In this document: positions 1 through 64,000 of the stretch, in pieces
Numbering within the stretch: position 1 is the stretch's first letter
Layout: each line of letters opens with the position of its first letter
Source of the DNA: a virus
DNA: 64,000 nucleotides
IMG/VR virus record: IMGVR_UViG_3300022602_004810
Span: 1-64,000 of that record
Direction: 5' to 3' (one strand)
The notes under the pieces: generated by a model
Database searches by the model: none
Told to the model about the DNA's origin: nothing
The model's input: only the letters and a program-made list of their open reading frames with translations
Translations under genes and position numbers: made by a program

Positions 1-1122
1 TTAATTAAACAAATGGTTTATTGGATATAAACCAGAATATAATGGTGATCTAAGATTGTGCATTTTTAAAATTTGATGATGATCATATGTATATTGTACG
101 CCATCAAGCCCACTCATACGCTCAGTTAAATCATTCATATATGGTCTAACTGCTAATCCAGAATAAAAATGTCTGGCATTAGACAATCTACGAAGATACG
201 TGTCTTTATAAATTTGTTCCCAGCCTAACTCATGTAGTTCGTCTAATATAGTATGTATCATATCAATACGTTGTTTCCAGTCAGATATATAATCATATCT
301 ACTATGCTCAATAATATCATCGAATGTATCAAATCCCATATTGCGTAAAGTAGCCACTGAGCCGGTAGGTCCAGATATCATAAACAGTTGTCCAGATGCC
401 AACGGTTTATAAACTTTTTCTGTAAAGAATAATTCAAATGGTTGCACAAATGTTTCAGTTACTAAATTAATATAAGCATTATGATAAGAATCGTGTCCTA
501 CGTCTAGGTCATTGACACATTCAGTCGGCGCAAATGGTTTAAAATCTTGTTCCCATTCGTCTAGCATCCATTGTTCTAACCATTCATTTTGATATAAATC
601 ATTAATACAAGTATATACTGATTGGTCAGATAGATTATGTATACTTAATAACAGATCATTGACATAAGATTTTTTTGTTAATTTAAGATAATTATAAATT
701 CTCGGTATTCTAGGCTGACGATTAAGACAGCTTACAAAATAATCTCTTTTGAATTGGTCTACATTTTTTAAACCAACATTTTCATCCCAGGCAAATATAG
801 GATCAAAGTAGTTATGTGGGAAATAGATAATATTAGGAATACTATGATTTCTATAGTATTTTAAACTATGGGATAGAATTAAATGTTTTTCAAATTTATG
901 TCGCACACACAATTCATTTAAACGTTCAGCCATAGTTTCGCGCCAAGGCTCGTCACTTAGATCAAAAATAACTAAATCATCTCTGGTTCTATGGTATAGA
1001 AATTCAACATCAAAATCACTGTGATCAGGTAATATAAATTTAGTCGTATCTAGGTAATATTGATAATCACCCGGAATTAGAGTTTTAAATTTGTCTTGTA
1101 ATATTCTAACTGAAGTAAGCAT
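1..1122 (-). CDS. Putative glycosyltransferase-like protein
   Basis: Complete ORF (stop at 1-3). C-terminal YINLVTET...FFTEKVYKPL...LRNMGFDTF motif resembles the 'TEK' region of GT10-like transferases; AT-rich. Confidence 0.5.
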   Translation of the reverse strand: MLTSVRILQDKFKTLIPGDYQYYLDTTKFILPDHSDFDVEFLYHRTRDDLVIFDLSDEPWRETMAERLNELCVRHKFEKHLILSHSLKYYRNHSIPNIIYFPHNYFDPIFAWDENVGLKNVDQFKRDYFVSCLNRQPRIPRIYNYLKLTKKSYVNDLLLSIHNLSDQSVYTCINDLYQNEWLEQWMLDEWEQDFKPFAPTECVNDLDVGHDSYHNAYINLVTETFVQPFELFFTEKVYKPLASGQLFMISGPTGSVATLRNMGFDTFDDIIEHSRYDYISDWKQRIDMIHTILDELHELGWEQIYKDTYLRRLSNARHFYSGLAVRPYMNDLTERMSGLDGVQYTYDHHQILKMHNLRSPLYSGLYPINHLFN

Positions 1123-1126
1123 TATG

Positions 1127-1132
1127 TATTTA
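1127..1132 (-). promoter_or_regulatory. T4-like late promoter core (TAAATA)
   Basis: TAAATA overlaps the upstream TAA stop and lies 4 nt before the ATG at 1122; the motif recurs before many genes. Confidence 0.5.
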
Positions 1133-2611
1133 GTTGCCTTGACGTACTGTTACAGTGCCACAACCCGTGGCCTGTACACAGGTTTGGCTTATACTATAAC
1201 TTTGTCCACCAGTCTGTGTTAAATTAACTGACGCAGGACCGCCAGCATTGGTCAAGTATATCTGTGCTGAGTTAGGTGTATTACCTGATTGGTTTACTGT
1301 AGCACTGTTACCATTGCCTGTCAGGCTAACATCTAAGAAGTGTTGCCCTAGCCCTGTTTGACTAACTGTTTCAGTATTTAGGTTGCCATTAATCACACTA
1401 AATGCCTGTTTAGGACCTGGGCCTGTTTGTATTAGGCTTTCATTATTTTGATTGCCTGTGATGTTAATGCTGGCATAGTTACCAGTGTTGGCAATAGCTG
1501 ATCCCGTATTTTGTTGTTGTACGGATACCGTGTTGTTTACCCCATTGACACTAACGCCAGCATAATGATAGCCTGTATCGTAGCCGTTACCAAGTCCATT
1601 ACTATCTGTACCTTGATTAACTGTTATGCTGTTGCTTCCGCTGACTGCGTCAATATTAACAATGTTGTGTGTACTTTGATTATTAAGGGGATCACCTTGA
1701 TTGACTACAATAGTATTATTACTGCCGCGAACCAGCATAGCCTGTTGACTAACTCCACCTATTGATTCGTAGCGATTGTTTTGATTGATGGTTATGTGGT
1801 CATTACTGCCCACTTGATCAATGTAGATGTTGCTAGAGCTAGGCATGGTATTTTGTGTGGCGTAGGCATTGTTAGTAGCTGATTGTTGAACTGTGCTTGG
1901 TCCGCTACTGCCACCTGTGGTAGTTGTACTTAATAGTATGGCACTGCCATTGTTGACCACAGTCTGAGAACCATCGCTATAGTTTGTAGTAGTTATGGGT
2001 TGACTGTAGGTGTAGACAGTTGCTCCACTTGTAGCTGTTGTGGTAATTGTTGAGTTTACTCTGCTGGTTATAGTAACAGCGGGAGGTGCTGATTGTCCTG
2101 CCGCTAAGGGAGTAGTGTTAGGCGGAGTATAATTAGTCATGTAGGTATTACTAGGATAACTCTGTGTGATAGTCCAAGATCCACCTTGCCCATAACTATA
2201 TCCCTGTGCTGTGGTAAACAAGGTGCCCCAACTGCCATTGCCATTATAGAATATAGCACCATTGGCTAGAGCCACAAATGAACCTGTATTGTCTAAGGTG
2301 CGTACTAAATTGCCATTGGTATCGTATACCCCTAATCCATAAGTTCCCGGATTAGTTGAGCTATGGAAAAAGGCCAAGTAATCACCAGCTGAAGCATAGG
2401 CATTAGTCTGTGTAGATGTTAGACGTGCGGCACTTAATTGCCCTGAGGCATTTACACTGGCATACAAGTAATTAAATCCGCTGGCATTTAAGGTGCTACC
2501 ACTAATATACCACTGTACATCAAATACCTGTGCGAAACTAAAATGTTCCTGAGTTATATCAGCCCAGGCTGCATTACAGATTAATAATAAGAGTAATAAG
2601 AGTTTACGCAT
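1130..2611 (-). CDS. Secreted curlin-repeat protein with extra N-terminal domain (CsgB/CsgA-like)
   Basis: Signal peptide; C-terminal half of curlin-type repeats (NIYIDQVGSND, ITVNQG, VSQTGLG, ATVNQSGN); in an operon with csgF/csgG. Confidence 0.75.
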   Translation of the reverse strand: MRKLLLLLLLICNAAWADITQEHFSFAQVFDVQWYISGSTLNASGFNYLYASVNASGQLSAARLTSTQTNAYASAGDYLAFFHSSTNPGTYGLGVYDTNGNLVRTLDNTGSFVALANGAIFYNGNGSWGTLFTTAQGYSYGQGGSWTITQSYPSNTYMTNYTPPNTTPLAAGQSAPPAVTITSRVNSTITTTATSGATVYTYSQPITTTNYSDGSQTVVNNGSAILLSTTTTGGSSGPSTVQQSATNNAYATQNTMPSSSNIYIDQVGSNDHITINQNNRYESIGGVSQQAMLVRGSNNTIVVNQGDPLNNQSTHNIVNIDAVSGSNSITVNQGTDSNGLGNGYDTGYHYAGVSVNGVNNTVSVQQQNTGSAIANTGNYASINITGNQNNESLIQTGPGPKQAFSVINGNLNTETVSQTGLGQHFLDVSLTGNGNSATVNQSGNTPNSAQIYLTNAGGPASVNLTQTGGQSYSISQTCVQATGCGTVTVRQGN

Positions 2612-3741
2612 TAGTTCTGCTTCATGGTAATGACCGTACCATTGCCCTGATTAATACGATTCTTAATTGTAACCCCACCTTGCGTCATATACACAGTAGA
2701 GTTTTGATCGTGTGGTGTCTTAACACATTCTACGTTACTACTACCATCCGGACGACATAGCTCAACCATAGTAGGATCTTGTTGAACTGTTACACCTGTG
2801 GATTTTTTATAGTCAGGTAACAATTGATTCTGTGGTGCTAGAACATTCTGTAATAGTGCCGCTGTTTCTTGTTGTAGCTGATCCGCTAGAATATTAAAAA
2901 TATTCTCAAGGAAATATTGTTGTAGTAGTGGTTGTGCCAATGGGTTATCCCACACTGGTCCTTCTTTTTCAAATTCATTTTCTAAGAAGTTTTGTTTTAA
3001 GAAGTTTTGATCTAGCATATTGCCTGCTTCTTTGGCCTGTGCTTGTTGTTGTTCTATTTTACTTCGGTCAATCTGCTTAGGTACGTCAACAATCAATAGA
3101 TTATTAATAGTGTCCAGACTTAGATTTAATATAGCAGGCCTCATTGGAGGCATATTACGCGATTCTACTTTAGTGCCTTGGAATGGCTTGTTAAGTAGGA
3201 CACTGCCTGCTTCATTCATGACTTCAATTGCGCCTGTTTTACAGTCGCGATCTATATCTACCCAATTCTTAGGGCAACTTGGCAGTAGGATAATGGTACT
3301 TGCGCCAGCTTCGTCGACTGTAGCACTAAAGTCAGTGCCGCGCACTGCTATGGTCGCGCTAGGGGTGTTTAAAGCCACGGCATTAGGGTTACTGTGTGCT
3401 ATAGCACCCGATGCGTAACGAACTGTGCCTGAAGCAAACTTCATTGCTAATTTGCCTGTGCCTTTCTTAGGGTCGTAGACAAAGTCATCAATAACTAATT
3501 TGCTATTTTCGTTTACTTCAACTTTAGTGTCATCTTGGAATGTAATACCTACTCGACCTTTAGTGGTATTAACTGCGTCGTTCATTTCAACACCCGTGCC
3601 TTTGGCCGCAGGTACTGTTTTACCAGTTCGTACGATACTACCAGGGGCTGCTGTCTGCTCTGTAACTGTGCCCACTGAGGCCATACTGTTCAAGGATATA
3701 ATCCCTAACAGTATGGTTAGTATTAATTGACATATCTTCAC
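2611..3741 (-). CDS. FecR-domain secreted protein
   Basis: Signal peptide; FecR-type motifs ITFQDDTKVEVNENSKLVID and TPSATIAVRGTDF. Confidence 0.8.
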   Translation of the reverse strand: MKICQLILTILLGIISLNSMASVGTVTEQTAAPGSIVRTGKTVPAAKGTGVEMNDAVNTTKGRVGITFQDDTKVEVNENSKLVIDDFVYDPKKGTGKLAMKFASGTVRYASGAIAHSNPNAVALNTPSATIAVRGTDFSATVDEAGASTIILLPSCPKNWVDIDRDCKTGAIEVMNEAGSVLLNKPFQGTKVESRNMPPMRPAILNLSLDTINNLLIVDVPKQIDRSKIEQQQAQAKEAGNMLDQNFLKQNFLENEFEKEGPVWDNPLAQPLLQQYFLENIFNILADQLQQETAALLQNVLAPQNQLLPDYKKSTGVTVQQDPTMVELCRPDGSSNVECVKTPHDQNSTVYMTQGGVTIKNRINQGNGTVITMKQN

Positions 3742-3749
3742 TTTCTCTC

Positions 3750-4577
3750 TTAGTGAGCGTTAGAGTTAATTGTAAAATGGTTACTTGAGCCTACACTGGT
3801 TAAGTTTACAGTTGTGTTAGCTGTGGCAGCATTTTGTGTAATGCTGGCAGTGTTGCTGCTACCAGTTAAACTAACCACAGTAGTATCTGCGAAACCAGCA
3901 CTGGTCTGTGTAATACCAACTGTGTTGCTTGCGCCTGCTACTGATAATGTAACTACACCGTTACTGTTAGTTGTTGCTGTTGCTCCACCTGATAAGGCAC
4001 TACCACCTACGCCTTGGTTAACTGTAATACTATTGCTACCGCCAGCAGTCACAGTGATATTTTGTGTGTTGCTGTTACCGTTAACTGTAGATACTACACT
4101 ATTACTATCACCACCTGAAGTAGTTGCTGTAATATTGTTACGGTTACCTAAAATATTAAAGTTAGCATTGGCAGTGTTACCAGTTTGTGTAATAGTAAGG
4201 TTATTACTACCACTTACACCATTACCATCATTATTGCTATCAATAACCGCTGTAGCATTATCACCATTAACTGTATAGCTGTAGTTGTTACCAGTTACAC
4301 CATTAACCACGCTAGATCTTACACCGAAGTTTAATGTATCACCAGTACCAATTTGTTGAATAGTAACGGTATTGCTGTTACCATAAATTGTTGCTGGTGT
4401 AGTATTATCACTACCGGCGCCTTGAATGCCACGTACTACGTTACCTGCTCCATCTTGTGTTACAGATATAGTAGATGTACTACCACTTTGGTCAATATAG
4501 ATACTATTGTCCGCCGCGATAGCTACGTTAGCCACCATCATTAACGCTAAACTCCAAAGTCCTAATAACTTTTTCAT
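3750..4577 (-). CDS. Curlin-like repeat protein (major subunit candidate)
   Basis: Signal peptide; N/Q/G/T/S-rich repeats (NSIYIDQSG, ISVTQDGAGN, LTITQTGN, ASITQN); immediately downstream of csgG. Confidence 0.75.
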   Translation of the reverse strand: MKKLLGLWSLALMMVANVAIAADNSIYIDQSGSTSTISVTQDGAGNVVRGIQGAGSDNTTPATIYGNSNTVTIQQIGTGDTLNFGVRSSVVNGVTGNNYSYTVNGDNATAVIDSNNDGNGVSGSNNLTITQTGNTANANFNILGNRNNITATTSGGDSNSVVSTVNGNSNTQNITVTAGGSNSITVNQGVGGSALSGGATATTNSNGVVTLSVAGASNTVGITQTSAGFADTTVVSLTGSSNTASITQNAATANTTVNLTSVGSSNHFTINSNAH

Positions 4578-4604
4578 TTGTCTTACTCCTTGACCTTTAC
4601 GGTC

Positions 4605-5420
4605 TTAATGGTCCGTTTGTTCCGGACTCTTATTATCTGGGATTTTGTAGTCCCAAATTCCTTTTTGTTGACCTTGTTTGATCAACTCTACTACTGCCGC
4701 TTCAACAGTGGCTTTCACTGCTAAAGTGCCAGGTTCATTAATAGTCAAACCAGTTTCAAATTCAAACGCTGAAGTTCCTTGTTTGAAGAACTTAAGCACT
4801 GCGATACTGTCTGCTGTACTATAAACTGTTTTAGTAACGGTTACTGTGGTCAACACTTTGCCTGTACTAACACTTACTGCTCGTAGGCTAACTGTTACAA
4901 TGTCTTTTGAGTACTGTGTTTGTGGTCCAATACCTAACCATTTATATGCCGCACCACCACTTTCAGTCGAACTATCGTAGCCAACAATACCACCTTCCAT
5001 GATAATACCAGCAAACTGTAGTGGTATTAAGGGTTTAGCCGCAGTGCCTTCGTAGGCATCACGCATCTGTTTAATAATAGTACGTTCTTTGATCAAGTTG
5101 TCTACATTTACACGTTCCACAACATCAAACCACTGTCCATGACCTACTTCTTGTAGGGCATTGATTAAGAACGGTTCAGCACCTTGTGTCACCGCAGTGC
5201 TAAAGCTGGCTATGTTTGGTGTATTCTTACGTTGTCCTGTTTTGTCTTGGAAACTGTAGACTGCTACTGTGATCTTTGGACCTGCTGGTGCTGGAATAGC
5301 ATCAAACTCTTTTACCATCTTGTTTTTTGCCAATTCGGGTTCGTGCTCATACCCAGCTTTCTGAACAGTGGCACAGCCAGTTAATGCCAATAATGATAAT
5401 AATACTAATAGTCGTTTCAT
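4605..5420 (-). CDS. csgG: Curli secretion channel lipoprotein CsgG
   Basis: Lipobox LTGC; VAVYSFQDKTGQRK, FSTAVTQGA, WFDVVER, EGGIVGYD, VSLRAVSVSTG are CsgG motifs. Confidence 0.92.
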   Translation of the reverse strand: MKRLLVLLSLLALTGCATVQKAGYEHEPELAKNKMVKEFDAIPAPAGPKITVAVYSFQDKTGQRKNTPNIASFSTAVTQGAEPFLINALQEVGHGQWFDVVERVNVDNLIKERTIIKQMRDAYEGTAAKPLIPLQFAGIIMEGGIVGYDSSTESGGAAYKWLGIGPQTQYSKDIVTVSLRAVSVSTGKVLTTVTVTKTVYSTADSIAVLKFFKQGTSAFEFETGLTINEPGTLAVKATVEAAVVELIKQGQQKGIWDYKIPDNKSPEQTDH

Positions 5421-5878
5421 TATGGTGTTGATCCTGTAAGATTAAACTGTCCTAAAGGAACATTAATAGTAGTTACATTACCTAGAGTATCTGTTACGTT
5501 TAGAGTAATAGCACCACCTGTGTTTTGCCAGTATATAGTATTACCTTGGAAGTTAAAGGTGCCGCTAGTACTAGAACCGCCAGCAAACATAGCTGTGGCT
5601 AGGTTTTGACTTACCTGTGCTAATACACGACTTTCTAAGTTAGTTAAGAATTGATTCAATGGAGTATTCTGTGCCGCAGTAGCCGCTTGTTGTTGTGCGG
5701 TCTGTAGAGCCTGTTGTATAGCCTGCGCACGTGTGTATTCTTCGTTCTGTATAGTCAACACGTATGTACCGTAACCATTACCATTAAAGCTAGGGCTTTT
5801 GAATGTATAGTCGGGCAGAGGTGCGGCTATCGCTGTCGATGCCGCAAAGAAAGTGATTGTTATTATTAGTTTTTTCAC
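5420..5878 (-). CDS. csgF: Curli assembly protein CsgF-like
   Basis: GTG start with AGGAG SD; signal peptide followed by YTFKSPSFNGNG; FLTNLESR; C-terminal TTINVP; directly upstream of csgG. Confidence 0.8.
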   Translation of the reverse strand: MKKLIITITFFAASTAIAAPLPDYTFKSPSFNGNGYGTYVLTIQNEEYTRAQAIQQALQTAQQQAATAAQNTPLNQFLTNLESRVLAQVSQNLATAMFAGGSSTSGTFNFQGNTIYWQNTGGAITLNVTDTLGNVTTINVPLGQFNLTGSTP

Positions 5879-5899
5879 TGTCTAGGCTCCTAGTATTAA

Positions 5900-5905
5900 T
5901 ATTTA
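5900..5905 (-). promoter_or_regulatory. T4-like late promoter core upstream of the curli operon
   Basis: TAAATA followed by AGGAG SD and the csgF GTG. Confidence 0.5.
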
Positions 5906-5952
5906 CTAGAACCTAGTGGTGAAGTTTTATGGTACTTTAATCTTAATCTAGA

Positions 5953-6276
5953 TTAAACTTCTTGCGGATTTATTTGATCAACCCGGCGTAGAATTTCTTC
6001 ATAAAATGAGTCAACTTCACCGCTGAATTTGCCCATTAAATGACCAATACATTGACGACAAAATTCCCACTGTTGATTATGATATCCTTCAAGAAAATCT
6101 TCGTGTAATTTAACCCATTGTTCTAAATGCGGTAAATCACCTATTGAAATTTTATCTGCTGGAATTAAACAAAACACTTCGATACTATGTCCATCTTTTT
6201 CAATAGTTTCTAAGTCCAGCACTGTGTACTTTTCTCGCAATCTTGTTGCGTTTTCACGACCAAATATAATGTCCAT
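5953..6276 (-). CDS. Small protein resembling the C-terminal part of class III adenylate cyclases
   Basis: IIFGRE...VLDLETI...IEVF...HEDFLEGYHNQQW...FSGEVDSFY pattern recalls the tail of CHASE2-type cyclases; no catalytic core. Confidence 0.4.
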   Translation of the reverse strand: MDIIFGRENATRLREKYTVLDLETIEKDGHSIEVFCLIPADKISIGDLPHLEQWVKLHEDFLEGYHNQQWEFCRQCIGHLMGKFSGEVDSFYEEILRRVDQINPQEV

Positions 6277-6281
6277 ATTAA

Positions 6282-6983
6282 TTAATCAATCCTATCTAAA
6301 ATTTTTGTATTATTAAGACTAGCGGCTATTTTGCCATCGGGAATATTTTTCATAATTGTACTACCAGCCATTATCTTCACATCATTGCCAATTTTAAGAT
6401 TGCGGTTATGATATTTGTTTACAATTGTAGAACCTGCGCCAATCATTACATTATTGCCAAAATCAATATGTCCACCTACAAAACTGTACGGTGGCATAAC
6501 TAGATTTTCCCCAACGGTTACATCATGCCCTATACTTGACAAATTATCAATATAACTAAAATCACCAATTTTTGTCCTAGCACGTATTTGACAATGGCGT
6601 CCGATAACAATACCATTACCCATAATATCTAAGCTAGATTTATGAACATAAGCCAACGGATTGATTAGATTTCTAGTACTAAGACCTCGCTCACGAAAGA
6701 TGTTAATACGTTGGCGTCTCAGATTGTCACCGTGATGATCTGGGTTTGTTTTATTAATATGTCCTGCCCATCCACTACTTAGAAAGAAATCTAAATTCTT
6801 TATGTCGGCATCTGAAATTTCGTCTTCAGATCCAATAAATGGAATACCGTGGGTATGTTCAGTATTACCGTAAAAATATTTGTCATAGATACCAACTAAC
6901 TCAATATCCAATGCTTCAATAATTTCAAGGATAGTATCTAATCCGGATCTATATCCAATAAGTGCTAAAGGTTTTTTATTCAT
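6282..6983 (-). CDS. Sugar O/N-acyltransferase, NeuD/PglD-like (hexapeptide repeat)
   Basis: N-terminal Rossmann-like part, NLINPLAYV, hexapeptide repeats, IGHD motif. Confidence 0.8.
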   Translation of the reverse strand: MNKKPLALIGYRSGLDTILEIIEALDIELVGIYDKYFYGNTEHTHGIPFIGSEDEISDADIKNLDFFLSSGWAGHINKTNPDHHGDNLRRQRINIFRERGLSTRNLINPLAYVHKSSLDIMGNGIVIGRHCQIRARTKIGDFSYIDNLSSIGHDVTVGENLVMPPYSFVGGHIDFGNNVMIGAGSTIVNKYHNRNLKIGNDVKIMAGSTIMKNIPDGKIAASLNNTKILDRID

Positions 6984-7815
6984 CGATTCTCATTTTGCCA
7001 TTAGTAGTTTGCGGTCCTGGTACTGCTAAAAATTTTTCAATGAACCAAGCACTAATATCACTTTCTCCTTTTTTAACAGCAAAGTCATATAATTGCGCAT
7101 TGGCATGATGATTGTTATGCAGACCTTCACCTAAACTGAATGTCTGTACCCATTGATTATTCCGACTAGTATCATCTGTGTTAAAATTACGATATCCCCA
7201 ACTATGCCCTACACAGTTTACCCATACATTTAATTCAATATGAAAGATTAAACTAGGAACTGCTAACAAATATAAAGTAATATGCCAGTTAATCATTAAG
7301 GTTATTAATGTTAAAGCAGCCCACATTTTATAATAGTGATCATGTATAAAACGATATGTAGGATGTGCAATTAAATCCCTAGGCGTCATTCCTCCACGAG
7401 CCATAAACCAACTTAGACTTTGAAATTCCCAGATACCTAGTGCTGTATATAATTTACCATCGTTTTTAGGACTGTGCCAGTCTGTAGGTTTATCGGTGAC
7501 TTTATGATGTTGTCTATGATTGCGTGCGTATTGAATTGGGCTGCCAACGCCTAACAAAAAGCTAGCCCAAGCCATTAAGTTTTCTCCCGCAAGTGTAGTG
7601 TTAAAACTCTTATGGCTAAAATAACGATGCATACCTATGCTATGGCCAATTAATTGAATTAATTTACTCCATATTAATGCAGCTAGTAACCACCAACCAC
7701 TAACATTGCCAAAAATTACTAGCCCTATGGCATAAAAACTAACAAGATAGACCGCACCTAAAAATAATCTAAACTTATTTGTATTAATAAACTTTCTAAT
7801 TGCGGCTAACATCAT
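6976..7815 (-). CDS. Membrane fatty-acid (delta-9 type) desaturase
   Basis: Three His boxes HRYFSH, HRQHH and HNNHH, plus GEG motif and TM segments. Confidence 0.9.
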   Translation of the reverse strand: MMLAAIRKFINTNKFRLFLGAVYLVSFYAIGLVIFGNVSGWWLLAALIWSKLIQLIGHSIGMHRYFSHKSFNTTLAGENLMAWASFLLGVGSPIQYARNHRQHHKVTDKPTDWHSPKNDGKLYTALGIWEFQSLSWFMARGGMTPRDLIAHPTYRFIHDHYYKMWAALTLITLMINWHITLYLLAVPSLIFHIELNVWVNCVGHSWGYRNFNTDDTSRNNQWVQTFSLGEGLHNNHHANAQLYDFAVKKGESDISAWFIEKFLAVPGPQTTNGKMRIDE

Positions 7816-7820
7816 ATCAC

Positions 7821-8354
7821 CTATCGTTTTTCTGTAATTCCTGCTTTATTAAACACAAACTGTACAGCCTGTGCTTGACTTACTGCATCTTCTAATGCGT
7901 TGTGTAACCCTGCTTTGTTCTTTTCGCGTGGATCACCTAGACTGCTTAATAATGTACGACTATCACGTATTTGCCAGAACTGCCAAGGACACGGTAATCC
8001 TAGTTGCCTGTATAAGTTTTCTAGGATAACAATATCAAATACCGGGCCTTGTGCCCAAATATTATCTACTCCCACTATAAATCTATTTAACTCTTTAGTA
8101 AATTCATCCAGGCCAATACGGTTTCCTTCACCAAGTGCTTCTTCACGTACATCTTCTGCTTGGTTCCCCCACCATGCAATAGTATTATCATCTACGTGAC
8201 GTCCTAGAGCAATTTGACTATCAATGTCTATGCGAAAGTAGATACCGTCTACAATATCTTCTTGTTTATAAGGATTAAACTTACAAGCACCAAATGTACA
8301 AATTGTAGCATCTGGGCGCACACTTAGCGTTTCTAAATCGAGCATTATATCCAT
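7821..8354 (-). CDS. DEDDh 3'-5' exonuclease (RNase AS/Rv2179c-like)
   Basis: IMLDLETL, WAQGPVFD, RDSRT, HNALEDA. Confidence 0.85.
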   Translation of the reverse strand: MDIMLDLETLSVRPDATICTFGACKFNPYKQEDIVDGIYFRIDIDSQIALGRHVDDNTIAWWGNQAEDVREEALGEGNRIGLDEFTKELNRFIVGVDNIWAQGPVFDIVILENLYRQLGLPCPWQFWQIRDSRTLLSSLGDPREKNKAGLHNALEDAVSQAQAVQFVFNKAGITEKR

Positions 8355-8356
8355 AT

Positions 8357-8626
8357 TTAATTACCTTTAGGTCTGAGACATGCTGGGAGAGAGTGTTTTT
8401 CCATTTTCTTGCGGCATTCTTGTTTAACTTTAGGTGGCACATCTGGACTAATCTCAGCTATGCGGCAGTCATAGAACACTGCTACTTCTGGCTTAGGTGG
8501 AAAAAATGCCATGACCATCGATATGATAACAACAAATAGTAGGATAAAAAATTTTGTATCTTCACTTAGTTTCACAGTCGCAGTCCTTTCTACCTTGGTT
8601 ACACGTACCTGTGCAACCTCTGCCAC
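8357..8626 (-). CDS. Hypothetical membrane protein
   Basis: One TM segment followed by a Cys-containing DCRIAEISPD motif. Confidence 0.55.
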   Translation of the reverse strand: MAEVAQVRVTKVERTATVKLSEDTKFFILLFVVIISMVMAFFPPKPEVAVFYDCRIAEISPDVPPKVKQECRKKMEKHSLPACLRPKGN

Positions 8627-8646
8627 AGGTAAAAAATTTAGCTAGA

Positions 8647-9147
8647 CTACTTAGTAATTTTTGTAACATTATTATCTGCCTTTAATAATTTTAATGTTTC
8701 AGCATGTGCTACACGTTTGCGTAGACTACTCGAACTAAACGAGTGGTCACGTTTATTATAAATTAATTCGATGCCGCGATATAGGCATTCTTCCTTGCCA
8801 GTAAAATCAGTATGTTGATATTCTTCACCTAATACACGCACATCAAGTGGTAAAATTAATAATAAGTCAATTAGATCTTGTTCTGTTTGGTAGATAACAA
8901 CCTCATCTACATAGCGACAAGCGGCCAATTGGATCTGACGTTCTACAATACTTTGAACAGGCTTGTTCTTAGTATCTGGACGATCAATAGTTGGATCTGT
9001 TTGTAGGCCACAAATTAAATAATCACAATGGTTTTTAGCTTCACTTAACATAGCTATATGGCCAGCATGTAACATGTCAAATGTACTAAAGGTAATGCCG
9101 ATCTTTTTACCTTCTACTTTAAGCTCTTTAATTTTATTGAATATCAT
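8647..9147 (-). CDS. Cytidylyltransferase, TagD-like
   Basis: HIGH-type motif FDMLHAGH; KPVQSIVER; RDHSFSSS. Confidence 0.88.
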   Translation of the reverse strand: MIFNKIKELKVEGKKIGITFSTFDMLHAGHIAMLSEAKNHCDYLICGLQTDPTIDRPDTKNKPVQSIVERQIQLAACRYVDEVVIYQTEQDLIDLLLILPLDVRVLGEEYQHTDFTGKEECLYRGIELIYNKRDHSFSSSSLRKRVAHAETLKLLKADNNVTKITK

Positions 9148-9863
9148 AATTTCAACTTACCTATAATATAATTAAATAATATTTCGTGCCCCTGTTTATT
9201 TGGGTGAAATCCATCTGGCCAAAATATTGATTCTCTATACATTTTCCAACATTTTTCACTATGGTACATTTCATCAACAACTTTATGACGAAGCTCATAT
9301 AACCATGTATCATCGAATAGATCTGCTACATCAGACAGTCTGTAATCACTACTTGTCCATTGCGGGAATAAATTTTTATATTCTTCAAAATGTCCTACTA
9401 GTAAATATACCCAACTTGGAACAAGAGGAATAATATTTTCGAAATTATTAAATGCTTCTAAATATAGGTCTTCTTTACCGCCAATAACATAAATTTTCGT
9501 ATTAAACTCAATTCCTAATTCATTTAATTTTTTGTAAGTATTTTGTAGTAGATTATGTTTTAACGGAACTATTCCGTTAAATTTTTGAATTTCTTTAGAT
9601 AAATTCAGATCGTATGGTCGCAGATCACGTATGGAATCAGTCTGAATGAATAATATAATATCACCATGTTTATAATGTTCAGTTAAACTATTTTTTAATC
9701 GATCGATGCTGAAAAGATTAGAAGAGTTGCCTTCTGAAGAATTTACTACAGTATATCCAGAATCAATGAAATGTTGTTGTAATCCCGGATGACTTATACT
9801 ATATACATCATCAACACAAGTCCATTCACCACACCCCCAACTATCACCACCGATGAATATCAT
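9144..9863 (-). CDS. SGNH/GDSL hydrolase-like protein
   Basis: GGDSW block I, GNSSN, DGFHPN block V; AT-rich. Confidence 0.65.
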   Translation of the reverse strand: MIFIGGDSWGCGEWTCVDDVYSISHPGLQQHFIDSGYTVVNSSEGNSSNLFSIDRLKNSLTEHYKHGDIILFIQTDSIRDLRPYDLNLSKEIQKFNGIVPLKHNLLQNTYKKLNELGIEFNTKIYVIGGKEDLYLEAFNNFENIIPLVPSWVYLLVGHFEEYKNLFPQWTSSDYRLSDVADLFDDTWLYELRHKVVDEMYHSEKCWKMYRESIFWPDGFHPNKQGHEILFNYIIGKLKL

Positions 9864-10168
9864 ACATTAGGTTCAATTTTAATATTCAACGGAAAACCGT
9901 TATTACGAGCTAACTGTGTAACTTCAACACCTTTTTGCTCAGCCATCTCATAAGGCAACACAGCCGCGGTGCCTGCACCTTGTTCATGGATTACCTGTGT
10001 TAGCAACATAGCATCTTCTGGCTTGTAGTCAAAAATAGTAACCAGACTTTCAATTACAAATTCCATAGTAGTAACATTATCATTGATATAGATAACACGA
10101 TACATTGGAGGTTCTTGTAACTCTAAATTAGGAACAGGTTTTGTTCTTGTAATAGCTTTAGTACTCAT
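9860..10168 (-). CDS. clpS: ATP-dependent Clp protease adaptor ClpS
   Basis: PPMYRVIYINDNVTTMEFV, IHEQG, YEMAEQK, FPL; start moved to ATG 10168, which has an SD and lies downstream of the terminator. Confidence 0.9.
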   Translation of the reverse strand: MSTKAITRTKPVPNLELQEPPMYRVIYINDNVTTMEFVIESLVTIFDYKPEDAMLLTQVIHEQGAGTAAVLPYEMAEQKGVEVTQLARNNGFPLNIKIEPNV

Positions 10169-10190
10169 CGAAATCCTTTGCTTTGTTGCG

Positions 10191-10220
10191 GAATAAAAGG
10201 GTGGTATTTCTACCACCCTT
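10191..10220 (-). terminator. Intrinsic terminator after hsp20
   Basis: AAGGGTGGTA-GAAA-TACCACCCTT followed by TTATT. Confidence 0.8.
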
Positions 10221-10226
10221 GCTTAT

Positions 10227-10255
10227 ATTATACTACTTTTCAAATGTAATTGCAA
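10227..10255 (-). promoter_or_regulatory. Sigma70-like promoter
   Basis: TTGCAA-17-TATAAT. Confidence 0.45.
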
Positions 10256-10676
10256 TCGTTTTCTTAGTAGATTCTGGAATGAAAATCTCCACATTTACCT
10301 TTAAGATACCATTGCGAACATTAGCACTCTTAACTTCTGCGTCGTCCGGTAATGCAAATGTACGAGTAAAGTTACGTGCTGCAATACCTTGATGTAGATA
10401 GTTGCCTACATTCTCGATAGTATTGCTGTTAGTTTCACCTTTGATGACTAACTCTCCGTCGATTAATTCAACAGTTAGTTCGTCTTCTTCAAAACCTGCT
10501 ACAGCTACTTCGATAGCATATTCAGTTTCGGCGATGCGAACAATGTTGTACGGTGGATAGTTAGTGTTGTTTAGTTTTTCCTGTGTTCGAGCAAGTTCTT
10601 CAAACATACGATCAAACCCAATAGCAAAACGTGGTAATGTTTCTAAGTCAAATCTAGTTAAATGATATTGTTTCAT
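10233..10676 (-). CDS. Small heat-shock protein (Hsp20/IbpA-like)
   Basis: IGFDRMF, NYPPYNI, IEVAVAGF, YLHQGIAARNF, NGILKV; start at ATG 10676 with AAGGAG SD. Confidence 0.93.
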   Translation of the reverse strand: MKQYHLTRFDLETLPRFAIGFDRMFEELARTQEKLNNTNYPPYNIVRIAETEYAIEVAVAGFEEDELTVELIDGELVIKGETNSNTIENVGNYLHQGIAARNFTRTFALPDDAEVKSANVRNGILKVNVEIFIPESTKKTIAITFEK

Positions 10677-10677
10677 A

Positions 10678-12573
10678 TTATTCTCCTTTCTTAACTTCTG
10701 TAAATTCTGCATCAACTACCCCGTCATCTGATTGTGTTGACTCGGTAGTACCTGGTTGCACTTCTGGTTGTGGTGTAGGTTGACTAACAGCGGCCAATGC
10801 TTGTATTAGTTTACCAACTGTTTCTTGAATAGTCTGTACATCTTCTGCTTTAACAGCATCTTCTACAGCTTTAACAGCTGATTCAACTGATGTTTTTTGC
10901 TCGTCAGTTAAATTTTCATTTTCCTTAAGAGCTTTGTTAGCATCGTGAATTTGAGCATCTGCTACGTTTTTGGCTTGTACTAACTCAACAGCTTTTTTAT
11001 CAGCTTCTGCGTTGGCTTCTGCATCTTGTACCATTTTCTCAATTTCAGCTTCACTTAGACCACTGTTGGCTTTGATAGTGATCTTGTTTTCTTTGCCAGT
11101 GTTCTTATCTTTAGCTGATACTTTTAAGATACCATTAGCATCAATGTCAAGCGTGATTTCAATCTGTGGTTGGCCGCGACGTTGTGGTTCAATTCCTTCC
11201 AAATTAAACTGTCCGAGTACTTTGTTATCTCGAACAAATTCACGTTCACCTTGGGCAATTACCACAGTCACAGCTGGTTGGTTATCATCTGCTGTTGAGA
11301 ACACTTGACTAGCCTTAGTAGGAATAGTAGTATTCTTTTTAATCAACTTGGTCATAACACCACCAAGTGTTTCGATACCCAGTGATAATGGAGTAACATC
11401 TAGTAACAACACGTCTTGTTTATCACCAGCTAACACAGCACCTTGAATAGCCGCGCCTACTGCTACAGCTTCGTCTGGATTAACGTCTTTACGTGGTGCT
11501 TTGCCAAATAGTTGCTCAACAGCGGCTTGCACTTTGGGCATACGTGTTTGACCACCAACTAGAATAACTTCATCAATGTCTGCAGCTGTAACACCAGCGT
11601 CTTTTAATGCTACTTTACATGGCTCAATTGAACGAGTAATTAGTTCTTCAACCAATGATTCAAACTTACTACGTGTAATAGTCACATTTAAGTGTTTAGG
11701 ACCTGTAGCGTCCGCTGTAACATATGGTAAGTTTACAGTAGTTTGTGCTGAACTAGATAGTTCAATCTTAGCCTTTTCAGCCGCATCTTTCAAACGTTGT
11801 AGAGCTAAGACGTCTTTGCTTAGGTCAACACCACTTTCTTTCATGAACTCATCAATTACATAGTCCATTAAGCGTTGGTCAAAGTCTTCACCGCCAAGGA
11901 ATGTGTCACCATTGGTTGAAAGTACTTCGAATTGTTTGTCACCGTCAACGTTGGCAATTTCAATGATTGATACGTCAAATGTACCACCACCTAGATCATA
12001 TACAGCGATCTTACGATCCTTCTTATCACCCTTGTCTTCACCATATGCTAGTGCGGCCGCTGTTGGCTCATTGATGATACGTAGAACTTCTAGACCAGCA
12101 ATAGTACCCGCATCTTTAGTTGCTTGACGTTGTGCGTCATTGAAGTAAGCTGGTACAGTAATAACAGCCTGTGTTACTTCGTGACCTAGGTAATCTTCTG
12201 CTGTTTTCTTCATTTTTTTAAGAACTTCAGCTGAAATCTGTGGTGGTGCTAGTTTTTGTTCGTCAATTTGTACCCACGCATCACCGTTTGTGTTTTCCAC
12301 AATTTGATATGGCATTAGGTCAATATCTTTTTGTACAGCAGGTTCTTTAAATTTACGACCAATCAAGCGTTTTGCCGCATAGATTGTTTTCTTTGGATTT
12401 GTAACTGCTTGGCGTTTAGCACTTGCGCCAACTAAGACTTCGTCGCCATAGGCAACAATACTAGGTGTAGTACGAGCACCTTCGTTGTTTTCAATTACTT
12501 TTGGTTTGTTATTTTCAAGAATGGCAACACATGAGTTTGTGGTACCTAAGTCAATACCTATGATCTTAGACAT
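10678..12573 (-). CDS. dnaK: Chaperone DnaK (Hsp70)
   Basis: [35 protein letters not shown]-terminal DAEFTEV; betaproteobacteria-like signatures. Confidence 0.98.
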
Positions 12574-12579
12574 ATAGTT

Positions 12580-12598
12580 TCTCCTTTATTAAGCAAGA
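12580..12598 (-). promoter_or_regulatory. ROSE-like RNA thermometer hairpin over the dnaK SD
   Basis: UCUUGCU-UAAUAA-AGGAGA: the U(U/C)GCU motif pairs with the SD, leaving a bulged G. Confidence 0.6.
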
Positions 12599-12614
12599 TC
12601 TAAAACGTAGAGCC

Positions 12615-12680
12615 CTAATTAGGCACTCTACCATACGTTGGGAAGCCAAAGCCTCCCACTTCTGTATCAGAATTATTCAT
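12615..12680 (-). CDS. Putative 21-aa upstream ORF (MNNSDTEVGGFGFPTYGRVPN)
   Basis: ATG at 12680 with AAGGAGG SD 8 nt upstream; TAG at 12615; not in the ORF track. Confidence 0.45.
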   Translation of the reverse strand: MNNSDTEVGGFGFPTYGRVPN

Positions 12681-12762
12681 TCTGCGTTCCTCCTTTAGCA
12701 AGTTTAGCCGCCTGCAATTAAGTATAAATCAGCGGTATAAGTATTTATTTCTGCTACAAACT

Positions 12763-12791
12763 ATTATATACTAATATAATTTGTCAGGCAA
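12763..12791 (-). promoter_or_regulatory. Sigma70-like promoter for the dnaK leader
   Basis: TTGCCT-17-TATAAT; a TAAATA also occurs at 12742-12747. Confidence 0.45.
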
Positions 12792-13004
12792 TTGTTGGCT
12801 TTGAAGTTTCTTCTTCCAACGATTTTTAGCTGCTGCAGCTTTACGTTTTTTCTTCGTAGTAGGTTTTTCGTACTCGCTACGATCACGTAGTTCTTGAAGT
12901 AGACCGCTGTCCTGAATCTTCTTCTTAAATTTTCGAATAGCCTGTTCTGCGTTGTCATTACGAACGTAAACTGTGCCACCTTTCAATGAATTTTCAAATG
13001 CCAT
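12771..13004 (-). CDS. rpsU: Ribosomal protein bS21
   Basis: VYVRNDNAEQAIRKFKKK...GLLQELRDRSEYEKPTTKKKRKAAAA. Confidence 0.92.
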   Translation of the reverse strand: MAFENSLKGGTVYVRNDNAEQAIRKFKKKIQDSGLLQELRDRSEYEKPTTKKKRKAAAAKNRWKKKLQSQQLPDKLY

Positions 13005-13054
13005 TAATATCTTTCCTTAGTTATAATAGTATATTATTTACCATAATAGTCTAA

Positions 13055-13083
13055 ATTATATATGCTTTTTATTCGGAAGTCAA
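13055..13083 (-). promoter_or_regulatory. Sigma70-like promoter for rpsU
   Basis: TTGACT-17-TATAAT; additional TAAATA at 13035-13040. Confidence 0.7.
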
Positions 13084-13401
13084 TGGCTCATTGTCTATTT
13101 TGGTAAAATATTCTCTAAGATCATTTACTGTACTATAGCGATCGCTGAATGTAATTTGTACTTGACTAGCGTCTTTAATAAAAGTTTTATCTAGGTTTGA
13201 ACTCAAATGGTTTAACCATTCTAGATCTCCGGTGTCGCCTTTGTAAAGATATATGTCATAGTTCTGTTTGCTTAAACTACAAAAGGTTGCTAGATTAGCA
13301 ACATCATCTAGGTCAGCGTCAACTAATAATACTGTGTGGTTTAGGGATTTAGGTAGAATATCCGGATATGTGATAAATCTACTGTCTACTTGAATTGTCA
13401 T
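13069..13401 (-). CDS. Hypothetical protein
   Basis: ORF packed in operon. Confidence 0.6.
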   Translation of the reverse strand: MTIQVDSRFITYPDILPKSLNHTVLLVDADLDDVANLATFCSLSKQNYDIYLYKGDTGDLEWLNHLSSNLDKTFIKDASQVQITFSDRYSTVNDLREYFTKIDNEPLTSE

Positions 13402-14857
13402 TTAAATACCTTTGAATTTGATCTTTCTCTACATCAGAAAGTAATTCAACATCATACTCTCCGCTGTCTAGTTTGTCAATTAAATGTTTGATATACTCAT
13501 GATCATAGGCATACTGATCTGTTTGCTCTTTGCTGATTTCAATCCATTTTTGTGTGTTCCATTTGTATAGTTTACTTGGTAGGTAATCTACACGTAGAAA
13601 CATATCACCTTTATTTGGATTATCGGGGAACTCTGTGCCAAAACCAGCATTAGGTGCTGGTTCATCGGCACTTATGCTTAGGTCGGGAATAACGACTTGC
13701 TCTACTTTACGTACTGTATTAATTGGCTCTGGATCTGCATGTGGGTGTTCTTTTACTACGTTAATAGTTCTGCCAGAATCAACCAAGGTATAAGTTTCTG
13801 GTTCAACTACCGCAGGTTCTTCTTTGGCTACTAGCCCCACTGTACTTTCACTTTTTGGCCATGTCCATTGTTTGTTTAAGTAACCGTGATTAGCATCCAG
13901 TTCTTTAGCTATTTCCTTACCATGATCAAAAAACTCTCGTTCTGTGTCAAACAAGGTTGAAGACATTGATGTCATTTCTACATTACCTGCGGCGGCTTTA
14001 ATTGCTTCAATCTGTTCTTCTGTAACTTCATCATCCCATTCAGGCCATGCTTCTGTGTCTGGTACCCATTCTTGATGCCAGCCTTTACGCTCATCTTTGT
14101 CTTTACGTGCCCAAGCAATAGTCTGCTCTGCCGCCAAGATTAAAACAAGAGCTAAAGGATCAAATACAAACACTAACAAGATAATAACCCAACGTACAGC
14201 ACGCTCTAGTAAATCAGCATTAGGATTATCACCGTAGATAAGTGCGGCTATGTACTTAATTGGTCCTATGTGGCTTTCAGCAACACGACTTTTGGCCGCA
14301 ATAGGCGCACGTTCTGCTTGTAGTGTGCTAATATTTTTCTGTGCTATACTAATATCTGCTTGTAATGATTTGCGTTCCTTAGCTTGTTGCTTGCGTACTT
14401 GAACAGCACGATTAGCACCCTTGTCATCGTCTGTGCGTCCTAGTAGTTGATCTACTTGGGCATCCATTTGTTTGAGGGCTTGTTTGCTAGTAGCAATATT
14501 ATCTTGTTCCGTTTTAATCTTTTCATCTAATAGAGAAACTTGTGATGAAATATCTTCATTTGCTGTTGATTGCGATAAGTGTGCCGCTGAGAGGTATCCA
14601 AAGATTCCAGTAGAGGTTATTATCATCAGCACTATAATAGCAGGTATAAGATATAACTTAAACTGTAAGGCTGCACGATTCCAATATTTGTGTAACCAGA
14701 CAGTAGCAACAATCTTTGAAATCTCAAGAGTGCAGCCCATAATAATAATAGGTATAACCACTCCAGGAAATATCGCTGTTAGTCCTGTAATTGAATAATA
14801 TGCAGCAACTGCTGATAGCATCAACGCAGTTAACAATGTCATTATACCAAATATCAT
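13379..14857 (-). CDS. Membrane-anchored coiled-coil phage protein
   Basis: Three N-terminal TM segments, long coiled coil, GPIKYIA/FDPLA motifs, acidic linker. Confidence 0.65.
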   Translation of the reverse strand: MIFGIMTLLTALMLSAVAAYYSITGLTAIFPGVVIPIIIMGCTLEISKIVATVWLHKYWNRAALQFKLYLIPAIIVLMIITSTGIFGYLSAAHLSQSTANEDISSQVSLLDEKIKTEQDNIATSKQALKQMDAQVDQLLGRTDDDKGANRAVQVRKQQAKERKSLQADISIAQKNISTLQAERAPIAAKSRVAESHIGPIKYIAALIYGDNPNADLLERAVRWVIILLVFVFDPLALVLILAAEQTIAWARKDKDERKGWHQEWVPDTEAWPEWDDEVTEEQIEAIKAAAGNVEMTSMSSTLFDTEREFFDHGKEIAKELDANHGYLNKQWTWPKSESTVGLVAKEEPAVVEPETYTLVDSGRTINVVKEHPHADPEPINTVRKVEQVVIPDLSISADEPAPNAGFGTEFPDNPNKGDMFLRVDYLPSKLYKWNTQKWIEISKEQTDQYAYDHEYIKHLIDKLDSGEYDVELLSDVEKDQIQRYLNDNSSRQ

Positions 14858-14941
14858 AAAATACGGTTTCCAAGATAAATATTAATGTAGTTCGCGATAT
14901 GGGGATATCCAACTACTCTATAACTGATAGGAGTCACAGCA

Positions 14942-15151
14942 ATGATATTTATCACCAATAAATATACAAAATACTATTATAGTATTATTTCAAACGCAAA
15001 GTCAAGAATTTTACCACCAGAAACATATACAGAACGTCACCACATTATACCAAAAAGTTTAGGTGGTAGCAATTCTAAAGATAATTTAGTAAGCCTAACG
15101 GCACGAGAGCAATTGTATAGTAGTGTTACTGATGTTAACAGAAACGGTTAG
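14942..15151 (+). pseudogene. Truncated HNH homing endonuclease
   Basis: NKYTKYY...ERHHIIPKSLGGSNSKDNLVSLTARE, then loses the expected H..H residues and stops; SD present. Confidence 0.7.
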
Positions 15152-18100
15152 ATGGTATTGTTACCAATTGCAGTTACAAATAGATTACCTGTTGTGCCAT
15201 CAATGTTAAAATATTTAACATACATGGTCTGGTGTGAAGTAAGAAAAAACGAATAGCCATTGGTAGACTGCGAACTAGCCACACTGTGGTTGAACTGTGT
15301 GCTGCCTCCAGCTGGACTCATTACTAGCACTTCCACTGTTTTGCCTACTGTAGTTGATAAGTTGACCAAGTTGGCAGTGATAGTTGTGCCAGGGCCTGTT
15401 GTGTGTACACGTATCAAATCGTCTGTATCAAAGTTAATTAGAACCACATTGGCCACTATAGTGGGCTTAGTTGCATTGTGTGTGATGCCTTTTGCTGGAG
15501 CAAAGGTTCCCCCAACAGCAACATTGCCTGCTGTGACATTTCCTGCAATGATGTTAGTAACAGACAGGTTGCCAATGGTAACATTGCCTGCCAAATATGC
15601 CGCAACATTAATGTTGCCGTAGGCATTTAGTATCTGACTGGCGTCAATTTGTCCATAAGTAACCTGCCCTGTAGCACTGTTGTAACTTAAGGCTTGTATA
15701 CCTGAATAACTAGAGTGATATCCGATGCCATTGATATAGATGCCACTGTTATACCAAATGCCTTGGCTGCCACCTGTAAATGTTAATTTGCCAATACCGC
15801 CATCATTTTGTAATTGTAGCAAGATATTGTCGTTGCCATCATGTAGTACATAGTTATTATAACTGTCAATTGTAGTATTGCTAAAAGTTACCTTGACGTT
15901 AGTATCATTTACACCCCCAACAATGAATTTGATATCTTTTCCGGCCGTTGCAGTACCTAATATCAAATCACCGCCATCTACTGAGGCATCGGCGTCTAAG
16001 TCGCCCTGAACATATAAGTAACCATCGTTAGCATTTAGACTTGTACCTAGACTGTTGTTAGGATTGCCGTTGTCGTAGTTACTGCCAGCAATACCCATGT
16101 CAATGTAATAAGTAGTGTCAGTGCCGTTATCCGCTGTAGCAATGAAGTCTGTAGTAGCCGCCGTGCCAGTGTTGAGATTTTGTTCTACTATCTGTGCGTA
16201 GCTGTTGATGTTTTCAAATACCTGTATACCAGCATTAGGGAATAGATTGCCTACAGTCTTGGCTGCGCCGCCCGCAAGTATAGTGCCAGTAGCATAGATA
16301 TTGCCTACAAAGTCAGCATCATGAGCTGATAGATATTCAGTGTTCAATCCACTACCATCCGTGTCCCACCAGTTGTTAGTCAAGTCATATAAGAAACTCT
16401 TATAGTAGCTTTGTTGTACATTACCAAGTATAATGCCACCACCATCAATTTGGCTACTTGATGTTGAGTCGTTGGCTAGATATAAGATCTTACCGTTGAC
16501 AGTAGCGTTGATAGCTGTGGTAAATGTACCGTTAACTGTTAAGTTACTGACAGTTAGGTTATTAAATATTGGGTTACTGTTGGCAGAGATTTCTTGTGAT
16601 AACTGTAAACGAAGATTGTTACTGCCTGTGTCTGTAACAGCAAGGCTGTAACTATCGCTGACTAATGTATGTACATCTGTGGTGTCTAGGCTAACATTGC
16701 CTTGGTAAACTCCTGGGTTAAGGAATCCACTACCGGTGGTAATTTGTCTAACCCAATTAGCAGGCACAAAGGCTGTGTTTTGGAATGTGTTGTCGGCAAA
16801 CTTGACACCAGTTGACACTGTGTCGCCATATAAGTTCAAGCCATTGCTGTAGAATGCCGCTGTGGTCTGGATAATATTGCTACCTACAGGTGTAGTCTGT
16901 ATGGTCAAGCGTGTACCAGTTGAGGTGTTACTGGTAAATGTTTCTGCGGCTTCTAGGTTTAAGCGAATGATACTGCCAGCAAAAGCACCATTGCCAGTCC
17001 AACCCTGTCCTGTAAAGCGTAGGATAGTATCGCCTGCTAGAGTAGTACTTGGGCTATCCACCGTGCCACGAGCGGCGCGAGCGGCTACTGCTACATAGGC
17101 ATTTTGTCCTGCGCTAACACCAAATGCGTCAAAGCTGATACGAGTTGGATAATTGTCGTTACCAGTGACCTGTATCATGGTGTTGGCAAAGTTACGTGGC
17201 TGTATATTACCACTTGCTGTGCCAATGATGCTGAGCACTGCCTGTGTATTAGTTAGGGCTATGGGACTGTGTATGGTAGTTAGACCATAGCGAGTAACTG
17301 AGAAAGCATTGTCGCCACCTGGACTGTTGATAGTCAACGGACGATTGATAATTAAATTACCTGTGGCAGACTGTGTGCCAATGCGGAAATCTTCTGCGGG
17401 GTTAGCCAGAGCGATAGTGTTACCATATAAGGTAAACTTGCCCACTGTAAGTCCTGTACCACCACCTACGTATAGGTTACCATCACGAGCACCAATTGTT
17501 TGATCTGTGCCCAGAGTTTCATCAAGTATGTAGATAGTACCTGCGCCTACCCACACATGACGATAACGTTTGTTTGGCGCACCCAAGTCATAGGTGTCGT
17601 CTAATAGAGGAATAAAACTACCTGCTGGCACAATGTTACCACCAATGCCTGGATTAAGTGTGATATCTACATTGCCCACCGTGGTTATTGCTAGGCCAGC
17701 GTTGACTACAGCACGAGTAGTATAGGCCAAGGTATTAGCTAGTAGTGGTGGTAGACTATTTAGGGTGTTGGTAGTGATAATGACATTGGCATTGGCTGTG
17801 TCTGTGGGGTCACCTACAAACAACACAGTAGAATTATAAGGTATGCCCGTGCCTACAATACTATCACCTACTTGTATAGTTGGACTGGAGTGTACATTAC
17901 CATAGAATTGGTACACTGTCCAACCTGGAGCTACACCTGAGATACCGTTGGTTAGGCCATAGTCACCAATGTTTAAGTTATCACTAGGGCCTGTTGAATA
18001 GCGTTCAACATTGTTGATGGTATTTTCAGTGACCACAGCTACAATGTTACTAACGCCTTGAATAACTGATCCCACTGGCACTTTAATGCCTGGAACTGAG

Positions 18101-18438
18101 ACTAGGCCTGCGCCACTTGGTAGTAAGGTAATATCACGGTCACTGATCTTACCACCAATGGTTTCGTCTGTGATGTATAGGTTGCCTAGATCTAGGCTGC
18201 CTGTAGTTGCTGTATAGCTTAGGTATGCGGCTACGTTGACGTTGCTGTAGTTATTGCCACTTGCGACATTGGCATTCCCACCACCAGTGCCAATTAGTAC
18301 ACCACCTGGGGTAACTCCATCGCTGATGTAAAACCCATTGCGAATACTGTCGTACCAGATACGATTTAGCTCGCCTATGCGAACATCACCGTCACCGTAG
18401 GGTTGATAAGTTGTGAATAGTTTTTGCGTGAAAGCCAC
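15148..18438 (-). CDS. Large tail-fibre/virion structural protein
   Basis: G/N/T-rich; N-terminal WYD...ISDGVTPGG, YSNVNVAAYL motif, YDLGAPNKRYR; shares modules with 49832..55867. Confidence 0.75.
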   Translation of the reverse strand: MAFTQKLFTTYQPYGDGDVRIGELNRIWYDSIRNGFYISDGVTPGGVLIGTGGGNANVASGNNYSNVNVAAYLSYTATTGSLDLGNLYITDETIGGKISDRDITLLPSGAGLVSVPGIKVPVGSVIQGVSNIVAVVTENTINNVERYSTGPSDNLNIGDYGLTNGISGVAPGWTVYQFYGNVHSSPTIQVGDSIVGTGIPYNSTVLFVGDPTDTANANVIITTNTLNSLPPLLANTLAYTTRAVVNAGLAITTVGNVDITLNPGIGGNIVPAGSFIPLLDDTYDLGAPNKRYRHVWVGAGTIYILDETLGTDQTIGARDGNLYVGGGTGLTVGKFTLYGNTIALANPAEDFRIGTQSATGNLIINRPLTINSPGGDNAFSVTRYGLTTIHSPIALTNTQAVLSIIGTASGNIQPRNFANTMIQVTGNDNYPTRISFDAFGVSAGQNAYVAVAARAARGTVDSPSTTLAGDTILRFTGQGWTGNGAFAGSIIRLNLEAAETFTSNTSTGTRLTIQTTPVGSNIIQTTAAFYSNGLNLYGDTVSTGVKFADNTFQNTAFVPANWVRQITTGSGFLNPGVYQGNVSLDTTDVHTLVSDSYSLAVTDTGSNNLRLQLSQEISANSNPIFNNLTVSNLTVNGTFTTAINATVNGKILYLANDSTSSSQIDGGGIILGNVQQSYYKSFLYDLTNNWWDTDGSGLNTEYLSAHDADFVGNIYATGTILAGGAAKTVGNLFPNAGIQVFENINSYAQIVEQNLNTGTAATTDFIATADNGTDTTYYIDMGIAGSNYDNGNPNNSLGTSLNANDGYLYVQGDLDADASVDGGDLILGTATAGKDIKFIVGGVNDTNVKVTFSNTTIDSYNNYVLHDGNDNILLQLQNDGGIGKLTFTGGSQGIWYNSGIYINGIGYHSSYSGIQALSYNSATGQVTYGQIDASQILNAYGNINVAAYLAGNVTIGNLSVTNIIAGNVTAGNVAVGGTFAPAKGITHNATKPTIVANVVLINFDTDDLIRVHTTGPGTTITANLVNLSTTVGKTVEVLVMSPAGGSTQFNHSVASSQSTNGYSFFLTSHQTMYVKYFNIDGTTGNLFVTAIGNNTI

Positions 18439-18449
18439 GGATTTACTCC

Positions 18450-18773
18450 CTAGCCTTCAAATGGCTCGTCTTGGGTTGTTACAGCTAGACCTGCGTGTTT
18501 TTTAATTACTGCTAGTTCGTCTTGTTCGTCGTCTGCGGGTGCGTACACTGAATCCACACCGTTGGCCTTTTTGGCCATTTCAATTTTCTGTTGTAGTGGT
18601 GGAATCATTACACCCAACTCGTCATCTGCTACTGTTTCTTCTTCAGATTGACCAGCGGCAGTTTCACCGTTGTTGATATTAACCACAACTGGTTGCTGTG
18701 GTTGAGCCTGTTCTTCTTGTTCTGCAGCGTCTATTAGACTAACAAGACTGCGTAAAATATCAGCAACTTTCAT
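18450..18773 (-). CDS. Acidic hypothetical protein, possible head-associated protein
   Basis: MKVADIL N-terminus; MIPPLQQKIE motif. Confidence 0.55.
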   Translation of the reverse strand: MKVADILRSLVSLIDAAEQEEQAQPQQPVVVNINNGETAAGQSEEETVADDELGVMIPPLQQKIEMAKKANGVDSVYAPADDEQDELAVIKKHAGLAVTTQDEPFEG

Positions 18774-18774
18774 A

Positions 18775-19116
18775 CTAATTAGTTACCCTTGTAAAGTCTA
18801 CAAAACCAATTTCTGTAATATCAACTTGTGCTGTGCCACCAGAAGTTAAGAATGCCACTTGTGGGCCTACTCCTGTAGCTACTACGTTACCTGCTCCACC
18901 CCATACATAACCAACGGTTTGTGTGCCGGGGCCACAGTTAATGTCACGAATAGTGTTTGCAGGAATCATAAAACAGTTACCTGAGTTATAAGCAACTGGA
19001 TTTTGACCTACTGCATAATATACAGCTACGTTGCTGATTACTTTGATTTTTGTACTGTTTAAGTTAACTGACACATTACTTGTACCAGCTTGACATATAA
19101 TATTGTATGCTGCCAT
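18775..19116 (-). CDS. Small beta-rich protein (paralogue of 19155..19427)
   Basis: KIKVISNVAVYYAVGQNPVA...CFMIPANT; TAAATA upstream. Confidence 0.6.
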   Translation of the reverse strand: MAAYNIICQAGTSNVSVNLNSTKIKVISNVAVYYAVGQNPVAYNSGNCFMIPANTIRDINCGPGTQTVGYVWGGAGNVVATGVGPQVAFLTSGGTAQVDITEIGFVDFTRVTN

Positions 19117-19154
19117 TGTAAATTCCTTGGAATATTTAAGTTATTTATCTACTT

Positions 19155-19427
19155 TTAAGCAGAACAGCTAGCTCTGGTTTTACTAACTTCAACTATACTA
19201 ACACTACCAGGATTATTCACAGCTAATACAGCAACTTGTAAGCAATTTGTGGGTAAACGTATTTGACGCTCTGTACCAGCGGGTATAAAAGCACACTTGT
19301 TGTCAGCAACGGGGTTGTTGCCTATGCGGAAATACACAGTAACATCAGCAATGATCTTAATTTCGCCACGCTGTAGTTTAGGAGTTGCGGTACTAGTGTT
19401 AGTAGCAGATAATGAATAACTGGCCAT
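19155..19427 (-). CDS. Small beta-rich protein (paralogue of 18775..19116)
   Basis: EIKIIADVTVYFRIGNNPVA...CAFIPAGT; TAAATA 5 nt before the ATG. Confidence 0.6.
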   Translation of the reverse strand: MASYSLSATNTSTATPKLQRGEIKIIADVTVYFRIGNNPVADNKCAFIPAGTERQIRLPTNCLQVAVLAVNNPGSVSIVEVSKTRASCSA

Positions 19428-19440
19428 ACAAATATTTAGT

Positions 19441-19466
19441 GAAAAAGAAAGGGCCCTAAGGCCCTT
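19441..19466 (-). terminator. Intrinsic terminator
   Basis: AAGGGCC-TTAG-GGCCCTT followed by TCTTTTTC. Confidence 0.85.
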
Positions 19467-19471
19467 GAAAG

Positions 19472-19494
19472 ATACTACTTTTAGGAGGTAATAC
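19472..19494 (-). ncRNA. Candidate 3'-UTR RNA hairpin with anti-SD loop
   Basis: GUAUUAC-CUCCUAAAA-GUAGUAU stem-loop immediately before the terminator. Confidence 0.4.
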
Positions 19495-19506
19495 GAAAAA
19501 CTACAA

Positions 19507-19716
19507 CTACACCTTAGCTACCGTGTTTTCAGCAATCTTATGACTAATCATGTCAGGAATGCTTAACCACGGCCACTCTAGTTCAAACGGGCAACCATTT
19601 TCGCCCCAACTACGGGTTGCTAAAAAATTCTTATATGCTCGCAAATCTTCTTTGCTGTCAACGTTAAACTGACGTTTAGGAAACCGAGCATTTAACTTAT
19701 TAAAAAAACTTACCAT
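19507..19716 (-). CDS. Hypothetical protein
   Basis: GCPFELEWPW motif; TAATG-coupled to the upstream gene. Confidence 0.6.
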   Translation of the reverse strand: MVSFFNKLNARFPKRQFNVDSKEDLRAYKNFLATRSWGENGCPFELEWPWLSIPDMISHKIAENTVAKV

Positions 19717-20114
19717 TAAGCGTACTCCTCTTCTGCTGTGTCGATTTCAACAATAACACTACCATCTGCTGTTACAAAACTAATAATACCATCATTATAC
19801 ACTAATTCAAACTGTTTGTCAAACTCAACTGTCTGCATGCCTTCTAAATACCACTCTGGATCATATACATCCTCAACACGAATACAACCAATTAGGCCCG
19901 CATCTACTGGATAGTCTCGACCTTGTTGATCTTGGTAAGTACCATCACCGTAGGCAGTTGAACTAACTGCAAACCTAACACCATTAGCAAGATTAAACTC
20001 ACCATTTAGTACCCCTGGGCCATCTATAGCAAACATTAGGTCACAGACTTCCTTCCACTGTGGGTGCATGACATAGCATAGATCGCCTACTAGGTATGTT
20101 CCGGGTCTCATCAT
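19716..20114 (-). CDS. Conserved phage hypothetical protein
   Basis: YLVGDLCYV...TAYGDGTY...VDAGLIGCI motifs. Confidence 0.65.
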   Translation of the reverse strand: MMRPGTYLVGDLCYVMHPQWKEVCDLMFAIDGPGVLNGEFNLANGVRFAVSSTAYGDGTYQDQQGRDYPVDAGLIGCIRVEDVYDPEWYLEGMQTVEFDKQFELVYNDGIISFVTADGSVIVEIDTAEEEYA

Positions 20115-20116
20115 AA

Positions 20117-20383
20117 TTATTCACCATCTTTCATAACATAGTTAAACAAAATAAACTTAGCACAGTTAATTGATTGACGAGCACGTTCATCTAACCCCAT
20201 TTCAATTTCTTCTTGTGCATTTGACATAAAACTTGCCGCTAACATTGTGTACTCGCCTGTAAACTTAGCAGTGATATCGTTTTCGATTACATTGCGAAGT
20301 GTACCTTCTGACATACCATAACACTGTAAATCCCAAGCACGGTCTTCTGCTGTTTTGTCTTTTTCACGGAATAATGTAGTCAT
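20117..20383 (-). CDS. Hypothetical protein
   Basis: GGAG SD, downstream of a consensus promoter. Confidence 0.6.
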   Translation of the reverse strand: MTTLFREKDKTAEDRAWDLQCYGMSEGTLRNVIENDITAKFTGEYTMLAASFMSNAQEEIEMGLDERARQSINCAKFILFNYVMKDGE

Positions 20384-20416
20384 TTATTGCTCCTGTGTTG
20401 TTATTGTATGTCAAAC

Positions 20417-20445
20417 ATTATACAGTCAAAACAACCTTTTGTCAA
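20417..20445 (-). promoter_or_regulatory. Consensus sigma70 promoter
   Basis: TTGACA-17-TATAAT. Confidence 0.85.
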
Positions 20446-20678
20446 CCAAAAAATGCGTTATAAATGCCGATTGAACCAATGGTTAGACTAATAGCATTGA
20501 CCAATGTCTGTGGCCTATTCTTGGTACGTATGCTCCAAGCAAAGAACATACTAGTACCAAAGAAGAACACCACAATGTTCCAAGGATACACACTTGGACC
20601 GATGGCATTCAAACTATGCCCTGCTATGACCAAAGGAGCACCGATCCACTGTAATACATCGTTAGTTTCTAATTTCAT
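20442..20678 (-). CDS. Small membrane protein
   Basis: Three hydrophobic segments; ATG 20678 lies 6 nt after a -10 box. Confidence 0.6.
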   Translation of the reverse strand: MKLETNDVLQWIGAPLVIAGHSLNAIGPSVYPWNIVVFFFGTSMFFAWSIRTKNRPQTLVNAISLTIGSIGIYNAFFG

Positions 20679-20684
20679 AAACAT

Positions 20685-20713
20685 ATTATAGCACCATTTT
20701 ATCAGTTTGTCAA
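20685..20713 (-). promoter_or_regulatory. Consensus sigma70 promoter
   Basis: TTGACA-17-TATAAT. Confidence 0.85.
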
Positions 20714-21001
20714 TGCGTACATCATAACAGCATGGTTCATGGCCTCTTCTGTACGGAAGTAGACAAAACTAGGATCTCTGGATCTAGTATACTTGTAGGC
20801 CCATTCAGCAGTTCGTAAGGTCTGAGCATCATCTTTAAAAAAGAATCTGCGTCCTGCGTCCACACTTGGACCATACATTCTCTCTGCTTGTCCTTTTAAG
20901 GAAAAGTACTTTTTCCAAGCGTGACTTGGGAAGGTTACGCTATATGTGTAACCCCAACGGCTTTTCGCTTTGTAGCGTCCATCTAATTTAGTTATCTTCA
21001 T
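20702..21001 (-). CDS. Small protein related to the plus-strand paralogue family
   Basis: MKITKLDGR shared with 21586..21867; C-terminal VYFRTEEAMNHAVM. Confidence 0.6.
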   Translation of the reverse strand: MKITKLDGRYKAKSRWGYTYSVTFPSHAWKKYFSLKGQAERMYGPSVDAGRRFFFKDDAQTLRTAEWAYKYTRSRDPSFVYFRTEEAMNHAVMMYALTN

Positions 21002-21293
21002 TTTTTAACGCTTCCCACATTATTTCTTTTTCAAGTAGTTCACGCACTTCTGGATCGCTGGTATAGTTTAGGATATTACCCTCTTCTTGATCTACATCAA
21101 TTTCAACTGGCGACCCTTTACAGTATCGTGGGCATTCATTAGCAAACTCTGCTTCTGGGCTGTGTCCCCAACGGTGGTCTGCTGGAAATCTTGGATTCAA
21201 GTTTAGCACACAGCGAGCATCGGTGCCCTCAACTGTCCAGTTGGAGTATCCGTAGTCTTCTAACACACAAAATTTACATTCATCGCATCTCAT
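20988..21293 (-). CDS. Cys-rich hypothetical protein
   Basis: CDECKFC...C...CPRYC; first gene after the leftward promoter. Confidence 0.55.
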   Translation of the reverse strand: MRCDECKFCVLEDYGYSNWTVEGTDARCVLNLNPRFPADHRWGHSPEAEFANECPRYCKGSPVEIDVDQEEGNILNYTSDPEVRELLEKEIMWEALKNEDN

Positions 21294-21302
21294 AGTTTCA
21301 AC

Positions 21303-21331
21303 ATTATACTATCAATGAACCAAAAAGTCAA
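21303..21331 (-). promoter_or_regulatory. Sigma70 promoter (leftward of a divergent pair)
   Basis: TTGACT-17-TATAAT. Confidence 0.8.
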
Positions 21332-21334
21332 CCA

Positions 21335-21363
21335 TTGACTTTTAGATCCTTTGAATATATAAT
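21335..21363 (+). promoter_or_regulatory. Sigma70 promoter (rightward of a divergent pair)
   Basis: TTGACT-17-TATAAT; ATG 7 nt downstream. Confidence 0.8.
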
Positions 21364-21370
21364 ATATAGT

Positions 21371-21586
21371 ATGAAGATTCTATTAGAACAACAAGGCGGA
21401 CATTTGGCAATGATTGTTGAACACAGTCTAAAGCCTCAATGGGACGCTGTAATTTATGATATAGCCGAAGAGCTTAAAGACCGCAAAGGTGTGCGCCGCA
21501 TGAGCTATGACACTTGGCATTGGGATCTACGTAAACAGCACGAAGCTGAAGAATATATAACTTATTTCTATTTGAAGCATGAATAA
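21371..21586 (+). CDS. Small paralogue-family protein
   Basis: ATG 21371 (the track's TTG start is the -35 box); ends ITYFYLKHE. Confidence 0.6.
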   Translation: MKILLEQQGGHLAMIVEHSLKPQWDAVIYDIAEELKDRKGVRRMSYDTWHWDLRKQHEAEEYITYFYLKHE

Positions 21587-21867
21587 TGGCAATAATACCT
21601 TACAAGACACCTAAGATTACTAAACTTGATGGTCGGTTCAAGTTCTATAACCGCGGCTTTAGGTACAAGGTAAGTTTTGACGCAATGAAAAACTACCAAT
21701 CATTTTTACGAGCATTAACCTGGTGTGAAAATGCCTGGGGTCCAGAACGTAAAGTATGGAATAGTAATTGGCTTGTTACCATAGCTGATAAAAATAAATG
21801 GTGGCGTGAGATCTATTTATGTCGTGAGGAAGATGTTACAATGATGTTATTGGTGGCAGGCGGATGA
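21586..21867 (+). CDS. Small paralogue-family protein
   Basis: TAATG overlap; ends IYLCREEDVTMMLLVAGG. Confidence 0.6.
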   Translation: MAIIPYKTPKITKLDGRFKFYNRGFRYKVSFDAMKNYQSFLRALTWCENAWGPERKVWNSNWLVTIADKNKWWREIYLCREEDVTMMLLVAGG

Positions 21868-22154
21868 CCTCAGGTATTACATACGGAAACGAAATAGATG
21901 GTCCGGTATACTTGGACATTAAGAGCAGTGATCAAGCGGCTCGTATTTTTATTAATTTTATAAGAGATATAGTCGGATATGTGCCCGATGATCCTGTTGT
22001 TGAAATTTCAGAGTACCAACGGGTCAAGGCCGCACTAGTTGAATATAACGCTGTGTATAGATTTAATCAGGCTAAATCAGGATATGTTCGTAAACATTTT
22101 ATACGCTTTGGCCAACCCCGAGACCTAACAGCATTTTTAATGAGATACTCATGA
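21864..22154 (+). CDS. Small paralogue-family protein
   Basis: ATGA overlap; ends IRFGQPRDLTAFLMRYS. Confidence 0.65.
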   Translation: MTSGITYGNEIDGPVYLDIKSSDQAARIFINFIRDIVGYVPDDPVVEISEYQRVKAALVEYNAVYRFNQAKSGYVRKHFIRFGQPRDLTAFLMRYS

Positions 22155-22181
22155 TAACCATAACAATCAAGATTATATATT

Positions 22182-22550
22182 ATGTCTTCACAAAATGATT
22201 ATCTAATTAACCGTCTTAAGAACATCAGTGCCGCGGTTGATGCCGCTAATGACTTATCGGCTACACAAAAAGATGAGTTCTACAAGGATCTGCCTAGACG
22301 TATAGATACTATCCTGGGTGAAGACAATCACCTACACAAATTAAAACAGTTAGCTGATGCTCGCACAGCATGGATGAAAGAATTCATCGATCCCGCCGCA
22401 GACTTCGACTTAAACACTTGGTCATTTGCCAATTGGCTGCGAGATCGTTGGGGTGTTGAACTGATCTACGACAACGAAACGCTTGGCTTGTCAGGATACG
22501 CTGTCGTAGATGCGCAAAAACATTTATTGTTTACTATGGTGTTTCCATAA
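22182..22550 (+). CDS. Small paralogue-family protein (divergent)
   Basis: Ends YAVVDAQKHLLFTMVFP. Confidence 0.55.
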   Translation: MSSQNDYLINRLKNISAAVDAANDLSATQKDEFYKDLPRRIDTILGEDNHLHKLKQLADARTAWMKEFIDPAADFDLNTWSFANWLRDRWGVELIYDNETLGLSGYAVVDAQKHLLFTMVFP

Positions 22551-22765
22551 TGGACCATAGATGCGTACAATTTGTTCCTTTTAAGGTAATACATCGTGCG
22601 GCTTTTGAATTAGATGAACATCGCCGCAGGTATGAAATTTGGCAAGATGAATTTGAACAACACTACAATGTCAAATTCGGTCAGTTACGAGCTGACATAG
22701 ATAGTTACTGTGTAATATTCCCTAGTGATGAAGACTATACTATGTTTATGTTGAGGTGGGCATGA
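22550..22765 (+). CDS. Small paralogue-family protein
   Basis: TAATG overlap; ends VIFPSDEDYTMFMLRWA. Confidence 0.7.
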   Translation: MDHRCVQFVPFKVIHRAAFELDEHRRRYEIWQDEFEQHYNVKFGQLRADIDSYCVIFPSDEDYTMFMLRWA

Positions 22766-22977
22766 AAGTTCCAATACCTGAAATACTATCAGCGTTTCAT
22801 AATGCCAATCAGGCTGTAATTGCCAAAGGCGGATTTGACTTAGAGCGACACCGACATAAAGATGCCTTTGAGCAACTACACAATGTTAAGATTATTCAAA
22901 GTGCATGGGGCAGTTGGGATGAATTGGTTTTCCCTAATAAACAAGCATATACTATGTTCCTATTGAGGTGGAGTTAA
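22762..22977 (+). CDS. Small paralogue-family protein
   Basis: ATG 22762 (ATGA overlap, GAGGTG SD); ends LVFPNKQAYTMFLLRWS. Confidence 0.7.
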   Translation: MKVPIPEILSAFHNANQAVIAKGGFDLERHRHKDAFEQLHNVKIIQSAWGSWDELVFPNKQAYTMFLLRWS

Positions 22978-23210
22978 TGGCATACTATTATAACGGAACA
23001 AGTCATTATATTAAAGTCACAGCCCGTGGTGACTACGATAGGTATCTAACAGCAGTTGCGTTTAAGAACGAAGTTGATGCTTGGTTAGAGGCCCATGAGA
23101 TCAATACTCTTTACGAAGATATGGATTATATCGTCAATGGTAAGTATGAATACCATTTCCTCTGTTTAAAAGAAGAACATGCTACTTTAGCAAAATTGAG
23201 GTGGTCATGA
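22977..23210 (+). CDS. Small paralogue-family protein
   Basis: ATG 22977 (TAATG overlap); ends LCLKEEHATLAKLRWS. Confidence 0.7.
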   Translation: MAYYYNGTSHYIKVTARGDYDRYLTAVAFKNEVDAWLEAHEINTLYEDMDYIVNGKYEYHFLCLKEEHATLAKLRWS

Positions 23211-23410
23211 ATCTAAGGAAAATATCTGGCAGTGATCGTGCTGGCATCTATGTAATAAGCCCTCACGAAGATGTCTACGCAGATGACTATAAAAAATTTA
23301 TCAATTGGTTAGAAGAGCATTGTCCAAATGAATATGAACTAGACCATACCTATTTAACCATCACCGCACATGCCGAGGTACTGTTGGCATTGACTTTTAA
23401 CTTTGTTTAG
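23207..23410 (+). CDS. Small paralogue-family protein (divergent)
   Basis: ATG 23207 (ATGA overlap); INWLEEHCP; ends AEVLLALTFNFV. Confidence 0.6.
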   Translation: MNLRKISGSDRAGIYVISPHEDVYADDYKKFINWLEEHCPNEYELDHTYLTITAHAEVLLALTFNFV

Positions 23411-23418
23411 TGTATAAT
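23390..23418 (+). promoter_or_regulatory. Sigma70 promoter
   Basis: TTGACT-17-TATAAT; ATG 7 nt downstream. Confidence 0.8.
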
Positions 23419-23425
23419 ACAAATT

Positions 23426-24319
23426 ATGAAAATAGCACTGGGTAGTGACCTACACTTAGAATTTGGTGGAATAGAACTTAAAAACACAGAATCAGCTGAC
23501 GTACTTGTACTTGCTGGTGATATCTGTGTGGCCCGTGACATTGAATTAGCTAGTGCTAATATGTATGCTCAACGCAAACGTGCTGAACGTTACTTGGCAT
23601 TCTTTGAACAAGTATCAAAGGAGTTTCCTAAGGTTGTCTACATCATGGGCAATCACGAACACTATCACGGTGACTTCAAATATACCTACGATATACTTAA
23701 AACAGCTTTAGGGCATTTGGAAAACGTCCACGTGTTAGAAAAAGAAACCCTAGTCATTAATGATGTTACTATCATTGGTGCTACTGTCTGGACTGACATG
23801 AATGGTAGTGATCCTACTACCTTGCGTGAAATGCCGCACATGATGAATGACTTCCATGGTGTAGATAATAGTAATAATATGATACAACGCAAAGTTCCGT
23901 TATATCATTATGATGACGAAACTAAGGTTCAAACAGTTACTTCACACAAGTATAAAGACTATCCAAGCAAGTTTAGTCCTAAAGACGCTGTAGAAGATCA
24001 TGATAAGGCCTTGGATTATATTAGCCATGTGGTTGCCGAACGTGCCGAAGAAAAGTTTGTGGTTGTATCACATCACTGTCCAAGTGAGCAGAGTGTACAT
24101 GACAAATACCGGGCAGATACCATTATGAATGGTGGCTTCCGTAGCGACCTAGATGATTTTATTAGTTATCGTCCACAGATTAAACTTTGGTGTCATGGTC
24201 ATACTCATGAAGAATTTGACTATGTTCTAGGTGAAACACGGGTGGTATGTAACCCACGTGGCTATGTAGGACATGAGCCTCGTGCTGGTTATTTCCAACT
24301 AAAATATCTAGAGGTATAA
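23426..24319 (+). CDS. Calcineurin-like metallophosphoesterase
   Basis: SDLH, LAGD, GNHE, HH, HGHTH, NPRGY. Confidence 0.92.
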   Translation: MKIALGSDLHLEFGGIELKNTESADVLVLAGDICVARDIELASANMYAQRKRAERYLAFFEQVSKEFPKVVYIMGNHEHYHGDFKYTYDILKTALGHLENVHVLEKETLVINDVTIIGATVWTDMNGSDPTTLREMPHMMNDFHGVDNSNNMIQRKVPLYHYDDETKVQTVTSHKYKDYPSKFSPKDAVEDHDKALDYISHVVAERAEEKFVVVSHHCPSEQSVHDKYRADTIMNGGFRSDLDDFISYRPQIKLWCHGHTHEEFDYVLGETRVVCNPRGYVGHEPRAGYFQLKYLEV

Positions 24320-24582
24320 TGAAACACACTCTTACCTTGTCAGTTCGTAGTTGGCAAATTCTCCAAGAGCGGATCCTTGTGGACTATGGTCGCGCTACCT
24401 TGCTGATCAGTTGGCGATTAAAGGCTAATCTAGGATTCACTGTGCGCAAGCATACGGACTATGACCAAGATGGTTGGCAAATTACCACCATTCGACTAGA
24501 CTTTTACGATGAACAACTACAGACCTTGTTCTTGTTACGCTACGGCGAGTTTGTTAGCAATTATGAAAATACCCAAGAATAA
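24319..24582 (+). CDS. Small paralogue-family protein
   Basis: LDFYDEQLQTLFLLRYG near the C-terminus. Confidence 0.65.
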   Translation: MKHTLTLSVRSWQILQERILVDYGRATLLISWRLKANLGFTVRKHTDYDQDGWQITTIRLDFYDEQLQTLFLLRYGEFVSNYENTQE

Positions 24583-24877
24583 AGCCCTAGAACAATTACA
24601 CGAAGAAGACATTTGGAGTGATGAGTGGGAAGAATGTGTTTACCGCAGTCAGCAAAATGATTGGAGTGATTATGACGAACACCCATGGGTTTGGTATATG
24701 GAAAAAAGTATACGCATAGGCGAAGGTTGGCATTTAGTTAAGATTAGTCCCGATCACAAAGACGTCACAGTTATCTACTATCTTAAATCAATAGATGCTA
24801 AATTCAAACATAGTAAAAATGAGTTTTTAATAGAAGATCATCAACACGCAATGATGGTAACATTAAAGTATGCGTAG
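24563..24877 (+). CDS. Small paralogue-family protein
   Basis: Probable ATG 24563; ends FLIEDHQHAMMVTLKYA. Confidence 0.6.
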   Translation: MKIPKNKALEQLHEEDIWSDEWEECVYRSQQNDWSDYDEHPWVWYMEKSIRIGEGWHLVKISPDHKDVTVIYYLKSIDAKFKHSKNEFLIEDHQHAMMVTLKYA

Positions 24878-25208
24878 AGTCATGGCCAGGGGAAGACAAG
24901 TGGGTAAATCAACATTAAGTTTAGCAGATCAGATGCTACAACATCAATCACAGTTGATGCAGCGTAGTATTGATCGTATGGTCATGGATGAGATTTGGTC
25001 TTTATACAAATACCGTGTAAGCAAATCATGGACTGATCGTAGGGGCCGCAAGATGCATCGTATAGCTGCCAATGATGAAGTACGCAAATGGTTAGACACA
25101 GAACACAGTCAATACGGTGTAAGTAACCCTGAGTGGTGGAAGTTTGAGAAACAAATTAACATCACTGACAAATTATTCACACTATTGGTCTTAAGGTTTG
25201 CTGAATGA
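24870..25208 (+). CDS. Small paralogue-family protein
   Basis: Ends NITDKLFTLLVLRFAE. Confidence 0.6.
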   Translation: MRRVMARGRQVGKSTLSLADQMLQHQSQLMQRSIDRMVMDEIWSLYKYRVSKSWTDRRGRKMHRIAANDEVRKWLDTEHSQYGVSNPEWWKFEKQINITDKLFTLLVLRFAE

Positions 25209-25414
25209 CTCCGTGGTTATATTTAAATGGTCTAATTAGTTCAGATCGCGCACCAGAGCACAATGAAGTATGGATGACTGCTAAGTTACAGGCTAAGTGG
25301 CCCGGTGATTATACTGTAGTTAAAGATATAGACTACCAATGGCATTATGTTGAATATAAAATGGTATTCGACAATCCCGCAGACGAAACAATGTTTAGGT
25401 TAAAATACGCATGA
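25205..25414 (+). CDS. Small paralogue-family protein
   Basis: ATGA overlap; ends MVFDNPADETMFRLKYA. Confidence 0.7.
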   Translation: MTPWLYLNGLISSDRAPEHNEVWMTAKLQAKWPGDYTVVKDIDYQWHYVEYKMVFDNPADETMFRLKYA

Positions 25415-25689
25415 GAGCGGCACCAGTAGAGCGACAACAAGTAGAACAACGGTTACTCAACGAAGGGTGGCAGGCTGTTCGCATACCCAAAGTGGAAGGT
25501 GATAACACGTGGAGCATTTACAATATGACGACGTGGTGCGAGCATACTCTTGGGCTAGGCAGACCAGAACCAGGCATTATTGGGCTCGGTTTGGGGGATG
25601 TTTGGTATGCGTTTAATTGGTTTGGATATTATAATTTTTACTTTAAACATGCCAAAGATGCCACAGCATTCGCCCTGAGGTGGGCATGA
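25411..25689 (+). CDS. Small paralogue-family protein
   Basis: ATGA overlap; ends FYFKHAKDATAFALRWA. Confidence 0.7.
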   Translation: MRAAPVERQQVEQRLLNEGWQAVRIPKVEGDNTWSIYNMTTWCEHTLGLGRPEPGIIGLGLGDVWYAFNWFGYYNFYFKHAKDATAFALRWA

Positions 25690-25922
25690 GTATATTAGAT
25701 GGCGCTAATGGACGTAAGTTTATAGCATCAGGACCGTTTGATCACGAGATGCCCTATTACTATATAGTAATAGCCGACATTAGTCATTGGATGAAGAATG
25801 AAAAGGCCATATATGCGTGGATGGATGAGAATTTACCCAGAGGTAGACTTCATCAAGAAGGTATGACTCTGGCATTAGAAACAGAAGAACAACTAACAGC
25901 ATTTTTATTAAGGTGGGCATAA
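25686..25922 (+). CDS. Small paralogue-family protein
   Basis: ATG 25686 (ATGA overlap); ends LALETEEQLTAFLLRWA. Confidence 0.7.
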   Translation: MSILDGANGRKFIASGPFDHEMPYYYIVIADISHWMKNEKAIYAWMDENLPRGRLHQEGMTLALETEEQLTAFLLRWA

Positions 25923-26413
25923 TGAAGACAATATTTTTAGACATGGATGGAGTAGTAAGTGACTTTGATGCTTACGCTGAACCACTAGTGGGATTTAGAA
26001 CACCAGGCGGTGTTAGGTATGATCAGGAAGGTTGGGAAAAGATTTCTGCAGAACCTAGATTATATAGTAAGCTAGAAACATGTCCTGGTGCTGATCGATT
26101 GGTAACTACTGTTCAAGATCTAGCAGAAGAATTTGGCTACGATGTTAAGTTTTTAACTGCTATCCCTAGACAAAATGATGTGCCTTGGGCATTTCATGAT
26201 AAAACAGAATGGATCAAAGCACGCTGGCCTAATATCCCTGTATGGTTTGGTCCTTACAGCAATGACAAGCAACAACACTGTCGCCCAGGTGATATTTTAA
26301 TTGACGACCGTCCTAGTAACATCGATGAATGGAATGCCGCAGGTGGTATTGGAATATTACACGTTAATTATAACGTAGATGAAACGCTAGTTAAACTATC
26401 TAGTGTAGTGTAG
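25922..26413 (+). CDS. HAD-family 5'(3')-deoxyribonucleotidase-like protein
   Basis: IFLDMDGV, FLTA, ILIDDRPSN; ATG 25922 in a TAATG overlap. Confidence 0.85.
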   Translation: MKTIFLDMDGVVSDFDAYAEPLVGFRTPGGVRYDQEGWEKISAEPRLYSKLETCPGADRLVTTVQDLAEEFGYDVKFLTAIPRQNDVPWAFHDKTEWIKARWPNIPVWFGPYSNDKQQHCRPGDILIDDRPSNIDEWNAAGGIGILHVNYNVDETLVKLSSVV

Positions 26414-26642
26414 CGTTTGCTGGACGAATATTTTCAGCGGATAGTTTAACTAAGAAGTTGATAATATCTTCTATGTTAGGATTAACTTCATCATCGTCTC
26501 CTAGAGTTTCTGGAAAACTAATGCCTTTAAGTTGACCTTCAGAGTTTATAACAAAAACAAAATCTTCTGGCTGTATATCATTAAGAACATCGTATTCATC
26601 TAGTTCTACTTCTATATCTAGTTCTTCTGTAGTTTTTGCCAT
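26400..26642 (-). CDS. Acidic hypothetical protein
   Basis: ATG 26642 with AAGGAG SD. Confidence 0.6.
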   Translation of the reverse strand: MAKTTEELDIEVELDEYDVLNDIQPEDFVFVINSEGQLKGISFPETLGDDDEVNPNIEDIINFLVKLSAENIRPANATLH

Positions 26643-26652
26643 TACAATCTCC

Positions 26653-28908
26653 TTATCCCAATCCTTGTGGGCTCTTGCCACTCATTTGTGAATCTAATTC
26701 TGCTTTCATTTGAGGTAAAGCCTGTAATATTGTATACGCTGACTGTGTAGGATCGGACGAATTCGGATTAGCCTTAACTGTAGCATAAACAACATCGTAG
26801 GTGCCTGTAAACATTACCGCATAAGGTCCCCATCCATGGGATGAAGCTTCGCTACCATTTATTATTCGCCACAGATTATCAGTAGATGAATTAGCTATAG
26901 CTTCTATGGTTACTGTACCACCACTGGTACGTTGGAAATCTCTAGAAACTGTAATTGGATATGCCACATTTGTTGCGCCTGGTTCGGGTGGTGGCGGAGT
27001 AGTCTGTACTGGAGGAATACCGTTATCAGCAAGTAGTTTATTATTCTTACCTTCTGCTAGACTGGCTTTAATTGCTTCTCCACCAGGAGTTGCTGTATTA
27101 GCTAAATTATGCAGTATATCAGAAACGCCGCTACCGCTGGTGTCTGCCCCAAATTTATGCAGACTTTTAGCAAAGCTCATCGAAGTTCCGAGCGTATTTG
27201 GTGGCGGGCTAGTTAAATCAACACCTGCAACATTCGTTATCAGGTTTACCGCTCCTGCAATCGATGTAGATAGCAATGCTATAGCACTTGCTGCATCAGT
27301 TGTAACAGTTTTTAAAAAACTAGTAATACTAGGACCACCTGCTAGATGCTGAGTAAAGTCAGTCATATTAGGTAATCCCAATGGACCACTACCAGAGCCT
27401 GTCATTACATTTAGTGTAGGTTGATTTTTTGTTATTAAACTGTTTAAACTAGGAAAGGCCGCTGTGTGTAATGGTGTCTGAACTGACTGGATTTGATTAA
27501 ATAATGACCCAGCGGCACCTGCATCTTTTAATGTTCCTGCACCTATATCTGTTAGATGTGATGTTAACCCACTAACACCTCCCGTTAATCCAGCAATTGC
27601 AGATGGATCAGCTAGTTTAGTCGGATCACCTAAATCTTTAAGATTTTGAATGCCGCCTGTTAATGAAGGTAAACTTTGTCCAGGCGATAGTGATGCTCCC
27701 ATGGCTGTACTAGGTGTACTAAAACCAGTAGTAGTAAGACTATCTGCCGCAGATGTACTATTGCCTAGAACCAGTGTGCCTGCTTGCGAAGCAAACAAGT
27801 TCTTTTGTGTTTTACCAGCATTGGTTAAATCAGTACTAGCAGCATTTGCAGAATTTAATGCTGATTCAACGTCATTATTTCTAAAATTAACTAACTGTAG
27901 TTTAACAGCATCATCAGGTAACGGTGATATTTCATTTTTAGAAATGTTATTTGCATCTGTAAAACATTGTTGGAAATCTTGATATTCGGGTCCTAATATT
28001 GTAGGTTTAATTGCTGTATATTCTGCAAGACTTGTAGTACTTTGTATGAGAGGAATAGCCGTACCGTGTACCCAATCTACCCAGTTGTTTGCTCTAGTAA
28101 TAATATCCTGTAGTTCAGCTAGAATAGCATCAGCATTACTATCCCCTGTAGATTCAGTAGCGGCTATCTCGGGTGCTACATCAAATTGGTCAGCTACAAC
28201 ACTTAAAGCACTAGGGTCAGTAATGCCGCTCATTACTTGATTAATCTTGTCTGCGTATATAGGATTATCTAGATCATCTATAGGCACACCTGCATCAGCT
28301 AATCTTCTATTAACACCTGTGGCATTGGCTAGTTTATTATCAGTTAACGATTTAACTAATCCAAGACTACTACCAAAATCCTTAACATCGCCACCATTGT
28401 ACATAGTGCCTGTGGCCTGCATAAGTGCGCCAGCCGCTGGCAAACTACCTAAAGCATTTGACATGCCACGATCTGCAGCACTGCCCATGTCAGTAATACC
28501 TGGGCCAAGATCACTATAGTTCATGTTAGCCATAAAGTCAGATGCTTTACGTAGCTCTTGCGAATCTTGTATATGACCATGAAGTTGACTAAAGAAACTA
28601 CCAAAAGCCGCATGATTTGGCGAACTACCAAATCCCATGCTAGTATGAAATGAAGTTAAACTAGACAGTGTAGCTGTTGCAGCCGCACTATTTGCATCAG
28701 CTACGTTTGCTGATATTGTCTGTAACTGTGCTACTACATTGGCCACAGACGGTGCTAAACAAAGTGCTGAACCTTGATTAATTCCAATCATTGCGGTTAA
28801 TGTAGCAGGCGTTAGGGCCGATGCAGCTTGCCCTAACGTAGTTTTTTGATTTTCAGCTATTACAGTGCTAGCTTGCCCTGTAACAAGGCTTATATCGTGT
28901 TCAGACAT
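26653..28908 (-). CDS. Large hypothetical protein, probably virion-associated
   Basis: 751-aa A/S/G/T-rich ORF with no catalytic motif recognised. Confidence 0.5.
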   Translation of the reverse strand: MSEHDISLVTGQASTVIAENQKTTLGQAASALTPATLTAMIGINQGSALCLAPSVANVVAQLQTISANVADANSAAATATLSSLTSFHTSMGFGSSPNHAAFGSFFSQLHGHIQDSQELRKASDFMANMNYSDLGPGITDMGSAADRGMSNALGSLPAAGALMQATGTMYNGGDVKDFGSSLGLVKSLTDNKLANATGVNRRLADAGVPIDDLDNPIYADKINQVMSGITDPSALSVVADQFDVAPEIAATESTGDSNADAILAELQDIITRANNWVDWVHGTAIPLIQSTTSLAEYTAIKPTILGPEYQDFQQCFTDANNISKNEISPLPDDAVKLQLVNFRNNDVESALNSANAASTDLTNAGKTQKNLFASQAGTLVLGNSTSAADSLTTTGFSTPSTAMGASLSPGQSLPSLTGGIQNLKDLGDPTKLADPSAIAGLTGGVSGLTSHLTDIGAGTLKDAGAAGSLFNQIQSVQTPLHTAAFPSLNSLITKNQPTLNVMTGSGSGPLGLPNMTDFTQHLAGGPSITSFLKTVTTDAASAIALLSTSIAGAVNLITNVAGVDLTSPPPNTLGTSMSFAKSLHKFGADTSGSGVSDILHNLANTATPGGEAIKASLAEGKNNKLLADNGIPPVQTTPPPPEPGATNVAYPITVSRDFQRTSGGTVTIEAIANSSTDNLWRIINGSEASSHGWGPYAVMFTGTYDVVYATVKANPNSSDPTQSAYTILQALPQMKAELDSQMSGKSPQGLG

Positions 28909-28917
28909 TGTTTATTC

Positions 28918-29229
28918 CTAGGTAATAATGCCACTAGCTGCCGCAGGTTTAATGCCTGTTGTAGTTTGGATGTAGTGATTTTCTACATCTTTAATTGTTG
29001 GCGAGTGTAACATCACATGACCTTTGTCAACGGTCATACTCTTATTTAAGTCACTTGTGAATAGGCTTTGAATCAAACCAATGCCATTGGCACTTGGAAT
29101 TACAGTGCATGGTCTGCTGACTGTAAAACTAGTTGGTGTATCTTCTACAATTTTAGCGACGATTTCGTCACCGTTTACTAATTTGAAACTTACTATTGTA
29201 TCTTTATCATATGGTTTATTTGTTAACAT
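28918..29229 (-). CDS. Conserved phage protein (possible Sm-like fold)
   Basis: IVSFKLVNGDEIVAKI...YIQTTTGI. Confidence 0.55.
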   Translation of the reverse strand: MLTNKPYDKDTIVSFKLVNGDEIVAKIVEDTPTSFTVSRPCTVIPSANGIGLIQSLFTSDLNKSMTVDKGHVMLHSPTIKDVENHYIQTTTGIKPAAASGIIT

Positions 29230-29479
29230 CAGTCGCTCCTATGCGTTCTTGAATTTGATCAGCGTTTAATCGCGCCAATCCTTGATATCCACCTTCCACT
29301 AACAATTTACCATTGTTGTAGATCTGTGGGGCTGTGCGGTGACCTTCATTGATCAACCATTCACGTGCTTCTGGATTCTCATCGATTTTAATTTCTTCGA
29401 ATTCAAATCCGTTAGTCTTTAGATAATGCTTGGCTTTGTCACAAAACGGACAATTGTTTTTTGAATATACTGTTAACAT
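29216..29479 (-). CDS. Glutaredoxin
   Basis: CPFC active site, TAPQI, GGY; start at MLTVYSK; follows nrdB. Confidence 0.92.
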   Translation of the reverse strand: MLTVYSKNNCPFCDKAKHYLKTNGFEFEEIKIDENPEAREWLINEGHRTAPQIYNNGKLLVEGGYQGLARLNADQIQERIGATDVNK

Positions 29480-29489
29480 CTTTTCTCTC

Positions 29490-30590
29490 TTATAAACTTG
29501 GTAATGCGTCATAGTCAATACTATCGCCCATTACACCAATGACGTAGTTAGTTGACTCTGATTCTTGTAGGGCTGTTTGTTTTTTGCTGGTATCGCTGTG
29601 CTTGTTAAACCAAGGAATAGGTGTAGTCTTTGGCGCTGGGCTTTGATATTTAATGCCTACAGCTTTTAAGGCATCTACGGCTGTATAATCAACAAAATCC
29701 TTTAAAATATTGGCATTTAACCCAATAACTGGACCTTTTTGGAACAGATAATCGGCCCAATCTTTTTCTTCCTTGATAACGCTCAAATACATCTGATATA
29801 CTTCTGCTTCACATTCTACTTTAACAGCAGCAAAACGTGGATCTTCTTTGACCACTTGATTGATCAAGAACGCTGTCCACTCTTTGTGTAGTAACTCGTC
29901 TTGTAGAATCAAGCTGATAATGTTACCGTTACCAATAAAGATCTTGTTTTCAACCATGGCCAAACTGGTAGCAAATGATACCATAAAGCGGAATGCTTCT
30001 AGGCCGTAGCTGGCATGTAGGGCTAACCAAATAGCTTTGATGTGATCACGTTCTGCCACAGTTTCGCCCATTTCTTTGCGACAGTTAATAACATGTAAGG
30101 CATCATAATAATCACCAATATTACTAGCCATACCCACAATTTCTTCAGTATCGTGTATAGTATTAAACACATCTTTAGGCACATTATAGATATTACGAAT
30201 AATATGACTATAGCTCTTACTGTGAATGTTAGTTTCGAAGAAACTCCAGTTACTGATCAGTGCTTCTAGTTCCGGAATACTTACTACAGGGCCAAATACT
30301 TGATTAGGTGCGCGACCTTGTAGGCTGTCTAGAGCTGTTTGACGTAATAAGTTACTGGTAAAGATATGTCGCACTGCTTCACTAGCATCTTTAAAATCGT
30401 TAGCATCTTTAGTTAGACTAACTTCTTCTGGTTGCCAAAAGAATCCTCTGGCTGTGGTTTCAAAGTTAGCAATCTTATTATACTTAACTTCTTCAAAGCG
30501 TTGGATAGTTACAGGACCTGCTGGGTCAAGGAACATCTTACGTTGTAAATAGTTTGTTTTAGTACTTAAATTATATTGTTCTTTACTCAT
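29490..30590 (-). CDS. nrdB: Ribonucleotide reductase class Ia beta subunit
   Basis: FFWQPEEV, DSLQGR, ETNIHSKSY, LEAFRFMVSF, DELLH, C-terminal Tyr. Confidence 0.96.
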   Translation of the reverse strand: MSKEQYNLSTKTNYLQRKMFLDPAGPVTIQRFEEVKYNKIANFETTARGFFWQPEEVSLTKDANDFKDASEAVRHIFTSNLLRQTALDSLQGRAPNQVFGPVVSIPELEALISNWSFFETNIHSKSYSHIIRNIYNVPKDVFNTIHDTEEIVGMASNIGDYYDALHVINCRKEMGETVAERDHIKAIWLALHASYGLEAFRFMVSFATSLAMVENKIFIGNGNIISLILQDELLHKEWTAFLINQVVKEDPRFAAVKVECEAEVYQMYLSVIKEEKDWADYLFQKGPVIGLNANILKDFVDYTAVDALKAVGIKYQSPAPKTTPIPWFNKHSDTSKKQTALQESESTNYVIGVMGDSIDYDALPSL

Positions 30591-32905
30591 AGTTTACAGC
30601 TCTCGCAATCTTCTTCGATATATTCTTCTACTTGCACAGTTTGTGCTGGTGTTTCTTCTGCTACCGCTTTACTACCTTGTTTGTTAATCAAGCTATAATA
30701 AAATGTTTTAATACCCCATAATTGTGCCTGCATTAAATTTTTAGCAATTAGCGTAGTTGGTACTTTACGATCAGCCCAATGTGCTGGATTATAGAATGTA
30801 TTAGTACTAATACTTTGGTCAACGTAAGCTGCAATAACAGCCGCTGTCTTTAAATATGCGTCACAATCTTTTTGTTCCCACATCAATTGATATTTGTTTT
30901 TTAGTTTATTATATTCTGGAACAACTTGAATAAACGATCCTGCTTTTGATTCTTTAACACTGATTAGGCTCATTGGCATTTCAATACCGTTAGTTGAGTT
31001 AATAACAACACTTGAGCTTTCAACTGGTGCTACTGCCATTAGGGTAGCGTTACGTACACCATATTGCTTCATATCAGTACGTAGAGTTTCCCAATCTAAC
31101 TCTGGTGTAAAGTCTGCTAGTTCATTAGCACCCTTGGCACGTAATTCCCAAGGAAACACACCTTGTCCATAACGTGTTTTTGCTGAATCTTTACAAGCAC
31201 CGCGTTCTCGAGCTAACTCAACTGTGGCTTCTGTTAGGTAAAATGCCTGATGCTCCATCCATGATTTAACTTCTTGTAGGGCATCCTTTTCACCATACTT
31301 AAAACTACGTTTTGCGTGCCAATAAGCAAGGTTAGTAATACCAATGCCCAAAGGTTGTATTTCATCGTTAGACAATTTACTTTGAATACTTAAGAAATCC
31401 TGGTAGTCAAGTATATTACACAAACTGCGCTGAAGAATGCGACAAGCTCTGCGCATATCTTCGGGGTTTCTGAACGCTCCCCAATTGATAGACCCAAGCG
31501 TACACAAAGCGATACGACCATTATCATCATCCAAACGCTTGAATGGCTTAGTAGGTAATAGAATTTCACAGCATAAATTTGACTGATAAATTGTGTGGTA
31601 TTCTGGATCAAATGGTCCTTGGTTCATTACGTTGTCAATAAACACAAGATAGATACGTCCAGTATCAGTTCTCTCCTTGAGTATGCCACCTTTGAATACT
31701 TCTTCTGCACTCATTACTTTTTTACGTAGATCTCGACGACGTTCATACTTAACATAAAGCTCTTCGAATAGTTCTGCATTGCTATAGAATGCTTCATATA
31801 ATTCTGGTACTTCGTTAGGATCAAAGAATGTAATGTTTTCTTTGTTCTTAAATCTACGCCAGAAGAAGCTAGATAACACTACGCCATAGTCCATATGACG
31901 AACACGGGTTTCTTCTGTTCCTTGATTGTTTTTCAACACAATTAAATCATCAAACTGATGATGCCAGATAGGGTAAAACACAGTAGCTGATGCATTACGT
32001 ATGCCGCCTTGACTGCATGAACGTAAATCACCAAACCACTTCTTAAGGAAAGGAATCATACCCGTGTGCATGATCTCTCCGCCTCGTATAGGACTCCCTA
32101 AGGGGCGCAAACGACCTATTTCTAAACCAATACCAGCACGCTTACTTGCGTACTTGGCCATCATTTCTCCAGAAGCGAAGATGCTATCCAAGTCGTCATC
32201 ACTGCGAATAAGCACGCAGCTACTGAATTGTTTAGTCGGAGTGCCAAGTCCAGCAAGTACAGGAGTAGCAAGAGTAAAAAGACCATCGCTAGCCGCATTA
32301 TAATATTCCTTGATAAATTTTAAACGTTGACTAGGGTTTTCACTGTGGAAAACTGTAGCGGCAGCTACTATATAACGTATTTGTGGTGTTTCGTAAATTT
32401 CTTTGGTGGCACGGTTACGTACTAGATATTTTTCAATTAGTTGTTCAATAGCTGCGTATGAATATTGCTCATCTTTTTCATGCTCGAGCATATCATTCAT
32501 TTTGTTCCATTCTTCTTCTGTATACCAAGTAAGCAACTCTGGTGTATACAAGCCAACGTCAACATTTTTCTTAACAATATCTAATAGATGTGGCACTTGA
32601 TAGTCACCGTATACATCCTTACGTAGCATTGATAGGCGTTGTTTGCCTGCTACATACTGATAATTAGTATGGCCAACATCAGGATCGTGTTCTATATCAA
32701 TTAGGTCTACGGTAGCACGTAGGGTTAATTCATCAATTTCTCTAGTACTGATCCCATCGTAGAAGTGTGGCTGTGCTTTGATCTCGATCATCGATTGACT
32801 TACGTCTGCAATTCCTGCACATACTTTACTTACTTGGGCTTGCCATTTACTTACGTCTAACGGGACGATGGCTCCGCTGCGTTTTTTGACTTGAATGTTG
32901 CTCAC
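30587..32905 (-). CDS. nrdA: Ribonucleotide reductase class Ia alpha subunit
   Basis: N-terminal ATP cone, QFSSCVL, SNLCCEI, TFYY, C-terminal CESCKL. Confidence 0.97.
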   Translation of the reverse strand: MSNIQVKKRSGAIVPLDVSKWQAQVSKVCAGIADVSQSMIEIKAQPHFYDGISTREIDELTLRATVDLIDIEHDPDVGHTNYQYVAGKQRLSMLRKDVYGDYQVPHLLDIVKKNVDVGLYTPELLTWYTEEEWNKMNDMLEHEKDEQYSYAAIEQLIEKYLVRNRATKEIYETPQIRYIVAAATVFHSENPSQRLKFIKEYYNAASDGLFTLATPVLAGLGTPTKQFSSCVLIRSDDDLDSIFASGEMMAKYASKRAGIGLEIGRLRPLGSPIRGGEIMHTGMIPFLKKWFGDLRSCSQGGIRNASATVFYPIWHHQFDDLIVLKNNQGTEETRVRHMDYGVVLSSFFWRRFKNKENITFFDPNEVPELYEAFYSNAELFEELYVKYERRRDLRKKVMSAEEVFKGGILKERTDTGRIYLVFIDNVMNQGPFDPEYHTIYQSNLCCEILLPTKPFKRLDDDNGRIALCTLGSINWGAFRNPEDMRRACRILQRSLCNILDYQDFLSIQSKLSNDEIQPLGIGITNLAYWHAKRSFKYGEKDALQEVKSWMEHQAFYLTEATVELARERGACKDSAKTRYGQGVFPWELRAKGANELADFTPELDWETLRTDMKQYGVRNATLMAVAPVESSSVVINSTNGIEMPMSLISVKESKAGSFIQVVPEYNKLKNKYQLMWEQKDCDAYLKTAAVIAAYVDQSISTNTFYNPAHWADRKVPTTLIAKNLMQAQLWGIKTFYYSLINKQGSKAVAEETPAQTVQVEEYIEEDCESCKL

Positions 32906-32919
32906 TTGATTGCCTCTTT

Positions 32920-33381
32920 TTAATACTTGTCTAATTGTAAATCTTTACTTGAATATTGATACAACAAATCTAACTTTGACTCTTCAATCTGTTTTGTATT
33001 TACTATCTCAAACGGATAGTAATTAAGAATATATTTCCCACCATCGATCCATGCTAAATTGTATCTATTCTTTTCTTTGTAATCATAATAGGTGCGGAAC
33101 TCTACATCAACTGATTTATGACCAGTAAAATATATAGTATATATGATTCCTAATGCTTTAGCAATGTCGCAATAGTAGTTTTCGGCTAATAAAGTCCAAG
33201 GATCCGGCCAGATAGAAGGATTACTAGGATCTAAGTAGTAAGTAACAAATGGAGCTGTACTCCACATTTGGTTTAATTCAAGAATAGCTGTGGGTAGTGG
33301 TAGATCGCTTAAATGGTGGCGAATGTCTTTCCACTGCGCCAGTCTATCATTAACTCGCAGATTCCAAAAATTTGTCCACAT
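32920..33381 (-). CDS. Conserved hypothetical protein
   Basis: WPDPWTLL...KYILNY motifs. Confidence 0.6.
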   Translation of the reverse strand: MWTNFWNLRVNDRLAQWKDIRHHLSDLPLPTAILELNQMWSTAPFVTYYLDPSNPSIWPDPWTLLAENYYCDIAKALGIIYTIYFTGHKSVDVEFRTYYDYKEKNRYNLAWIDGGKYILNYYPFEIVNTKQIEESKLDLLYQYSSKDLQLDKY

Positions 33382-33383
33382 AA

Positions 33384-33974
33384 TTAAAGGGCTGTATAAC
33401 TGTAAGTAAAATTACCAGTAAACCCAGTGCTGGTTGTTGTATATCCTAATACAGCAACATTAGTCACTGTATTTCCTGTGAAGTATAAAGAAACACCAGT
33501 AGCTGATGTTTCAGAATAATTATCTTCGTATTGAATGGTAGTACCTAAATAATTTGAAACTTTAATTACACCGGTACGTACAGCGGTATTTCTTGATATA
33601 TTATAGTTAATAATTTGGCCAGTTAATGAAGCTATAGAAACATTGCCAATATTAGCAATACTAGATTGGTTATCTAATAGCGATACAGTAGCTGGTTCTA
33701 AGTTACCAACAATAGAAGCTATATTAGATACAAATGAATTTAAGTTAGCAATGTTGGCACTTAGAGCTGCAATACTAACACCAATAGCACCTGCACTATA
33801 TTCAGTTAAAATTTCAGTAACACCAGTAATTGGGGCTCCTTCTTGTAGAGTGCCTTTACCAATGAATAAACGTTGACTATCAACACACCAACCAAATTCA
33901 CCTGTGTCTAGAGCTGGTAGGTCTTCGGTAAGACCACTGCGTACTTGTATTTTGCTAACGGTTATAACTGCCAT
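33384..33974 (-). CDS. Virion structural protein (fibre/baseplate-type N-terminal module)
   Basis: SKIQVRSG...LP.L..GEFGW..D..RLFIG; TATAAATA upstream. Confidence 0.65.
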   Translation of the reverse strand: MAVITVSKIQVRSGLTEDLPALDTGEFGWCVDSQRLFIGKGTLQEGAPITGVTEILTEYSAGAIGVSIAALSANIANLNSFVSNIASIVGNLEPATVSLLDNQSSIANIGNVSIASLTGQIINYNISRNTAVRTGVIKVSNYLGTTIQYEDNYSETSATGVSLYFTGNTVTNVAVLGYTTTSTGFTGNFTYSYTAL

Positions 33975-33998
33975 AACTTTACCTTAGATATATTCTTA

Positions 33999-34006
33999 TA
34001 TTTATA
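33999..34006 (-). promoter_or_regulatory. T4-type late promoter TATAAATA
   Basis: Exact T4 late consensus overlapping the upstream stop codon. Confidence 0.65.
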
Positions 34007-34700
34007 CTAATTTATAATACTGTTCAACTCTTTCTAACCACTTATTAGTCCAATGTTCCCAATCTGCACCTTCTACAGTCCATGTTTGATATTGTACATC
34101 CTCGTTGGGTTTAGGGGCCACTGCCATTAGGATAACACCTTGTTGTATATCAGTTCCGTAGGTTTCATTGTGTGCTAGACCGTATGCCGCTAACTGGAGA
34201 AAATAGTCTTCAATCCATTCGGTTTTCTTAGGTTTATTGGTCTGTTTGTAGTCTAAAATGGCAGGTTTTGACTTGTAAACTCCGCAGGCGTCAGTAGTAC
34301 CAGCGTAGAGACCGCTAACGTATAAAGGAACCTCAATACCCCAAATTTCGTCAACATGTACCAGACCTTCGTTAATAACAGCTTTGGCCATGCGATGTGC
34401 CTGTTGACTGTAGGGATTGGTTCCTGGATCATTTAATATTCGATTGTTCTGTACATAATCCTCTAAAAACTTGTGCATACGTGTGCCACGACCGGCGGCT
34501 TCGGTGGTAATTTCCTGTGCTTTCTTTTCGCCAACTGACTTACGCCAATTGTTAAGTGCTTCACGTTTTTCTTGGGGTTTAGTACGGTCTAGAATAGTAG
34601 TAACGCTTGGAACCTTACTACCGTCTGGTAAGCAATAGTGACGTTTGCCATCTACTGTTTCTCTGTTTATGGGGGTGTAGTCGTATCGTTTAATTAGCAT
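34002..34700 (-). CDS. PD-(D/E)XK exonuclease
   Basis: PSVTTIL, RGTRMH, YAGTTD, ILDYK, YFLQLAAY. Confidence 0.88.
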   Translation of the reverse strand: MLIKRYDYTPINRETVDGKRHYCLPDGSKVPSVTTILDRTKPQEKREALNNWRKSVGEKKAQEITTEAAGRGTRMHKFLEDYVQNNRILNDPGTNPYSQQAHRMAKAVINEGLVHVDEIWGIEVPLYVSGLYAGTTDACGVYKSKPAILDYKQTNKPKKTEWIEDYFLQLAAYGLAHNETYGTDIQQGVILMAVAPKPNEDVQYQTWTVEGADWEHWTNKWLERVEQYYKLV

Positions 34701-34706
34701 ATTATT

Positions 34707-34735
34707 AGTATATATGCTAGTTAAACATTAGTCAA
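34707..34735 (-). promoter_or_regulatory. Sigma70 promoter
   Basis: TTGACT-17-TATACT; ATG 6 nt downstream. Confidence 0.7.
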
Positions 34736-34738
34736 CTT

Positions 34739-35065
34739 TTATACAGCAAATGATGATCCGCAACCGCATGTACTTTGAGCATTTGGATTTTTAATACTAA
34801 AGTTACTACCAGCCAGGGTTTCAACATAGTCAATCTCAGCGCCTTGTAGATATTGACTGCTCATGCTATCCACTAACACAGCGATATCTTCAATTTGAAT
34901 TTCAAAATCTTCTTCGTTTTTTTGATCATCAATAGTAAAGCCATAGCTGAATCCACTACAGCCACCACCTTGTACAAATACTCGTAAGCGACTTGTACTA
35001 GGTTCGTCACTCATAATTTCTTTAATTTTCTTAACTGCGTTTGGTTGTATATTAATTAGTTCCAT
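34739..35065 (-). CDS. erpA: A-type Fe-S carrier (ErpA/IscA family)
   Basis: [40 protein letters not shown]. Confidence 0.85.
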
Positions 35066-35438
35066 TTTGTTTTTTCCTATAATCTTCTATTGCTGATTTA
35101 ATTGCATCTTCTGCTAATACACTACAGTGTATCTTTACCGGCGGTAACGCAAGTTCTTCAGCAATCTCACTATTCTTAATCGCTTGAGCTTGGTCAAGCG
35201 TGCGGCCCTTAAGCCATTCAGTGACGAGGCTCGAACTAGCAATCGCACTTCCGCATCCGTAAGTTTTAAACTTTGCATCAGTGATAATGCCATCATCTAC
35301 CTCTATTTGTAATTTCATAACATCACCACAAGCTGGCGCACCTACCATACCAGTGCCCACTTTGGGTGAATTTTTGTCTAAGCTACCTACATTTCTAGGA
35401 TTTTCGTAATGTTCTAATACCTGCGCTGAATAGGCCAT
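35052..35438 (-). CDS. iscU: Fe-S cluster scaffold IscU
   Basis: [36 protein letters not shown]. Confidence 0.96.
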
Positions 35439-35463
35439 ACTAAATCTCCAATAGTTGACTAAT

Positions 35464-35492
35464 ATACTACACTATTTATTATTCGTTGTCAA
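35464..35492 (-). promoter_or_regulatory. Sigma70-like promoter with embedded TAAATA, upstream of iscU
   Basis: TTGACA-17-TAGTAT; TAAATA at 35473-35478. Confidence 0.55.
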
Positions 35493-36323
35493 CCAGTGTG
35501 CAGGAAATCGTACTTGATCTAACTCTTCTTCTTTAATTTCTTTAATTTCAAATACAGGTTTGGACATTTCTTTATATTCACCTATTGCAGAATGCCATGT
35601 TAAATCTTGTGGGCAGAACTCACACTGTAGAATGTTTTCATCTTTGGTTGCAACAAAATCTTGCAGGTCCTCTTCAGAACAATCTGCTGTTAAAGGTCTG
35701 TAACTATATAGTAATTCACGTTGTCTATCATCCAATCTAAGGTCAAATTGTTTATCAAATTCAGGAAGGCCGCTCATGGCAGGGCATTTATACAATTTAC
35801 CATTATACATAGTATGATCATGTTTCATATCACAGGCATTAAATGCGTTTATAGCATTACTATTGTGCAGGATCCAATGATCATCTTGTTTAATCACGGT
35901 ACTTTGATGGAAAGTAAATGCTTCTATCGGTCCTGCTAGGGATTTCCATTGTTCTTTTAAAGCATCTGCTGTTTCTGGATTATGCAGACTTAGCCCAAAT
36001 CCAACAGCATATTCATCCCATAATTTTTTATATTGAGGTTTGAAGTACGTACCGTTTGTTTGTATCATAATCACAGCATTAGGCCATAGTCTGCGCAGAT
36101 TAGCACACCATTTTTCTAAGTCAGGATTAAGGGTAGGTTCACCACCTATAATAGTAATACGTGGTAAATCTAATCGTTTACTCCATGCTTCGTATTCAGC
36201 TGCATGATCATCCCAATATTGATGGCCCTTAAAGTGCAAATCATTGAAACGATTGCATCCACGACAGGCGAGATTACATACATTGGTTATATAGAATTCT
36301 ACTACAGGAAATATCTTGATCAT
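35472..36323 (-). CDS. Radical SAM protein
   Basis: CNLACRGC, GGEP, TNG, C-terminal Cys cluster (KCP...CEFC). Confidence 0.9.
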   Translation of the reverse strand: MIKIFPVVEFYITNVCNLACRGCNRFNDLHFKGHQYWDDHAAEYEAWSKRLDLPRITIIGGEPTLNPDLEKWCANLRRLWPNAVIMIQTNGTYFKPQYKKLWDEYAVGFGLSLHNPETADALKEQWKSLAGPIEAFTFHQSTVIKQDDHWILHNSNAINAFNACDMKHDHTMYNGKLYKCPAMSGLPEFDKQFDLRLDDRQRELLYSYRPLTADCSEEDLQDFVATKDENILQCEFCPQDLTWHSAIGEYKEMSKPVFEIKEIKEEELDQVRFPAHWLTTNNK

Positions 36324-36336
36324 CTAGTATTTAATA

Positions 36337-36726
36337 CTAGAATATACTCGAGTCGCGTTTTTTACCAGCACGCTTAGCCATATCACTTACAGTGTCTACT
36401 GGTGCTTGGGTAGGATCACCTTCATTAGGTGGAATTGTTGTAGTTGCTTCGTCGTCTTCTTGGTCTGCGTCAGGACGAAGCTCTACATAGTCTTTATTAT
36501 AACTCTTAATTAGATTTTTTACCGCTGGATTGTCTTCGCTAGCAGCTACTAGCGCATCATAGTTAAAAGTCTTATCAGTGTTTAGAACCATGTTAATAAG
36601 ACTTTGTGTACTAATCTTTGCTAGTTTGCTTTGATCTTTATAACGATTACGAATTAACTCCAGAGCTGTTGTTAAGTTAGCTTCTGGAGTGTTTACTGGA
36701 CTATGTAATAATTCGTTAATTTTCAC
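36337..36726 (-). CDS. Putative head-associated protein
   Basis: MKINELL N-terminus; VSDMAKRA C-terminus. Confidence 0.55.
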   Translation of the reverse strand: MKINELLHSPVNTPEANLTTALELIRNRYKDQSKLAKISTQSLINMVLNTDKTFNYDALVAASEDNPAVKNLIKSYNKDYVELRPDADQEDDEATTTIPPNEGDPTQAPVDTVSDMAKRAGKKRDSSIF

Positions 36727-36728
36727 GA

Positions 36729-37415
36729 TTAGCGACGTTCACGACCAAGTTCTTCTGCGCCGCCTACAGCAGCATCAGTTGCAGCAAAGCCGTCTGACTC
36801 AGGTTCTTCTTGATCGAAGTCGCTTGGTGGAGGCAATTCTCCGCCCATTTCTCCGCCCATATCTGGTTCGCCACCTAAATCCATTGGCTGCGGAGCTTGA
36901 CCTGTTAAAATACCTACGCCACTATCAACACCTTCGCGTGCAGCTTGTAGATTTTGCATTAATTGATCTAGCGTACTACCGACCGCTTGTTTAAAGCTAT
37001 CAGCTTGCTCATTGCCAATTTGGTCACGGATGCTGTCAAGCAATTGTGGAAGTTGTTCATTTTGCATTTTACCAACTTTCTCAATTGTATCTTGAATACT
37101 GTCAACCATATCTTTAGCAGCTAGTAATACTTCAGCATTACCAACTTCACCTTCGTTTAATTGGCGGCGACTTTGTTCTAACCATGCTGAAAGTCCCTCA
37201 CGAACAGTTAGTAATTCCATATAACGTGGATTACGTTCTGCTGTGTGTAGGTTTGAGCTATGACGAATCTTGTTTAAGTTAGCTTCAATCGTTTCACTTA
37301 AACGTTCTGCTTTTTCAACAGTCAATTTATCAAAATTAATAGAAAAACCAAAACGGCTTTCCATTAGTTTGTTAATCTTTTTAGGCGATTTAGATGCCAT
37401 TTCTGATAGTTTCAT
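36729..37415 (-). CDS. Putative head/scaffold-type protein
   Basis: MKLSEM start, LNE site, helical core, acidic tail ending LGRERR; TAAATA upstream. Confidence 0.55.
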   Translation of the reverse strand: MKLSEMASKSPKKINKLMESRFGFSINFDKLTVEKAERLSETIEANLNKIRHSSNLHTAERNPRYMELLTVREGLSAWLEQSRRQLNEGEVGNAEVLLAAKDMVDSIQDTIEKVGKMQNEQLPQLLDSIRDQIGNEQADSFKQAVGSTLDQLMQNLQAAREGVDSGVGILTGQAPQPMDLGGEPDMGGEMGGELPPPSDFDQEEPESDGFAATDAAVGGAEELGRERR

Positions 37416-37431
37416 GGGTAATAGGTCCTAA

Positions 37432-37953
37432 TTACAGTTTTATATATTTAGCCAGATTTAGATTTTTCTTGATTTCTTTCTTTGCCTGGGCAACTCTATT
37501 CATTGTTTCTTGGTAACGAGTACTATAAAATTCCTCGCCCCATTGATCTTCATTTTGCTGTGCTTTTTTATAGCGAATACGATATAAGGCCGCATCAAAC
37601 TCTAATCTATTTAGTAGACTATCTGCCTCTTTAATATTATGTGCTAGTTGGTATTGTTGCTTATGTAGTGCTATGCAATAGAATATAGCATCTTTGCGAT
37701 TAAAGAAATTAAATAATTGCGAACTACCATCCATAACTTGCCAGGTTTGTTCGTTGATTTTTACCACACGATAACGACCCACCAGGACATCTGTGCCAAT
37801 CTGATAGCATAAAGGTAAGTCACTAGATACTGTTGTGATCTTTTCAAGTTCTTGTTGGGTAAAGCGTTTGATTTTTTCTACATCAAACGTTTCATTAGCG
37901 GATTCGTTTTTTGTAGTAGATTTTGCCATTTTCGTTGGTGCGTAGTAGAACAT
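37432..37953 (-). CDS. Hypothetical protein (start uncertain)
   Basis: ORF in a gene-dense operon. Confidence 0.55.
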   Translation of the reverse strand: MFYYAPTKMAKSTTKNESANETFDVEKIKRFTQQELEKITTVSSDLPLCYQIGTDVLVGRYRVVKINEQTWQVMDGSSQLFNFFNRKDAIFYCIALHKQQYQLAHNIKEADSLLNRLEFDAALYRIRYKKAQQNEDQWGEEFYSTRYQETMNRVAQAKKEIKKNLNLAKYIKL

Positions 37954-38104
37954 CTTTATTTGTTAATTGATTAGCCAGCACCTGCTCACGTTCATCTAAG
38001 TGAGATTTGGCAATAGGGGTATCACCAACAAAACGTTCAAGCAATGTTGCTTCTTCGTTATTGATGGGTAATTGTATGTTGTTGATCAGTTCTACTATCT
38101 TCAT
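37895..38104 (-). CDS. Small conserved protein
   Basis: Start MKIVELINN at 38104, 5 nt after TAAATA. Confidence 0.6.
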   Translation of the reverse strand: MKIVELINNIQLPINNEEATLLERFVGDTPIAKSHLDEREQVLANQLTNKDVLLRTNENGKIYYKKRIR

Positions 38105-38115
38105 AGTAGTATTTA

Positions 38116-38379
38116 TTACTTGAGAAACTCGTGGCCAAGATAACCAAGGAGTGCTGAAAGGAGTACGCCAAGAATAGTAACTGTCCAACCCATAACATTT
38201 GTGCTACGGTTTTCTAGTTTAGTTTCAAGACTGTCTTTAATATTGATAAGATACATTTCCATCTTATCCATACGTTGTTCAAGGTTGTTTAGTTTCGTAT
38301 CCAAAGCGCCGTACCTCACAGCACATATTTCAACGTGGGCTTCTAAACTCTTCTTCTCAATATTTGTAGGTGTGGTCAC
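38116..38379 (-). CDS. Small coiled-coil protein with C-terminal TM helix (holin/XhlA-like architecture)
   Basis: GTG 38379 with GAGGAG SD; LEAHVEICAVRY coiled coil followed by WTVTILGVLLSALLGYLG. Confidence 0.55.
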   Translation of the reverse strand: MTTPTNIEKKSLEAHVEICAVRYGALDTKLNNLEQRMDKMEMYLINIKDSLETKLENRSTNVMGWTVTILGVLLSALLGYLGHEFLK

Positions 38380-38396
38380 CGCTCGTCTCCTCAACG

Positions 38397-38451
38397 ATGC
38401 CGTCTACTATGCCTTGATATTATGCCTTAATATGTGCCTTAATGAATGCCT
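38397..38451 (-). repeat. Five periodic (A)GGCA(T/C) repeats in a 5' leader
   Basis: Units start at 38397, 38409, 38422, 38434 and 38446 (period 12-13 nt), between TAAATA and the SD. Confidence 0.8.
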
Positions 38452-38475
38452 GTAGCATCAAGTAATATTTATTAA

Positions 38476-38898
38476 TTACAGCAAAGTTTTAAAGTATATG
38501 TTATTCCAAGGACCTTTGGGATAGAAAAAAGGGCGTTCTGGTTTGGCTGTTTCTGTTAGACCCAGGATAATAGGAGTAATGTTAAAATCATATTTAACAA
38601 GTCCAAACTTATCAGGCCCTTCTTGATAGATATCAGAATATTCTACTGAGAATTTAAATGTCCAAATACTGTGCTGTCCGCTATAATTAATTCCAAAATT
38701 ATAGCCATTAGTAACATCATCTTTAAGTTGCCATGTGCTGATAATTGTAGGTTGAGTGCGTAGGCTTAGAATCTGTTGTACAGTTTCCCAATTGCGCTGT
38801 TGATTGCGCTCTAGCGCACGTTCAGCGGTATGATTAGTTACCCCTGTTGGAGTAACGTCAATTAACGTAAAACCTTGATATAGATATTGATTAGTCAC
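38476..38898 (-). CDS. Conserved hypothetical protein
   Basis: TLIDVTPTG, RNQQRNWETVQQILSLRTQP; start moved to GTG 38898 because the track's extension spans a terminator and a promoter. Confidence 0.65.
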   Translation of the reverse strand: MTNQYLYQGFTLIDVTPTGVTNHTAERALERNQQRNWETVQQILSLRTQPTIISTWQLKDDVTNGYNFGINYSGQHSIWTFKFSVEYSDIYQEGPDKFGLVKYDFNITPIILGLTETAKPERPFFYPKGPWNNIYFKTLL

Positions 38899-38902
38899 TA
38901 GG

Positions 38903-38910
38903 TATTTATA
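38903..38910 (-). promoter_or_regulatory. T4-type late promoter TATAAATA
   Basis: Exact consensus 4 nt before GTG. Confidence 0.65.
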
Positions 38911-38916
38911 GACAAT

Positions 38917-38945
38917 AAAAAAGCCCTTATAAAAAGGGCTTTTTC
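38917..38945 (-). terminator. Intrinsic terminator (possibly bidirectional)
   Basis: AAAAAGCCCTT-loop-AAGGGCTTTTT. Confidence 0.85.
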
Positions 38946-38968
38946 TATTCAATAACTAATTGTTTAGA

Positions 38969-39352
38969 TTAGTATGTGAATGCTGTTATAGTTGCACCTG
39001 CTACACCAGAACCATTGATTACAGTGTTAGCGTATGCTTGTAAGCTGTAAGCACCTGTTGAAGCTGCTGGAGCTGCACCAGATAACGCTACGTGGAATAA
39101 GTTACCTGATTGCGGAGCACCTAAAAGCTCAATAGAACCAACTTGCTCAATAGCTAAAACTAATTTTTCATAGTCTGAACCAGCTGCTAAGTAGTTTAAG
39201 TTTGTACCGTTACCATATGTGTATAATGAAGCTGATGTAACTGTGTAGTGTGTAAGTTGACGACCTGTGATCTGAGCATTACCTGCTGAAGAACCGTCTG
39301 CTGGACGTGAACCACCGTTTACACGGCTAATTGTTGTTGCTGAAGCTACCAT
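38969..39352 (-). CDS. Putative abundant virion protein
   Basis: A/G/S/T-rich; own TAAATA, strong AGGAG SD and own terminator. Confidence 0.55.
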   Translation of the reverse strand: MVASATTISRVNGGSRPADGSSAGNAQITGRQLTHYTVTSASLYTYGNGTNLNYLAAGSDYEKLVLAIEQVGSIELLGAPQSGNLFHVALSGAAPAASTGAYSLQAYANTVINGSGVAGATITAFTY

Positions 39353-39398
39353 AATATTTCTCCTAAAATAATTTTACGCTTATTGCGCTTAATATTAT

Positions 39399-40640
39399 TT
39401 AGCCTTTTGATAAAAAATTAGTTCTAGAGAAGGTTAAACGATCAACTAATTTAACAGCGCCACCATTGTGACCTATAGCCACAAATCCCTCTGGCGCTGT
39501 TACTCGATAACCGTCTGTGGTCTTTTGGAATGTACCAATACCTTCAACTTGATTTAGTTTGTGTATTAGCATGAGTTTTAATTCAATGATGCGTTTGTAT
39601 GTAGCAATAACACCTAATAGGTTATTACTGTTGTCTGCGATCCAATCTTCACGTGCTTTGATCTTAGCTACACGAGCCTGTGCCGCACGACCTTCTAAAC
39701 CGCCACTTAATTGTTCGATACCTTTCATCATTTCTAATTCATAATGCTTAATAAAGTTCTTTAAGAACTGCAAAGGTTCACCTACATGACTGCCACTGCG
39801 TATCTGCTGATTAATGAAAGGTTTAATCATACGACTAAATTCTTTATCTTGTAGAACAATATCAAAACGTTGTTGGCCTAATTTGTTCATTGTGTCAAGT
39901 GTAGCATCTAGATTGCGTTGTATCTTAGTATTTTCACTAGGAGTTAGACTTGCTACACCTGTGTAGTCTTTGTAGGTAGCATCATCAAACCATACGTTTT
40001 TAGTTTGTGTAAATCCGCCGACATTAACTCCAAACTCTGCAGTCATTGTGTCAATTGATTCACCTGTATAGCTAGTATGGAATATAATACCAATCTGTGC
40101 GGCAGCAATGCGCTGCCCTAGATGGCTTTTAACTGGCACCGCATAGGTAATTGTATTTGGAGTAAACACATAGCAATCTTCTTCGTTAACATTAACTACT
40201 GTAAGATCTCCCGGAGTGAACATTAGGTCACCTTGCACAACTCCGCCAATACGTAATTCGCGTAGATATTTTAATGCGGCTTCCAACATTGCTGATAGTG
40301 TAGGTTCGTGGCCATACCATTGTTCAATATCTTTGGTTGATTTACAGCGTTTAGGTTGTGCTTTGGAAAATACTGACTTAGTGCCAACAAAGAAACGACC
40401 ATCTTCTGGATCTGTGCCACAGATAATTGCTGGGCTACCGTCCCATTTAACCGTTAGCTGTGTTGTTGTACCTGTGCCTTCTGCTAGCATCTGACGTAGA
40501 CTGTCGATATAATTTAGTGCTTCTTGTGCGCCTGCCCATCCCTTGTTAAAGATAAGATCTTCAAGATGCTCAAGGTGTGTGTTCTTACTTTCTGTAAGTA
40601 ACCATTGTGGGGTTTGTTTCTTAATTTCGTATAGTTGCAT
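39399..40640 (-). CDS. Conserved T4-like jumbo-phage protein
   Basis: KNTHLEHLED, TVKWDGSPA, QGDLMF, PNTITY, PEGFV, KLVDR motifs (KWDG and EGFV recall the ligase-like nucleotidyltransferase fold). Confidence 0.65.
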   Translation of the reverse strand: MQLYEIKKQTPQWLLTESKNTHLEHLEDLIFNKGWAGAQEALNYIDSLRQMLAEGTGTTTQLTVKWDGSPAIICGTDPEDGRFFVGTKSVFSKAQPKRCKSTKDIEQWYGHEPTLSAMLEAALKYLRELRIGGVVQGDLMFTPGDLTVVNVNEEDCYVFTPNTITYAVPVKSHLGQRIAAAQIGIIFHTSYTGESIDTMTAEFGVNVGGFTQTKNVWFDDATYKDYTGVASLTPSENTKIQRNLDATLDTMNKLGQQRFDIVLQDKEFSRMIKPFINQQIRSGSHVGEPLQFLKNFIKHYELEMMKGIEQLSGGLEGRAAQARVAKIKAREDWIADNSNNLLGVIATYKRIIELKLMLIHKLNQVEGIGTFQKTTDGYRVTAPEGFVAIGHNGGAVKLVDRLTFSRTNFLSKG

Positions 40641-41509
40641 TATTTTGTTGCTTGTTGTTGTTGCTGTAATAGTGCTTCGAGATGCGGTACGTCTGCATCT
40701 ACTACAAATCCATCGCTACCTTGTTCGTCGGGTGTAGTCCATTGCCCGTCACTCCATTTGTCTGCTTTAATACCTCGTGGAGTAGTTACTGTTGCGATTT
40801 TAGTAGCATCAGTTGGTATATTTTGATTTGTTTTTTTAATTTGCGTAGGTTGATTAAAAGATGTGCCTGTTAATGCGCCTGCTTGTTGGTCTAAGAATGC
40901 TGATGTTGACTGTGGTGGCATTTTACCAGTTTTTTGACTTACCCACTCACCTCGATCATTTAAACCGTAGTCTTTACCTTGATATTTAAGAATGATAGGT
41001 TCTTGACTAACTAGAGTAACACCGGGTGCCGCATTAGCTTGTGGCTGTTGTTGGTTATTTTGGGCGGCTTGTTGTGTTGGATTTGCTTGTCTTTTTGCAA
41101 TTTCTGCACCAAGCTCTTTTTGTCCATAAGTCCCGCCACTCTTTGCGGCTAATTTAGCAGCATTGGATAATTCGTCATCTGACATTTTACTAAAATCCGG
41201 CTTACGTCTGGTTGCCATAAAATTTAGTTGTTGTTGTACAGATTTTGGAGCAGGAACAGTTTTACCAGTGGCCGGATTAACTAGGCCCCATTGTTGACCT
41301 AACCATTGATACTCATTGCCTTTATATTTAATATTACCAGCTTTGCTTGGCTTAAGATTGTTGGCTTGCTTAAATGATTTTTTGATGTCATCTACTGCAC
41401 CAGGAGCAACAAAGTCTGCAGCACCCTTAAATACACCTTGGCCTACACCCTTGGCCATATTACCAACGTTTTTCCAAAAACCTTCAATGATTACTTCTTT
41501 AATCTTCAT
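40640..41509 (-). CDS. Putative head-internal protein
   Basis: MKIKEVIIEG N-terminus; Q/K-rich low complexity. Confidence 0.55.
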   Translation of the reverse strand: MKIKEVIIEGFWKNVGNMAKGVGQGVFKGAADFVAPGAVDDIKKSFKQANNLKPSKAGNIKYKGNEYQWLGQQWGLVNPATGKTVPAPKSVQQQLNFMATRRKPDFSKMSDDELSNAAKLAAKSGGTYGQKELGAEIAKRQANPTQQAAQNNQQQPQANAAPGVTLVSQEPIILKYQGKDYGLNDRGEWVSQKTGKMPPQSTSAFLDQQAGALTGTSFNQPTQIKKTNQNIPTDATKIATVTTPRGIKADKWSDGQWTTPDEQGSDGFVVDADVPHLEALLQQQQQATK

Positions 41510-41747
41510 CTCTTAATTTCCTAACGCCGCGAGCAAATTTACTAGGATCTTGTCCTTTGATAGCATTAAGAAGACGGCGTTCTAATTCGCCAGCTGTATC
41601 TGCTTCGTAATTTTCGCGAATATACTTAATTAAGTTAATTGCGCCATTGATAATATTGTTAGCACGACTTTCTAGGAGATTATCCTTGTCCTTATGTGTT
41701 AACAATTCATCCAGTTCTGAAAGAATGCTACGAGTGCGCTTTTGCAC
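41499..41747 (-). CDS. Small conserved protein
   Basis: GTG start, GGAG SD, TAAATA upstream. Confidence 0.6.
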   Translation of the reverse strand: MQKRTRSILSELDELLTHKDKDNLLESRANNIINGAINLIKYIRENYEADTAGELERRLLNAIKGQDPSKFARGVRKLRDED

Positions 41748-41771
41748 AATAATTACTCCAATTTAGTATAT

Positions 41772-42770
41772 TTATTCAAAACCGCAGTTGTCATCGCAGA
41801 CAACCAATCTGCCAGATTCGAAATCATTTATGGACCATGAACTTTCGATTTGTGTGAACCATTCAATACAATTTTCTAAAGAATAATCTAAAGCATTATT
41901 ACTGCTAATAAGTGGAGATATTTGAGCATTAACTGCCTGAAGATATTCACCGTGACCATATGTTTTAGGACTGAAACCAGTATAACAACAAGGGTAAACA
42001 TCACCTGTTGCACTTATATAAATCGACTTTCTTTTCTTAGTCTCGCAACTAATTTTAGATTTGCGTACTAGTGTTATATCTTCTAATAATACTAAGTCTG
42101 TTTTCTTTTTATTAAAGAGAATATCAAAATTAGTTTCACCTCGATAATATCCCAACACATGCGTTAATTTTCCATGTTTATCAAATACAGGTCCTGCGTT
42201 CCTTCCATAGTCTACCAGATCAAACCTCATACCCATTTCTTCTGCCATAGCACGACATTGTTCTATTTGGTGTTCATTGAAATTAAATTTAATCATTTTC
42301 CACACAGCATACCCGCCAGCATCAATGAAAATCCGAGCATTATTTACAATGGTAGACCAACTAGTGTTTTGTCTGTATAAATGATGTGTGTCTTCTAATC
42401 CATCTAAACAAAATGAAACCATAACTCCAGCTTTTGCTATTCGTTGCCAAAATTGAGCATCTCTAGCAGATCCGTTGGTGCTTATTTCTAACGTCAGTTC
42501 GGAATTACAAGATCTGAAATATTCAACAATGTCTGGAGTTTCTGGATTCATAACAGCATCACCAAAATTGCCATTAATCCATAATCGATTTAATTGTTTA
42601 AGAAAATCTGGTTTAAAAATTGTCTTACATTGTTCCAAGGTTAAATTTGTTTCAGTATATCCGTCATTATATGGATAACCTCGAAAGTTTCTAGGGCACA
42701 AAGGACATCTAGCATTACACAGTGAAGAGATTTCTAGATGTACATCTCTAATTTCACTATAACCTATCAT
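41772..42770 (-). CDS. Radical SAM protein with C-terminal Cys cluster
   Basis: CNARCPLC, GNFGD, TNGS, DGL, YPCC...C...C. Confidence 0.9.
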   Translation of the reverse strand: MIGYSEIRDVHLEISSLCNARCPLCPRNFRGYPYNDGYTETNLTLEQCKTIFKPDFLKQLNRLWINGNFGDAVMNPETPDIVEYFRSCNSELTLEISTNGSARDAQFWQRIAKAGVMVSFCLDGLEDTHHLYRQNTSWSTIVNNARIFIDAGGYAVWKMIKFNFNEHQIEQCRAMAEEMGMRFDLVDYGRNAGPVFDKHGKLTHVLGYYRGETNFDILFNKKKTDLVLLEDITLVRKSKISCETKKRKSIYISATGDVYPCCYTGFSPKTYGHGEYLQAVNAQISPLISSNNALDYSLENCIEWFTQIESSWSINDFESGRLVVCDDNCGFE

Positions 42771-44149
42771 TCTGACTTCTTCAAGCCGGCTAACATACTC
42801 TTGAGTTTACTACTGTCAACAGTGGCATTCACTTTTGGAGCATCTGTAGATTCCTTAACTGTACTACCTGTCTTAATTTGGCTTAGGATGTTTGCAACTC
42901 CACCATTCCCGGCATCATCACTGGCACCACTGTCCGTAATGCGCATAGTATCGATATCATAATCTAAGTCAATTTTCTGACCCACACCAGTTGAACTACG
43001 TGACTTCATACACTGAATTTGATAACGTCCACGTTCACGCATTGCACGTGACGTAAAGATACCGAACACATTATCTGCTGTATTAATTTTACTTAGACCA
43101 CCAGCAATATGACTGTGATCAAATTCAATTTCTTCCACAGCACCGCGATTAAGTTGTGATGCGGTTACAAATAACACATTAAGTTCTTTTGCTAGATTAC
43201 GCAATTCTTCACTTACATATTTGTCCTTAACAAACAAGTCATTTGGACTAACTTTAGCACTTACAGGCATGACCAAATCCAAGTAGTCTACCATAACAAA
43301 ATCAACTCGTTTACCAGTTTGAATCTGATATTCTTTCAAATATGCTCTAATGTCGTTGACGTTTGACTGTGCTGGGAACCCTTTAATTTGATAGTTACCC
43401 GCTTTCTTACTTACTAGGCGCACTTTCATTGTAGTTGTGTCAATATCTTTACGGATATCTTTTGTGCCCATGCCTGTAAGCATAGCATCTGTTCTAAGTG
43501 CGCAAAGTTCTTCACTCAACTCTAAACTTACATACACTCCACTCAAACCCTGTTGTAACCAGCTAAGTGCAATGTTCATCATAACTAATGACTTACCAGA
43601 ACCAGAGCCACCAGCAAAGATGTTTAGTTCACCGCGACTAAATCCACCATATAATAGCTTATCAAGTTGTGGCCAACCTGTTGATACCTGGCCACCGCTG
43701 TTGTAATACTTTTCAATACGTAGTTTAGGATCAGCAAAGTAATCTGTACCCATGTCTTTGGTCAAGCTAATTTGTACAGCATCTTTGATTAATTTTTCTA
43801 CAGGATTGTAATCACCCTTTTCCAACATGTCTGCGGCTTTAAGAATAGCACGTTCAAGTTCTTGACGTTTAGTAAATCCCTCAAACTCATTCATAAACCA
43901 TTCATAATGGCTTTCATTTAAATCTGGTACATGTTTTAGATCAGTGCCAGTAACTGCCTTGACCTGTTCAATAGTAGGCATGGCTCTGTGCTGATCTGTA
44001 TGTTCTTTGATAAATTTAGCCACTTCACGTAGACTGCGATCAAAGTTTTCTGGATTGTAGATGTTCTGTACACGCACATAGCTCTGTGCGTCTTGTAGCA
44101 TCATTTCAATAAAAAGTTTTTGTAAATCTAGTGAATAGTCTTTGCTCAT
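42767..44149 (-). CDS. Replicative DnaB-like helicase (T4 gp41-like)
   Basis: Walker A GGSGSGKS, SLE, VDYLD, TASQLNR, KSR; start MSKDYS (ATGA overlap). Confidence 0.93.
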   Translation of the reverse strand: MSKDYSLDLQKLFIEMMLQDAQSYVRVQNIYNPENFDRSLREVAKFIKEHTDQHRAMPTIEQVKAVTGTDLKHVPDLNESHYEWFMNEFEGFTKRQELERAILKAADMLEKGDYNPVEKLIKDAVQISLTKDMGTDYFADPKLRIEKYYNSGGQVSTGWPQLDKLLYGGFSRGELNIFAGGSGSGKSLVMMNIALSWLQQGLSGVYVSLELSEELCALRTDAMLTGMGTKDIRKDIDTTTMKVRLVSKKAGNYQIKGFPAQSNVNDIRAYLKEYQIQTGKRVDFVMVDYLDLVMPVSAKVSPNDLFVKDKYVSEELRNLAKELNVLFVTASQLNRGAVEEIEFDHSHIAGGLSKINTADNVFGIFTSRAMRERGRYQIQCMKSRSSTGVGQKIDLDYDIDTMRITDSGASDDAGNGGVANILSQIKTGSTVKESTDAPKVNATVDSSKLKSMLAGLKKSE

Positions 44150-45123
44150 ACTTTTCCGCAATTAAACGTGCAATATACTGGTTTAGTTTCTTCTAATGTT
44201 TCAAAAAAGTTAACGGTTTTTGGTTCAGTTAAAATTTTTGATAGTGTAGTTTTACTTATATCATACAAATCTTTATTTTTATAAAAATCACTTTTATAAT
44301 AAAAACGGTAATCTCCTGCCCAACAACAGGGAGAATAAAACCCTCTAGCAGATACAAAATGCATCGAATTTGATACTTTACATATCGGACGAATATCTAA
44401 TGTTGAACCACTTAGCCAATTTTTTTTAGATTCATTTCTGTTTCCGACATGAGCTCCATTATACAACACCTCGGTAACTGAATTATTTAACAACTTGATC
44501 TCAGAATCATTATGAAATTCAACAAAAGATGATGGTTTAAGCCAATCATCTTTTACCCATCTATCACTATTAATTAACATAAAATCATCCATGCCCAATT
44601 GAATGCTTAGTTCTTTGGCTTCATTGATTGTACTTTCATTATAACTGAAAAGAATACATTTCCAAACAACTTTGGCTGAACCGTTAACTAATACATTTAT
44701 GCCATTTTTAATACTATCCCAATTTGCATTTATTCGATAGTTTGTAAAGTTATCTGGAGTTCCATCAATTGAAAAAGAAACTATATCGTTACAATCTAAT
44801 AACTCATTGAGCTGTTCCCACCAATCAACAGTTTTATGGCTGCCATTGGTATGTATATTAACTATTGCCCCCGATGTTTTTAAAAATTTTATTAATTCGA
44901 TTAGTTGTGGGTAATATATAGGATCACCGTCATTGCCAATTAAACTTACCAAAACCCCAGTAAGATCTATATCTAAGAATTTTTTTAATTGCTCTAAATC
45001 TAAATTTTGATTAGTCCATTTATTTGGAAATTGATTAATAAACTCAGTACGACTGCATCGTGGACACTTTAAGGTACACATGTTTGTAGTCTCGATATGT
45101 ATCCCCCGCAATTTATCAAGCAT
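44146..45123 (-). CDS. Radical SAM protein (paralogue of 41772..42770)
   Basis: CTLKCPRC, GNDGD, TNGS, IDG, SPCC...CTFNC. Confidence 0.9.
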   Translation of the reverse strand: MLDKLRGIHIETTNMCTLKCPRCSRTEFINQFPNKWTNQNLDLEQLKKFLDIDLTGVLVSLIGNDGDPIYYPQLIELIKFLKTSGAIVNIHTNGSHKTVDWWEQLNELLDCNDIVSFSIDGTPDNFTNYRINANWDSIKNGINVLVNGSAKVVWKCILFSYNESTINEAKELSIQLGMDDFMLINSDRWVKDDWLKPSSFVEFHNDSEIKLLNNSVTEVLYNGAHVGNRNESKKNWLSGSTLDIRPICKVSNSMHFVSARGFYSPCCWAGDYRFYYKSDFYKNKDLYDISKTTLSKILTEPKTVNFFETLEETKPVYCTFNCGKV

Positions 45124-46150
45124 GTAACTTTTTCCTCATTAGTTCAATTTTTAACTTACTTGATTCTCTAGCATCTAAAATGCTCTTAAGCACAAATAGT
45201 TTACCATATTTAACCACAGCTTCATTAATATCTTTACAGGTCTCTTGCCATACAGGAAAGCTAGCCGACCAGCCATATTCCATTGCGTTTTGTAGTAATT
45301 TTGCACCCGCCTTATCACGATCTGCCACTACAATAACTTCTTTGCCTAAGCTCTCAATGATTTCAGCTTGAGTTTCACTACACTCATTGCTCATGACTGC
45401 AACACCATCTACTGACATCGCATCAAATGGGCCTTCACAGACTATGACAAACTTACTATCAGGTAGTTGATTGTTTATGTTGAACACAAAGTTAGGTTCA
45501 TAGTTGCTATAGTATTTAGGCTTAACGCCATCTACAAACGCACGGCTAGTGTAGCCAATGGTCCGACCTTCCCAAATCATAGGAATGATCACACGTTGAT
45601 GCAGGCTGTGTTCTGTGCTATCAGTCCAATAAAAGTCATACTTATCGTAGTTCATTTTACGACTGTTTGTGTAGTCAACAGCTGAGTTTAGTAGTGGGGG
45701 TACATTTTTAAAATCACTCAATGTGTAAAATGATATGAATTGCTGAAAGCTAAGTGCATCTTTGGGCAGTTCTCTGACCTTAAACTCAATCTTTTCTTCA
45801 GCTTCAGCTTTAACTTCTTCTGGGTTAACTAGTTCACGGATACGAATAGCTTCAATAACTAGGCGTTTAATGTCGTTTTCATCAGCACCTAACCAACGTA
45901 AGAGTTTACGGAATTTGAATGTTAAGTGACGACCTGGTTGATAACTAGCTTTGAAGTTACAATTGAAACACGAATATGAGATACTCCCGTCAGCATTAGC
46001 CGTAAGTCCGCCTCTGCCTCTAGTGTCGGCTGTTTCGCCGTTGTGTACGCAACATGGAGCATTTCCTGAAATCCAGCCAGATGGACTAGACTTTGTTTTG
46101 CGTCCAGTTTTCCATAAGGCTACAGTAAAATCTGATATTATTTTAATCAA
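45116..46150 (-). CDS. DNA primase (T4 gp61-like)
   Basis: Zn-binding CCVH...CFNC; TOPRIM EGPFD, DRD, KDIN. Confidence 0.9.
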   Translation of the reverse strand: MIKIISDFTVALWKTGRKTKSSPSGWISGNAPCCVHNGETADTRGRGGLTANADGSISYSCFNCNFKASYQPGRHLTFKFRKLLRWLGADENDIKRLVIEAIRIRELVNPEEVKAEAEEKIEFKVRELPKDALSFQQFISFYTLSDFKNVPPLLNSAVDYTNSRKMNYDKYDFYWTDSTEHSLHQRVIIPMIWEGRTIGYTSRAFVDGVKPKYYSNYEPNFVFNINNQLPDSKFVIVCEGPFDAMSVDGVAVMSNECSETQAEIIESLGKEVIVVADRDKAGAKLLQNAMEYGWSASFPVWQETCKDINEAVVKYGKLFVLKSILDARESSKLKIELMRKKLHA

Positions 46151-46802
46151 TGCGTTTTACTTTCCAGTGATTATTATCTTTACGGGTACGAGTAGTAACA
46201 GTATTATTATAACACTTTCTGTATGCACCGAACAACTGCCAATAGCCTATTTTTAATTCGTTTTCGTGTAATTTGGCAAAATCTTTTAACCCCAAGTCAG
46301 TCTCCCAAATTCTACCGTCTGGGGATTCTATTAAATATTTGCCTTTGTGAGCATCACTTTTTCGTTTCTTTGTCTCTTCTGAATCCGGTGTTGTAGCATA
46401 GCGTTGTTTTTGTCCCACACTACAATTAGCACTTCGTTGTGCTTTTTTCTCTGGGCTCATAGTTCTGTGATGCTTTGTGGCTAAATCTCTAGCAAGAGCA
46501 GAGTCTACACCATCACCACCTATAGTCATATTATAACCTTCATTAATAGAATTGTAGTGTTGTATCCAATGTATTTCTCTCTCGTTTAATTGTTCTTTTG
46601 TCCAAGCATCATCTTGTTCAATAATTTCAAATTTCATATTTTGCCAACCATACTTTTTAATAGCATTGGCTACTTTTCTATCTGTTTTATCGTATTTTTC
46701 TAATCTGAGGTACCATCTTTCTTTTTCTTCAACCGATACTGTAGATTGTCCTACATAGACTTTAGATGAGGGTGATGTAATAAGGTAAATGAATTTTGAC
46801 AT
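46143..46802 (-). mobile_element. Free-standing GIY-YIG homing endonuclease gene
   Basis: FIYLITSPSSKVYVGQS, AIKKYG, EREIHWI, GYNMTIGG, ETKKRKS repeat-like segment. Confidence 0.85.
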
Positions 46803-46844
46803 ATAAGTATTTATGTCAATTAGCAATTAAAGCAAATGATTTGA

Positions 46845-47183
46845 TTAGAACGAAGTGGTTATGCTACTGCGAACCCAAGTATTAGCCGCTGTACATACGT
46901 ACATATAGCTACTATCTACAGCAACTTGTCCAATTACTCCAGAACTATTGCTGTGCGTTGGTGGAATATTAACTAAACTTAATCCTTGAAATCCGATAAT
47001 GTCGTTAACAGTTAGAATAATATTACCAGTGCGACCAGCTACACTAGTTACACTATTTGACAGGGCATTTACGTTGTTTTTAACAATTTGAAAGTTATTA
47101 TTAATTATACTAAATGCTGAGCGTAATGGATCCCCATCGCCTGCGCTAGGGCCTGAACCAATGTTAACGTTTGCTAATATCAT
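46845..47183 (-). CDS. Small baseplate/fibre-type structural protein
   Basis: VNIGSGP..GDGDPLRSAF..IN.NF N-terminal motif; YMYVCTAANTW tail. Confidence 0.65.
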   Translation of the reverse strand: MILANVNIGSGPSAGDGDPLRSAFSIINNNFQIVKNNVNALSNSVTSVAGRTGNIILTVNDIIGFQGLSLVNIPPTHSNSSGVIGQVAVDSSYMYVCTAANTWVRSSITTSF

Positions 47184-47203
47184 ATTTGTTCTCTGTTATT
47201 GTA

Positions 47204-47211
47204 TATTTATA
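47204..47211 (-). promoter_or_regulatory. T4-type late promoter TATAAATA
   Basis: Exact consensus overlapping the upstream stop codon. Confidence 0.65.
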
Positions 47212-48364
47212 GTTTTACGATACTAATATAACCTGCGGTGTTATTATAAAATCCTAGGTTGGTAATGCTTGCACCATTAAATGTGCCGCTTAGATCAAAC
47301 TGTCCGTCGCTGGTTGCCACTGATGTAGCATTAGCATCAATATAACTACCGCCACCGCCGCCTGAGTCAATGGTTGGAGCAATTCCGCCATATGCACCAC
47401 CACCACCTGAGTAGCCACCACCACCGCCCCCAGTGATAGGACCAGATCCACCACCGCCACCAAATCCACCAAAACTTGTGCTAGGTGGTACATAACTAGT
47501 AGAATATATAGCACCGTTTGCGCCAAATTGGAAACTATTACCGCCGCCACCATATGAGCCACCAACAGCCACCTGAGTATTATTTGACCAAGTGGTAGTT
47601 GCTGTTATAAATGAGCCATTGCCTGACCATCCGCCGCCACCACCACCATCGTAGGTGTTGGTACTAGTTGTACCTATGACGTTGACGTGTGTGTTACCGC
47701 CTTGCCCAGCAACACCACCAGGAGCACCAAAGCGTAGAGTGGTTGTAGTAGCACCAAGGTTACCAGCACTGTTACCACCACGACGAGTGGTCACACCATA
47801 GCCACCTGGTAATATATTTGTGTTACTTGTCCAGGCGCCAGGTCCGCCGCCGCCACCTGCTATGATCAGCGGACTAACATTAGCAAAACCTTGAGCTATA
47901 TTGCCTAAGGCGACAAAACTACCACCACCACCACCAGGACTAGAATAGGTACTAGGCTGTGTAGTATTAGCACTAGGTTGTCCTACTACCAGAGTAATTT
48001 TTTGTCCGCGTCGTAGATTAAACACGCCTTGTATTACAGCGCCGCGACCGTGTGCATTACCGTAGGTAGTGTTTCCAGCAAAAGTACTAATCACTCCACT
48101 GCGACTGCCAGCCGCTGTAATACGATACGGACCTGTATGCGGTACTGTCCATACTTGATATCCTTGCCAAGCGCCTGGTACTGTAAAGAAGTTTGTATTA
48201 GTTAACCAAGTATTACCTGCGTTACTGTATGTATTGTATAAATTACCTAGTGTAGGTCCGTATTGTCCTACAATATTTGAGGTAAAGTTAAACATAGAGA
48301 ATGCGTATAGATCAGTTAGATCGTATACAGTACCACCTATAATTGTTCCACCTAATATTATCAT
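47207..48364 (-). CDS. Glycine-rich virion protein
   Basis: GYQVWTVP.TG.Y.ITAAG and many poly-Gly tracts (GGGGGSF, GGGGYSGG). Confidence 0.7.
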   Translation of the reverse strand: MIILGGTIIGGTVYDLTDLYAFSMFNFTSNIVGQYGPTLGNLYNTYSNAGNTWLTNTNFFTVPGAWQGYQVWTVPHTGPYRITAAGSRSGVISTFAGNTTYGNAHGRGAVIQGVFNLRRGQKITLVVGQPSANTTQPSTYSSPGGGGGSFVALGNIAQGFANVSPLIIAGGGGGPGAWTSNTNILPGGYGVTTRRGGNSAGNLGATTTTLRFGAPGGVAGQGGNTHVNVIGTTSTNTYDGGGGGGWSGNGSFITATTTWSNNTQVAVGGSYGGGGNSFQFGANGAIYSTSYVPPSTSFGGFGGGGGSGPITGGGGGGYSGGGGAYGGIAPTIDSGGGGGSYIDANATSVATSDGQFDLSGTFNGASITNLGFYNNTAGYISIVKL

Positions 48365-49086
48365 TATATTCCAAACCTTGAACGAACTGCTTGATAGTTT
48401 TGATTGATCTGTGTATTACCAAAGGCAGTGTTGTAAATGCGGACAACACCTAGTCCACCACCCCAATAATCACCAAGGTCCCAACGACGCATCAACACTA
48501 TACCACTTTGTGAACTGGTAGATGAACCCGTGTAGGCAAGTGTGCTGACCTGCGTATTATTTACAAACAGTTTAATTGTCGTGCCATCATAGGTACCCAC
48601 AATGTGATTCCAAGTATTAGTAGTCAATGAATAAGCTGGAGTAGCATGCCAACTACCGTCCCAGAATCCGTTTTGTAAGCCACCAGAAACATCAACGCCA
48701 AGGCTAAAGTTAATCCTACTAGTAACCCCAGGATACTGTTCTGTGACGATACAAGGATCTGCCCCTGTGTTAGTACCAGTGTAGTAGTGCCATGTTTCCA
48801 CAGTCCAGCTTGGTAAATTACCAAAACTTTGATTTGGACTATAAGCGTATTGACTGCTAGCTGGTACGAAATTAATATATCCACCGTTGTTGGTACTGAA
48901 TGTAGGACTGCCGCTTAGAGTAAATGATAAGCCGTTGACCGTATCACGCCAAGTGGTGTTACCAGAGAAACTACTGGTCAGGCCAGCATCTAAGTTCATC
49001 ACAAGGTTAGCTGTGATATAGCCAATGGTGCTAACAATGTTTATCCCACCACCTATAGTAATTCCTGATCCTATTGTTAATGCCAT
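48364..49086 (-). CDS. LamG/concanavalin A-like lectin domain protein
   Basis: LDAG...TWRD, WNHIVGTYDG, RIYNTA, QNY..RFG. Confidence 0.8.
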   Translation of the reverse strand: MALTIGSGITIGGGINIVSTIGYITANLVMNLDAGLTSSFSGNTTWRDTVNGLSFTLSGSPTFSTNNGGYINFVPASSQYAYSPNQSFGNLPSWTVETWHYYTGTNTGADPCIVTEQYPGVTSRINFSLGVDVSGGLQNGFWDGSWHATPAYSLTTNTWNHIVGTYDGTTIKLFVNNTQVSTLAYTGSSTSSQSGIVLMRRWDLGDYWGGGLGVVRIYNTAFGNTQINQNYQAVRSRFGI

Positions 49087-49087
49087 A

Positions 49088-49828
49088 TTATACACTATAC
49101 CTAAATCGTAATGCGCTGAAATTTTGATTGACTTCTAAAGCTGACAAGGCGCGATTGTAGATCTTCCAAGCACCAATGTAACCATTGAAGTATGGAAAGC
49201 CATTGATACCTATGTAGTCATTACCAGGGAAGCCCATGCTTAAAAACGTACTACCAGGATTGCCTTTTGCGCCATCTGTTGATCCTGCGAATGCCCCATT
49301 GACATAGGTTTTAAGTGTTGGACTAACTGTGACATCATAGGACATCACAATGTGATACCAATTGGTTGATGTCCAACCAGGACCTGTGACATATCCAGTA
49401 TTGTATAGGCCCATATTGATCGTACCGTTGGTAAAGCCCATTTGGTTATCAGTCCAGCCACCGTAATTGTATCCAGGATCCCATTGACCCCATTCTGCTA
49501 TCAGTGTACCTGGTGAGCCCGCACTTAAATTTCGTGCCCATACATCAAATGTAAATGCTGAGTCTAAATCTGCGCCATAACCAACACCACCAACATAGCC
49601 AAAGTATTGACTACTGGCGCTGGCTAATTGTAACACTGTAAATCCGTTGACTTTGGCTGTACTAGGACTATTAAACAAGGTAGCATCATAACCATTACCA
49701 CTGCTGTCAGCAAGAGTACTACCACTGATGCCCGTGGCGGCATCGTAGTTGGCATATAGTCCCGCAGTGACGATATTAAAATGGTCTACTATGTAAGTGC
49801 CTGTGAGTGTTACCCCTTGTATGATCAT
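49088..49828 (-). CDS. LamG/concanavalin A-like lectin domain protein
   Basis: DSSGNG, WYHIVMSYD, KIYNRALS, QNF..RY. Confidence 0.8.
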   Translation of the reverse strand: MIIQGVTLTGTYIVDHFNIVTAGLYANYDAATGISGSTLADSSGNGYDATLFNSPSTAKVNGFTVLQLASASSQYFGYVGGVGYGADLDSAFTFDVWARNLSAGSPGTLIAEWGQWDPGYNYGGWTDNQMGFTNGTINMGLYNTGYVTGPGWTSTNWYHIVMSYDVTVSPTLKTYVNGAFAGSTDGAKGNPGSTFLSMGFPGNDYIGINGFPYFNGYIGAWKIYNRALSALEVNQNFSALRFRYSV

Positions 49829-49831
49829 AAT

Positions 49832-52800
49832 TTACCAGTCAATTCTCAATTGACGCACCCACATTTGAGCAGTGCTGCCGCCTGTGTAGGCCGCTACTCC
49901 ATAGTAGTTACCTGACGGAGTCCAAGTGCCAATATTCACAGCGCCTTGGTATGCTTCATTTAGATATACTTCCAACATACGAGCACCGTTTTGTATTTTA
50001 CGTATTTTCAATGTCAAGTTATAGAAACTTGTATAAGATGCGTTCCAAACAGTGATACCGCTTGGATTATATGAACTAGATCCTTCTAATATAAATGGAA
50101 TGTTAGTCTGTGTGCCGTTAACGTAAACTTCAAATTGATTTGCTCCAGAATAGAAGTGGTTAAAAACTGCTATGCCGCCAAAACTATTAGTATTACCTGG
50201 ATTACCTGAGACCACAGCATTGGCACCAAAATAAATCCATTGTCCGTCAGCACCAGTACCACCACTGGCACCAATACTTGCCGTAATGGTCATGTCATAG
50301 ATATAGTTAACTGTGCTACTGTTCCAGCTGATATAACCGCTTTGTGAAGTAGTAGTGGTAGTTAGTTTCAACCCGTATGCTTGAGTGCTATCCCATGTAG
50401 CATTACCGCCAATGGTACCACTTGGTGTAAATGCTGACAATGCTGAGGTGGTGTTGGCCTGCCAAGTGTCCCACAAGAAACGTGTCTGCGGTCCACTGCT
50501 GCCACCAGCCGTGATGTTACCTGTGTATGAGGCTGTGGTACCATAACTGTTACCATATTGTGTAGCAACTATGCCACCGGCTGTGACGTTACCAGTGTAG
50601 GTAGCTGTTGTACCAACAGTATTGCCAATGAAGTATCCAGTGCCTGAGGTTGATACACTGTTGTTCACAGTCATATTCAAGTTGCCAGCTACAGTCAGCT
50701 GCATCTGAGCACTGCCATTGTTGTAGAAGCTCAATGGCAAGTATGTGCCTGCGCCGTTGATGCCTGATACTAGTTGGACATCTGTTGTACCATTGGTAGC
50801 AATCAAGATCTTACTTGCGGCTGTTAGGTTACCACTGTTGGCCGCTTGCCAACTTGCTGATGTGGCTGTACCACTTGGAACTGCATAGATACCTGGACTG
50901 GCATTGGCCGCTGTAGGAGCAAATATCGTTCTGCTGTTTACAGTAGCATTACTAAAGTCACCCAAGATATAAGAATTAGAAGGGAATATTACATTGCCTG
51001 CCAATGTTAGATTACCGTCGATGCCAAACGTATAGAGGGCTGTACCTGTAAAGGTACCAACCCTGTTAGGACTGTAATTTTGTAGAACAAATGAATTACC
51101 GGCTATGCCTCCTGGCACAGATATAACATCACCATTCTTATATCCAGTACCAGAATTATATATAGTCAAGGTAGAGATGTAACCACCTGTGGCACTATAG
51201 TTTGCTGTCATGCCTGTTCCACTACCACCTATCACTGGTTGGTTAGCGTAAGGAGGGCTGTTGAATCCGCCATTGCTGGTTATACTAGTAGCAATGTTAT
51301 ATTGTCCATTGGCACGTAATGTTAAATTGTAGGTATTAGATCCGATCTGACCGCCAAAGAATACGTTACCAGTGGCAGTAGCAGTAGTTCCTATAGTTAC
51401 AGTAGTTGCGACACCGCCCATGTTGATAGTTGTACCAACACCGTTAAATACAGCTATTGTAGATTGGTTGGTAACCAATCCTGAAGCACTTTGTATAGTT
51501 ACAGGACCACTACTGACAAGCCCAGCATTGTTGTATAGACTCATACCAGCTGTGCTCAATGACATGTATAGACTAGTAGCACCTGTGTATCCTGTAGCGA
51601 CATTGGCAGTTACAGCACCTCCAGTGGCATACCAGTTCAGACTAGTAGGGCCATTTATCAAATCTGCCGCACCAGTTTGTGTATTACGGAAACGCATCAC
51701 ACCATTGGCATCAAAGTAAATGTTATTTCCAATGTGTGTTGCATAACCAAAGGTCGGAACAGCGCCAGAATTGACAATGGCAGTGTTGGCACCTAAGAAC
51801 AATGAAGTTGCGCTGGCTTGTAGATTGGATATAGTGCCAATGTTACTATTAATAAAGGTTGCTGAGCTGTTAGCTAAGAACGTAGCAACTTGTACATTAC
51901 TGTAACTACTGCCACTTGCTGTAGTCTGTGTTGTACCGTCTGGGAATGTTAGTACTCCGCTTACACCAAGTCTAATATTAGCGATATTACCTGAGTAAGT
52001 TGGCAAGTATGTTGCTACTTGAACGTTACTATAACTACCGCCACTGGCTACAATACCAGTTAAGAACGCACCATTACCGTAGAAGTAGCCTGCGGTTTGT
52101 ATGTTACCAGCTGTGAATAATTGTGGAACATTTACATTGCCTAGATTGTCAAAGACTGAAGTGTATACGCCAGCTTGTAAGGTCACATTAGGTTGTAGAC
52201 CTGTTACATTACCTATAACATTAATATTACCAGTTACATAAGTTGCTGTAATATTACCTGTGGTGTTGATTGTAGCTGTGTTCAAATATGTTTGAACAGC
52301 GGTATTACTATAAGCAGTGGTTTGTTGTGAACTATCTGGGAATACTACACCACCTGGTAGACCAAGATAACCACTGTTGCCAAATGTATACTGTACGCTA
52401 CCACCATTGGTATTAATAGCAAACTGATATGGTACTAAGATTTCGCTGTTTAAGCTGTTAACTTCAAAGAACTGTGTGCCGTACGGAAATGCTATACTGC
52501 TAGCGCCAAGTGTTACGTTGCCAATATTGCCAAAGTAAGTAGGCAAGTATGCGGCTACCTGTACATTGCTGTAGTTACTGCTGCTAGCAATACCAGTTAG
52601 TAGCGCACCGTTACCTATGAAGTAACGTGCTGTGACGTTGCCTGCTACTGATACGTTGGCAATATTGCCATACTGTAGATATTGTGCTACATTAGCGTTG
52701 CCATACGCACTACCTGTAGCTGCCGTAGTCATTGTAGTACCATCAGCAAAGGTTAATACTCCACTGGCACCTAAACGAACGTTAGCAATGTTACCACTGT

Positions 52801-55800
52801 ATGTTGGCAAATAGCTGGCCACGTTACTGTTACCATAACTGCTACCACCGCCACCACCTGATGCTACAATACCTGTTAAGAACGCACCGTTACCAAATAG
52901 ATAACCGCCTGTGCTGATATTGCCAAAAGCTGTGATCTGTACTGGATAAGCTGTGTTACCAAATGCCACGTTACCTGTGATGTCGTAGGTAGTTGAGTAG
53001 CTGTTGCTTACTAAAACTACGTTAGGGCTTGTACCGATGATGTTGTTTACCCCAACGTTACCTGTGTGTGTTGGCAAGTAACTAGTTACGTTAGCATTGG
53101 CATAGGCACTGTTAGTGTTTACATAACCGTTGGTAATTAAATATGAAGCTACGTTACTGTTAGCATAGGCACTGTTTGTATTAACATAACCATTTGTAAT
53201 CAGGTAGCTAGCTACGTTACCATTGCCATAACTGCTACCGCCACTGCCAAATGTTGCTAGGTAAGCGGCTACGTTTACGTTTGAATAGTTAGTGTAGCCC
53301 ATAGTCTGTGTATAGGCCGCAGTGTTAACGTTGCTGTAGTTAGTATAACTTGTGCCTGCTAGATACGCGGCTACGTTTACGTTTGAATATAAGTTATAAC
53401 CTTGTGTGTTTAAATAAGCGGCTACGTTTACATTACCATAGTTACTGCCGCTACCTGTTGCAGCAGTGGTCATTGTTGTGCCGTCAGCAAATGTCAGTTG
53501 ACCACTAACCCCTAAACGAATGTTAGCAATATTACCAGTATATGTTGGTAAGTATGTGGCCACTTGTACGTTGCTATATCCAGCTGGTAAACCTGTAAGT
53601 TGGCTACCATTACCAACAAAGTAGTTAGCTGTGATATAGTTAGCACCACTGATGTTACCGCTAGAACCTGTTGTGGTAATATTAGCTACATAGAATGCAC
53701 CACTGGTAAACACATTACCAGCTGTAATATTACCAGTTGTGGTAATAGTAGCCGTAGTCAAGTAGACTGCTACGTTGACGTTTGAATATAAGTTATAACC
53801 TTGTGTGTTTAAGTAAGCGGCTACGTTAACGTTTGAGTAGTTAGTGCCACCACTGCTAGCCACAATACCAGTTAAGAAATAACCATTGCCTACAAAGTAA
53901 GTGGCATTAACGTTGCCCGCAATGTTTACATTGGCACCAGTGATATAAGCACCAGTGTTACCGATTGTTGGCGCATATACCGCACCAGTTGACACATAGT
54001 TAGTTGCGTAAATATAGTTGGCATTGATGTTGCCTGCGCCAACATTACCTGTGTATGTTGGTAAGTATGTGGCCACTTGGACGTTGCTGTAATTACTGCT
54101 AGCGGCTATACCAGTTAAGAGAGCGCCGTTACCAATGAAATACGTAGCTGTTACGTTACCTGCTACTGAGATGTTGGCAATGTTGCCCACTTGTAGATAA
54201 GTTGCTACACGAGCATTACTGTAGAATGTTTGGCTGTTAACGTAGCCTAGCATGCCAACGTTGGCTGAGGTAACGTTAGCTGACCAAGCATAGTTAGCCA
54301 AGTTAGCTGTGGCTGTAGTTAGATAATTGTTAGTCGACAAGTAAGCCGCTACGTTAACGTTTGAATATAAGTTATAACCTTGTGTGTTTAAGTAAGCCGC
54401 TACGTTTACATTGCTGTATTGTGTAGGTAATCCCGTTAGGAACTGTCCACTACCAACAAAATTAACGGCTGTGACGTTACCTGTGGATGTGATGTTACCA
54501 GTTACTTGGAATGCGTTAGCTGATTGATTAAAGCGACCAATTTGATTAGCTGAACCTTGCCCGTTTACTGAGAACACTATGTCTTTGTTTAGAGCTGTTG
54601 ATAGTAATAGGTTACCGCCACCTGTTGTAGGGTTGCCATAGACATACAAGTAGCCATCGCCAGGGTAGTTTAATTCGTTGCCTGCGCCACTTGAGAATTG
54701 GCTGCTGTTGATCCCCATGTCAACGTAACCAACAGTAGCATTACCATTGTCCATGGTAACCACTATGTCACCACTGGCACTAGCACCTGAGTTGATATTT
54801 TGTAGATTTAGTTGGCTGTATCCATTAAAGTTGCTGGCTAGTTCTAATATAGTCTGTGCTTGTATTGAATATCCAGAAGCTATACCACCATATAGTGCAC
54901 CAAAGCCAGCAGAGCCTCCAAAGAACTGTCCAGTGTTACCTGTAACTGTGGTCAACACCTGTGTGACATTACCAATGGCAGTGATGTTACCATAGACTGT
55001 CAAGTTACCACCAATGATAACATTACCGCTGGCACTAATGTTTGAGAAGTAGGCCGCTCCGTGATAAGTTGGCAAGTAACTGGCCACTTGAATGTTGCTG
55101 TATCCCACAGGTAAGCCAGTTAATAAACTACCATTACCTTGGAAATATTGTGCTGTTACGAAACTATTACTGGTGATATTACCAGCAACTATTTCATTGT
55201 GTTGAACTATTTCTGAATTAACTGTGGTAATGTTACCCTGCACTGTTAGGTTACCAATGGTAACCGTGCCTGCTAGATAGTTAGCTAGTGCAACATTACT
55301 AAATGCTGTGGTTTGTATGGTGTTATCTGGGAATGTAAAATTGCCAGCAGTGTCAAATGCCCAATAGGCATCGTGGCCAGGGGTAATAGCTTCAACGTGG
55401 AATCCACCATTGTCAACATAGACCCAGGTGGTTGATCCCGTCCAATCACTATTAGGATCAACTGTGTTAGAATTTGCCGACCATTGCATCTGTACAAAAG
55501 TATTCGATGCTAGATTGATTGCGCCTGCTCCGTTGTCTGGAGCACGTATTAAACCAACATTAGCTAGGTTTAATGCACCATAGGCATCAAGGCTTACTAT
55601 ATTAGTGCCATTAATTAAACTATTAGATGATATATTTGCTACATTAGCATTGATTAGGTTAATTTCGTCTTGTAGAGCTGTGATATTACCTGTAATTGCT
55701 GCAACATTAATAGTAGTAGCGTGACCACCAATGGTAGATCCATCATGAACATATAATGTCCAATCATCAGTGTTAATAATAAGTTCACCAGGAAAACCGA

Positions 55801-55867
55801 CATAGGATCCAATCGCTGCGGTATTGCCTCTTCTAAACTGTAAATGTCTTGGGACTGGATATGCCAT
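49832..55867 (-). CDS. Long tail-fibre-like protein (2011 aa) with C-terminal lectin-like domain
   Basis: N-terminal LQFRRG...GEL...VHDG module; many YSNVNVAAYL and FPDGTTQTTA repeats; C-terminal GADG L-type-lectin-like domain. Confidence 0.8.
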   Translation of the reverse strand: MAYPVPRHLQFRRGNTAAIGSYVGFPGELIINTDDWTLYVHDGSTIGGHATTINVAAITGNITALQDEINLINANVANISSNSLINGTNIVSLDAYGALNLANVGLIRAPDNGAGAINLASNTFVQMQWSANSNTVDPNSDWTGSTTWVYVDNGGFHVEAITPGHDAYWAFDTAGNFTFPDNTIQTTAFSNVALANYLAGTVTIGNLTVQGNITTVNSEIVQHNEIVAGNITSNSFVTAQYFQGNGSLLTGLPVGYSNIQVASYLPTYHGAAYFSNISASGNVIIGGNLTVYGNITAIGNVTQVLTTVTGNTGQFFGGSAGFGALYGGIASGYSIQAQTILELASNFNGYSQLNLQNINSGASASGDIVVTMDNGNATVGYVDMGINSSQFSSGAGNELNYPGDGYLYVYGNPTTGGGNLLLSTALNKDIVFSVNGQGSANQIGRFNQSANAFQVTGNITSTGNVTAVNFVGSGQFLTGLPTQYSNVNVAAYLNTQGYNLYSNVNVAAYLSTNNYLTTATANLANYAWSANVTSANVGMLGYVNSQTFYSNARVATYLQVGNIANISVAGNVTATYFIGNGALLTGIAASSNYSNVQVATYLPTYTGNVGAGNINANYIYATNYVSTGAVYAPTIGNTGAYITGANVNIAGNVNATYFVGNGYFLTGIVASSGGTNYSNVNVAAYLNTQGYNLYSNVNVAVYLTTATITTTGNITAGNVFTSGAFYVANITTTGSSGNISGANYITANYFVGNGSQLTGLPAGYSNVQVATYLPTYTGNIANIRLGVSGQLTFADGTTMTTAATGSGSNYGNVNVAAYLNTQGYNLYSNVNVAAYLAGTSYTNYSNVNTAAYTQTMGYTNYSNVNVAAYLATFGSGGSSYGNGNVASYLITNGYVNTNSAYANSNVASYLITNGYVNTNSAYANANVTSYLPTHTGNVGVNNIIGTSPNVVLVSNSYSTTYDITGNVAFGNTAYPVQITAFGNISTGGYLFGNGAFLTGIVASGGGGGSSYGNSNVASYLPTYSGNIANVRLGASGVLTFADGTTMTTAATGSAYGNANVAQYLQYGNIANVSVAGNVTARYFIGNGALLTGIASSSNYSNVQVAAYLPTYFGNIGNVTLGASSIAFPYGTQFFEVNSLNSEILVPYQFAINTNGGSVQYTFGNSGYLGLPGGVVFPDSSQQTTAYSNTAVQTYLNTATINTTGNITATYVTGNINVIGNVTGLQPNVTLQAGVYTSVFDNLGNVNVPQLFTAGNIQTAGYFYGNGAFLTGIVASGGSYSNVQVATYLPTYSGNIANIRLGVSGVLTFPDGTTQTTASGSSYSNVQVATFLANSSATFINSNIGTISNLQASATSLFLGANTAIVNSGAVPTFGYATHIGNNIYFDANGVMRFRNTQTGAADLINGPTSLNWYATGGAVTANVATGYTGATSLYMSLSTAGMSLYNNAGLVSSGPVTIQSASGLVTNQSTIAVFNGVGTTINMGGVATTVTIGTTATATGNVFFGGQIGSNTYNLTLRANGQYNIATSITSNGGFNSPPYANQPVIGGSGTGMTANYSATGGYISTLTIYNSGTGYKNGDVISVPGGIAGNSFVLQNYSPNRVGTFTGTALYTFGIDGNLTLAGNVIFPSNSYILGDFSNATVNSRTIFAPTAANASPGIYAVPSGTATSASWQAANSGNLTAASKILIATNGTTDVQLVSGINGAGTYLPLSFYNNGSAQMQLTVAGNLNMTVNNSVSTSGTGYFIGNTVGTTATYTGNVTAGGIVATQYGNSYGTTASYTGNITAGGSSGPQTRFLWDTWQANTTSALSAFTPSGTIGGNATWDSTQAYGLKLTTTTTSQSGYISWNSSTVNYIYDMTITASIGASGGTGADGQWIYFGANAVVSGNPGNTNSFGGIAVFNHFYSGANQFEVYVNGTQTNIPFILEGSSSYNPSGITVWNASYTSFYNLTLKIRKIQNGARMLEVYLNEAYQGAVNIGTWTPSGNYYGVAAYTGGSTAQMWVRQLRIDW
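53370..54406 (-). repeat. Three near-identical ~59-bp intragenic direct repeats
   Basis: Copies at about 53370-53428, 53769-53827 and 54348-54406 encode NVAAYLNTQGYNLYSNVNVA. Confidence 0.85.
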
Positions 55868-55868
55868 T

Positions 55869-56369
55869 CTATAAGGTACCTAAATCAACATCACCACTGT
55901 AGTCTGTGGTGCTAGTAGTAAACATGTCTGTGTTGTATGCTGGATTAATATTAAGTTCAGCATAGACTTTAAAATTATCATCACTATAAACAGGAGTATT
56001 AAATGTGCCATCATTGGCTAGGAACGCTAGCTTATATTTGTTTTGTGGAAGTGTATTTAAGAATTCATCTCTGAGCATAATATTAGCCGTTGCCGTAGTA
56101 ACATTGCTGACTGTTACACTTACGTTAGCTACTACATTTCCCTTTAAATAGTCAATAATATAACCTTCAAAGCTCAGGCCTGCAATGTTAGCAGCTTTTT
56201 GATCTTGGTTTTTGAACTTGATAGTTACTGGATTGTCTGCTCCGCGATAGATTTCAATTGGTCTCTGATACACGACACGGTTCCTTATATTTTGTATGTC
56301 AGGGTTCTCATAGTCCAGAAGTTGAACAGTGAAAATATTTTGATATAAATAACTTGTGATTAGTGGCAC
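55869..56369 (-). CDS. Putative virion structural protein
   Basis: VYQRPIEIYRGADN..FKNQDQK; heads the fibre operon; TAAATA at 56391-56396. Confidence 0.6.
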   Translation of the reverse strand: MPLITSYLYQNIFTVQLLDYENPDIQNIRNRVVYQRPIEIYRGADNPVTIKFKNQDQKAANIAGLSFEGYIIDYLKGNVVANVSVTVSNVTTATANIMLRDEFLNTLPQNKYKLAFLANDGTFNTPVYSDDNFKVYAELNINPAYNTDMFTTSTTDYSGDVDLGTL

Positions 56370-56407
56370 TTTTCGTTAATCCCTTTAGTATATTTATCGC
56401 GGTACGT

Positions 56408-56782
56408 ATGGAAGACAATATCAAGCATCTATTAGATCAATACCCATTTTTAAGCTTCGTAACCTACGGCGGAAACGACTATATTGGCATCATTCAGAAT
56501 TCGGACGAATTAATTACAACTATCTATGACTATGCCCTACTTAAAGGCATGGATCAGAAAGAAAAGTTCTTAGATCTAGCTGATCAGTGGTGGTGGGAGA
56601 GTAATAGACTAGTGCCTATTAATGTGTTTTTAAAGCAAGACTGGGTAGAATTCAGGATCTGTTTGAAAACATTCAACAGTAAGGACGTTATAATACAGCA
56701 CGGTCCTTATGTAAGTTTAAAAGAAATAGCCAGTAAACGTAGTAAACGTCGTAGTATTACACTTGTTCGTCGAGTAAATTAA
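56408..56782 (+). CDS. Conserved hypothetical protein
   Basis: ATG 56408; YPFLS, YIGIIQN, WWWESNR.VPIN.FL. Confidence 0.65.
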   Translation: MEDNIKHLLDQYPFLSFVTYGGNDYIGIIQNSDELITTIYDYALLKGMDQKEKFLDLADQWWWESNRLVPINVFLKQDWVEFRICLKTFNSKDVIIQHGPYVSLKEIASKRSKRRSITLVRRVN

Positions 56783-57329
56783 GATTTACCACAACCAATT
56801 GAGCATAAGCAATCGCATGTGCTTTTTTGAAACTGTACTCGCCTTCAACCTTATCCCAAACAGTTTCACTAACTTCCTTCCAAGTCTTACCTATCAAATG
56901 TCGTTTACCCGGACGTATGACAGCCAGGAACATAGCTAGTCTAGGAATAGTATCCACAGCTTCTGGCATCTTAATCAAGGTATCGTAGTGATTGTTGATG
57001 TGAATTAACTGTGAACATATTGCAGGATCATAAAGTTTAGCCCAATCAGGTTCCTTCATTAAGTCAAGCAAGTGATCTTCACTCTTAACCTGCTTGTATA
57101 GATTAACATTAAGAAAGTCTAGTTTAACATATCCGCGACGTTCTGCGTTATTATATTCGATACTGGCTATACCTGAGAATGGATCCACAGGTATCTCTGT
57201 GGCATATACGCCTGTGTTGTGTTTGATCAAATTACCATCACGCATGATACTAGCAGGAGTAACATCAAGTAATGATAATATCTCTTCGCGGTCTGCAAAA
57301 TCGATGTCAATATCACTGGTAAATTTCAT
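56757..57329 (-). CDS. Miniature DNA polymerase III alpha (DnaE)-like protein
   Basis: DIDIDF, KHNTGVY, KLDFL, AVIRPG, YSFKKAHAIAYA in DnaE order. Confidence 0.8.
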   Translation of the reverse strand: MKFTSDIDIDFADREEILSLLDVTPASIMRDGNLIKHNTGVYATEIPVDPFSGIASIEYNNAERRGYVKLDFLNVNLYKQVKSEDHLLDLMKEPDWAKLYDPAICSQLIHINNHYDTLIKMPEAVDTIPRLAMFLAVIRPGKRHLIGKTWKEVSETVWDKVEGEYSFKKAHAIAYAQLVVVNLNLLDEQV

Positions 57330-58072
57330 AGTCTAGCCTCTTTAAGTATCATTTTAACCCATTCAGTATCTGCTACATAGTCAACAAATTTACGTTGCCA
57401 ATAATCTGGATCTATCCACGGTAAGATCATAGCAATTTGTTCTTCAGTGAGAGACTCAAGAAACCCTACTCCTGAATCACAGTTAAATACAATCCAAGGA
57501 CTAATCCTACCATTAGTAATATGGTGGCAGATACGGTTACTACTACCATATCTAAAATAATCAACAAATCCGTTTTTAAATTCAGGATGTTCATCTGCAT
57601 AGTCCTGCATTTCTGTTAATGCTCGTTCCAATGCGTCCTGTACAGCTTCCTTCTTTAGGTAAGCATGTAGATATTCTAGATAAACTTGTTCATGAGTCCA
57701 ATGATCAAGTTTTTTGTTTTCTTTGATTACATAGTCAATAAACATACGTGGGTTAACAGCACGTATAGCAACCATATGGCGACCAAACTTAACAAAAGCA
57801 CTGTAGTAAGGACTATCTACAAAATCACCATAACTTTTAAGTTTAGCACTACCTTGTGTTAGTTCAAAGAAACGTAAGTATGCCTGTAGGGCAAACTGTA
57901 CACCTATTTCTTTTTCCTGTTGCCAACGTCGCTTGCTTTCACACAGATGCGCCGCAAGTGTTGATTCTTTGCGGAACTCTTTGGCACAATAACGACACTT
58001 AAAGCTCTGATTTGATGCGCTTGTCATCCCAGCCGAGTTTTCGTGCCATGTCTGTAAGATCTCGTTTATCAT
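57326..58072 (-). CDS. Conserved protein with N-terminal zinc finger (start uncertain)
   Basis: CRYC...F...L..HLC; GRISPW. Confidence 0.65.
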   Translation of the reverse strand: MINEILQTWHENSAGMTSASNQSFKCRYCAKEFRKESTLAAHLCESKRRWQQEKEIGVQFALQAYLRFFELTQGSAKLKSYGDFVDSPYYSAFVKFGRHMVAIRAVNPRMFIDYVIKENKKLDHWTHEQVYLEYLHAYLKKEAVQDALERALTEMQDYADEHPEFKNGFVDYFRYGSSNRICHHITNGRISPWIVFNCDSGVGFLESLTEEQIAMILPWIDPDYWQRKFVDYVADTEWVKMILKEARL

Positions 58073-58472
58073 TAATAGCCGCTAGTAGTTTGATTTCATC
58101 GTCTTTAAGTTCTGGATGTAGTGCTGTTAAAAATTTAACAGCCTTGTTGTTAGTTTCTTTCTTCTTGCTGCCTTGCCAATAGTGATGTTGTTTGCCCATA
58201 CCAGGACTAACTGAAGTACACATTAGCCATTGTAGTTTAGGATGTTTATTTAGATCAAAAAAGTACTTGTTTACATTTTCATTTGTTGCTAACAAATAAT
58301 AAGCCTGCAGGTCTGCATTACCTTGTACACTAGCACCATATCTCAGCATTAGATATGTACTAAACTGTTTGCGTTCTTCATCAGTGAATTTGTCATAATA
58401 GGCACGATCTTTGCGATCAAACGCTAACATTTCATTGCCAATATATAAGGGACTGTTAAAGTCTGTGGCCAT
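57999..58472 (-). CDS. Possible clamp-loader small subunit (T4 gp62-like)
   Basis: FSTYLMLRY, N..FF.L.KHPKLQW, L.P pattern; replication context. Confidence 0.5.
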   Translation of the reverse strand: MATDFNSPLYIGNEMLAFDRKDRAYYDKFTDEERKQFSTYLMLRYGASVQGNADLQAYYLLATNENVNKYFFDLNKHPKLQWLMCTSVSPGMGKQHHYWQGSKKKETNNKAVKFLTALHPELKDDEIKLLAAINDKRDLTDMARKLGWDDKRIKSEL

Positions 58473-58711
58473 TATCTACCTCTACGTAATACGCCAATGA
58501 TTTGTTCTACACTCTGTTGTATGTCACGATATTTACTTTTCATTAGAGAAACTTCCTCTGATAGAAATCTTACCTTTTCTTCAAGAGCCATAATCACATC
58601 TTTTTGCTCGCGGATAACCTTATCATGCGACATCAGGTTAGGTCTAGGAGGTGCATTTGGATCTACTGCACGTTTTTTCTTTTGTTTAAATTGTCTAGGA
58701 TCAAATGCCAT
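58472..58711 (-). CDS. Small coiled-coil protein
   Basis: Basic N-terminus, PPRPNL, coiled coil. Confidence 0.55.
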   Translation of the reverse strand: MAFDPRQFKQKKKRAVDPNAPPRPNLMSHDKVIREQKDVIMALEEKVRFLSEEVSLMKSKYRDIQQSVEQIIGVLRRGR

Positions 58712-58949
58712 CTTTATATTCCTTGCTTAACTTATATATCATTATAACATGATCTAGTGCTTCTTGTAAAGTGGAATTGGTCTCGGCGGCATTGCGTATT
58801 TCTCTCCACAGCAATTCTTCTTCTATACCTCTATTTAATTTGTAGTCTCGGCCAATTTCAAATCTATCAGTAGATCCTGCTTTACGAGCGTATATTACAT
58901 CATCAACTCGCTCATATATGTAGGTTGCGCCAGGTTCCAGTGTGCCCAT
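58701..58949 (-). CDS. Hypothetical protein
   Basis: LEPGATYIYER...YAR motif. Confidence 0.6.
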   Translation of the reverse strand: MGTLEPGATYIYERVDDVIYARKAGSTDRFEIGRDYKLNRGIEEELLWREIRNAAETNSTLQEALDHVIMIYKLSKEYKDGI

Positions 58950-59814
58950 ATATTTCTACCCATTTTTTGTATAATTTTTCTGCCCATAATCTATGACTTT
59001 GTACCCCGTAATGTGTATTATCTTCAGCAACGTCTACTACAGTACCCACATGGCTACAGAATTCGTTATATTGATGCAAATATTCTAAACATTTTAAATC
59101 ATAATCATTTTCGTAATTGCAGGTAAACGTAATTAAAAATTTACTACCGTTCTCTCGTAACCTATTTAAGGTTCTTAGCACAATTTGTTGAAAATTAAAA
59201 AATAAATTTTCTTCACTTAATAAAAAATTATATTTTGATTCTCTATCTATTAATCTATGTATCGCGTCTGATTTAATATTATTACTATTATCAGAATATC
59301 TAATTCTATACATATCAGTAAATTGAACAACCACAGTAGCACGCTCTAGATTATAACAATTCATCAAATCTTCAATATCATAATTACTTTTTCCTGGCAT
59401 ACCCAGATTTATATAGTCAGTATTTAATAATTTAGATAAAACGCTAGGATATACAGTTGATTTATCACTGTGGCCGTCACCATATGTATGACTACATCCA
59501 AAGTATAACATTTGAGATTCTTGTTTTCTATTGTTGTTAACCACCTCTGTTAAATTATGTTCTAATTCAGCTTGACGAATTCGAACTATATAATTATCAT
59601 GATCTTTTAAAAAAACAATTTCATCAAATTGCTCAAACAATGATTGTGTAAATGCAAAGCCTGCTTGTACCGGACAAATGGCATAACTTATTCCAGGTAA
59701 AATAGTCGAGCCTGGTCCGGCAATCCACCCTCCGAGATTAACCTTTTTTTGTCTAGCTACAGGTCGCGCATCTTCAAATCCGCTAATCATATTTACTACA
59801 AAAAGTATTACCAT
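58912..59814 (-). CDS. SGNH hydrolase-like protein
   Basis: FGCSHTYG, NLGMPGKSN, DNTHYG; AT-rich. Confidence 0.6.
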   Translation of the reverse strand: MVILFVVNMISGFEDARPVARQKKVNLGGWIAGPGSTILPGISYAICPVQAGFAFTQSLFEQFDEIVFLKDHDNYIVRIRQAELEHNLTEVVNNNRKQESQMLYFGCSHTYGDGHSDKSTVYPSVLSKLLNTDYINLGMPGKSNYDIEDLMNCYNLERATVVVQFTDMYRIRYSDNSNNIKSDAIHRLIDRESKYNFLLSEENLFFNFQQIVLRTLNRLRENGSKFLITFTCNYENDYDLKCLEYLHQYNEFCSHVGTVVDVAEDNTHYGVQSHRLWAEKLYKKWVEIYGHTGTWRNLHI

Positions 59815-60308
59815 ATTTTACCGTAGTCTACTACTTCGCTCTGGCGACTAATATCTTTAACAAAGTAAGCACATAGTGGACGCTCACCTTCCGCGATAGG
59901 CACCGCTAGCATCTGTCCAGGTTTAAGTTTAGGAAAATACCATTTAACATCTTGATAAATGTCAATAATTTCTACAGGATGAAATTCTGGTTTGAAACTT
60001 TCCAGTGGATTAAATGTATAAGCACTAAATCCTCGGTCGTTAATTGATGTTAGAGGGATAACTTCTAGGTCACCAAAGTCTGGTTCACCAATTAAGATCT
60101 GCCAATCTGCGGGCATCTTAACTATATTGCCGCCGATGCTTAAGACCAATGCCGGACTGTTAAAACTTTCTAAAAAGATCAAAGGAATAAAGAAATAATC
60201 TGGATTCTTTGGATCACTGTTGTCTAATATCGCAAAACGTAGATCCTCTACTTCATCGGGGATTTCGTTCATTTCATATGCGGTATTTTCTAAAGTTAAG
60301 ATGTACAT
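59808..60308 (-). CDS. Conserved hypothetical protein
   Basis: PLIFLESFNSPA, LTSINDRGF, VKWYFPK. Confidence 0.65.
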   Translation of the reverse strand: MYILTLENTAYEMNEIPDEVEDLRFAILDNSDPKNPDYFFIPLIFLESFNSPALVLSIGGNIVKMPADWQILIGEPDFGDLEVIPLTSINDRGFSAYTFNPLESFKPEFHPVEIIDIYQDVKWYFPKLKPGQMLAVPIAEGERPLCAYFVKDISRQSEVVDYGKIW

Positions 60309-60916
60309 TAATTTCCTTTATTTTGATTTTGTAGAATAATGCCTTGGCCAGGAATTATATCTAAAATTTTATATTGATTAGCCAATAAATAGGTCACAAT
60401 TGGGCCACCTTTACCAGTAAAAACATTATCTTCTCTCTGATATGTATCATCTAATACTACTATCCCATCTGAAGACATATAAGGCATTATTCCGATCATT
60501 TGTTTCATATGTTCTACTTGACAATCCATATTATTCATATTGATATTATATTTTCGCTTGTACCAATCAATTTGATTGTATATATGATCAATTTTTTCAC
60601 TTGGATTCCAATTCCAATCGTAGTTATCTAAATACACACATTTGATTTTTACTCCAAGGGTCGGCAAAACTTCTTTAACAAATTGACTTCCCATCATATG
60701 ATAAAATTCAATAGCACTAGATTCTATTTGTTTATACTGTTGATTAAACATAGTATCATCTATATCAACAGTTATTAATTTGGTTTTAAATTTTTCAGCG
60801 CGATAAAGGAAATATTCTGTTGATTTTTCTCCTTTGTCAGTGCCTATTTCTAATATTATTTCATTTTCAGAAACGTTTATTAAATGATTATCTAGTAAAT
60901 TAAAAGGTGATCCCAC
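60308..60916 (-). CDS. Class I SAM-dependent methyltransferase-like protein
   Basis: ILEIGT, TVDID, VYLD, IVVLDDT, GKG; AT-rich. Confidence 0.65.
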   Translation of the reverse strand: MGSPFNLLDNHLINVSENEIILEIGTDKGEKSTEYFLYRAEKFKTKLITVDIDDTMFNQQYKQIESSAIEFYHMMGSQFVKEVLPTLGVKIKCVYLDNYDWNWNPSEKIDHIYNQIDWYKRKYNINMNNMDCQVEHMKQMIGIMPYMSSDGIVVLDDTYQREDNVFTGKGGPIVTYLLANQYKILDIIPGQGIILQNQNKGN

Positions 60917-62374
60917 TTAGCGCCACTCCACTTTTTCTACCACAAACGGGTAATTTGCTTCTGTATAAAATTTCTTACGAGTTGTTATATGCCGTTTGGC
61001 AAACTTACAATTTGATGTTACGTCCCAGATCTGTACGAAGTCTTTGTCTTCCGCTTTACGAATGCCACGCCCGATACTTTGGATGACCCTGACAAACGAT
61101 TTGCCAGGCTCGATAAGCACAAGATTAAAAATACGAGGAATGTTAATACCAACAGCCGCAACGCCATAAGTGGCAATAGCAACCACGTCATCATTCGAAG
61201 CAAATTCATCATAACTTTCTTTGCGATCATCTGCTTTGGTTCCTCCGGATACAAACACTGCTCCTGGGATCTTTTCTAATAGGGCTTTACCCGGAGCAAT
61301 GCGATCAATTAAGATTAAGGTATTACCTGATTTACGTATGTTGTCAATTAAACTAGCAATGTAGTCTAGTCTAGCATCTGTTTCTAACAGATATCTTAGC
61401 TCACTTTGGTAGTCTTTGTATTCTACATGATCTATTAGCTGTAAGATATTTACATGACAATTGGCCAAGACACCTTGGTCTTGAAGTTCACTGGCACTTA
61501 GTTTACCAACTACAGGTCCTAGACTACACAGTAGACTAACCTGCTCATATGCTTCTTTTGGTATAGTTCCTGTTAGTCCCCAACGTATCGGCACTTGGCT
61601 CATTACACCTGTTAACAAGGTCTTTAGCGCATCTGCTTTAGCCATGTGTACTTCGTCAACCATAACACATACAACATCTTCTAAGAATTCCATGATAGTG
61701 ATGTCTGCTTCGCCACCTTTGGTATTCTTTAATAGAATGTTAAGACTTTGCCACGTACAGATAGTATGTGTACGACCAAACTCTTTGCGATCACCAAAGT
61801 ACACACCCACATCTAAGCCCAAATTGATGTAGTCTGCTTCTGTTTGTGTTACTAATGATTTGTTTGGAACAATAACAATAGTTCTGCCATACTGTTCACA
61901 GCAATAACTAAGACCTGCTGTCATCAGAGTCTTACCAGCACCTGTGGCAATCTCTTGGATACACTGTGGGTTTTCTAGGAACTTGTTGATAATTTCAATT
62001 TGATAGTCACGCAGGACCACAGGCTGTCCTGCCATTGGGTGTTTCTCTGGCCAAGTCTTATGAGCAAACGTCGCTTCACTGACCTGAGAAAACTCAAACT
62101 GTGTGCGATAATCTCTAACATCCTCTAATTCAAGATTATATCCTTGTTTTTCTAAGTAAGGAATAATCTCTGGTAGTAGATTAATATAAGTGCTACCACC
62201 CATTTGAAAGTATGCTACCTTGCCATCCCAACGGCCTAGGCGAACAGCAGGCAAGTAGCGAGCACCTGGGATTTCATATTTGAACTTATTACTAAGTTCT
62301 TTTCGTTCACGTAGATCAAGTCCTTCTATCTTTACGTTAACTTCATCTTTAATCAGTAATCTAGCTGTTGCCAT
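60917..62374 (-). CDS. uvsW: SF2 DNA helicase, UvsW-like
   Basis: LRDYQ, ATGAGKT, DEVH, GLTGT, QSIGRGIR; start MATARL. Confidence 0.85.
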   Translation of the reverse strand: MATARLLIKDEVNVKIEGLDLRERKELSNKFKYEIPGARYLPAVRLGRWDGKVAYFQMGGSTYINLLPEIIPYLEKQGYNLELEDVRDYRTQFEFSQVSEATFAHKTWPEKHPMAGQPVVLRDYQIEIINKFLENPQCIQEIATGAGKTLMTAGLSYCCEQYGRTIVIVPNKSLVTQTEADYINLGLDVGVYFGDRKEFGRTHTICTWQSLNILLKNTKGGEADITIMEFLEDVVCVMVDEVHMAKADALKTLLTGVMSQVPIRWGLTGTIPKEAYEQVSLLCSLGPVVGKLSASELQDQGVLANCHVNILQLIDHVEYKDYQSELRYLLETDARLDYIASLIDNIRKSGNTLILIDRIAPGKALLEKIPGAVFVSGGTKADDRKESYDEFASNDDVVAIATYGVAAVGINIPRIFNLVLIEPGKSFVRVIQSIGRGIRKAEDKDFVQIWDVTSNCKFAKRHITTRKKFYTEANYPFVVEKVEWR

Positions 62375-63507
62375 TAATTTTCTCTTATTATTGTCGCTGT
62401 CCAATAGACAATCTTTTCAGCGCGGTTCAACCAATCTAGTTTACGTCCACCAAACATCATGTTGTGTGTGCTGACTAGTAGTGGCACAGGAAATTCCCAA
62501 TTCTGCGGAAGTTTCTTAGCATATACTACTTTAACATTATATGGATCATAATCGCTAGTGTTAGTCTTGCCGTTTTGATCAAAGCGTACTATATCAGACT
62601 CACTGAACCGTGATAGATCTAAGTCATAGGTCAAGCCTGGATCATATATACAAATAGGATAACGATTAGTTAATTCGGCGTAGTCTAGCAACCAATCCCA
62701 CAGATTAGGTTCTGTGGGTGACAAGTGGGCAACATGCCTGGTACCCAAATATTCTAAAGACTGTCCATAATCATTACTAGCTTCATGTAGTATGTCAGCA
62801 TCTACACTATATCCTAAGATGCCTGCGTGATCAATTAGTTTAACAATGTCATTATTGCCAATGTGTTCGGCTATATATTCTTTAAGGCTGTCTGCGGCAT
62901 TAGTTACTTCATAGCCTAGATCGGTTTTGACCAATTTGATTTCATATGGTTGACTTTCACATACTAATATCTGCTCAAACAGGTCAATGATTTTGGAATC
63001 AATGTTAAATTCTCTACTATCGCCCCACGTGACAATAAAGTTAACATTATATTCACTGACGCCCAAAACCCAAACTTTAGTTTCGTTATCCCATTGACTA
63101 CGTCCTTGCCCTGTTTCTTTAAGCTGACGCATTTCCTCAATCCAAGTTTGATTATAAGGGAACTTAACTAGAATATTATCGCCTTCCAACCAAATGCGCC
63201 GTTCACGATCAATTTTACGTAGAGGTTTACGCCACTGTGGTGTTTCAACTGGGCTAACGTCTATGTCAAATTTGGCAAATTGACGTTTATATTTCAGTGC
63301 TAGTTTTATAGCCAACTCACCTTGACGGTCAGTAAGTGCTTCGACACCCCACAAGGTAGTATTGGCCATGCTTTCTACAATTTGAACATCGTATCGAGCC
63401 AAGCTGAACTTATACTTGCTGTTATTAAACAGTATGTTATTAGAATTAGCCGGATCGTAGCCAGCCAGTAGTTCTATATAGTCTTCGACGTATTGAAATT
63501 GTAACAT
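62374..63507 (-). CDS. Conserved hypothetical protein
   Basis: 377-aa ORF, TAATG-coupled to the helicase. Confidence 0.6.
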   Translation of the reverse strand: MLQFQYVEDYIELLAGYDPANSNNILFNNSKYKFSLARYDVQIVESMANTTLWGVEALTDRQGELAIKLALKYKRQFAKFDIDVSPVETPQWRKPLRKIDRERRIWLEGDNILVKFPYNQTWIEEMRQLKETGQGRSQWDNETKVWVLGVSEYNVNFIVTWGDSREFNIDSKIIDLFEQILVCESQPYEIKLVKTDLGYEVTNAADSLKEYIAEHIGNNDIVKLIDHAGILGYSVDADILHEASNDYGQSLEYLGTRHVAHLSPTEPNLWDWLLDYAELTNRYPICIYDPGLTYDLDLSRFSESDIVRFDQNGKTNTSDYDPYNVKVVYAKKLPQNWEFPVPLLVSTHNMMFGGRKLDWLNRAEKIVYWTATIIREN

Positions 63508-63513
63508 ATAATT

Positions 63514-63542
63514 AGTATATGATATTTAATCCTGAATAGCAA
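63514..63542 (-). promoter_or_regulatory. Sigma70-like promoter
   Basis: TTGCTA-17-TATACT; ATG 6 nt downstream. Confidence 0.55.
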
Positions 63543-63545
63543 GAG

Positions 63546-63577
63546 AAAAAGAAGCCCAAATGTTTCCACTTGGGCTT
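63546..63577 (-). terminator. Intrinsic terminator
   Basis: AAGCCCAAGTG-GAAA-CATTTGGGCTT followed by CTTTTT; the GNRA loop and G-U pair indicate the minus strand. Confidence 0.85.
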
Positions 63578-63582
63578 TAAGG

Positions 63583-63620
63583 CTATCACACTAGGAGCTA
63601 GACAATAGAAAGTGTGATAG
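63583..63620 (-). ncRNA. Candidate 3'-UTR RNA hairpin with anti-SD loop
   Basis: Perfect 10-bp stem CUAUCACACU/AGUGUGAUAG; 18-nt loop containing UGUCUAGCUCCU. Confidence 0.5.
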
Positions 63621-63625
63621 AATGA

Positions 63626-63826
63626 CTATTTAAGTTGATCTTTTTGATCTAACAGTTGATTAATTTCTTCAATACCTTCATCGAACTTGGTACTGCGTTC
63701 GTTTATTGCAGATTCAATGTCACCCAATGATTTCTTTAGTGCCCTTAAGGCTAGTAAAGCAATAGCAATTACCGGTACAATGCCTATGACCATAACTGCG
63801 GCCATTACAATTAGTGTTTCTGTCAT
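63626..63826 (-). CDS. Small membrane protein
   Basis: N-terminal TM helix followed by a coiled coil; TAATG overlap. Confidence 0.6.
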   Translation of the reverse strand: MTETLIVMAAVMVIGIVPVIAIALLALRALKKSLGDIESAINERSTKFDEGIEEINQLLDQKDQLK

Positions 63827-64000
63827 TAGTCTAATCCTTCAATACGACCTTGCTTGTCAATACCAATACGTTCAGCGTTTGGTGTTTCTGGTAGGCCTGG
63901 CATGGTCATGATGTTGCCACATACTGCTACAATAAATTCAGCACCTGTACATAATCTTAATTCACGCACTGTTAGCACATGACGTTCTGTTGCGGCTAGT
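63826..64000 (-). CDS. fhs: Formate-tetrahydrofolate ligase, 3' end (partial)
   Basis: Manual translation [49 protein letters not shown] matches the FTHFS C-terminal signature IMTMPGLP. Confidence 0.85.

Follow-up and report, generated by a model that had tools for sequence, protein, structure and literature searches.

A diverged family of small phage genes chained by a joint that probably serves both as protein and as ribosome-binding site

What holds together a run of small genes whose products seem to differ almost everywhere except at their ends? This is the question raised by the plus-strand island at 21371–25922 of the window, the 64-kb stretch of DNA analyzed here, whose source record is a 25%-complete genome fragment. 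The ORF list places in the island 14 small ORFs of 67–122 aa, all with open frames, together with two enzyme genes: that of a metallophosphoesterase, which splits the array, and that of a deoxyribonucleotidase, which comes after the last member. The sequence comparisons lead us to consider it highly probable that the island holds one old and diverged family, whose genes meet at a dual-coding joint and behave as cassettes. That the explanation is right as a whole, with family, joint, cassettes and putative function taken together, seems to us probable with appreciable room for doubt. The putative function itself, a library of early binders for host takeover or counter-defense, is our best guess and stands a little short of an even chance.

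The relatedness of the tails is well founded. All ten tails quoted in an earlier note on this DNA are present at their ORFs, and a permissive tail pattern ([FLM]-x-[LM]-[RK]-[WYF], at most 12 residues from the end) is found in 8 of the 14 island ORFs, against a mean of 0.056 and a maximum of 2 in 5000 residue shuffles. Genome-wide, the same pattern occurs in 13 of 406 ORFs versus 1.31 ± 1.17 in shuffles. The fuller signature of strand and helix (G-x-Y-x-F-x-F ... D-x3-F-x-L-[RK]-W, with its end 0–3 residues from the stop) is present in ten island ORFs. A leave-one-out HMM of the 26-residue tail returned eight of the ten seeds at ranks 1–3 among the 406 ORFs and missed the ORFs at 24509 and 24870. 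The position of the motif is nearly fixed, as 38 of 39 tail-HMM matches in related loci end within one residue of the C-terminus, and 123 of 141 in a larger set end within three. BLASTP within the island yields a single significantly alike pair (the ORFs at 22550 and 22756, E 5e-9), so the family is visible only with profiles.

An external profile was made from 229 database proteins without BLAST similarity to the window; the profile used to retrieve them contained the window's own proteins, hence the comparison is not fully independent. It ranks nine island ORFs as the top nine of 406 (E 5.6e-14 to 0.0088), is borderline for g8 (0.061) and g11 (0.086), and leaves g1, g4 and g12 beyond the threshold. 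A head-only HMM of outside proteins stripped of their tails ranks eight island ORFs among the best 11 of 406 (hypergeometric P 2.8e-11). By these profiles, at least nine of the 14 island ORFs share one family core, and 13 probably do, with g4, g8, g11 and g12 joining the robust nine. The earlier note had given the proteins very different N-termini. They are indeed diverged and their heads only weakly conserved, but they are not unrelated: some 35 residues ahead of the tail they share a conserved Trp helix. Its picture of a constant docking tail on variable heads is not supported in that form: the last strand and helix of a core spanning about 55 residues make up the tail, and the heads are significantly conserved.

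This core begins with a helix in which a Trp, often as Trp-Cys, is near-invariant. A hairpin follows, whose end is a strand of alternating aromatic residues (G-x-Y-x-F-x-F), then an Asp cap and the final helix F-x-L-[RK]-W, which stops one or two residues short of the stop codon. The conserved profile columns (W29, C30, W38, F51, F53, D58, F62, L64, R65 and W66) are spaced alternately in the strands and helically in the helices; from this periodicity only, we infer the order strand-helix-strand-strand-helix. In A2 and A3, the two profiles by which the family is defined here, the helix Trp is W47, present in at least 90% of A2, and the invariant W37 of A3, where C38 follows in at least 90%. Window members mostly carry W-L or W-M here, with W-C in g2 and g14. 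On the profile evidence, the final strand and helix belong to the core and are not a free docking peptide. We found no fusions involving the family.

Two sigma70-like promoters, each with 11 of 12 matches, head two operons, at 21335–21363 and 23390–23418. To this extent the claim that the genes sit behind consensus promoters stands, but promoter-like sites overall are not enriched (27 versus 21.6 ± 4.0 in shuffles), and these two are the only near-consensus plus-strand promoters for 16 genes. Of plus-strand terminator-like sites there are two, inside g6 and g8 and none between genes, with totals no higher than in shuffles. The first ATG of each operon (21371 and 23426) lies 8 nt past the −10 hexamer and the first gene of each looks leaderless, for the first operon because no SD stands between the −10 and the ATG at 21371.

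All genes of both operons are on the plus strand. The first operon begins with g1 (21371–21586, 71 aa), an unproven candidate whose tail, ..TYFYLKHE, resembles the family; its external HMM E is 2, its orthologue group compares to A3 with an hhalign P of 0.06, and it has orthologues in the related loci L002 and L008 (dN/dS 0.26 versus L002). The robust member g2 (21586–21867, 93 aa; external E 2.6e-6, head-only E 0.0096, dN/dS 0.17) has a degenerate end, ..MMLLVAGG. It is followed by g3 (21864–22154, 96 aa; ..FLMRYS; E 0.0088), also robust, with AGA as its tail Arg codon and a 27-nt gap before the next gene. The tail of g4 (22182–22550, 122 aa), ..LLFTMVFP, is decayed; membership is probable, as its orthologue group aligns to A3 with 53 columns in register (hhalign P 0.016) and its L002 orthologue ends in LKF and matches the iterated HMM at 0.0086. 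Three robust members come next: g5 (22550–22765, 71 aa; ..MFMLRWA; E 1.2e-7), g6 (22762–22977, 71 aa from the ATG of the ATGA overlap; ..MFLLRWS; E 1.1e-4; 85% to L002, dN/dS 0.18) and g7 (22977–23210, 77 aa; ..LAKLRWS; E 0.0013; 89% to L002). The operon closes with the probable member g8 (23207–23410, 67 aa), which has a family-like head (head-only E 0.027, rank 3 of 406) and a degenerate tail, and whose last codons contain the −35 TTGACT of the second promoter.

The second operon opens, inside the array, with the calcineurin-like metallophosphoesterase (23426–24319, 297 aa; PF00149 E 4e-11, phrog_1649 E 7e-53), homologues of which occur in 190 GenBank phage records, many above 240 kb. Behind it stand the robust g10 (24319–24582, 87 aa; E 4.3e-4), in which ..LFLLRYG is followed by 11 more residues, and two probable members. 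One is g11 (24563–24877, about 104 aa; ..MVTLKYA), whose start is uncertain (the first in-frame start codon is at 24509), which is missed in the leave-one-out search and which lacks an orthologue in the six closest loci. The other is g12 (24882–25208, 108 aa; ..LVLRFAE; tail Arg codon AGG), with an external E of 8.8, an hhalign P of 0.01 for the Trp helix only and dN/dS of 0.12–0.13. The robust g13 (25205–25414, 69 aa; ..MFRLKYA; E 5.6e-6) precedes the top-scoring g14 (25411–25689, 92 aa; W-C helix; ..AFALRWA; E 5.6e-14, head-only E 0.0021) and the robust g15 (25686–25922, 78 aa; ..AFLLRWA; E 6.3e-5), which is 79–83% to four loci with dN/dS of 0.05–0.09; an Atlas entry begins at its ATG. A 5'(3')-deoxyribonucleotidase of NT5C/HAD type (25922–26413; PF06941 E 1.2e-10, phrog_2643) closes the operon; its gene is missing entirely at the corresponding place in L008 and L009.

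As the earlier note had observed, most genes are joined by ATGA or TAATG overlaps (11 of 15 junctions). At five junctions the Arg-Trp codons of the upstream tail read AGGTGG, a putative SD. In g5 (22754–22759), g7 (23199–23204) and g14 (25678–25683) this hexamer ends 2 nt before the ATG of g6, g8 and g15, respectively; in g6 (22966–22971) and g15 (25911–25916) it ends 5 nt before the ATG of g7, in a TAATG, and of the nucleotidase. The codon choice is strongly biased toward the otherwise rare AGG, nearly the rule where a gene follows directly: AGG encodes 44 of 67 tail arginines versus 38 of 648 other arginines in the same proteins and 5.4% of 14,297 in long ORFs (Fisher P 1.3e-30), and in the window alone 6 of 7 versus 3.3% of 827 elsewhere. 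The bias is tied to the downstream gene, as the next ATG lies 2, 5 or 7 nt past the Trp codon in 41 of 43 AGG tails and in 4 of 22 tails with another Arg codon (P 2.4e-10). From these codon statistics and this geometry, with the next ATG 2–7 nt downstream in 41 of 43 cases, AGG-TGG is very probably the Shine-Dalgarno site of the next gene. The constancy of the tail is accordingly not purely a protein feature, since the AGG-TGG codons impose it in part at the DNA level.

The family extends far beyond the island, with 2,430 clusters at 50% identity (representatives, E ≤ 1e-3, among 1.84 billion proteins). All carriers found are metagenomic phage contigs, mostly of 320–360 kb phages; the largest arrays hold 22 members in 16 kb (a 344-kb phage record) and 17 in 9 kb (a 317-kb record), and one subfamily has two or more members within 16 kb at 42 of 80 loci. 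No cultured carrier was found among the phages searched, and no named relative in Pfam, PHROGs, NCBIfam or the PDB. Nine of ten window members match no Pfam family at E ≤ 1, and among 53 wider members the top Pfam match, DUF2866 at 0.0081, occurs in two. None of the 53 matches PHROGs at 0.01 and no window member below 0.05; the best NCBIfam match is 0.012, and the best PDB values are 0.27 and 0.33. This is apparently a phage-only, unnamed family and among the larger ones of phage 'dark matter': its arrays reach 22 copies, and Pfam, PHROGs and NCBIfam all lack an entry for it.

Comparison of array content between related phages, which the earlier note had proposed, reveals whole genes reordered, gained and lost exactly at the joints. 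The blastn blocks shared with L002, L007 and L008 begin and end at gene ends, in differing order; the block to L008 begins at 24882, the start of g12. In three other lake runs a contig joint links 23210 to 22556, and in two it links 24859 to 25685, a weak observation, as joints at 90% likeness with sides of 21–50 letters are unreliable. Orthologues have dN/dS of 0.05–0.37 where dS is estimable; judged by these ratios, the island holds real genes on which purifying selection acts, and such selection departs from the prediction of a simple residue-level arms race. The proposal that real genes form an expanded family here, in operons driven by sigma70 and coupled in translation, is thus borne out, with dN/dS, overlaps, promoters and the external profile in agreement.

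We propose that two operons read by the host RNA polymerase (sigma70-type) would chain about 14 paralogous mini-genes in a giant freshwater phage, with AGGTGG coupling translation along the chain as Shine-Dalgarno site. The common joint would allow insertion, loss and reordering of whole genes with expression kept. The products may be small early binders, one scaffold with variable surfaces, each aimed at a different host component and expressed along with two nucleotide- or phosphate-hydrolyzing enzymes. A further step, which we regard as rather doubtful, makes the LRW joint a 'plug' that closes off the stable mini-domain, brings in the ribosome, opens the next gene and provides homology for recombination. 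Giant phages could then assemble, reorder and exchange dozens of host-directed binders without promoter, terminator or integrase. If true, the array would be the translation-coupled equivalent of integron cassettes and would hold the place in phages that multigene families hold in large eukaryotic viruses; host range or defense evasion would be set by array content.

Could the tails be alike without common descent? An in-frame SD (AGG TGG) and a stop-start overlap might force Arg-Trp-[Ala/Ser]-stop on proteins with no common fold. The strong AGG bias tied to coupling, the single BLASTP pair and the last residue in ATGA overlaps, Ala (GCA) or Ser (TCA), fit this reading. It is nonetheless extremely improbable, as an SD leaves the conserved strand, the Asp cap, Phe62 and Leu64 unexplained, the Trp is retained beside Lys codons (AAA/AAG in place of Arg, 60 tails), the Trp helix lies 35 residues earlier, tail-stripped heads still match, and the 2,430 clusters align over 50–60 columns. 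The tail is, by its residue pattern, also constrained at the protein level, beyond the DNA signal. Another reading is docking or assembly, the exposed constant final helix binding a common partner or paralogues (as homo- or hetero-oligomers) and the variable rest giving specificity. The last helix is nearly all hydrophobic at profile positions 59–64 and 66, more than one buried face needs, which makes a second interface plausible; the [RK]-aromatic pair is retained in 53 of 125 tails without a coupled downstream gene; and the two-domain proteins P0014, P0038, P0048, P0054 and P0066 indicate that two copies can sit together. We consider docking unlikely, however, as the conserved residues are of the aromatic and aliphatic core type and continue the conserved strand, conservation extends to the head, and DNA-level selection accounts for part of the constancy of the tail.

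The cassettes might instead be neutral or selfish, the joint easing copying and moving, recombination inflating the arrays and most copies mattering little to infection. Close relatives differ in gene order and content, with whole genes present or absent, the tails of g4, g8 and g2 have decayed, and, by analogy, phage T5 is reported to do without 13 of its 17 pre-early genes under laboratory conditions (10.64898/2026.04.02.716235). The orthologue dN/dS values, the 14 open frames and the persistence of the family across phages whose embedded phosphoesterases are only about 50% identical speak against this, and we hold it to be distinctly unlikely. It is quite improbable that the proteins are nucleic-acid-binding regulators, which would, for instance, bind RNA or DNA to set the timing of early expression, and not host proteins. 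In small alpha/beta domains, a basic residue conserved beside an aromatic one often goes with nucleic-acid binding; two members are basic (pI 9.7 and 9.9) and nucleotide-handling enzymes share the array. Yet 10 of the 14 island proteins have a pI below 7, and no known nucleic-acid-binding family matches them.

Our preferred reading, a diverged family in cassettes with a dual-coding joint, resembles several known systems in part. In polycistronic operons, translational coupling uses ATGA or TAATG stop-start overlaps with an SD inside the upstream gene. The island shares the overlap and the SD-like sequence in the upstream coding end; unlike in the textbook case, the SD is tied to an Arg-Trp protein motif repeated through the whole family, which makes the joint a standard module and not a solution for each pair. 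African swine fever virus (ASFV MGF) and the poxviruses have multigene families, or gene 'accordions', of large eukaryotic DNA viruses. There, likewise, one family is amplified in tandem and turns over within a giant viral genome, with a presumed role in host interaction, but with other proteins and hosts; the dual-coding joint is the island's alone. The PeSL (promoter-early stem-loop) cassettes that Arbiol et al. (2010, PMC2839356) describe from hyperplastic regions of T4-type phages are also clustered small, mostly uncharacterized early genes with a short repeated border element, shuffled, gained and lost between close relatives. Their repeated element is a non-coding promoter and terminator between genes (PMC2839356), whereas that of the island is coding, the last codons being the putative SD and overlapping the start of the next gene. 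The island further differs in consisting of paralogues of one family with no inter-gene terminators and only two promoters; a strong sigma70-like promoter with a stem-loop terminator, as in PeSL cassettes, was not found between the island's genes, where 11 of 15 junctions have no spacer. The pre-early (first-step-transfer) genes of T5, a module of the terminal repeat that is transferred first, are reported to form a sigma70-driven early block with many small, uncharacterized genes, most dispensable in the laboratory and several host-toxic; the block also encodes the dNMP phosphatase Dmp and A1, predicted to be a metallophosphatase (10.64898/2026.04.02.716235). The metallophosphoesterase and the NT5C nucleotidase of the island are likened to A1 and Dmp by type only. 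The small T5 genes so described, unlike those of the island, are not one paralogous family, and no T5-like phage is among the 25 listed of the 190 phage records matching the window's phosphoesterase.

The dual-use motif offers a testable rule by which long chains of small genes would stay expressed while genes swap freely, and it advises caution in motif-based reasoning, as part of a 'conserved protein motif' is probably an RNA signal. Should the proteins turn out to be host-takeover or counter-defense binders, such arrays would offer a wealth of small inhibitors built on one scaffold. One further ORF lies outside the island, on the minus strand at 20702–21001. The external HMM does not match it (E 9.5); with an N-terminal stretch of 46 residues like that of g2 (BLASTP E 2e-6) and a family-like end, it is a probable member.

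The plus-strand island lies at 21.3–26.4 kb in a window whose long genes are nearly all on the minus strand. The source record (IMG/VR; 87,067 bp, with the window as its first 64 kb) has a CheckV completeness of 25%, which gives a rough genome size of ~350 kb; complete records of relatives carrying the same family are 317–364 kb. Island DNA is present in metagenome runs from lake water; the runs listed include no RNA data set. With starts placed at the ATG of the stop–start overlaps, a promoter (21335–21363) is followed by g1 (21371–21586), g2 (21586–21867), g3 (21864–22154), g4 (22182–22550), g5 (22550–22765), g6 (22762–22977), g7 (22977–23210) and g8 (23207–23410). A further promoter (23390–23418) leads to a calcineurin-like metallophosphoesterase (23426–24319; PF00149, phrog_1649), g10 (24319–24582), g11 (about 24563–24877), g12 (24882–25208), g13 (25205–25414), g14 (25411–25689), g15 (25686–25922) and an NT5C-type 5'(3')-deoxyribonucleotidase (25922–26413), all on the plus strand.

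The common C-terminal motif, F-x-L-[RK]-[WYF], is far beyond chance. Of the 14 small ORFs in the island, 8 carry a loose form of the pattern where shuffling would give 0.056, and genome-wide the counts are 13 of 406 ORFs and 1.3; the array with a common tail described in the earlier note is thus borne out. A tail HMM of the kind proposed there (here 26 residues, leave-one-out) regained 8 of 10 seeds at rank 1–3 of the genome's 406 ORFs and missed those at 24509 and 24870. BLASTP among the paralogues detects a single pair, g5/g6 (E 5e-9), so the island paralogues are old.

Profile comparisons argue that these proteins, here termed the LRW-tail family, are one family whose likeness extends beyond the tail. 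Among 80 loci collected via the embedded phosphoesterase, the tail HMM matched 38 ORFs in 10 loci, with 38 of 39 matches ending at most one residue from the C-terminus. Aligning members from the window with those from the loci (alignment A2) revealed a second conserved feature, a Trp ~35 residues upstream of the tail. Used as a profile against 1.84 billion proteins, A2 matched 2,430 representatives (E≤1e-3). Among the 150 matches listed, nearly all are 49–165 aa long and match at the C-terminal end; five of those listed carry two family copies per protein. In a 53-member alignment (A3), W37, F66 and F75 are invariant, and C38, D71 and W79 occur in at least 90%. We then scored the genome with a profile of 229 database proteins, each free of BLAST similarity to the window, although not fully independent of it since they came from a search with a window-containing profile. 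The top nine of the 406 ORFs are nine island ORFs: g14 (E 5.6e-14), g5 (1.2e-7), g2 (2.6e-6), g13 (5.6e-6), g15 (6.3e-5), g6 (1.1e-4), g10 (4.3e-4), g7 (1.3e-3) and g3 (8.8e-3). Two are borderline (g8, 0.061; g11, 0.086), and g1, g4 and g12 were not matched. When the last 18 residues were cut off all ORFs, a head-only HMM of outside proteins still placed eight island ORFs in the top 11 (hypergeometric P 2.8e-11), including g14 (E 0.0021), g2 (0.0096) and g8 (0.027). By hhalign against A3, the g4 orthologue group aligns in register across 53 columns (P 0.016) and the g12 group through the Trp helix only (P 0.01); the g1 group gave no convincing alignment (P 0.06). On these three lines of comparison we count nine robust members, four probable and one unproven.

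The pattern of profile columns suggests the order strand-helix-strand-strand-helix. Hydrophobics alternate at positions 11–17, helical spacing surrounds W29-C30 at positions 23–34, and W38 follows; W47-Y49-F51-F53 alternate again, ahead of an Asp58 cap and A59-F62-L64-R65-W66. Two long database proteins were rejected as relatives, P0004 (a helicase) and P0093 (repetitive, 1310 aa), as their repeated matches cover only the short Trp-helix part. In the helicase-like P0004 (1176 aa) a short helix motif, W-C-x-x-N-F-G, recurs seven times and resembles nothing of the family profile but its first helix, which is probably convergence or a common helix motif.

Pfam, PHROGs, NCBIfam and PDB yielded no relative of the family; weak Pfam matches to DUF2866, DUF3110 and DUF7712 were discarded, each being confined to one or two of 53 members. 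Source databases name every member 'hypothetical protein', and ESM Atlas matches (scores 0.88–0.90) are virus clusters of that name only. Island DNA has no match, near or distant, among GenBank phages, nor did tblastn with four members find any there, two of them lacking a match even at E≤1. None of five large cultured phages (Stenotrophomonas CM1, Brevundimonas Gurke, Salmonella 7t3, CcrColossus and Synechococcus MA10) had an A3 profile match at E≤0.1, except for one 12.6-bit stretch interrupted by a stop codon. Brevundimonas phage Gurke and Caulobacter phage CcrColossus, both negative with A3, carry a homologous phosphoesterase whose surroundings, flanked by tRNA clusters, are hypothetical genes of small size along with one for a peptide deformylase. 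Fused forms of 196–2000 aa were not found, which is weak evidence, and one subfamily's pattern met only two loci in 185,579 bacterial and archaeal species genomes, both on MAG contigs. Open-access PMC and bioRxiv, searched for giant-phage small-gene arrays, returned no paper on the family. Its interest lies chiefly in the size of an unnamed family and in a testable rule, that the tail would double as a Shine-Dalgarno (SD) site.

We tested this rule by codon usage in 184 unique family ORFs, taken from the record and from every locus. AGG encodes 44 of 67 tail Arg residues, compared with 38 of 648 Arg residues elsewhere in these proteins (Fisher P 1.3e-30); in ORFs of at least 200 aa, AGG makes up 5.4% of 14,297 Arg codons. 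Within the window, AGG makes up 6 of 7 tail Arg codons and 3.3% of 827 Arg codons elsewhere. We scored the next gene as coupled if an ATG 2, 5 or 7 nt past the Trp codon opens an ORF of at least 40 codons. Such a gene follows 41 of 43 AGG tails versus 4 of the 22 whose Arg has a different codon (P 2.4e-10); after Lys tails the counts are 16/35 (AAA) and 11/25 (AAG). Overlaps of the ATGA or TAATG type, reported in the earlier note, join the genes at 11 of 15 island junctions, and AGGTGG precedes the next ATG at five window junctions (g5/g6, g6/g7, g7/g8, g14/g15 and g15/nucleotidase). AGGUG would pair with the usual 16S 3' end. By this codon evidence, the tail Arg-Trp codons very probably double as the SD of the next gene, which gives the tail a second role at the RNA level. 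Constraint at the protein level is real too, since 53 of 125 tails have no coupled gene and still retain [RK]-aromatic, and 115 of 127 tails have TGG at the Trp position, irrespective of the codon before it. The array reads as a viral multigene family in which a dual-coding joint links each gene to the next. Among known systems, ordinary translational coupling is one of the nearest concepts. Another is the PeSL cassettes of T4-type phages, but these are reported to be promoter–terminator units and non-coding (PMC2839356).

Near-consensus sigma70 promoters (11–12 of 12 matches) occur within 21335–21371 and 23390–23426 and, on the minus strand, within 20713–20678 and 21331–21293; as consensus sigma70 sites they would argue for a proteobacterial host. 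The first ATG follows the -10 hexamer by 8 nt in both plus-strand cases and by 7 or 10 nt on the minus strand, with no SD between, so the leading gene of every early operon looks leaderless; downstream genes, unlike these, look to be translated from the SD that the tail ahead of them encodes. The -35 of the internal promoter, TTGACT, is coded within the final g8 codons (Ala-Leu-Thr) and its -10 hexamer is past the g8 stop; the promoter therefore seems to have taken over a decayed g8 tail.

Array content differs among related phages, a comparison that the earlier note had called for, and so does gene order (loci L002–L004, L007 and L008). Loci L002–L004, with a phosphoesterase 85% identical, have a 10-member array in changed order, with g15, g3, g14, g4, a new gene, g6, g7, g8 and g2 all upstream of the phosphoesterase; L007 and L008 are ordered differently again. 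Blocks of blastn similarity to related loci begin and end at gene ends: 22727–23419 (g6–g8), 23426–24320 (phosphoesterase), 24882–25209 (g12), 25406–25689 (g14) and 25686–25924 (g15). The deoxyribonucleotidase gene, placed between g15 and a converging minus-strand gene, behaves as one exact presence-or-absence unit and is missing from L008 and L009. Short lake-run contigs join 23210 (g7 end) to 22556 (g5 start) in three runs, and 24859 to 25685, skipping g12–g14, in two; these joints lend weak support only, being placed at 90% likeness with short sides. Larger arrays exist, with 22 members in 16 kb (344-kb record) and 17 in 9 kb (317-kb record), and for one subfamily 42 of 80 loci have at least two members within 16 kb. 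That the island is first-injected DNA, as the array near the 'left end' of related records G003 and G004 might imply, was dropped: the G003 terminal repeat is only 99 bp, so these ends are probably an assembly convention.

Homologues of 12 of the 14 small genes occur in the six closest loci, and dN/dS is 0.05–0.37 for island genes with estimable dS (0.12–0.14 for the embedded phosphoesterase). The small genes are real and kept by selection; that such freely reshuffled cassettes are largely neutral is accordingly a reading we hold improbable. Convergence of the tails alone would suit the near-absence of BLASTP similarity, and is very improbable given the head-only matches. The earlier note had read the island as a paralogue array with a constant docking or assembly tail and variable heads; the expanded family stands, while the tail-only likeness does not, as the heads are conserved too and the tail codons very probably act in the RNA as well.

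As to function, members are Trp-rich, look cytoplasmic and have pI values between 4.9 and 9.9; a core is conserved, the remaining sequence is very different, and the genes sit in host-polymerase operons. We tentatively propose small early binders of host components, a library for takeover or counter-defence. A common partner or oligomer held through the tail would fit the protein-level constraint there, and is rather unlikely with codons that probably also serve the RNA. Nucleic-acid-binding regulators would suit the basic members and hardly the acidic ones, and we regard them as quite improbable. The proposed library has an analogue in the T5 pre-early genes, where a predicted metallophosphatase (A1) and Dmp, a phosphatase acting on dNMPs, stand among many small dispensable genes (10.64898/2026.04.02.716235). 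The likeness is analogy only, because the window phosphoesterase, among the matches listed, falls in with enzymes from other large phages.

Outside the island, a minus-strand ORF (20702–21001) flanks the divergent promoter region opposite g2 and shares with it an N-terminal K-I-T-K-L-D-G-R motif (BLASTP E 2e-6); from this N-terminus, it is possibly a further family member. A small membrane-like protein is encoded at 20442–20684 (minus strand; Pfam DUF6552 sub-threshold, E 1.2e-4, with 22.7 bits where the cut-off is 27), with a 12/12 sigma70 promoter with extended -10 upstream. Beyond the window, the minus strand of the record has candidate members at 66774–67049, 67040–67288 and 84633–84830. 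The first two, neighbours with a 10-nt overlap, are weak tail-HMM matches, and the tail pattern is seen in the second and third; the ORF ends in these regions read ..ILKFGA, ..LVLRWP and ..FRLKYADLSN.

Follow-up and report, generated by a model that had tools for sequence, protein, structure and literature searches.

Conserved Leu-Arg-Trp gene ends as probable ribosome-binding sites of the following gene in a variable phage gene array

The codons for a conserved Leu-Arg-Trp (LRW) tail in a family of small phage proteins are well supported as putative ribosome-binding sites of the genes that follow. In the window (the 64,000-nucleotide stretch of the viral record IMGVR_UViG_3300022602_004810 that was analysed) and in related phages, the arginine codon AGG appears to be fixed at gene ends by selection on initiation of the downstream gene, and the protein tail by selection on the protein, a reading based on sequence comparison to which we assign a probability of about 0.85. 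The apparent dependence of the arginine codon on the presence of a following start is supported in this genome, across 146 junctions and within single orthologue groups.

The + strand block at 21371-26413 appears to be a highly variable, early-type region in the genome of an uncultured 87-kb phage, composed of small and very diverged genes, most of which end in a conserved, probably helical tail of the form F-x-L-[RK]-[WYF]-x-stop. Since these genes are packed stop-on-start, the ribosome site of each downstream gene must sit within the final codons of the gene before it. The encoding of Arg-Trp as AGG TGG, together with a preceding Leu or Met codon ending in G, would create GAGGTGG, predicted to pair with the 3' end of 16S rRNA 5-8 nt 5' of the ATG, and the comparisons indicate that downstream initiation selects for the otherwise rare AGG codon. 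The R/K and W/Y/F residues are maintained by protein-level selection, as shown by the use of other codons where nothing follows, and where the downstream gene is lost CGN or AGA takes the place of AGG. Some relatives write this codon pair as NNA TGG, which may provide the start codon itself. Presumably, a ribosome that terminates on the upstream gene, or else an unbound 30S subunit, would be retained at the site and start the next gene, so that any gene arriving behind a member of this family would gain a strong ribosome site.

Six junctions with an embedded putative Shine-Dalgarno sequence

The six motif sites reported in the initial annotation were recovered at the positions claimed, all in frame as L-R-[W/F], each 5 or 8 nt 5' of an overlapping ATG. 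In all six, L-R-W or L-R-F forms the third- or fourth-last codons of a small + strand gene, the ATG of the next gene (22762, 22977, 23207, 25205, 25686 or 25922) lies 5 or 8 nt past AGG, and stop and start overlap as ATGA or TAATG. The sequence TTGAGGTGG occurs at 22751, 22963 and 23196. At the first of these junctions (22751-22765, +) it is followed by GCA TGA at the end of gene 22550-22765 (..MFMLRWA), with the next ATG at 22762 in an ATGA overlap; at the second (22963-22979, +) AGT TAA follows, closing gene 22762-22977 (..MFLLRWS) with ATG 22977 in TAATG; and at the third (23196-23210, +) TCA TGA closes gene 22977-23210 (..LAKLRWS) with ATG 23207 in ATGA. The sequence CTGAGGTGG at 25675 precedes GCA TGA (junction 25675-25689, +) at the end of gene 25411-25689 (..AFALRWA), with ATG 25686 in ATGA. 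The predicted pairing of these four LRW junctions, -10.3 kcal/mol each, is the strongest among 52 tightly spaced gene pairs. At 25908, TTAAGGTGG followed by GCA TAA (junction 25908-25924, +; -8.2 kcal/mol) ends gene 25686-25922 (..AFLLRWA), with ATG 25922 in TAATG. The remaining junction (25191-25208, +) has TTA AGG TTT at 25191-25199, followed by GCT GAA TGA at the end of gene 24870-25208 (..LVLRFAE), with ATG 25205 and a weaker AAGGT site at -4.7 kcal/mol. A further, possibly weak and distant site was noticed at 25397-25414 (+), where AGG in TTT AGG TTA encodes the Arg of ..MFRLKYA, 11 nt 5' of ATG 25411 (-3.6 kcal/mol).

Pairing energies were computed against an assumed canonical anti-Shine-Dalgarno (anti-SD) tail, from which the 16S tail of the host may differ. 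With this tail, five sites, comprising GAGGTGG or AAGGTGG inside the upstream ORF at a distance of 5 or 8 nt from the ATG, pair at -8.2 to -10.3 kcal/mol. The complementarity to the usual 16S tail that had also been proposed for TAAGGT extends over TAAGG, with the final T lying outside the pairing. The mean predicted pairing is -4.6 kcal/mol at 129 scored starts versus -3.0 kcal/mol at 1663 internal ATGs. Several junctions of the same array have a weak SD or none (-0.9 to -5.7 kcal/mol), indicating that an SD is not obligatory within it. Local folding gave no consistent sign of masking of the ribosome site. The degenerate 9-mer YTRAGGTGG is found six times in the window versus 1.65 expected, with 2 of 100 shuffles reaching six, and its sixth copy, at 50443 on the + strand, falls within a gene on the - strand. 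By number alone the 9-mer is thus no more than modestly unusual, and the case is carried by frame, spacing and codon statistics.

Architecture of the array and its small-protein family

The array comprises two runs of small + strand genes. The first, at 21371-23410, has likely starts at 21371, 21586, 21864, 22182, 22550, 22762, 22977 and 23207 and lies behind a sigma-70-like site at 21335-21363. It is followed by a + strand gene for a calcineurin-like metallophosphoesterase (23426-24319; Pfam PF00149, 44.1 bits), itself behind a sigma-70-like site at 23390-23418, and then by the second run (24319-25922, +), with starts at 24319, 24563, 24870, 25205, 25411 and 25686. Downstream of the last junction, the + strand gene beginning at ATG 25922 encodes an NT5C-type nucleotidase (Pfam PF06941, 42 bits). 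The two sigma-70-like sites are the only strong promoter-like sites on the + strand of the array, and no terminator-like hairpins were found at the junctions, hairpin counts being no higher than in shuffles.

No Pfam or PHROG match was found for 14 small array proteins, nor was there a PDB sequence match. Comparison of the motif clusters with hhalign linked 30 of 105 pairs at a probability of at least 50%, versus 0 of 126 control pairs, and only 2 of the 105 pairs remained after removal of the last 15 residues. These proteins form an undescribed superfamily with a C-terminal F-x-L-[RK]-[WYF] tail that is detectable by profile comparison.

Arginine codon choice in this genome

Codon statistics were derived from 130 heuristic ORF calls across the 87,067-bp genome, a gene being treated as tightly followed if a same-strand gene lies within -11 to +5 nt, as is the case for 52 of the 130. 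AGG is indeed uncommon for arginine, as had been suggested (60 of 1121 Arg codons, 5.4%), and is the second-rarest Arg codon after CGG (23/1121). The genome-wide count shows the enrichment expected of it at coupled gene ends: AGG makes up 14 of the 30 Arg codons among the final six codons of tightly followed genes versus 46 of 1066 in gene bodies (Fisher p 3.5e-11), and none of 23 over that same terminal stretch in genes without such a follower. Outside the + strand array the fraction for tightly followed genes is still 7/23, and within the array 7 of 14 AGG codons sit 3-5 codons ahead of the stop codon. TTG and CTG together account for 19% of Leu codons genome-wide. The two counter-examples cited in the initial annotation also proved correct, neither motif standing directly before a start. 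In LMRYS the Arg codon is AGA (22143-22145, +; ..AFLMRYS, gene 21864-22154), with the next ATG following 27 nt past the stop; in LLRYG it is CGC (24538-24540, +; ..LFLLRYG, gene 24319-24582), and the motif is internal, 13 codons ahead of the gene's own stop.

Arginine-tryptophan junctions in related phages

A set of 146 distinct R-W junctions was assembled from this genome and 175 related loci, which were fetched using the metallophosphoesterase gene as an anchor. Among the 100 junctions with a start 5-9 nt downstream, the Arg codon is AGG in 91, AGA in 9 and CGN in none, versus AGG in only one of the 9 junctions with nothing downstream (Fisher p 5e-7 for this contrast, with relatedness among the sequences ignored). 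The codon preceding Arg ends in G in 72 of the same 100 junctions (TTG in 48). The nine AGA exceptions have an ATGA overlap, with an in-frame ATG then present in AGATGG. A second mode in the relatives is NNA TGG, which contains the next gene's own ATG; in the 23 R-W junctions with such an embedded ATG the Arg codon is AGA (19) or CGA (4).

Similar switches are seen within single orthologue groups. Orthologues of gene 25686-25922 have AGG before 10 different downstream genes, and this recurring AGG-bearing end fits the earlier proposal that each gene carries the ribosome-binding site for whatever follows. At operon ends, orthologues of the same gene use CGT, CGC, CGG, CGA or AGA in 5 of 6 clades, the sixth retaining AGG (L081, L082, L106 and L107), and the one SD-spaced lineage nested in an AGA clade (L163/L164) has AGG. 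For gene 21864, the orthologue in L001 combines AGG with an ATGA overlap, as against AGA and a 27-nt gap in the window copy. In L120 the upstream gene has been deleted, yet its last five codons, comprising the 9-mer and the start, persist as a non-coding spacer. Only four independent contrasts fall on well-supported branches, of which approximately three are as predicted, none is opposed and one is tied, so that a sign test is not significant.

Cassette shuffling and alternative explanations

The cassettes do shuffle, and the possibility was considered that the 9-mer, with ATGA, is mainly a recombination joint for cassette swapping, AGG being kept as part of the joint. Close relatives differ strongly in gene order, with homology blocks stopping within a few nucleotides of junctions; 14 identical nucleotides are common to the junctions at 22752-22765 and 25676-25689; and in L106 a window-type gene body meets an operon-end-type tail directly past AGGTGG(G). 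The deletion in L120, which spares the 9-mer, likewise keeps the idea alive. However, rearrangement end-points fall at gene junctions both with and without the 9-mer. Of the 71 distinct junctions found upstream of the 25686 cassette, just 11 contain AGGTGG, motif-free junctions are also breakpoints (52->22 in L001, 49->22 in L006), and the L091/L092 indel is bounded by stop and start, outside the 9-mer. There is also no sign of homogenization at the neighboring Leu codon, where synonymous agreement is 0.24 of pairs versus 0.26 expected, and loss of AGG in the absence of a following gene would be left unexplained. We therefore regard the recombination joint as improbable; the initial suggestion that the shared 9-mer is a recombination point is not supported, given that breakpoints look unrelated to it and occur at every kind of gene junction.

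A more speculative extension of the ribosome-site reading is that the LRW tail might act as a two-use adaptor, furnishing either an AGG TGG site or an NNA TGG start, and might owe to this its wide spread in phage variable regions. Genes could then be inserted, deleted or reordered without spacers or loss of expression, with occasional crossovers in AGGTGG(G)..ATGA helping new orders to arise. We consider this extension possible but rather doubtful.

It is also very unlikely that AGG is picked not for 16S pairing but for its slow decoding as a rare codon, with a ribosome pause just before the stop that would serve folding or coupling. Its rank as second-rarest Arg codon, its location 3-4 codons ahead of the stop and the failure to find tRNA genes in the window are in line with such a pause. 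On the other hand, CGG, the rarest Arg codon (23/1121), is used at 0 of the 100 spaced junctions, the G-ending bias of the preceding codon lengthens the pairing and is irrelevant to tRNA supply, an equal enrichment of AGG is seen where unrelated coupled genes with other adjoining codons end, and L120 retains the 9-mer as non-coding DNA.

Similarly slight is the chance that the nucleotide signal came first, with L-R-W being merely a translated ribosome site and start without a role in the protein, although the motif always lies at the very end of genes and the profile similarity between sub-families vanishes without the last 15 residues (2/105 versus 30/105 pairs). The R/K and W/Y/F residues survive in non-pairing codons, namely AGA TAC and CGC TAC in the window and CGT, CGC, CGG or CGA with TGG at operon ends. 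Furthermore, F73 and W77 are invariant among 29 orthologues of gene 25686, conservation takes in about eight further residues upstream (D-A-T-x-F), beyond the reach of any ribosome site, and gene 24319-24582 has the motif internally. Mere inheritance of AGG from an ancestor of paralogous genes, without selection, is hardly tenable: the genes do resemble old paralogues (E 2e-10 between genes 22550 and 22762), but other synonymous positions of the motif are randomized between sub-families, five of the six operon-end clades have lost AGG, L163/L164 inside an AGA clade has it, and unrelated genes share the AGG end bias.

Relationship to known systems

On the whole, the array provides a clear case from nature of an effect already known, namely SD sequences inside upstream genes, and does not point to a new mechanism. 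Palleja et al. are reportedly to be named alongside work on gene pairs that overlap, on intragenic SD motifs and on termination-reinitiation coupling. In Huber et al. 2019 (PMC6728339), intragenic SD motifs are described as important at ATGA pairs, and the overlapping pairs treated there resemble the phage array in their 4- or 1-nt stop/start overlap, in an SD placed among the terminal codons of the upstream gene and in the resulting constraint on upstream coding. The array differs from known intragenic SD pairs in that the SD lies on a protein motif conserved across a whole gene family, with one tail reused repeatedly, and in that codon switching can be followed among natural orthologues that have or lack a downstream gene.

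Comparable E. coli cases appear in Napolitano et al. 2016 (10.1101/069385): an AGG codon of secE lies within the ribosome site of nusG and could not be recoded to CGU, and further unrecodable rare AGR codons lie in the next gene's ribosome site in dnaT (for dnaC) and folC (for dedD). As in the phage array, a near-C-terminal AGG Arg codon doubles as the downstream ribosome-binding site and CGU is not an acceptable synonym; these are single experimental cases in one bacterium, whereas the evidence from the phages is comparative and spans 146 junctions of uncultured genomes.

According to Arbiol et al. 2010 (PMC2839356), the hyperplastic regions of T4-type phages undergo modular shuffling through PeSL cassettes, which combine an early promoter with a stem-loop. 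These regions and the present array share small non-essential early genes, an order and content that vary between close relatives, and a short regulatory element that recurs at the boundaries. A PeSL is a non-coding unit of promoter and terminator, and recombination between such units has been demonstrated there, whereas the element of the array is coding and translational; no promoter with stem-loop terminator of the PeSL type was found at its cassette boundaries.

The array offers a clean natural case, replicated many times, in which two codons would both encode a conserved protein terminus and signal the start of translation, with synonymous codons flipping as predicted upon gain or loss of the downstream gene. 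This may help to account for the continued expression of densely packed phage gene arrays during turnover of their content, and "silent" recoding of phage genomes at such codons may not be silent. In this array, gene finders call the GTG inside AGGTGG as the start, and start calls at such junctions therefore need care.

Probable ribosome sites in the ends of small genes

The initial annotation had read the Leu-Arg-Trp codons that close several small genes as doubling as the following gene's Shine-Dalgarno (SD) sequence, and every one of its coordinates proved right; the observation is real. On the + strand the motif is written TTG AGG TGG at 22751, 22963 and 23196, CTG AGG TGG at 25675 and TTA AGG TGG at 25908, all in frame as L-R-W, and TTA AGG TTT at 25191, in frame as L-R-F. 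After each motif come one or two codons and then a stop overlapping the next ATG as ATGA or TAATG, with these ATGs (22762, 22977, 23207, 25205, 25686 and 25922) lying 5 or 8 nt past the AGG. The contrasting copies were likewise correctly described, namely AGA at 22143 in LMRYS, where the next start lies 27 nt past the stop, and CGC at 24538 in LLRYG, where the motif is internal. A mechanical ORF list puts the downstream starts at the in-frame GTG within AGGTGG; we consider the ATG more plausible, since it alone has a ribosome site at a distance that would work.

Arginine codon usage, counted over 130 heuristic ORF calls from the whole genome, confirms that AGG is uncommon for Arg and yet enriched at the ends of tightly followed genes. 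It accounts for 60 of 1121 Arg codons genome-wide (5.4%) and 46 of 1066 in gene bodies, as against 14/30 in the terminal six codons where a same-strand gene follows within -11 to +5 nt (p = 3.5e-11 versus bodies) and 0/23 in the terminal six codons of all other genes. Tightly followed gene ends outside the seven + strand array genes still show AGG in 7/23; these seven AGG-bearing ends include that of one more member of the family, which lies past the window on the - strand (genome position 67040-67288). The bias thus characterizes this phage's tightly packed genes in general and is no peculiarity of the L-R-W family. AGG in the last six codons before a tight neighbor is also found in five non-family genes, all on the - strand (6282-6983, 18775-19116, 45116-46150, 48364-49095 and 49088-49828), which again marks the codon effect as general. 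No tRNA genes were found in the 64-kb window, so that over this length AGG usage is not explained by a phage-encoded tRNA.

Pairing was scored against the canonical anti-SD tail, an assumed sequence that may not be that of the host; on this assumption the mean is -4.6 kcal/mol for 129 scored starts versus -3.0 for 1663 internal ATGs, and the starts at 22762, 22977, 23207 and 25686 each have a predicted -10.3 kcal/mol, the lowest among 52 tightly spaced pairs, with -8.2 at 25922 and -4.7 at 25205.

Codon switching among related loci

For comparison, 175 related loci were collected, 80 via the phosphoesterase gene (23426-24319) and 95 via the product of the small gene at 25686-25922 (23 viral and 72 metagenomic). 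The latter product has 105 homologue clusters, none of them named, and its orthologues occur in three settings. In the first, AGG TGG is followed by ATGA or TAATG (27 of 91 tree rows), with 10 different genes downstream. In the second, the two codons ahead of the final residue are NNA TGG and the inner ATG opens the next gene; the codon is AGA, AAA, CAA, ACA or, once, CGA, the amino acid thus being variable (R/K/Q/T) and the third base A. In the third, the gene is the last of its operon, its stop overlapping that of a convergent gene, and Arg is written CGG (L006), CGT (L007, L089 and L090, and also L109) or CGA (L085-L088), while an operon-end clade comprising L098, L099, L123, L124 and L125 shows AGA, AGA, CGC and CGT. 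The exceptions, which keep AGG at an operon end (L081, L082, L106 and L107), share 95% protein identity with the window copy and branch from among copies that are followed by the nucleotidase gene; they look like a recent loss. Within the clade characterized by AGA and an embedded ATG, the sole lineage with an ATGA overlap (L163 and L164) carries AGG, and the orthologue of gene 21864 in L001 has AGG with ATGA where the window copy has AGA and a gap.

The NNA TGG mode belongs to distant orthologues of the 25686 gene (L126-L168; e.g. L136 at about 700-720, L137 and L141), with overlaps of 8-11 nt, and is absent from the window. In L167 and L170 no gene starts at this position, and the codon is ACT or TCC.

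A full census of R-W tails, covering the genome and all 175 loci, gave 146 distinct junction sequences. These rows are related, and the well-supported branches provide only four independent contrasts (about three concordant, none discordant and one tied; not significant), so that the association of AGG with context is stated raw, without correction for relatedness: where a start lies 5-9 nt past the Arg codon, this codon is AGG in 91/100, AGA in 9/100 and CGN in 0/100; embedded-ATG junctions have AGA in 19/23 and CGA in 4/23; junctions with nothing downstream have AGG in 1/9, AGA in 4/9 and CGN in 4/9; and those with the next ATG 10-45 nt away have AGG in 5/14. The codon before AGG in the 5-9 nt class ends in G in 72/100 (TTG 48, CTG 13, ATG 11), which extends the pairing to GAGGTGG; TTG and CTG together make up 19% of Leu codons genome-wide. 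Against this reading stands AGA at the nine spaced junctions; in those examined (L092, L093, L119, L120, L121 and L175) an in-frame ATG is created two or three codons upstream. Codon statistics and the switching among relatives together support the proposal that AGG doubles as the ribosome site of the next gene, an interpretation that we regard on this comparative evidence as well supported, with a probability of roughly 0.85.

The tail as a protein motif

The conservation pattern marks the tail as a protein motif and a nucleotide motif at once. R or K and W, Y or F are retained with codons unable to pair with the rRNA, among operon-end copies as well as in the window's LMRYS, LLRYG and LKYA, and the conserved pattern reaches about eight residues farther upstream; 29 aligned sequences of the 25686-25922 product show no variation at F73 or W77. 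Apart from the tail, the sub-families can hardly be aligned. In profile comparisons 30/105 cluster pairs reach 50% probability (controls 0/126), and only 2/105 remain at this level once the last 15 residues are removed. Clear pairwise similarity in the window array is confined to the genes at 22550-22765 and 22762-22977 (40% over 60 aa, E = 2e-10), which probably represent a tandem duplication. Pfam, PHROGs, a PDB sequence search and a protein atlas yielded no names for the small proteins; their seemingly beta-alpha-beta-alpha character is an impression from the sequences and not a fold claim.

Small genes with the same tail lie past the window on the - strand, at genome positions 66774-67049 (..ILKFGA), 67040-67288 (..LVLRWP) and 84633-84830 (..FRLKYADLSN). 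The second of these closes with TTA AGG TGG CCG TAATG and overlaps the gene behind it.

Cassette shuffling and breakpoints

Gene order is reshuffled among relatives with phosphoesterases (PE) that are 73-85% identical. By homology group, the order is 9-10-11-12-13a-13b-14-15-PE-17-18-19-20-21-22-NT5C in the window (NT5C being the nucleotidase), 52-22-11-21-12-86-13b-14-15-10-PE-43 in L001 and 41-52-19-12-PE-17-13-22 in L007. Blocks of DNA homology between the window and L001 have edges within a few nt of start/stop overlaps (e.g. 25406-25689 and 25686-25924). The further suggestion that the shared 9-mer serves as a recombination point was not borne out, as block edges occur at all kinds of junctions, and 5' of the 25686 cassette AGGTGG is present in 11 of 71 distinct junction sequences. 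One joint, that of L106, does come immediately behind AGGTGG(G), with a body of the window type running into a tail of the operon-end type. A single locus takes three forms: L091 (2300-2505) has a 65-aa gene of the LRW type, L092 (740-770) lacks it cleanly, stop to start, and L120 (1480-1505) lacks it too, except that its last five codons, i.e. the 9-mer and the GTG start, stay in place as non-coding spacer ahead of the gene that follows. The L120 form argues for selection keeping the ribosome site and not for a crossover inside it. Viable rearrangements must respect gene ends, which is sufficient alone for the breakpoint pattern, and a special recombination role of the 9-mer is unsupported and not needed to explain it.

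Gene conversion of the motif is not indicated: between sub-families classed as unrelated by a crude filter on shared 3-mers, an excess of synonymous agreement is seen only at Arg (0.58 vs 0.31) and Phe (0.78 vs 0.58), and not at Leu (same codon in 0.24 of pairs vs 0.26 expected), with the other synonymous positions randomized. This Phe (motif position -3; genome and L001-L103) is written TTT beyond the codon-usage prediction, and the uniformity may reflect an A/U-rich preference just 5' of the ribosome site. The possibility that local RNA structure hides the SD was dropped for want of a consistent signal across the five R-W junctions, the unpaired probability being 0.31-0.54 versus 0.29-0.53 with shuffled flanks and clearly lower at 25686 only (0.38 vs 0.53 +/- 0.05).

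Known systems and genomic setting

The kind of effect described here is already known, and this phage represents a new, unusually clear case; the NNA TGG start-codon mode of its relatives is a small addition. The constraint that intragenic SD sites place on the upstream gene is described as long recognized (PMC2784483), and an AGG of E. coli secE is reported to be part of the nusG ribosome site, where recoding to CGU failed (10.1101/069385). The small early genes of T4-type phages are described as shuffling through repeated regulatory cassettes; these are given as non-coding promoter-terminator units (PMC2839356), whereas such units are absent from the array of this phage.

The genome is a single contig of 87,067 bp (39% G+C), the window being its first 64 kb, with the majority of genes on the - strand. 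The + strand block at 21371-26413 combines about 14 small genes (67-122 aa) with a calcineurin-like phosphoesterase (23426-24319; PF00149, 44 bits) and an NT5C-type nucleotidase (25922-26413; PF06941, 42 bits). Nucleotide searches of the array in near and distant modes found no match among 50,697 phage records, and the phage is known from metagenomes only. Two strong sigma-70-like sites (21335-21363 and 23390-23418) face the block and, judged by consensus match, would fit early transcription by the host polymerase. The second (TTGACT, 17 nt, TATAAT) is contained in the final codons of gene 23207-23410, just 5' of the phosphoesterase gene, and its bases are retained in L001 despite the insertion of another gene behind it. 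At the far end of the block, the nucleotidase gene overlaps the convergent - strand gene 26400-26681 by 14 nt (26400-26413); in relatives without the nucleotidase gene, the stops of the 25686 orthologue and the convergent gene share TTAG or TTAA (L006:2379-2382; L007:4230-4233). Elsewhere on the - strand, the phage encodes a DnaK/Hsp70 of 631 aa (10678-12573), with tblastn matches of 66-71% identity annotated as chaperone DnaK.

Follow-up and report, generated by a model that had tools for sequence, protein, structure and literature searches.

An array of AGGCA words in the leader of a small membrane-protein gene of giant aquatic phages: a candidate multi-site translational operator

In a group of uncultured giant aquatic phages, a strict five-letter RNA word, AGGCA, repeated at a pitch of about 12 nt, joins the leaders of three unrelated genes, which encode an SSB, a replicative polymerase of the DnaE type and an 87-aa membrane protein. 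By analogy with the gene 32 operator of bacteriophage T4, we think it moderately probable that the array ahead of the membrane-protein gene is a multi-site translational operator read by one trans-acting factor. Nearly all phage translational operators described so far come from T4 and its near relatives, and AGGCA offers a search key for further targets in metagenomes. Should a single reader serve all three leaders, replication proteins and a late membrane protein would be coordinated after transcription.

Anatomy of the leader

The DNA analysed is a 64-kb stretch of a phage genome (64,000 nt, referred to below as the window). At 38379-38471 the original prediction had placed five evenly spaced GGCA repeats, between a TAAATA and a GAGGAG SD, in the leader of a short gene. 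These coordinates are correct, and the repeats are as described: on the minus strand GGCA starts at 38450, 38438, 38426, 38413 and 38401 (gaps of 12, 12, 13 and 12), the five words span 54 nt between the TAAATA (38471-38466) and the SD (38392-38387), and Tandem Repeats Finder calls the array with a period of 12-13. Reading along that strand, one meets TAAATA, GAUGC, the words, GCAUC overlapping the fifth word, a hairpin (P2) with the SD, and the GTG start (Table 1). The window has two matches to the doublet AAGGCAY-N4-8-AAGGCAY, each of them inside the array, as against a mean of 0.01 in 100 shuffles, none of which reaches two; in the 87-kb record, too, the array is the sole place where the doublet is found.

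Table 1. Features of the leader and adjoining genes in the window.
Feature	Coordinates	Strand	Basis or remark
Small gene, 87 aa, tail-anchored coiled-coil protein, GTG start	38116..38379	-	ORF and orthologues
Upstream syntenic gene	38476..38952	-	C-terminus ...NIYFKTLL ends 4 nt before TAAATA
TAAATA box, read as T4-type late promoter core	38466..38471	-	Invariant in 32/32 aligned leaders
GAUGC, 5' arm of consensus stem P1	38455..38459	-	Invariant in 32/32
Word array, five words	38398..38451	-	AGGCA 38451-38447, 38439-38435, 38427-38423, 38414-38410; CGGCA 38402-38398
GCAUC, 3' arm of P1	38396..38400	-	Invariant; overlaps word 5
Hairpin P2: UCGUU 38397-38393, loop GAGGA, GACGA 38387-38383	38383..38397	-	RNAalifold consensus
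SD GAGGAG	38392-38387	-	Within P2 loop and 3' arm
GTG start codon of small gene	38379-38377	-	Sequence

The T4-type late promoter is a TATAAATA-like box lying about 6 nt before the transcript start and recognised by a gp55-type sigma factor. In the window the minus strand, which bears the genes, has 50 copies of TAAATA as opposed to 25 on the plus strand, the box is positioned 4-45 nt ahead of many gene starts, and no sigma-70-type promoter or terminator is present in 38380-38475. We infer that the TAAATA is the promoter for the leader transcript, a late mRNA whose 5' untranslated region would be 38459-38380 (minus strand). Within GAUGC there is an AUG, which falls on or close to the predicted 5' end, and GCAUC holds CAU, the complement of the start codon. 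A conserved leader peptide starting from the AUG in GAUGC was considered and rejected, the frame ending after 2, 6 or 12 codons or running on, depending on lineage.

Searches of public collections returned little for this region. At gathering thresholds Rfam gives no match anywhere in the 64-kb window, and within 38100-38700 it yields two chance-level matches only (E 6.1 and 9.4), both on the opposite strand; a DNA-level comparison of 37400-39400 with phage GenBank records gave no match, and none of the 24 sequencing runs containing the stretch is listed as RNA. The DNA occurs in at least 17 runs from lake water.

Conservation and spread

An alignment of orthologous leaders bears out the persistence of the repeats: of the 80 close orthologous loci, seven lack upstream DNA and were left out, and the other 73 all retain the leader. 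Mean pairwise identity is 0.78 in the leader as compared with 0.60 at third codon positions, and all 32 aligned leaders have the same 11-nt core, AUUAAGGCACA. A covariance model of the whole leader finds one strong match per record in five records and no match in two near-complete genomes of a clade with short leaders.

Over the wider protein family the leaders fall into two kinds. Among 262 loci with 160 nt of upstream sequence, a count that includes some contigs fetched twice, 157 have leaders of at least 80 nt, nearly all with 2-6 GGCA, and 101 have leaders shorter than 40 nt carrying 0-1 GGCA. A quick tree built from 163 unique proteins places arrays of 3-6 AGGCA words in at least five well-separated deep clades, marine ones included; other clades have a leader of 5-40 nt without words. 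Phylogenetic relatedness within all of these sequence sets means that the counts exaggerate the number of independent events. The array carriers are uncultured giant phages of fresh and marine waters, whose complete relatives have genomes of 320-337 kb. Curli genes and S21 are features they have in common with the pelagimyophages, which are smaller at 132-164 kb (PMC7029224).

The word as probable single-stranded RNA

The properties of the word itself were taken from 44 representative arrays, with less than 50% of 8-mers common to any of them. In this set, 123 of 133 inter-word gaps measure 10-14 nt; the full spacing range is 9-16 nt, both within and between arrays, and at one locus (L150) the period is exactly 11 bp. 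Nearly every GG dinucleotide (177/184) belongs to GGCA or GGCU, the breakdown being 153 GGCA, 24 GGCU, 5 GGGC, 1 GGGA and 1 GGAU. The position before GGC is A in 85% of cases, and the letter after GGC is A in 86% and U in 14%. It is the word, and not its surrounding context, that is conserved. Between the words the RNA is poor in G (4.4%, vs 19% C), and 41 of the 44 arrays fold worse than their mononucleotide shuffles, with a mean z of +1.08. Because the spacers are G-poor, the arrays fold poorly and the adjacent hairpin covaries (see below), the evidence points to a platform of single-stranded RNA rather than a DNA site. The core of the leader may thus be pictured as unfolded, G-poor RNA displaying 3-6 copies of A-GGC-A(C/A), one per ~12 nt, followed by a small hairpin that would carry or abut the ribosome-binding site. 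Loading of Rho was set aside as a role for the repeats, some units of which, as in L150, lack YC dinucleotides.

Folding around the start codon

A stem closed by GAUGC and GCAUC had been proposed, and here the outcome is divided. In the RNAalifold consensus GAUGC does pair with GCAUC (P1), whereas the MFE fold of the window is not closed by this stem: GAUGC there pairs locally with word 1 (GAUGCU:GGCAUU). P1 covaries neither in that consensus nor on 36 leaders. The computed folds were nested only, and gave either the GAUGCU:GGCAUU 5' hairpin or the long-range P1.

P2 is a different case. The consensus shows a CG to UA covariation, and the 36 leaders show two-sided changes at all three modelled pairs, G-U pairs included; on an alignment that was itself fitted to the model, the covariation score is 0.243 as compared with 0.113 in shuffles, 0 of 500 of which reach 0.243. 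A boxA/nut-like reading of the hairpin was rejected, that sequence not being kept in the window.

In the window ensemble the predicted partner of the GCAUC arm is the GUG start region, this conformer accounting for -21.0 of the ensemble's -21.1 kcal/mol, with the P1 conformer at -16.0, and the start codon has an unpaired probability of 0.04. Across 30 leaders there is no consistent order of stability between the two conformers, which lie within 2 kcal/mol of each other in 13. For the family, the start codon is unpaired with a probability of 0.29 in native leaders vs 0.35 in shuffled ones, with the native value the smaller of the two in 28 of 45 cases (p 0.024, the sequences being related); the effect is weak, and start-codon sequestration as a family-wide rule was set aside.

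The downstream protein

The description of the product as a short coiled coil with a C-terminal TM helix stands: its N-terminal part is coiled coil and its C-terminus hydrophobic. It bears a strongly conserved N-terminal motif, IEKxSLEAHVE(I/L)CA(V/E)RY, and belongs to a family of 455 cluster representatives at E<=0.001. The window protein matches phrog_1193 (“hemolysin”) at E 1.2e-4, as do 14 of 18 orthologues at E<=0.01 (best 4.2e-7). With Pfam XhlA (PF10779) it scores 14.3 bits (E 0.046), below the gathering cut-off of 34.7, and 14 of 18 orthologues reach E<=1 (best 0.0082). The protein thus resembles XhlA in sequence without membership of that family. The label “holin-like” given to it earlier is not supported by these results: the XhlA and coiled-coil matches are sub-threshold only, the neighbourhood of the gene consists of virion-type genes, and no lysis cassette occurs among the ten ORFs between 36729 and 42770 plus 28918..29229. 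Homologues of the upstream gene (Table 1), which has no Pfam match and a marginal PHROG match only, immediately precede the small gene whether or not the genome has the array.

The same word in SSB and DnaE leaders

Genome-wide, noncoding clusters of at least three words fall at the small gene, the SSB gene and the DnaE-type polymerase gene. The SSB gene (a phrog_1192 match, E 6e-69) is not present on the 87-kb record and is found elsewhere in related genomes. Its leaders carry 1-3 AGGCA in five of five large contigs; over 66 unique upstream regions there are 1.12 words per 120 nt, about eight-fold above a background of 0.133, with 49 of the 66 having only 0-1 exact AGGCA, and some SSB leaders carry an identical AUUAAGGCACAU. 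The DnaE-type leaders are richer still, with 2-4 words in each of 42 unique upstream regions and a mean of 2.69 vs a background of 0.132 (~20-fold). At both genes the words extend up to the start codon, and in the DnaE leaders, as in the SSB leaders of three genomes (G005, G007 and G008), the distance from the last word to the AUG is 2-8 nt and a separate SD is lacking. Since the word marks these two leaders as well, the platform would be part of a small regulon and not a private device of the membrane-protein gene, and since one and the same word marks all three, one reader probably controls them all.

What might read the word

Across six contigs, no RNA-binding candidate tracks the array by presence and absence. 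The Sm-like protein at 28918..29229, put forward earlier as a possible binder, must be dropped, homologues being found in the array-less G007 and G008 and not in the array-bearing G005 and G006. The ribosomal protein bS21, encoded in the window at 12858-12980, initially looked better, being present in four of four array genomes and absent from two near-complete array-less ones; a Pfam search then ruled it out, with bS21 in 4 of 13 array-bearing vs 6 of 11 array-less contigs, all of them fragments. RegA (PF01818) gives no match at E<=1 in eight records, among them G007 (complete, 337 kb) and G008 (93% complete). A CsrA gene was not found in any of five phage records, Hfq has no match above cut-off in the phage records, and only G005 yielded a cold-shock domain. 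These phages also encode IF-1 and an Hc1-like DNA-binding protein. By analogy with T4 gp32, the phage SSB is our leading guess among the candidate readers, albeit one that we would expect to prove wrong more often than right. The site size of T4 gp32 is roughly 7 nt, with which the 12-nt period of the array does not fit.

A proposed multi-site operator and its rivals

The proposal of a multi-site platform acting on translation, as first advanced, thus survives in its main part, with which the conservation, spacing, single-strandedness and recurrence of the words are consistent, and lacks support in its two particulars, the holin-like protein and the Sm-like binder. As we see it, the words would be read as single-stranded RNA by one trans-acting factor, and occupancy of the array would set the frequency with which ribosomes initiate translation of the small membrane-protein gene; that factor would also recognise the word in the SSB and DnaE-type leaders, where the last word lies on the ribosome-binding site. 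In the window, the fifth word belongs to the arm GGCAUCGUU, predicted to pair with the GUG start. Because of this placement, a reader that holds the words single-stranded could open the start here, and the same reader could block it on the SSB and polymerase mRNAs.

The words might instead be addressed by the ribosome itself, with weak SD-like sequences (UAAGG, GAGG) on an unfolded leader holding standby 30S subunits and raising translation, perhaps on ribosomes altered by the phage-encoded bS21 or IF-1. In that event the array would represent a novel type of initiation signal, used by phages that encode these two proteins as well. The words do contain AGG or AAGG, the AUUAAGG-CA of this clade may be set beside the true SD AUUAAGG-AG of related SSB genes, an unfolded and G-poor leader is what one expects of standby sites, and in SSB and DnaE leaders the last word stands at SD distance. 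As a pre-ATG word, moreover, AGGCA ranks second (G007) and fifth (G008) of 30 letter permutations, although in array-bearing genomes it ranks only 9, 12, 8 and 10. We nevertheless consider ribosome recruitment unlikely. The C after GG is invariant and breaks the pairing with the anti-SD, and the stronger GGA(G) makes up at most 2 of 184 GG, where a model of ribosome affinity predicts otherwise; the small gene has a canonical SD of its own downstream of the array, and the presence of bS21 does not track the array. A role for AGGCA as a general ribosome site was rejected, the word showing no enrichment over its letter permutations in array-bearing genomes, and the pairing of GGCAC with the 16S 530 loop, which we take to be a 5-mer coincidence, was likewise set aside.

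A short strict word in unstructured RNA, overlapping the ribosome sites of replication genes, also resembles the target rule of T4 RegB, which cuts GGAG in intergenic regions and is hindered by secondary structure (PMC3014915). A sequence-specific endoribonuclease of this logic would put the mRNAs for SSB and polymerase out of action by cutting at their ribosome sites, and would also process the small gene's long leader; we hold this very improbable, the RegB family having no match above cut-off in five of five records (best 14.7 bits vs a cut-off of 27), and a cleavage site needing neither regular 10-14 nt spacing nor 3-6 copies. Less credible again is action at the level of DNA, as operators or iteron-like repeats that a DNA-binding protein would occupy immediately after the late promoter. 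Direct repeats spaced by close to one helical turn (11 bp exactly in L150), adjoining a promoter-like box in phages that encode DNA-binding proteins such as the Hc1-like one, would suit it; against it are the variable spacing of 9-16 nt, a depletion of G that is strand-specific, arrays that fold worse than shuffles as RNA, a neighbouring hairpin whose covariation through G-U pairs is meaningful only in RNA of the minus strand, and words that at SSB and DnaE run up to the start codon. Equally slight, to our minds, is the chance of a reader-less switch in cis, in which GCAUC would be contested by the start codon and by the 5' GAUGC, which copies the start-codon region, with the array as no more than a flexible spacer. 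Both arms are invariant, GCAUC-GUG pairing dominates the window ensemble, and the two conformers lie close in energy in 13 of 30 leaders; the strict word and its regular spacing are left unexplained, however, the word recurs ahead of SSB and DnaE and in marine arrays without GAUGC and GCAUC, and start sequestration is only weakly above shuffles.

An extension of the operator reading that we regard as a long shot has free SSB, or another single reader, sensing the state of replication and acting with opposite signs through an AGGCA regulon in this widespread lineage of aquatic phages of 300-340 kb. It would shut off the SSB and DnaE mRNAs, on which the word lies on the ribosome site, and by occupying the array would melt open the start of the small gene, so switching on the late tail-anchored membrane protein. 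Membrane or lysis events would on this account be timed by the end of replication. To our knowledge T4 gp32 has no second mRNA target; for a phage SSB, neither a second target nor an activating mode would have a precedent.

Comparison with known systems

XhlA has a role in the lysis brought about by PBSX, and proteins of the XhlA type (PBSX XhlA; PF10779, phrog_1193) are like the 87-aa protein in size and in layout, which comprises a coiled coil at the N-terminus and one membrane helix at the C-terminus. The phage protein differs from them in having an N-terminal motif of its own, and in that no holin or endolysin partner adjoins its gene.

In the leaders controlled by CsrA/RsmA and by TRAP, several short purine words are read by an oligomeric RNA-binding protein, with control of translation or attenuation as the result. 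CsrA requires GGA, usually in hairpin loops, whereas here 177 of 184 GG are followed by C and the words lie in unpaired, G-poor RNA. TRAP reads 9-11 (G/U)AG triplets placed 2-3 nt apart, as opposed to 3-6 words at 10-14 nt. The original prediction was right to separate the motif from both.

Closer parallels are found in T4. RegA is a small protein that competes with ribosomes at unstructured sites by the AUG, with about 30 operators, those of replication genes included (PMC3014915). The logic of such a regulon matches the proposed set of SSB, polymerase and small gene, although RegA sites are A+U-rich, follow no strict word and occur singly at the AUG, and the array is strict and multi-copy. 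The T4 gene 32 operator combines a 5' folded element with more than 40 nt of less structured RNA carrying UUAAA/UAAA repeats and the ribosome-binding site, and is bound cooperatively, as single-stranded RNA, by the SSB (PMC535899). The present element differs in heading the gene of an 87-aa membrane protein and not that of an SSB, in its word (AGGCA vs UUAAA) and period of ~12 nt, and in the covarying hairpin interposed between array and start. It is like the gene 32 operator of T4 and RB69 in having more than 40 nt of unstructured leader with short words repeated toward the ribosome-binding site, and the likeness extends to the SSB leaders of these phages, which carry AGGCA, and to the clade of the window, where the word is preceded by UUAA.

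An array of spaced AGGCA words

On the minus strand, five evenly spaced GGCA words do lie, as the original prediction had it, between the end of ORF 38476..38952 and the GTG that opens the 87-aa protein gene, the GGCA spacing being 12, 12, 13 and 12 nt. The array is detected by Tandem Repeats Finder, and its word-doublet pattern occurs at this site only, both in the window (at least 2 matches in 0/100 shuffles) and in the whole 87-kb virus record. The TAAATA ahead of it fits the core of a T4-type late promoter, since TAAATA is biased towards the gene strand of the window (50 copies, versus 25 on the other) and is located 4-45 nt upstream of many gene starts. Here the distance from box to start is 86 nt, a leader of unusual length for the window, within which neither a sigma-70-type promoter nor a terminator is found. 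The AUG of the GAUGC starts a 12-codon frame, MLQAFIKAHIKA then stop (38455-38420, minus strand), which in relatives is 2 or 6 codons long or continues; it looks like a possible leaderless mini-ORF, its peptide not conserved.

Features of the window leader and of polymerase leaders in related records
Feature	Record or loci	Position	Strand
TAAATA	window	38471-38466	minus
GAUGC	window	38459-38455	minus
AGGCA words	window	38451, 38439, 38427, 38414	minus
CGGCA word	window	38402	minus
GCAUC	window	38400-38396	minus
Hairpin UCGUU-GAGGA-GACGA, bearing SD GAGGAG	window	38397-38383	minus
GTG start	window	38379	minus
Polymerase leader	G006	149599-149646	
Polymerase leader	G007	about 95404-95450	minus
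Polymerase leader	G008	about 46020-46068	
Polymerase leaders	L446-L525		

Alignment of orthologous leaders, proposed originally as a check, finds the leader kept at all 73 loci with upstream DNA (the close set comprises 80 viral-contig loci at 49-98% identity, 7 of them without such DNA). Invariant across 32 distinct leaders are TAAATA, GAUGC, the 11-mer AUUAAGGCACA, the third GGCA, the fourth GGC and GCAUCG, and mean pairwise identity is 0.78 for the leader versus 0.60 for third codon positions of the gene. With more distant family members, from three more scans, the leaders split into two classes. Among 262 loci for which 160 nt upstream were available, some of whose contigs were fetched by two scans, 157 have long leaders (at least 80 nt), nearly all with 2-6 GGCA, and 101 have short leaders (<40 nt past TAAATA) with 0-1; the other four have an intermediate leader or no TAAATA box. 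The 133 unique leaders divide into 80 long and 53 short. A quick maximum-likelihood tree built from 163 unique proteins (87 columns, many forks unresolved) places arrays in at least five well-separated clades, one of them marine, and requires six changes of the array/no-array label. A covariance model for the window-type leader has exactly one strong match per record in 5/5 large records and none in either of two near-complete genomes (320-337 kb) from a short-leader clade; no Rfam family matches.

The same word at SSB and polymerase genes

In a scan of the window's own record and five large related contigs, non-coding word clusters are confined to three genes: the small membrane-protein gene (in G000, G001, G005 and G006, the array-bearing records), an SSB gene and a DnaE-type polymerase gene (PF07733). 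All remaining clusters lie inside long ORFs, and shuffles yield 0.8 clusters over all six sequences. The leader of the SSB gene, whose product is assigned to phrog_1192 (E 6e-69) and has no Pfam match, contains 1-3 AGGCA in 5/5 contigs, including both genomes whose small gene is array-less. Over 66 unique regions upstream of SSB genes on viral contigs, AGGCA averages 1.12 per 120 nt versus a background of 0.133 (absent from 22 regions, single in 27, present two to four times in 17), and several share an identical AUUAAGGCACAU, after which comes the true SD AUUAAGGAG. The window's 87-kb fragment contains neither an SSB gene nor further arrays. SSB upstream regions (L366-L445) also feature a promoter-like TTGACA-N17-TATAxT pair with TAAATA between the hexamers, a long hairpin with the -10 hexamer inside it, and AAGACCAnCUUAA, a conserved element ahead of the SD.

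Polymerase leaders are the more uniform in this respect, with 2-4 words in 42/42 unique upstream regions (mean 2.69 versus 0.132); there are 2-3 words in G007 and G008, the array-less relatives, and 4 in G006. Their order is TAAATA, a hairpin with lineage-variable arms, the words and the AUG, the last word standing at SD distance.

Word, fold and proposed mechanism

Judged by sequence comparison, the conserved feature of the arrays is the word itself. Each of 44 representative arrays, which have under half of their 8-mers in common, contains 3-6 words, and 123/133 gaps are of 10-14 nt (mode 12). GGC is preceded by A in 85% and followed by A (86%) or U (14%), then by C (53%) and A (62%); the 184 GG dinucleotides comprise 153 GGCA, 24 GGCU, one GGAU and one GGGA among them. 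Spacers are clade-variable yet poor in G throughout (G 4.4%, C 19%, A 49%), and 41/44 arrays fold more poorly than shuffles (mean z +1.08). The whole window leader is not stabler than its shuffles (z -0.47).

On covariation, the sole structured part with evidence is P2, the hairpin between array and start. It shows a CG to UA change in the close set and, in 36 leaders, two-sided changes at 3/3 modelled pairs, in an alignment fitted to the model and so leaning towards structure. Its covariation score is 0.243 versus 0.113 for shuffles (0/500 reach it) and at most 0.10 for slid controls. The GAUGC/GCAUC stem (P1) is 97% paired and never covaries, so that its pairing is unproven. An array of this kind might be a DNA operator; G avoidance on one strand, under-folding and covariation that includes G-U pairs speak against this and argue for an element working as RNA of the minus strand.

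In the predicted ensemble of the window leader, base-pairing joins the arm GGCAUCGUU, which holds word 5, to the start region (GUG unpaired probability 0.04), and the 5' GAUGCU to word 1; the start-pairing conformer contributes -21.0 of -21.1 kcal/mol, and the P1 conformer is at -16.0. A reader keeping the words single-stranded would then free the start on small-gene mRNA, and the same reader would lie over the ribosome site of SSB and polymerase mRNAs; from such models we infer that one reader could act with opposite sign through one word. The stability order of the two conformers differs among leaders, and over 45 leaders pairing of the modelled start exceeds that in shuffled ones by a small margin only (unpaired probability 0.29 versus 0.35, lower in 28/45; p 0.024, for sequences that are related).

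Candidate readers

The word is present in SSB and polymerase leaders of both genome classes, so its reader is expected in all these genomes, for which SSB itself, phage IF-1 and host factors qualify. ORF presence and absence in four array-bearing versus two array-less contigs yields no convincing RNA-binding candidate, and the Sm-like protein (28918..29229), originally suggested as binder, does not track the array. Phage bS21 appeared promising at first and fails on 24 more contigs; no RegA, RegB, CsrA or Hfq turned up in the phage records searched, and a cold-shock-domain protein is found in only 1/5. The window record has a bS21 homologue at 12858-12980 (minus strand), which aligns by tblastn at E 1.9e-5 with the PF01165-matching protein of G005. 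Genes for IF-1 (PF01176, E 7.8e-19) and for a histone-like protein of Hc1 type (PF07432) are present in relatives, with listed G005 coordinates 106064-106291 and 245130-245306.

A real rival is that the ribosome itself reads the words as weak SD-like standby sites, as the AGG or AAGG inside them and the ability of the last word to occupy SD distance would allow; the invariant C after GG and the near absence of GGA speak against it. We rank first one trans-acting single-strand RNA reader of the words, possibly SSB, since the closest known design to the AGGCA leader is the T4 gene 32 operator.

The downstream gene and its neighbours

The 87-aa product has a coiled-coil N-terminal part, with a motif strongly conserved in the family, and a single C-terminal hydrophobic helix. 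Its family numbers 455 cluster representatives at E<=0.001, with no informative name in the sources searched. The "holin-like" label it was first given is unsupported, because the protein matches profiles only weakly (phrog_1193 "hemolysin", E 1.2e-4, matched by 14/18 orthologues; Pfam XhlA, 14.3 bits versus a cut-off of 34.7), neighbours match "virion structural protein" PHROGs and DUF6267, and no lysis partner is seen among the neighbouring genes scanned. As far as these data go, the protein is XhlA-like in layout and no further.

Inside the listed 158-aa ORF upstream, a hairpin resembling a terminator (38945..38917) is followed by TAAATA at 38908 (38896-38952, minus strand), so the true start of that gene is probably the GTG 4 nt past this box, giving an almost leaderless gene of ~139 aa. 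Another TAAATA overlaps the 87-aa gene's stop, with the next ATG (38104) 5 nt on and without SD (38102-38120, minus strand). This start, together with similar TAAATA-N4-5-ATG starts at 36323, 19427 and 1122, suggests leaderless late mRNAs in the phage.

Comparison with known systems

Gene content here (curli genes according to the original prediction, S21, radical SAM) recalls pelagimyophages, which PMC7029224 puts at 132-164 kb, versus 320-337 kb for the relatives here (G007, 337,119 bp with direct terminal repeats; G008, 320,541 bp). These giant relatives have 46% G+C, and array-bearing contigs 36-42%.

Among the full-text matches listed, AGGCA appears only in one paper, its title being on restriction-modification timing. 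In the T4 gene 32 operator (PMC535899), a 5' folded element precedes a little-structured leader of >40 nt with UUAAA/UAAA repeats and the RBS, and SSB binds it cooperatively; T4 polymerase is autoregulated, and RegA acts on about 30 mRNAs (PMC3014915). We class the AGGCA element as a putative multi-word unstructured translational operator, to which the present work adds a DnaE-type polymerase gene as candidate target, family-wide array statistics and a set of rejected binders.
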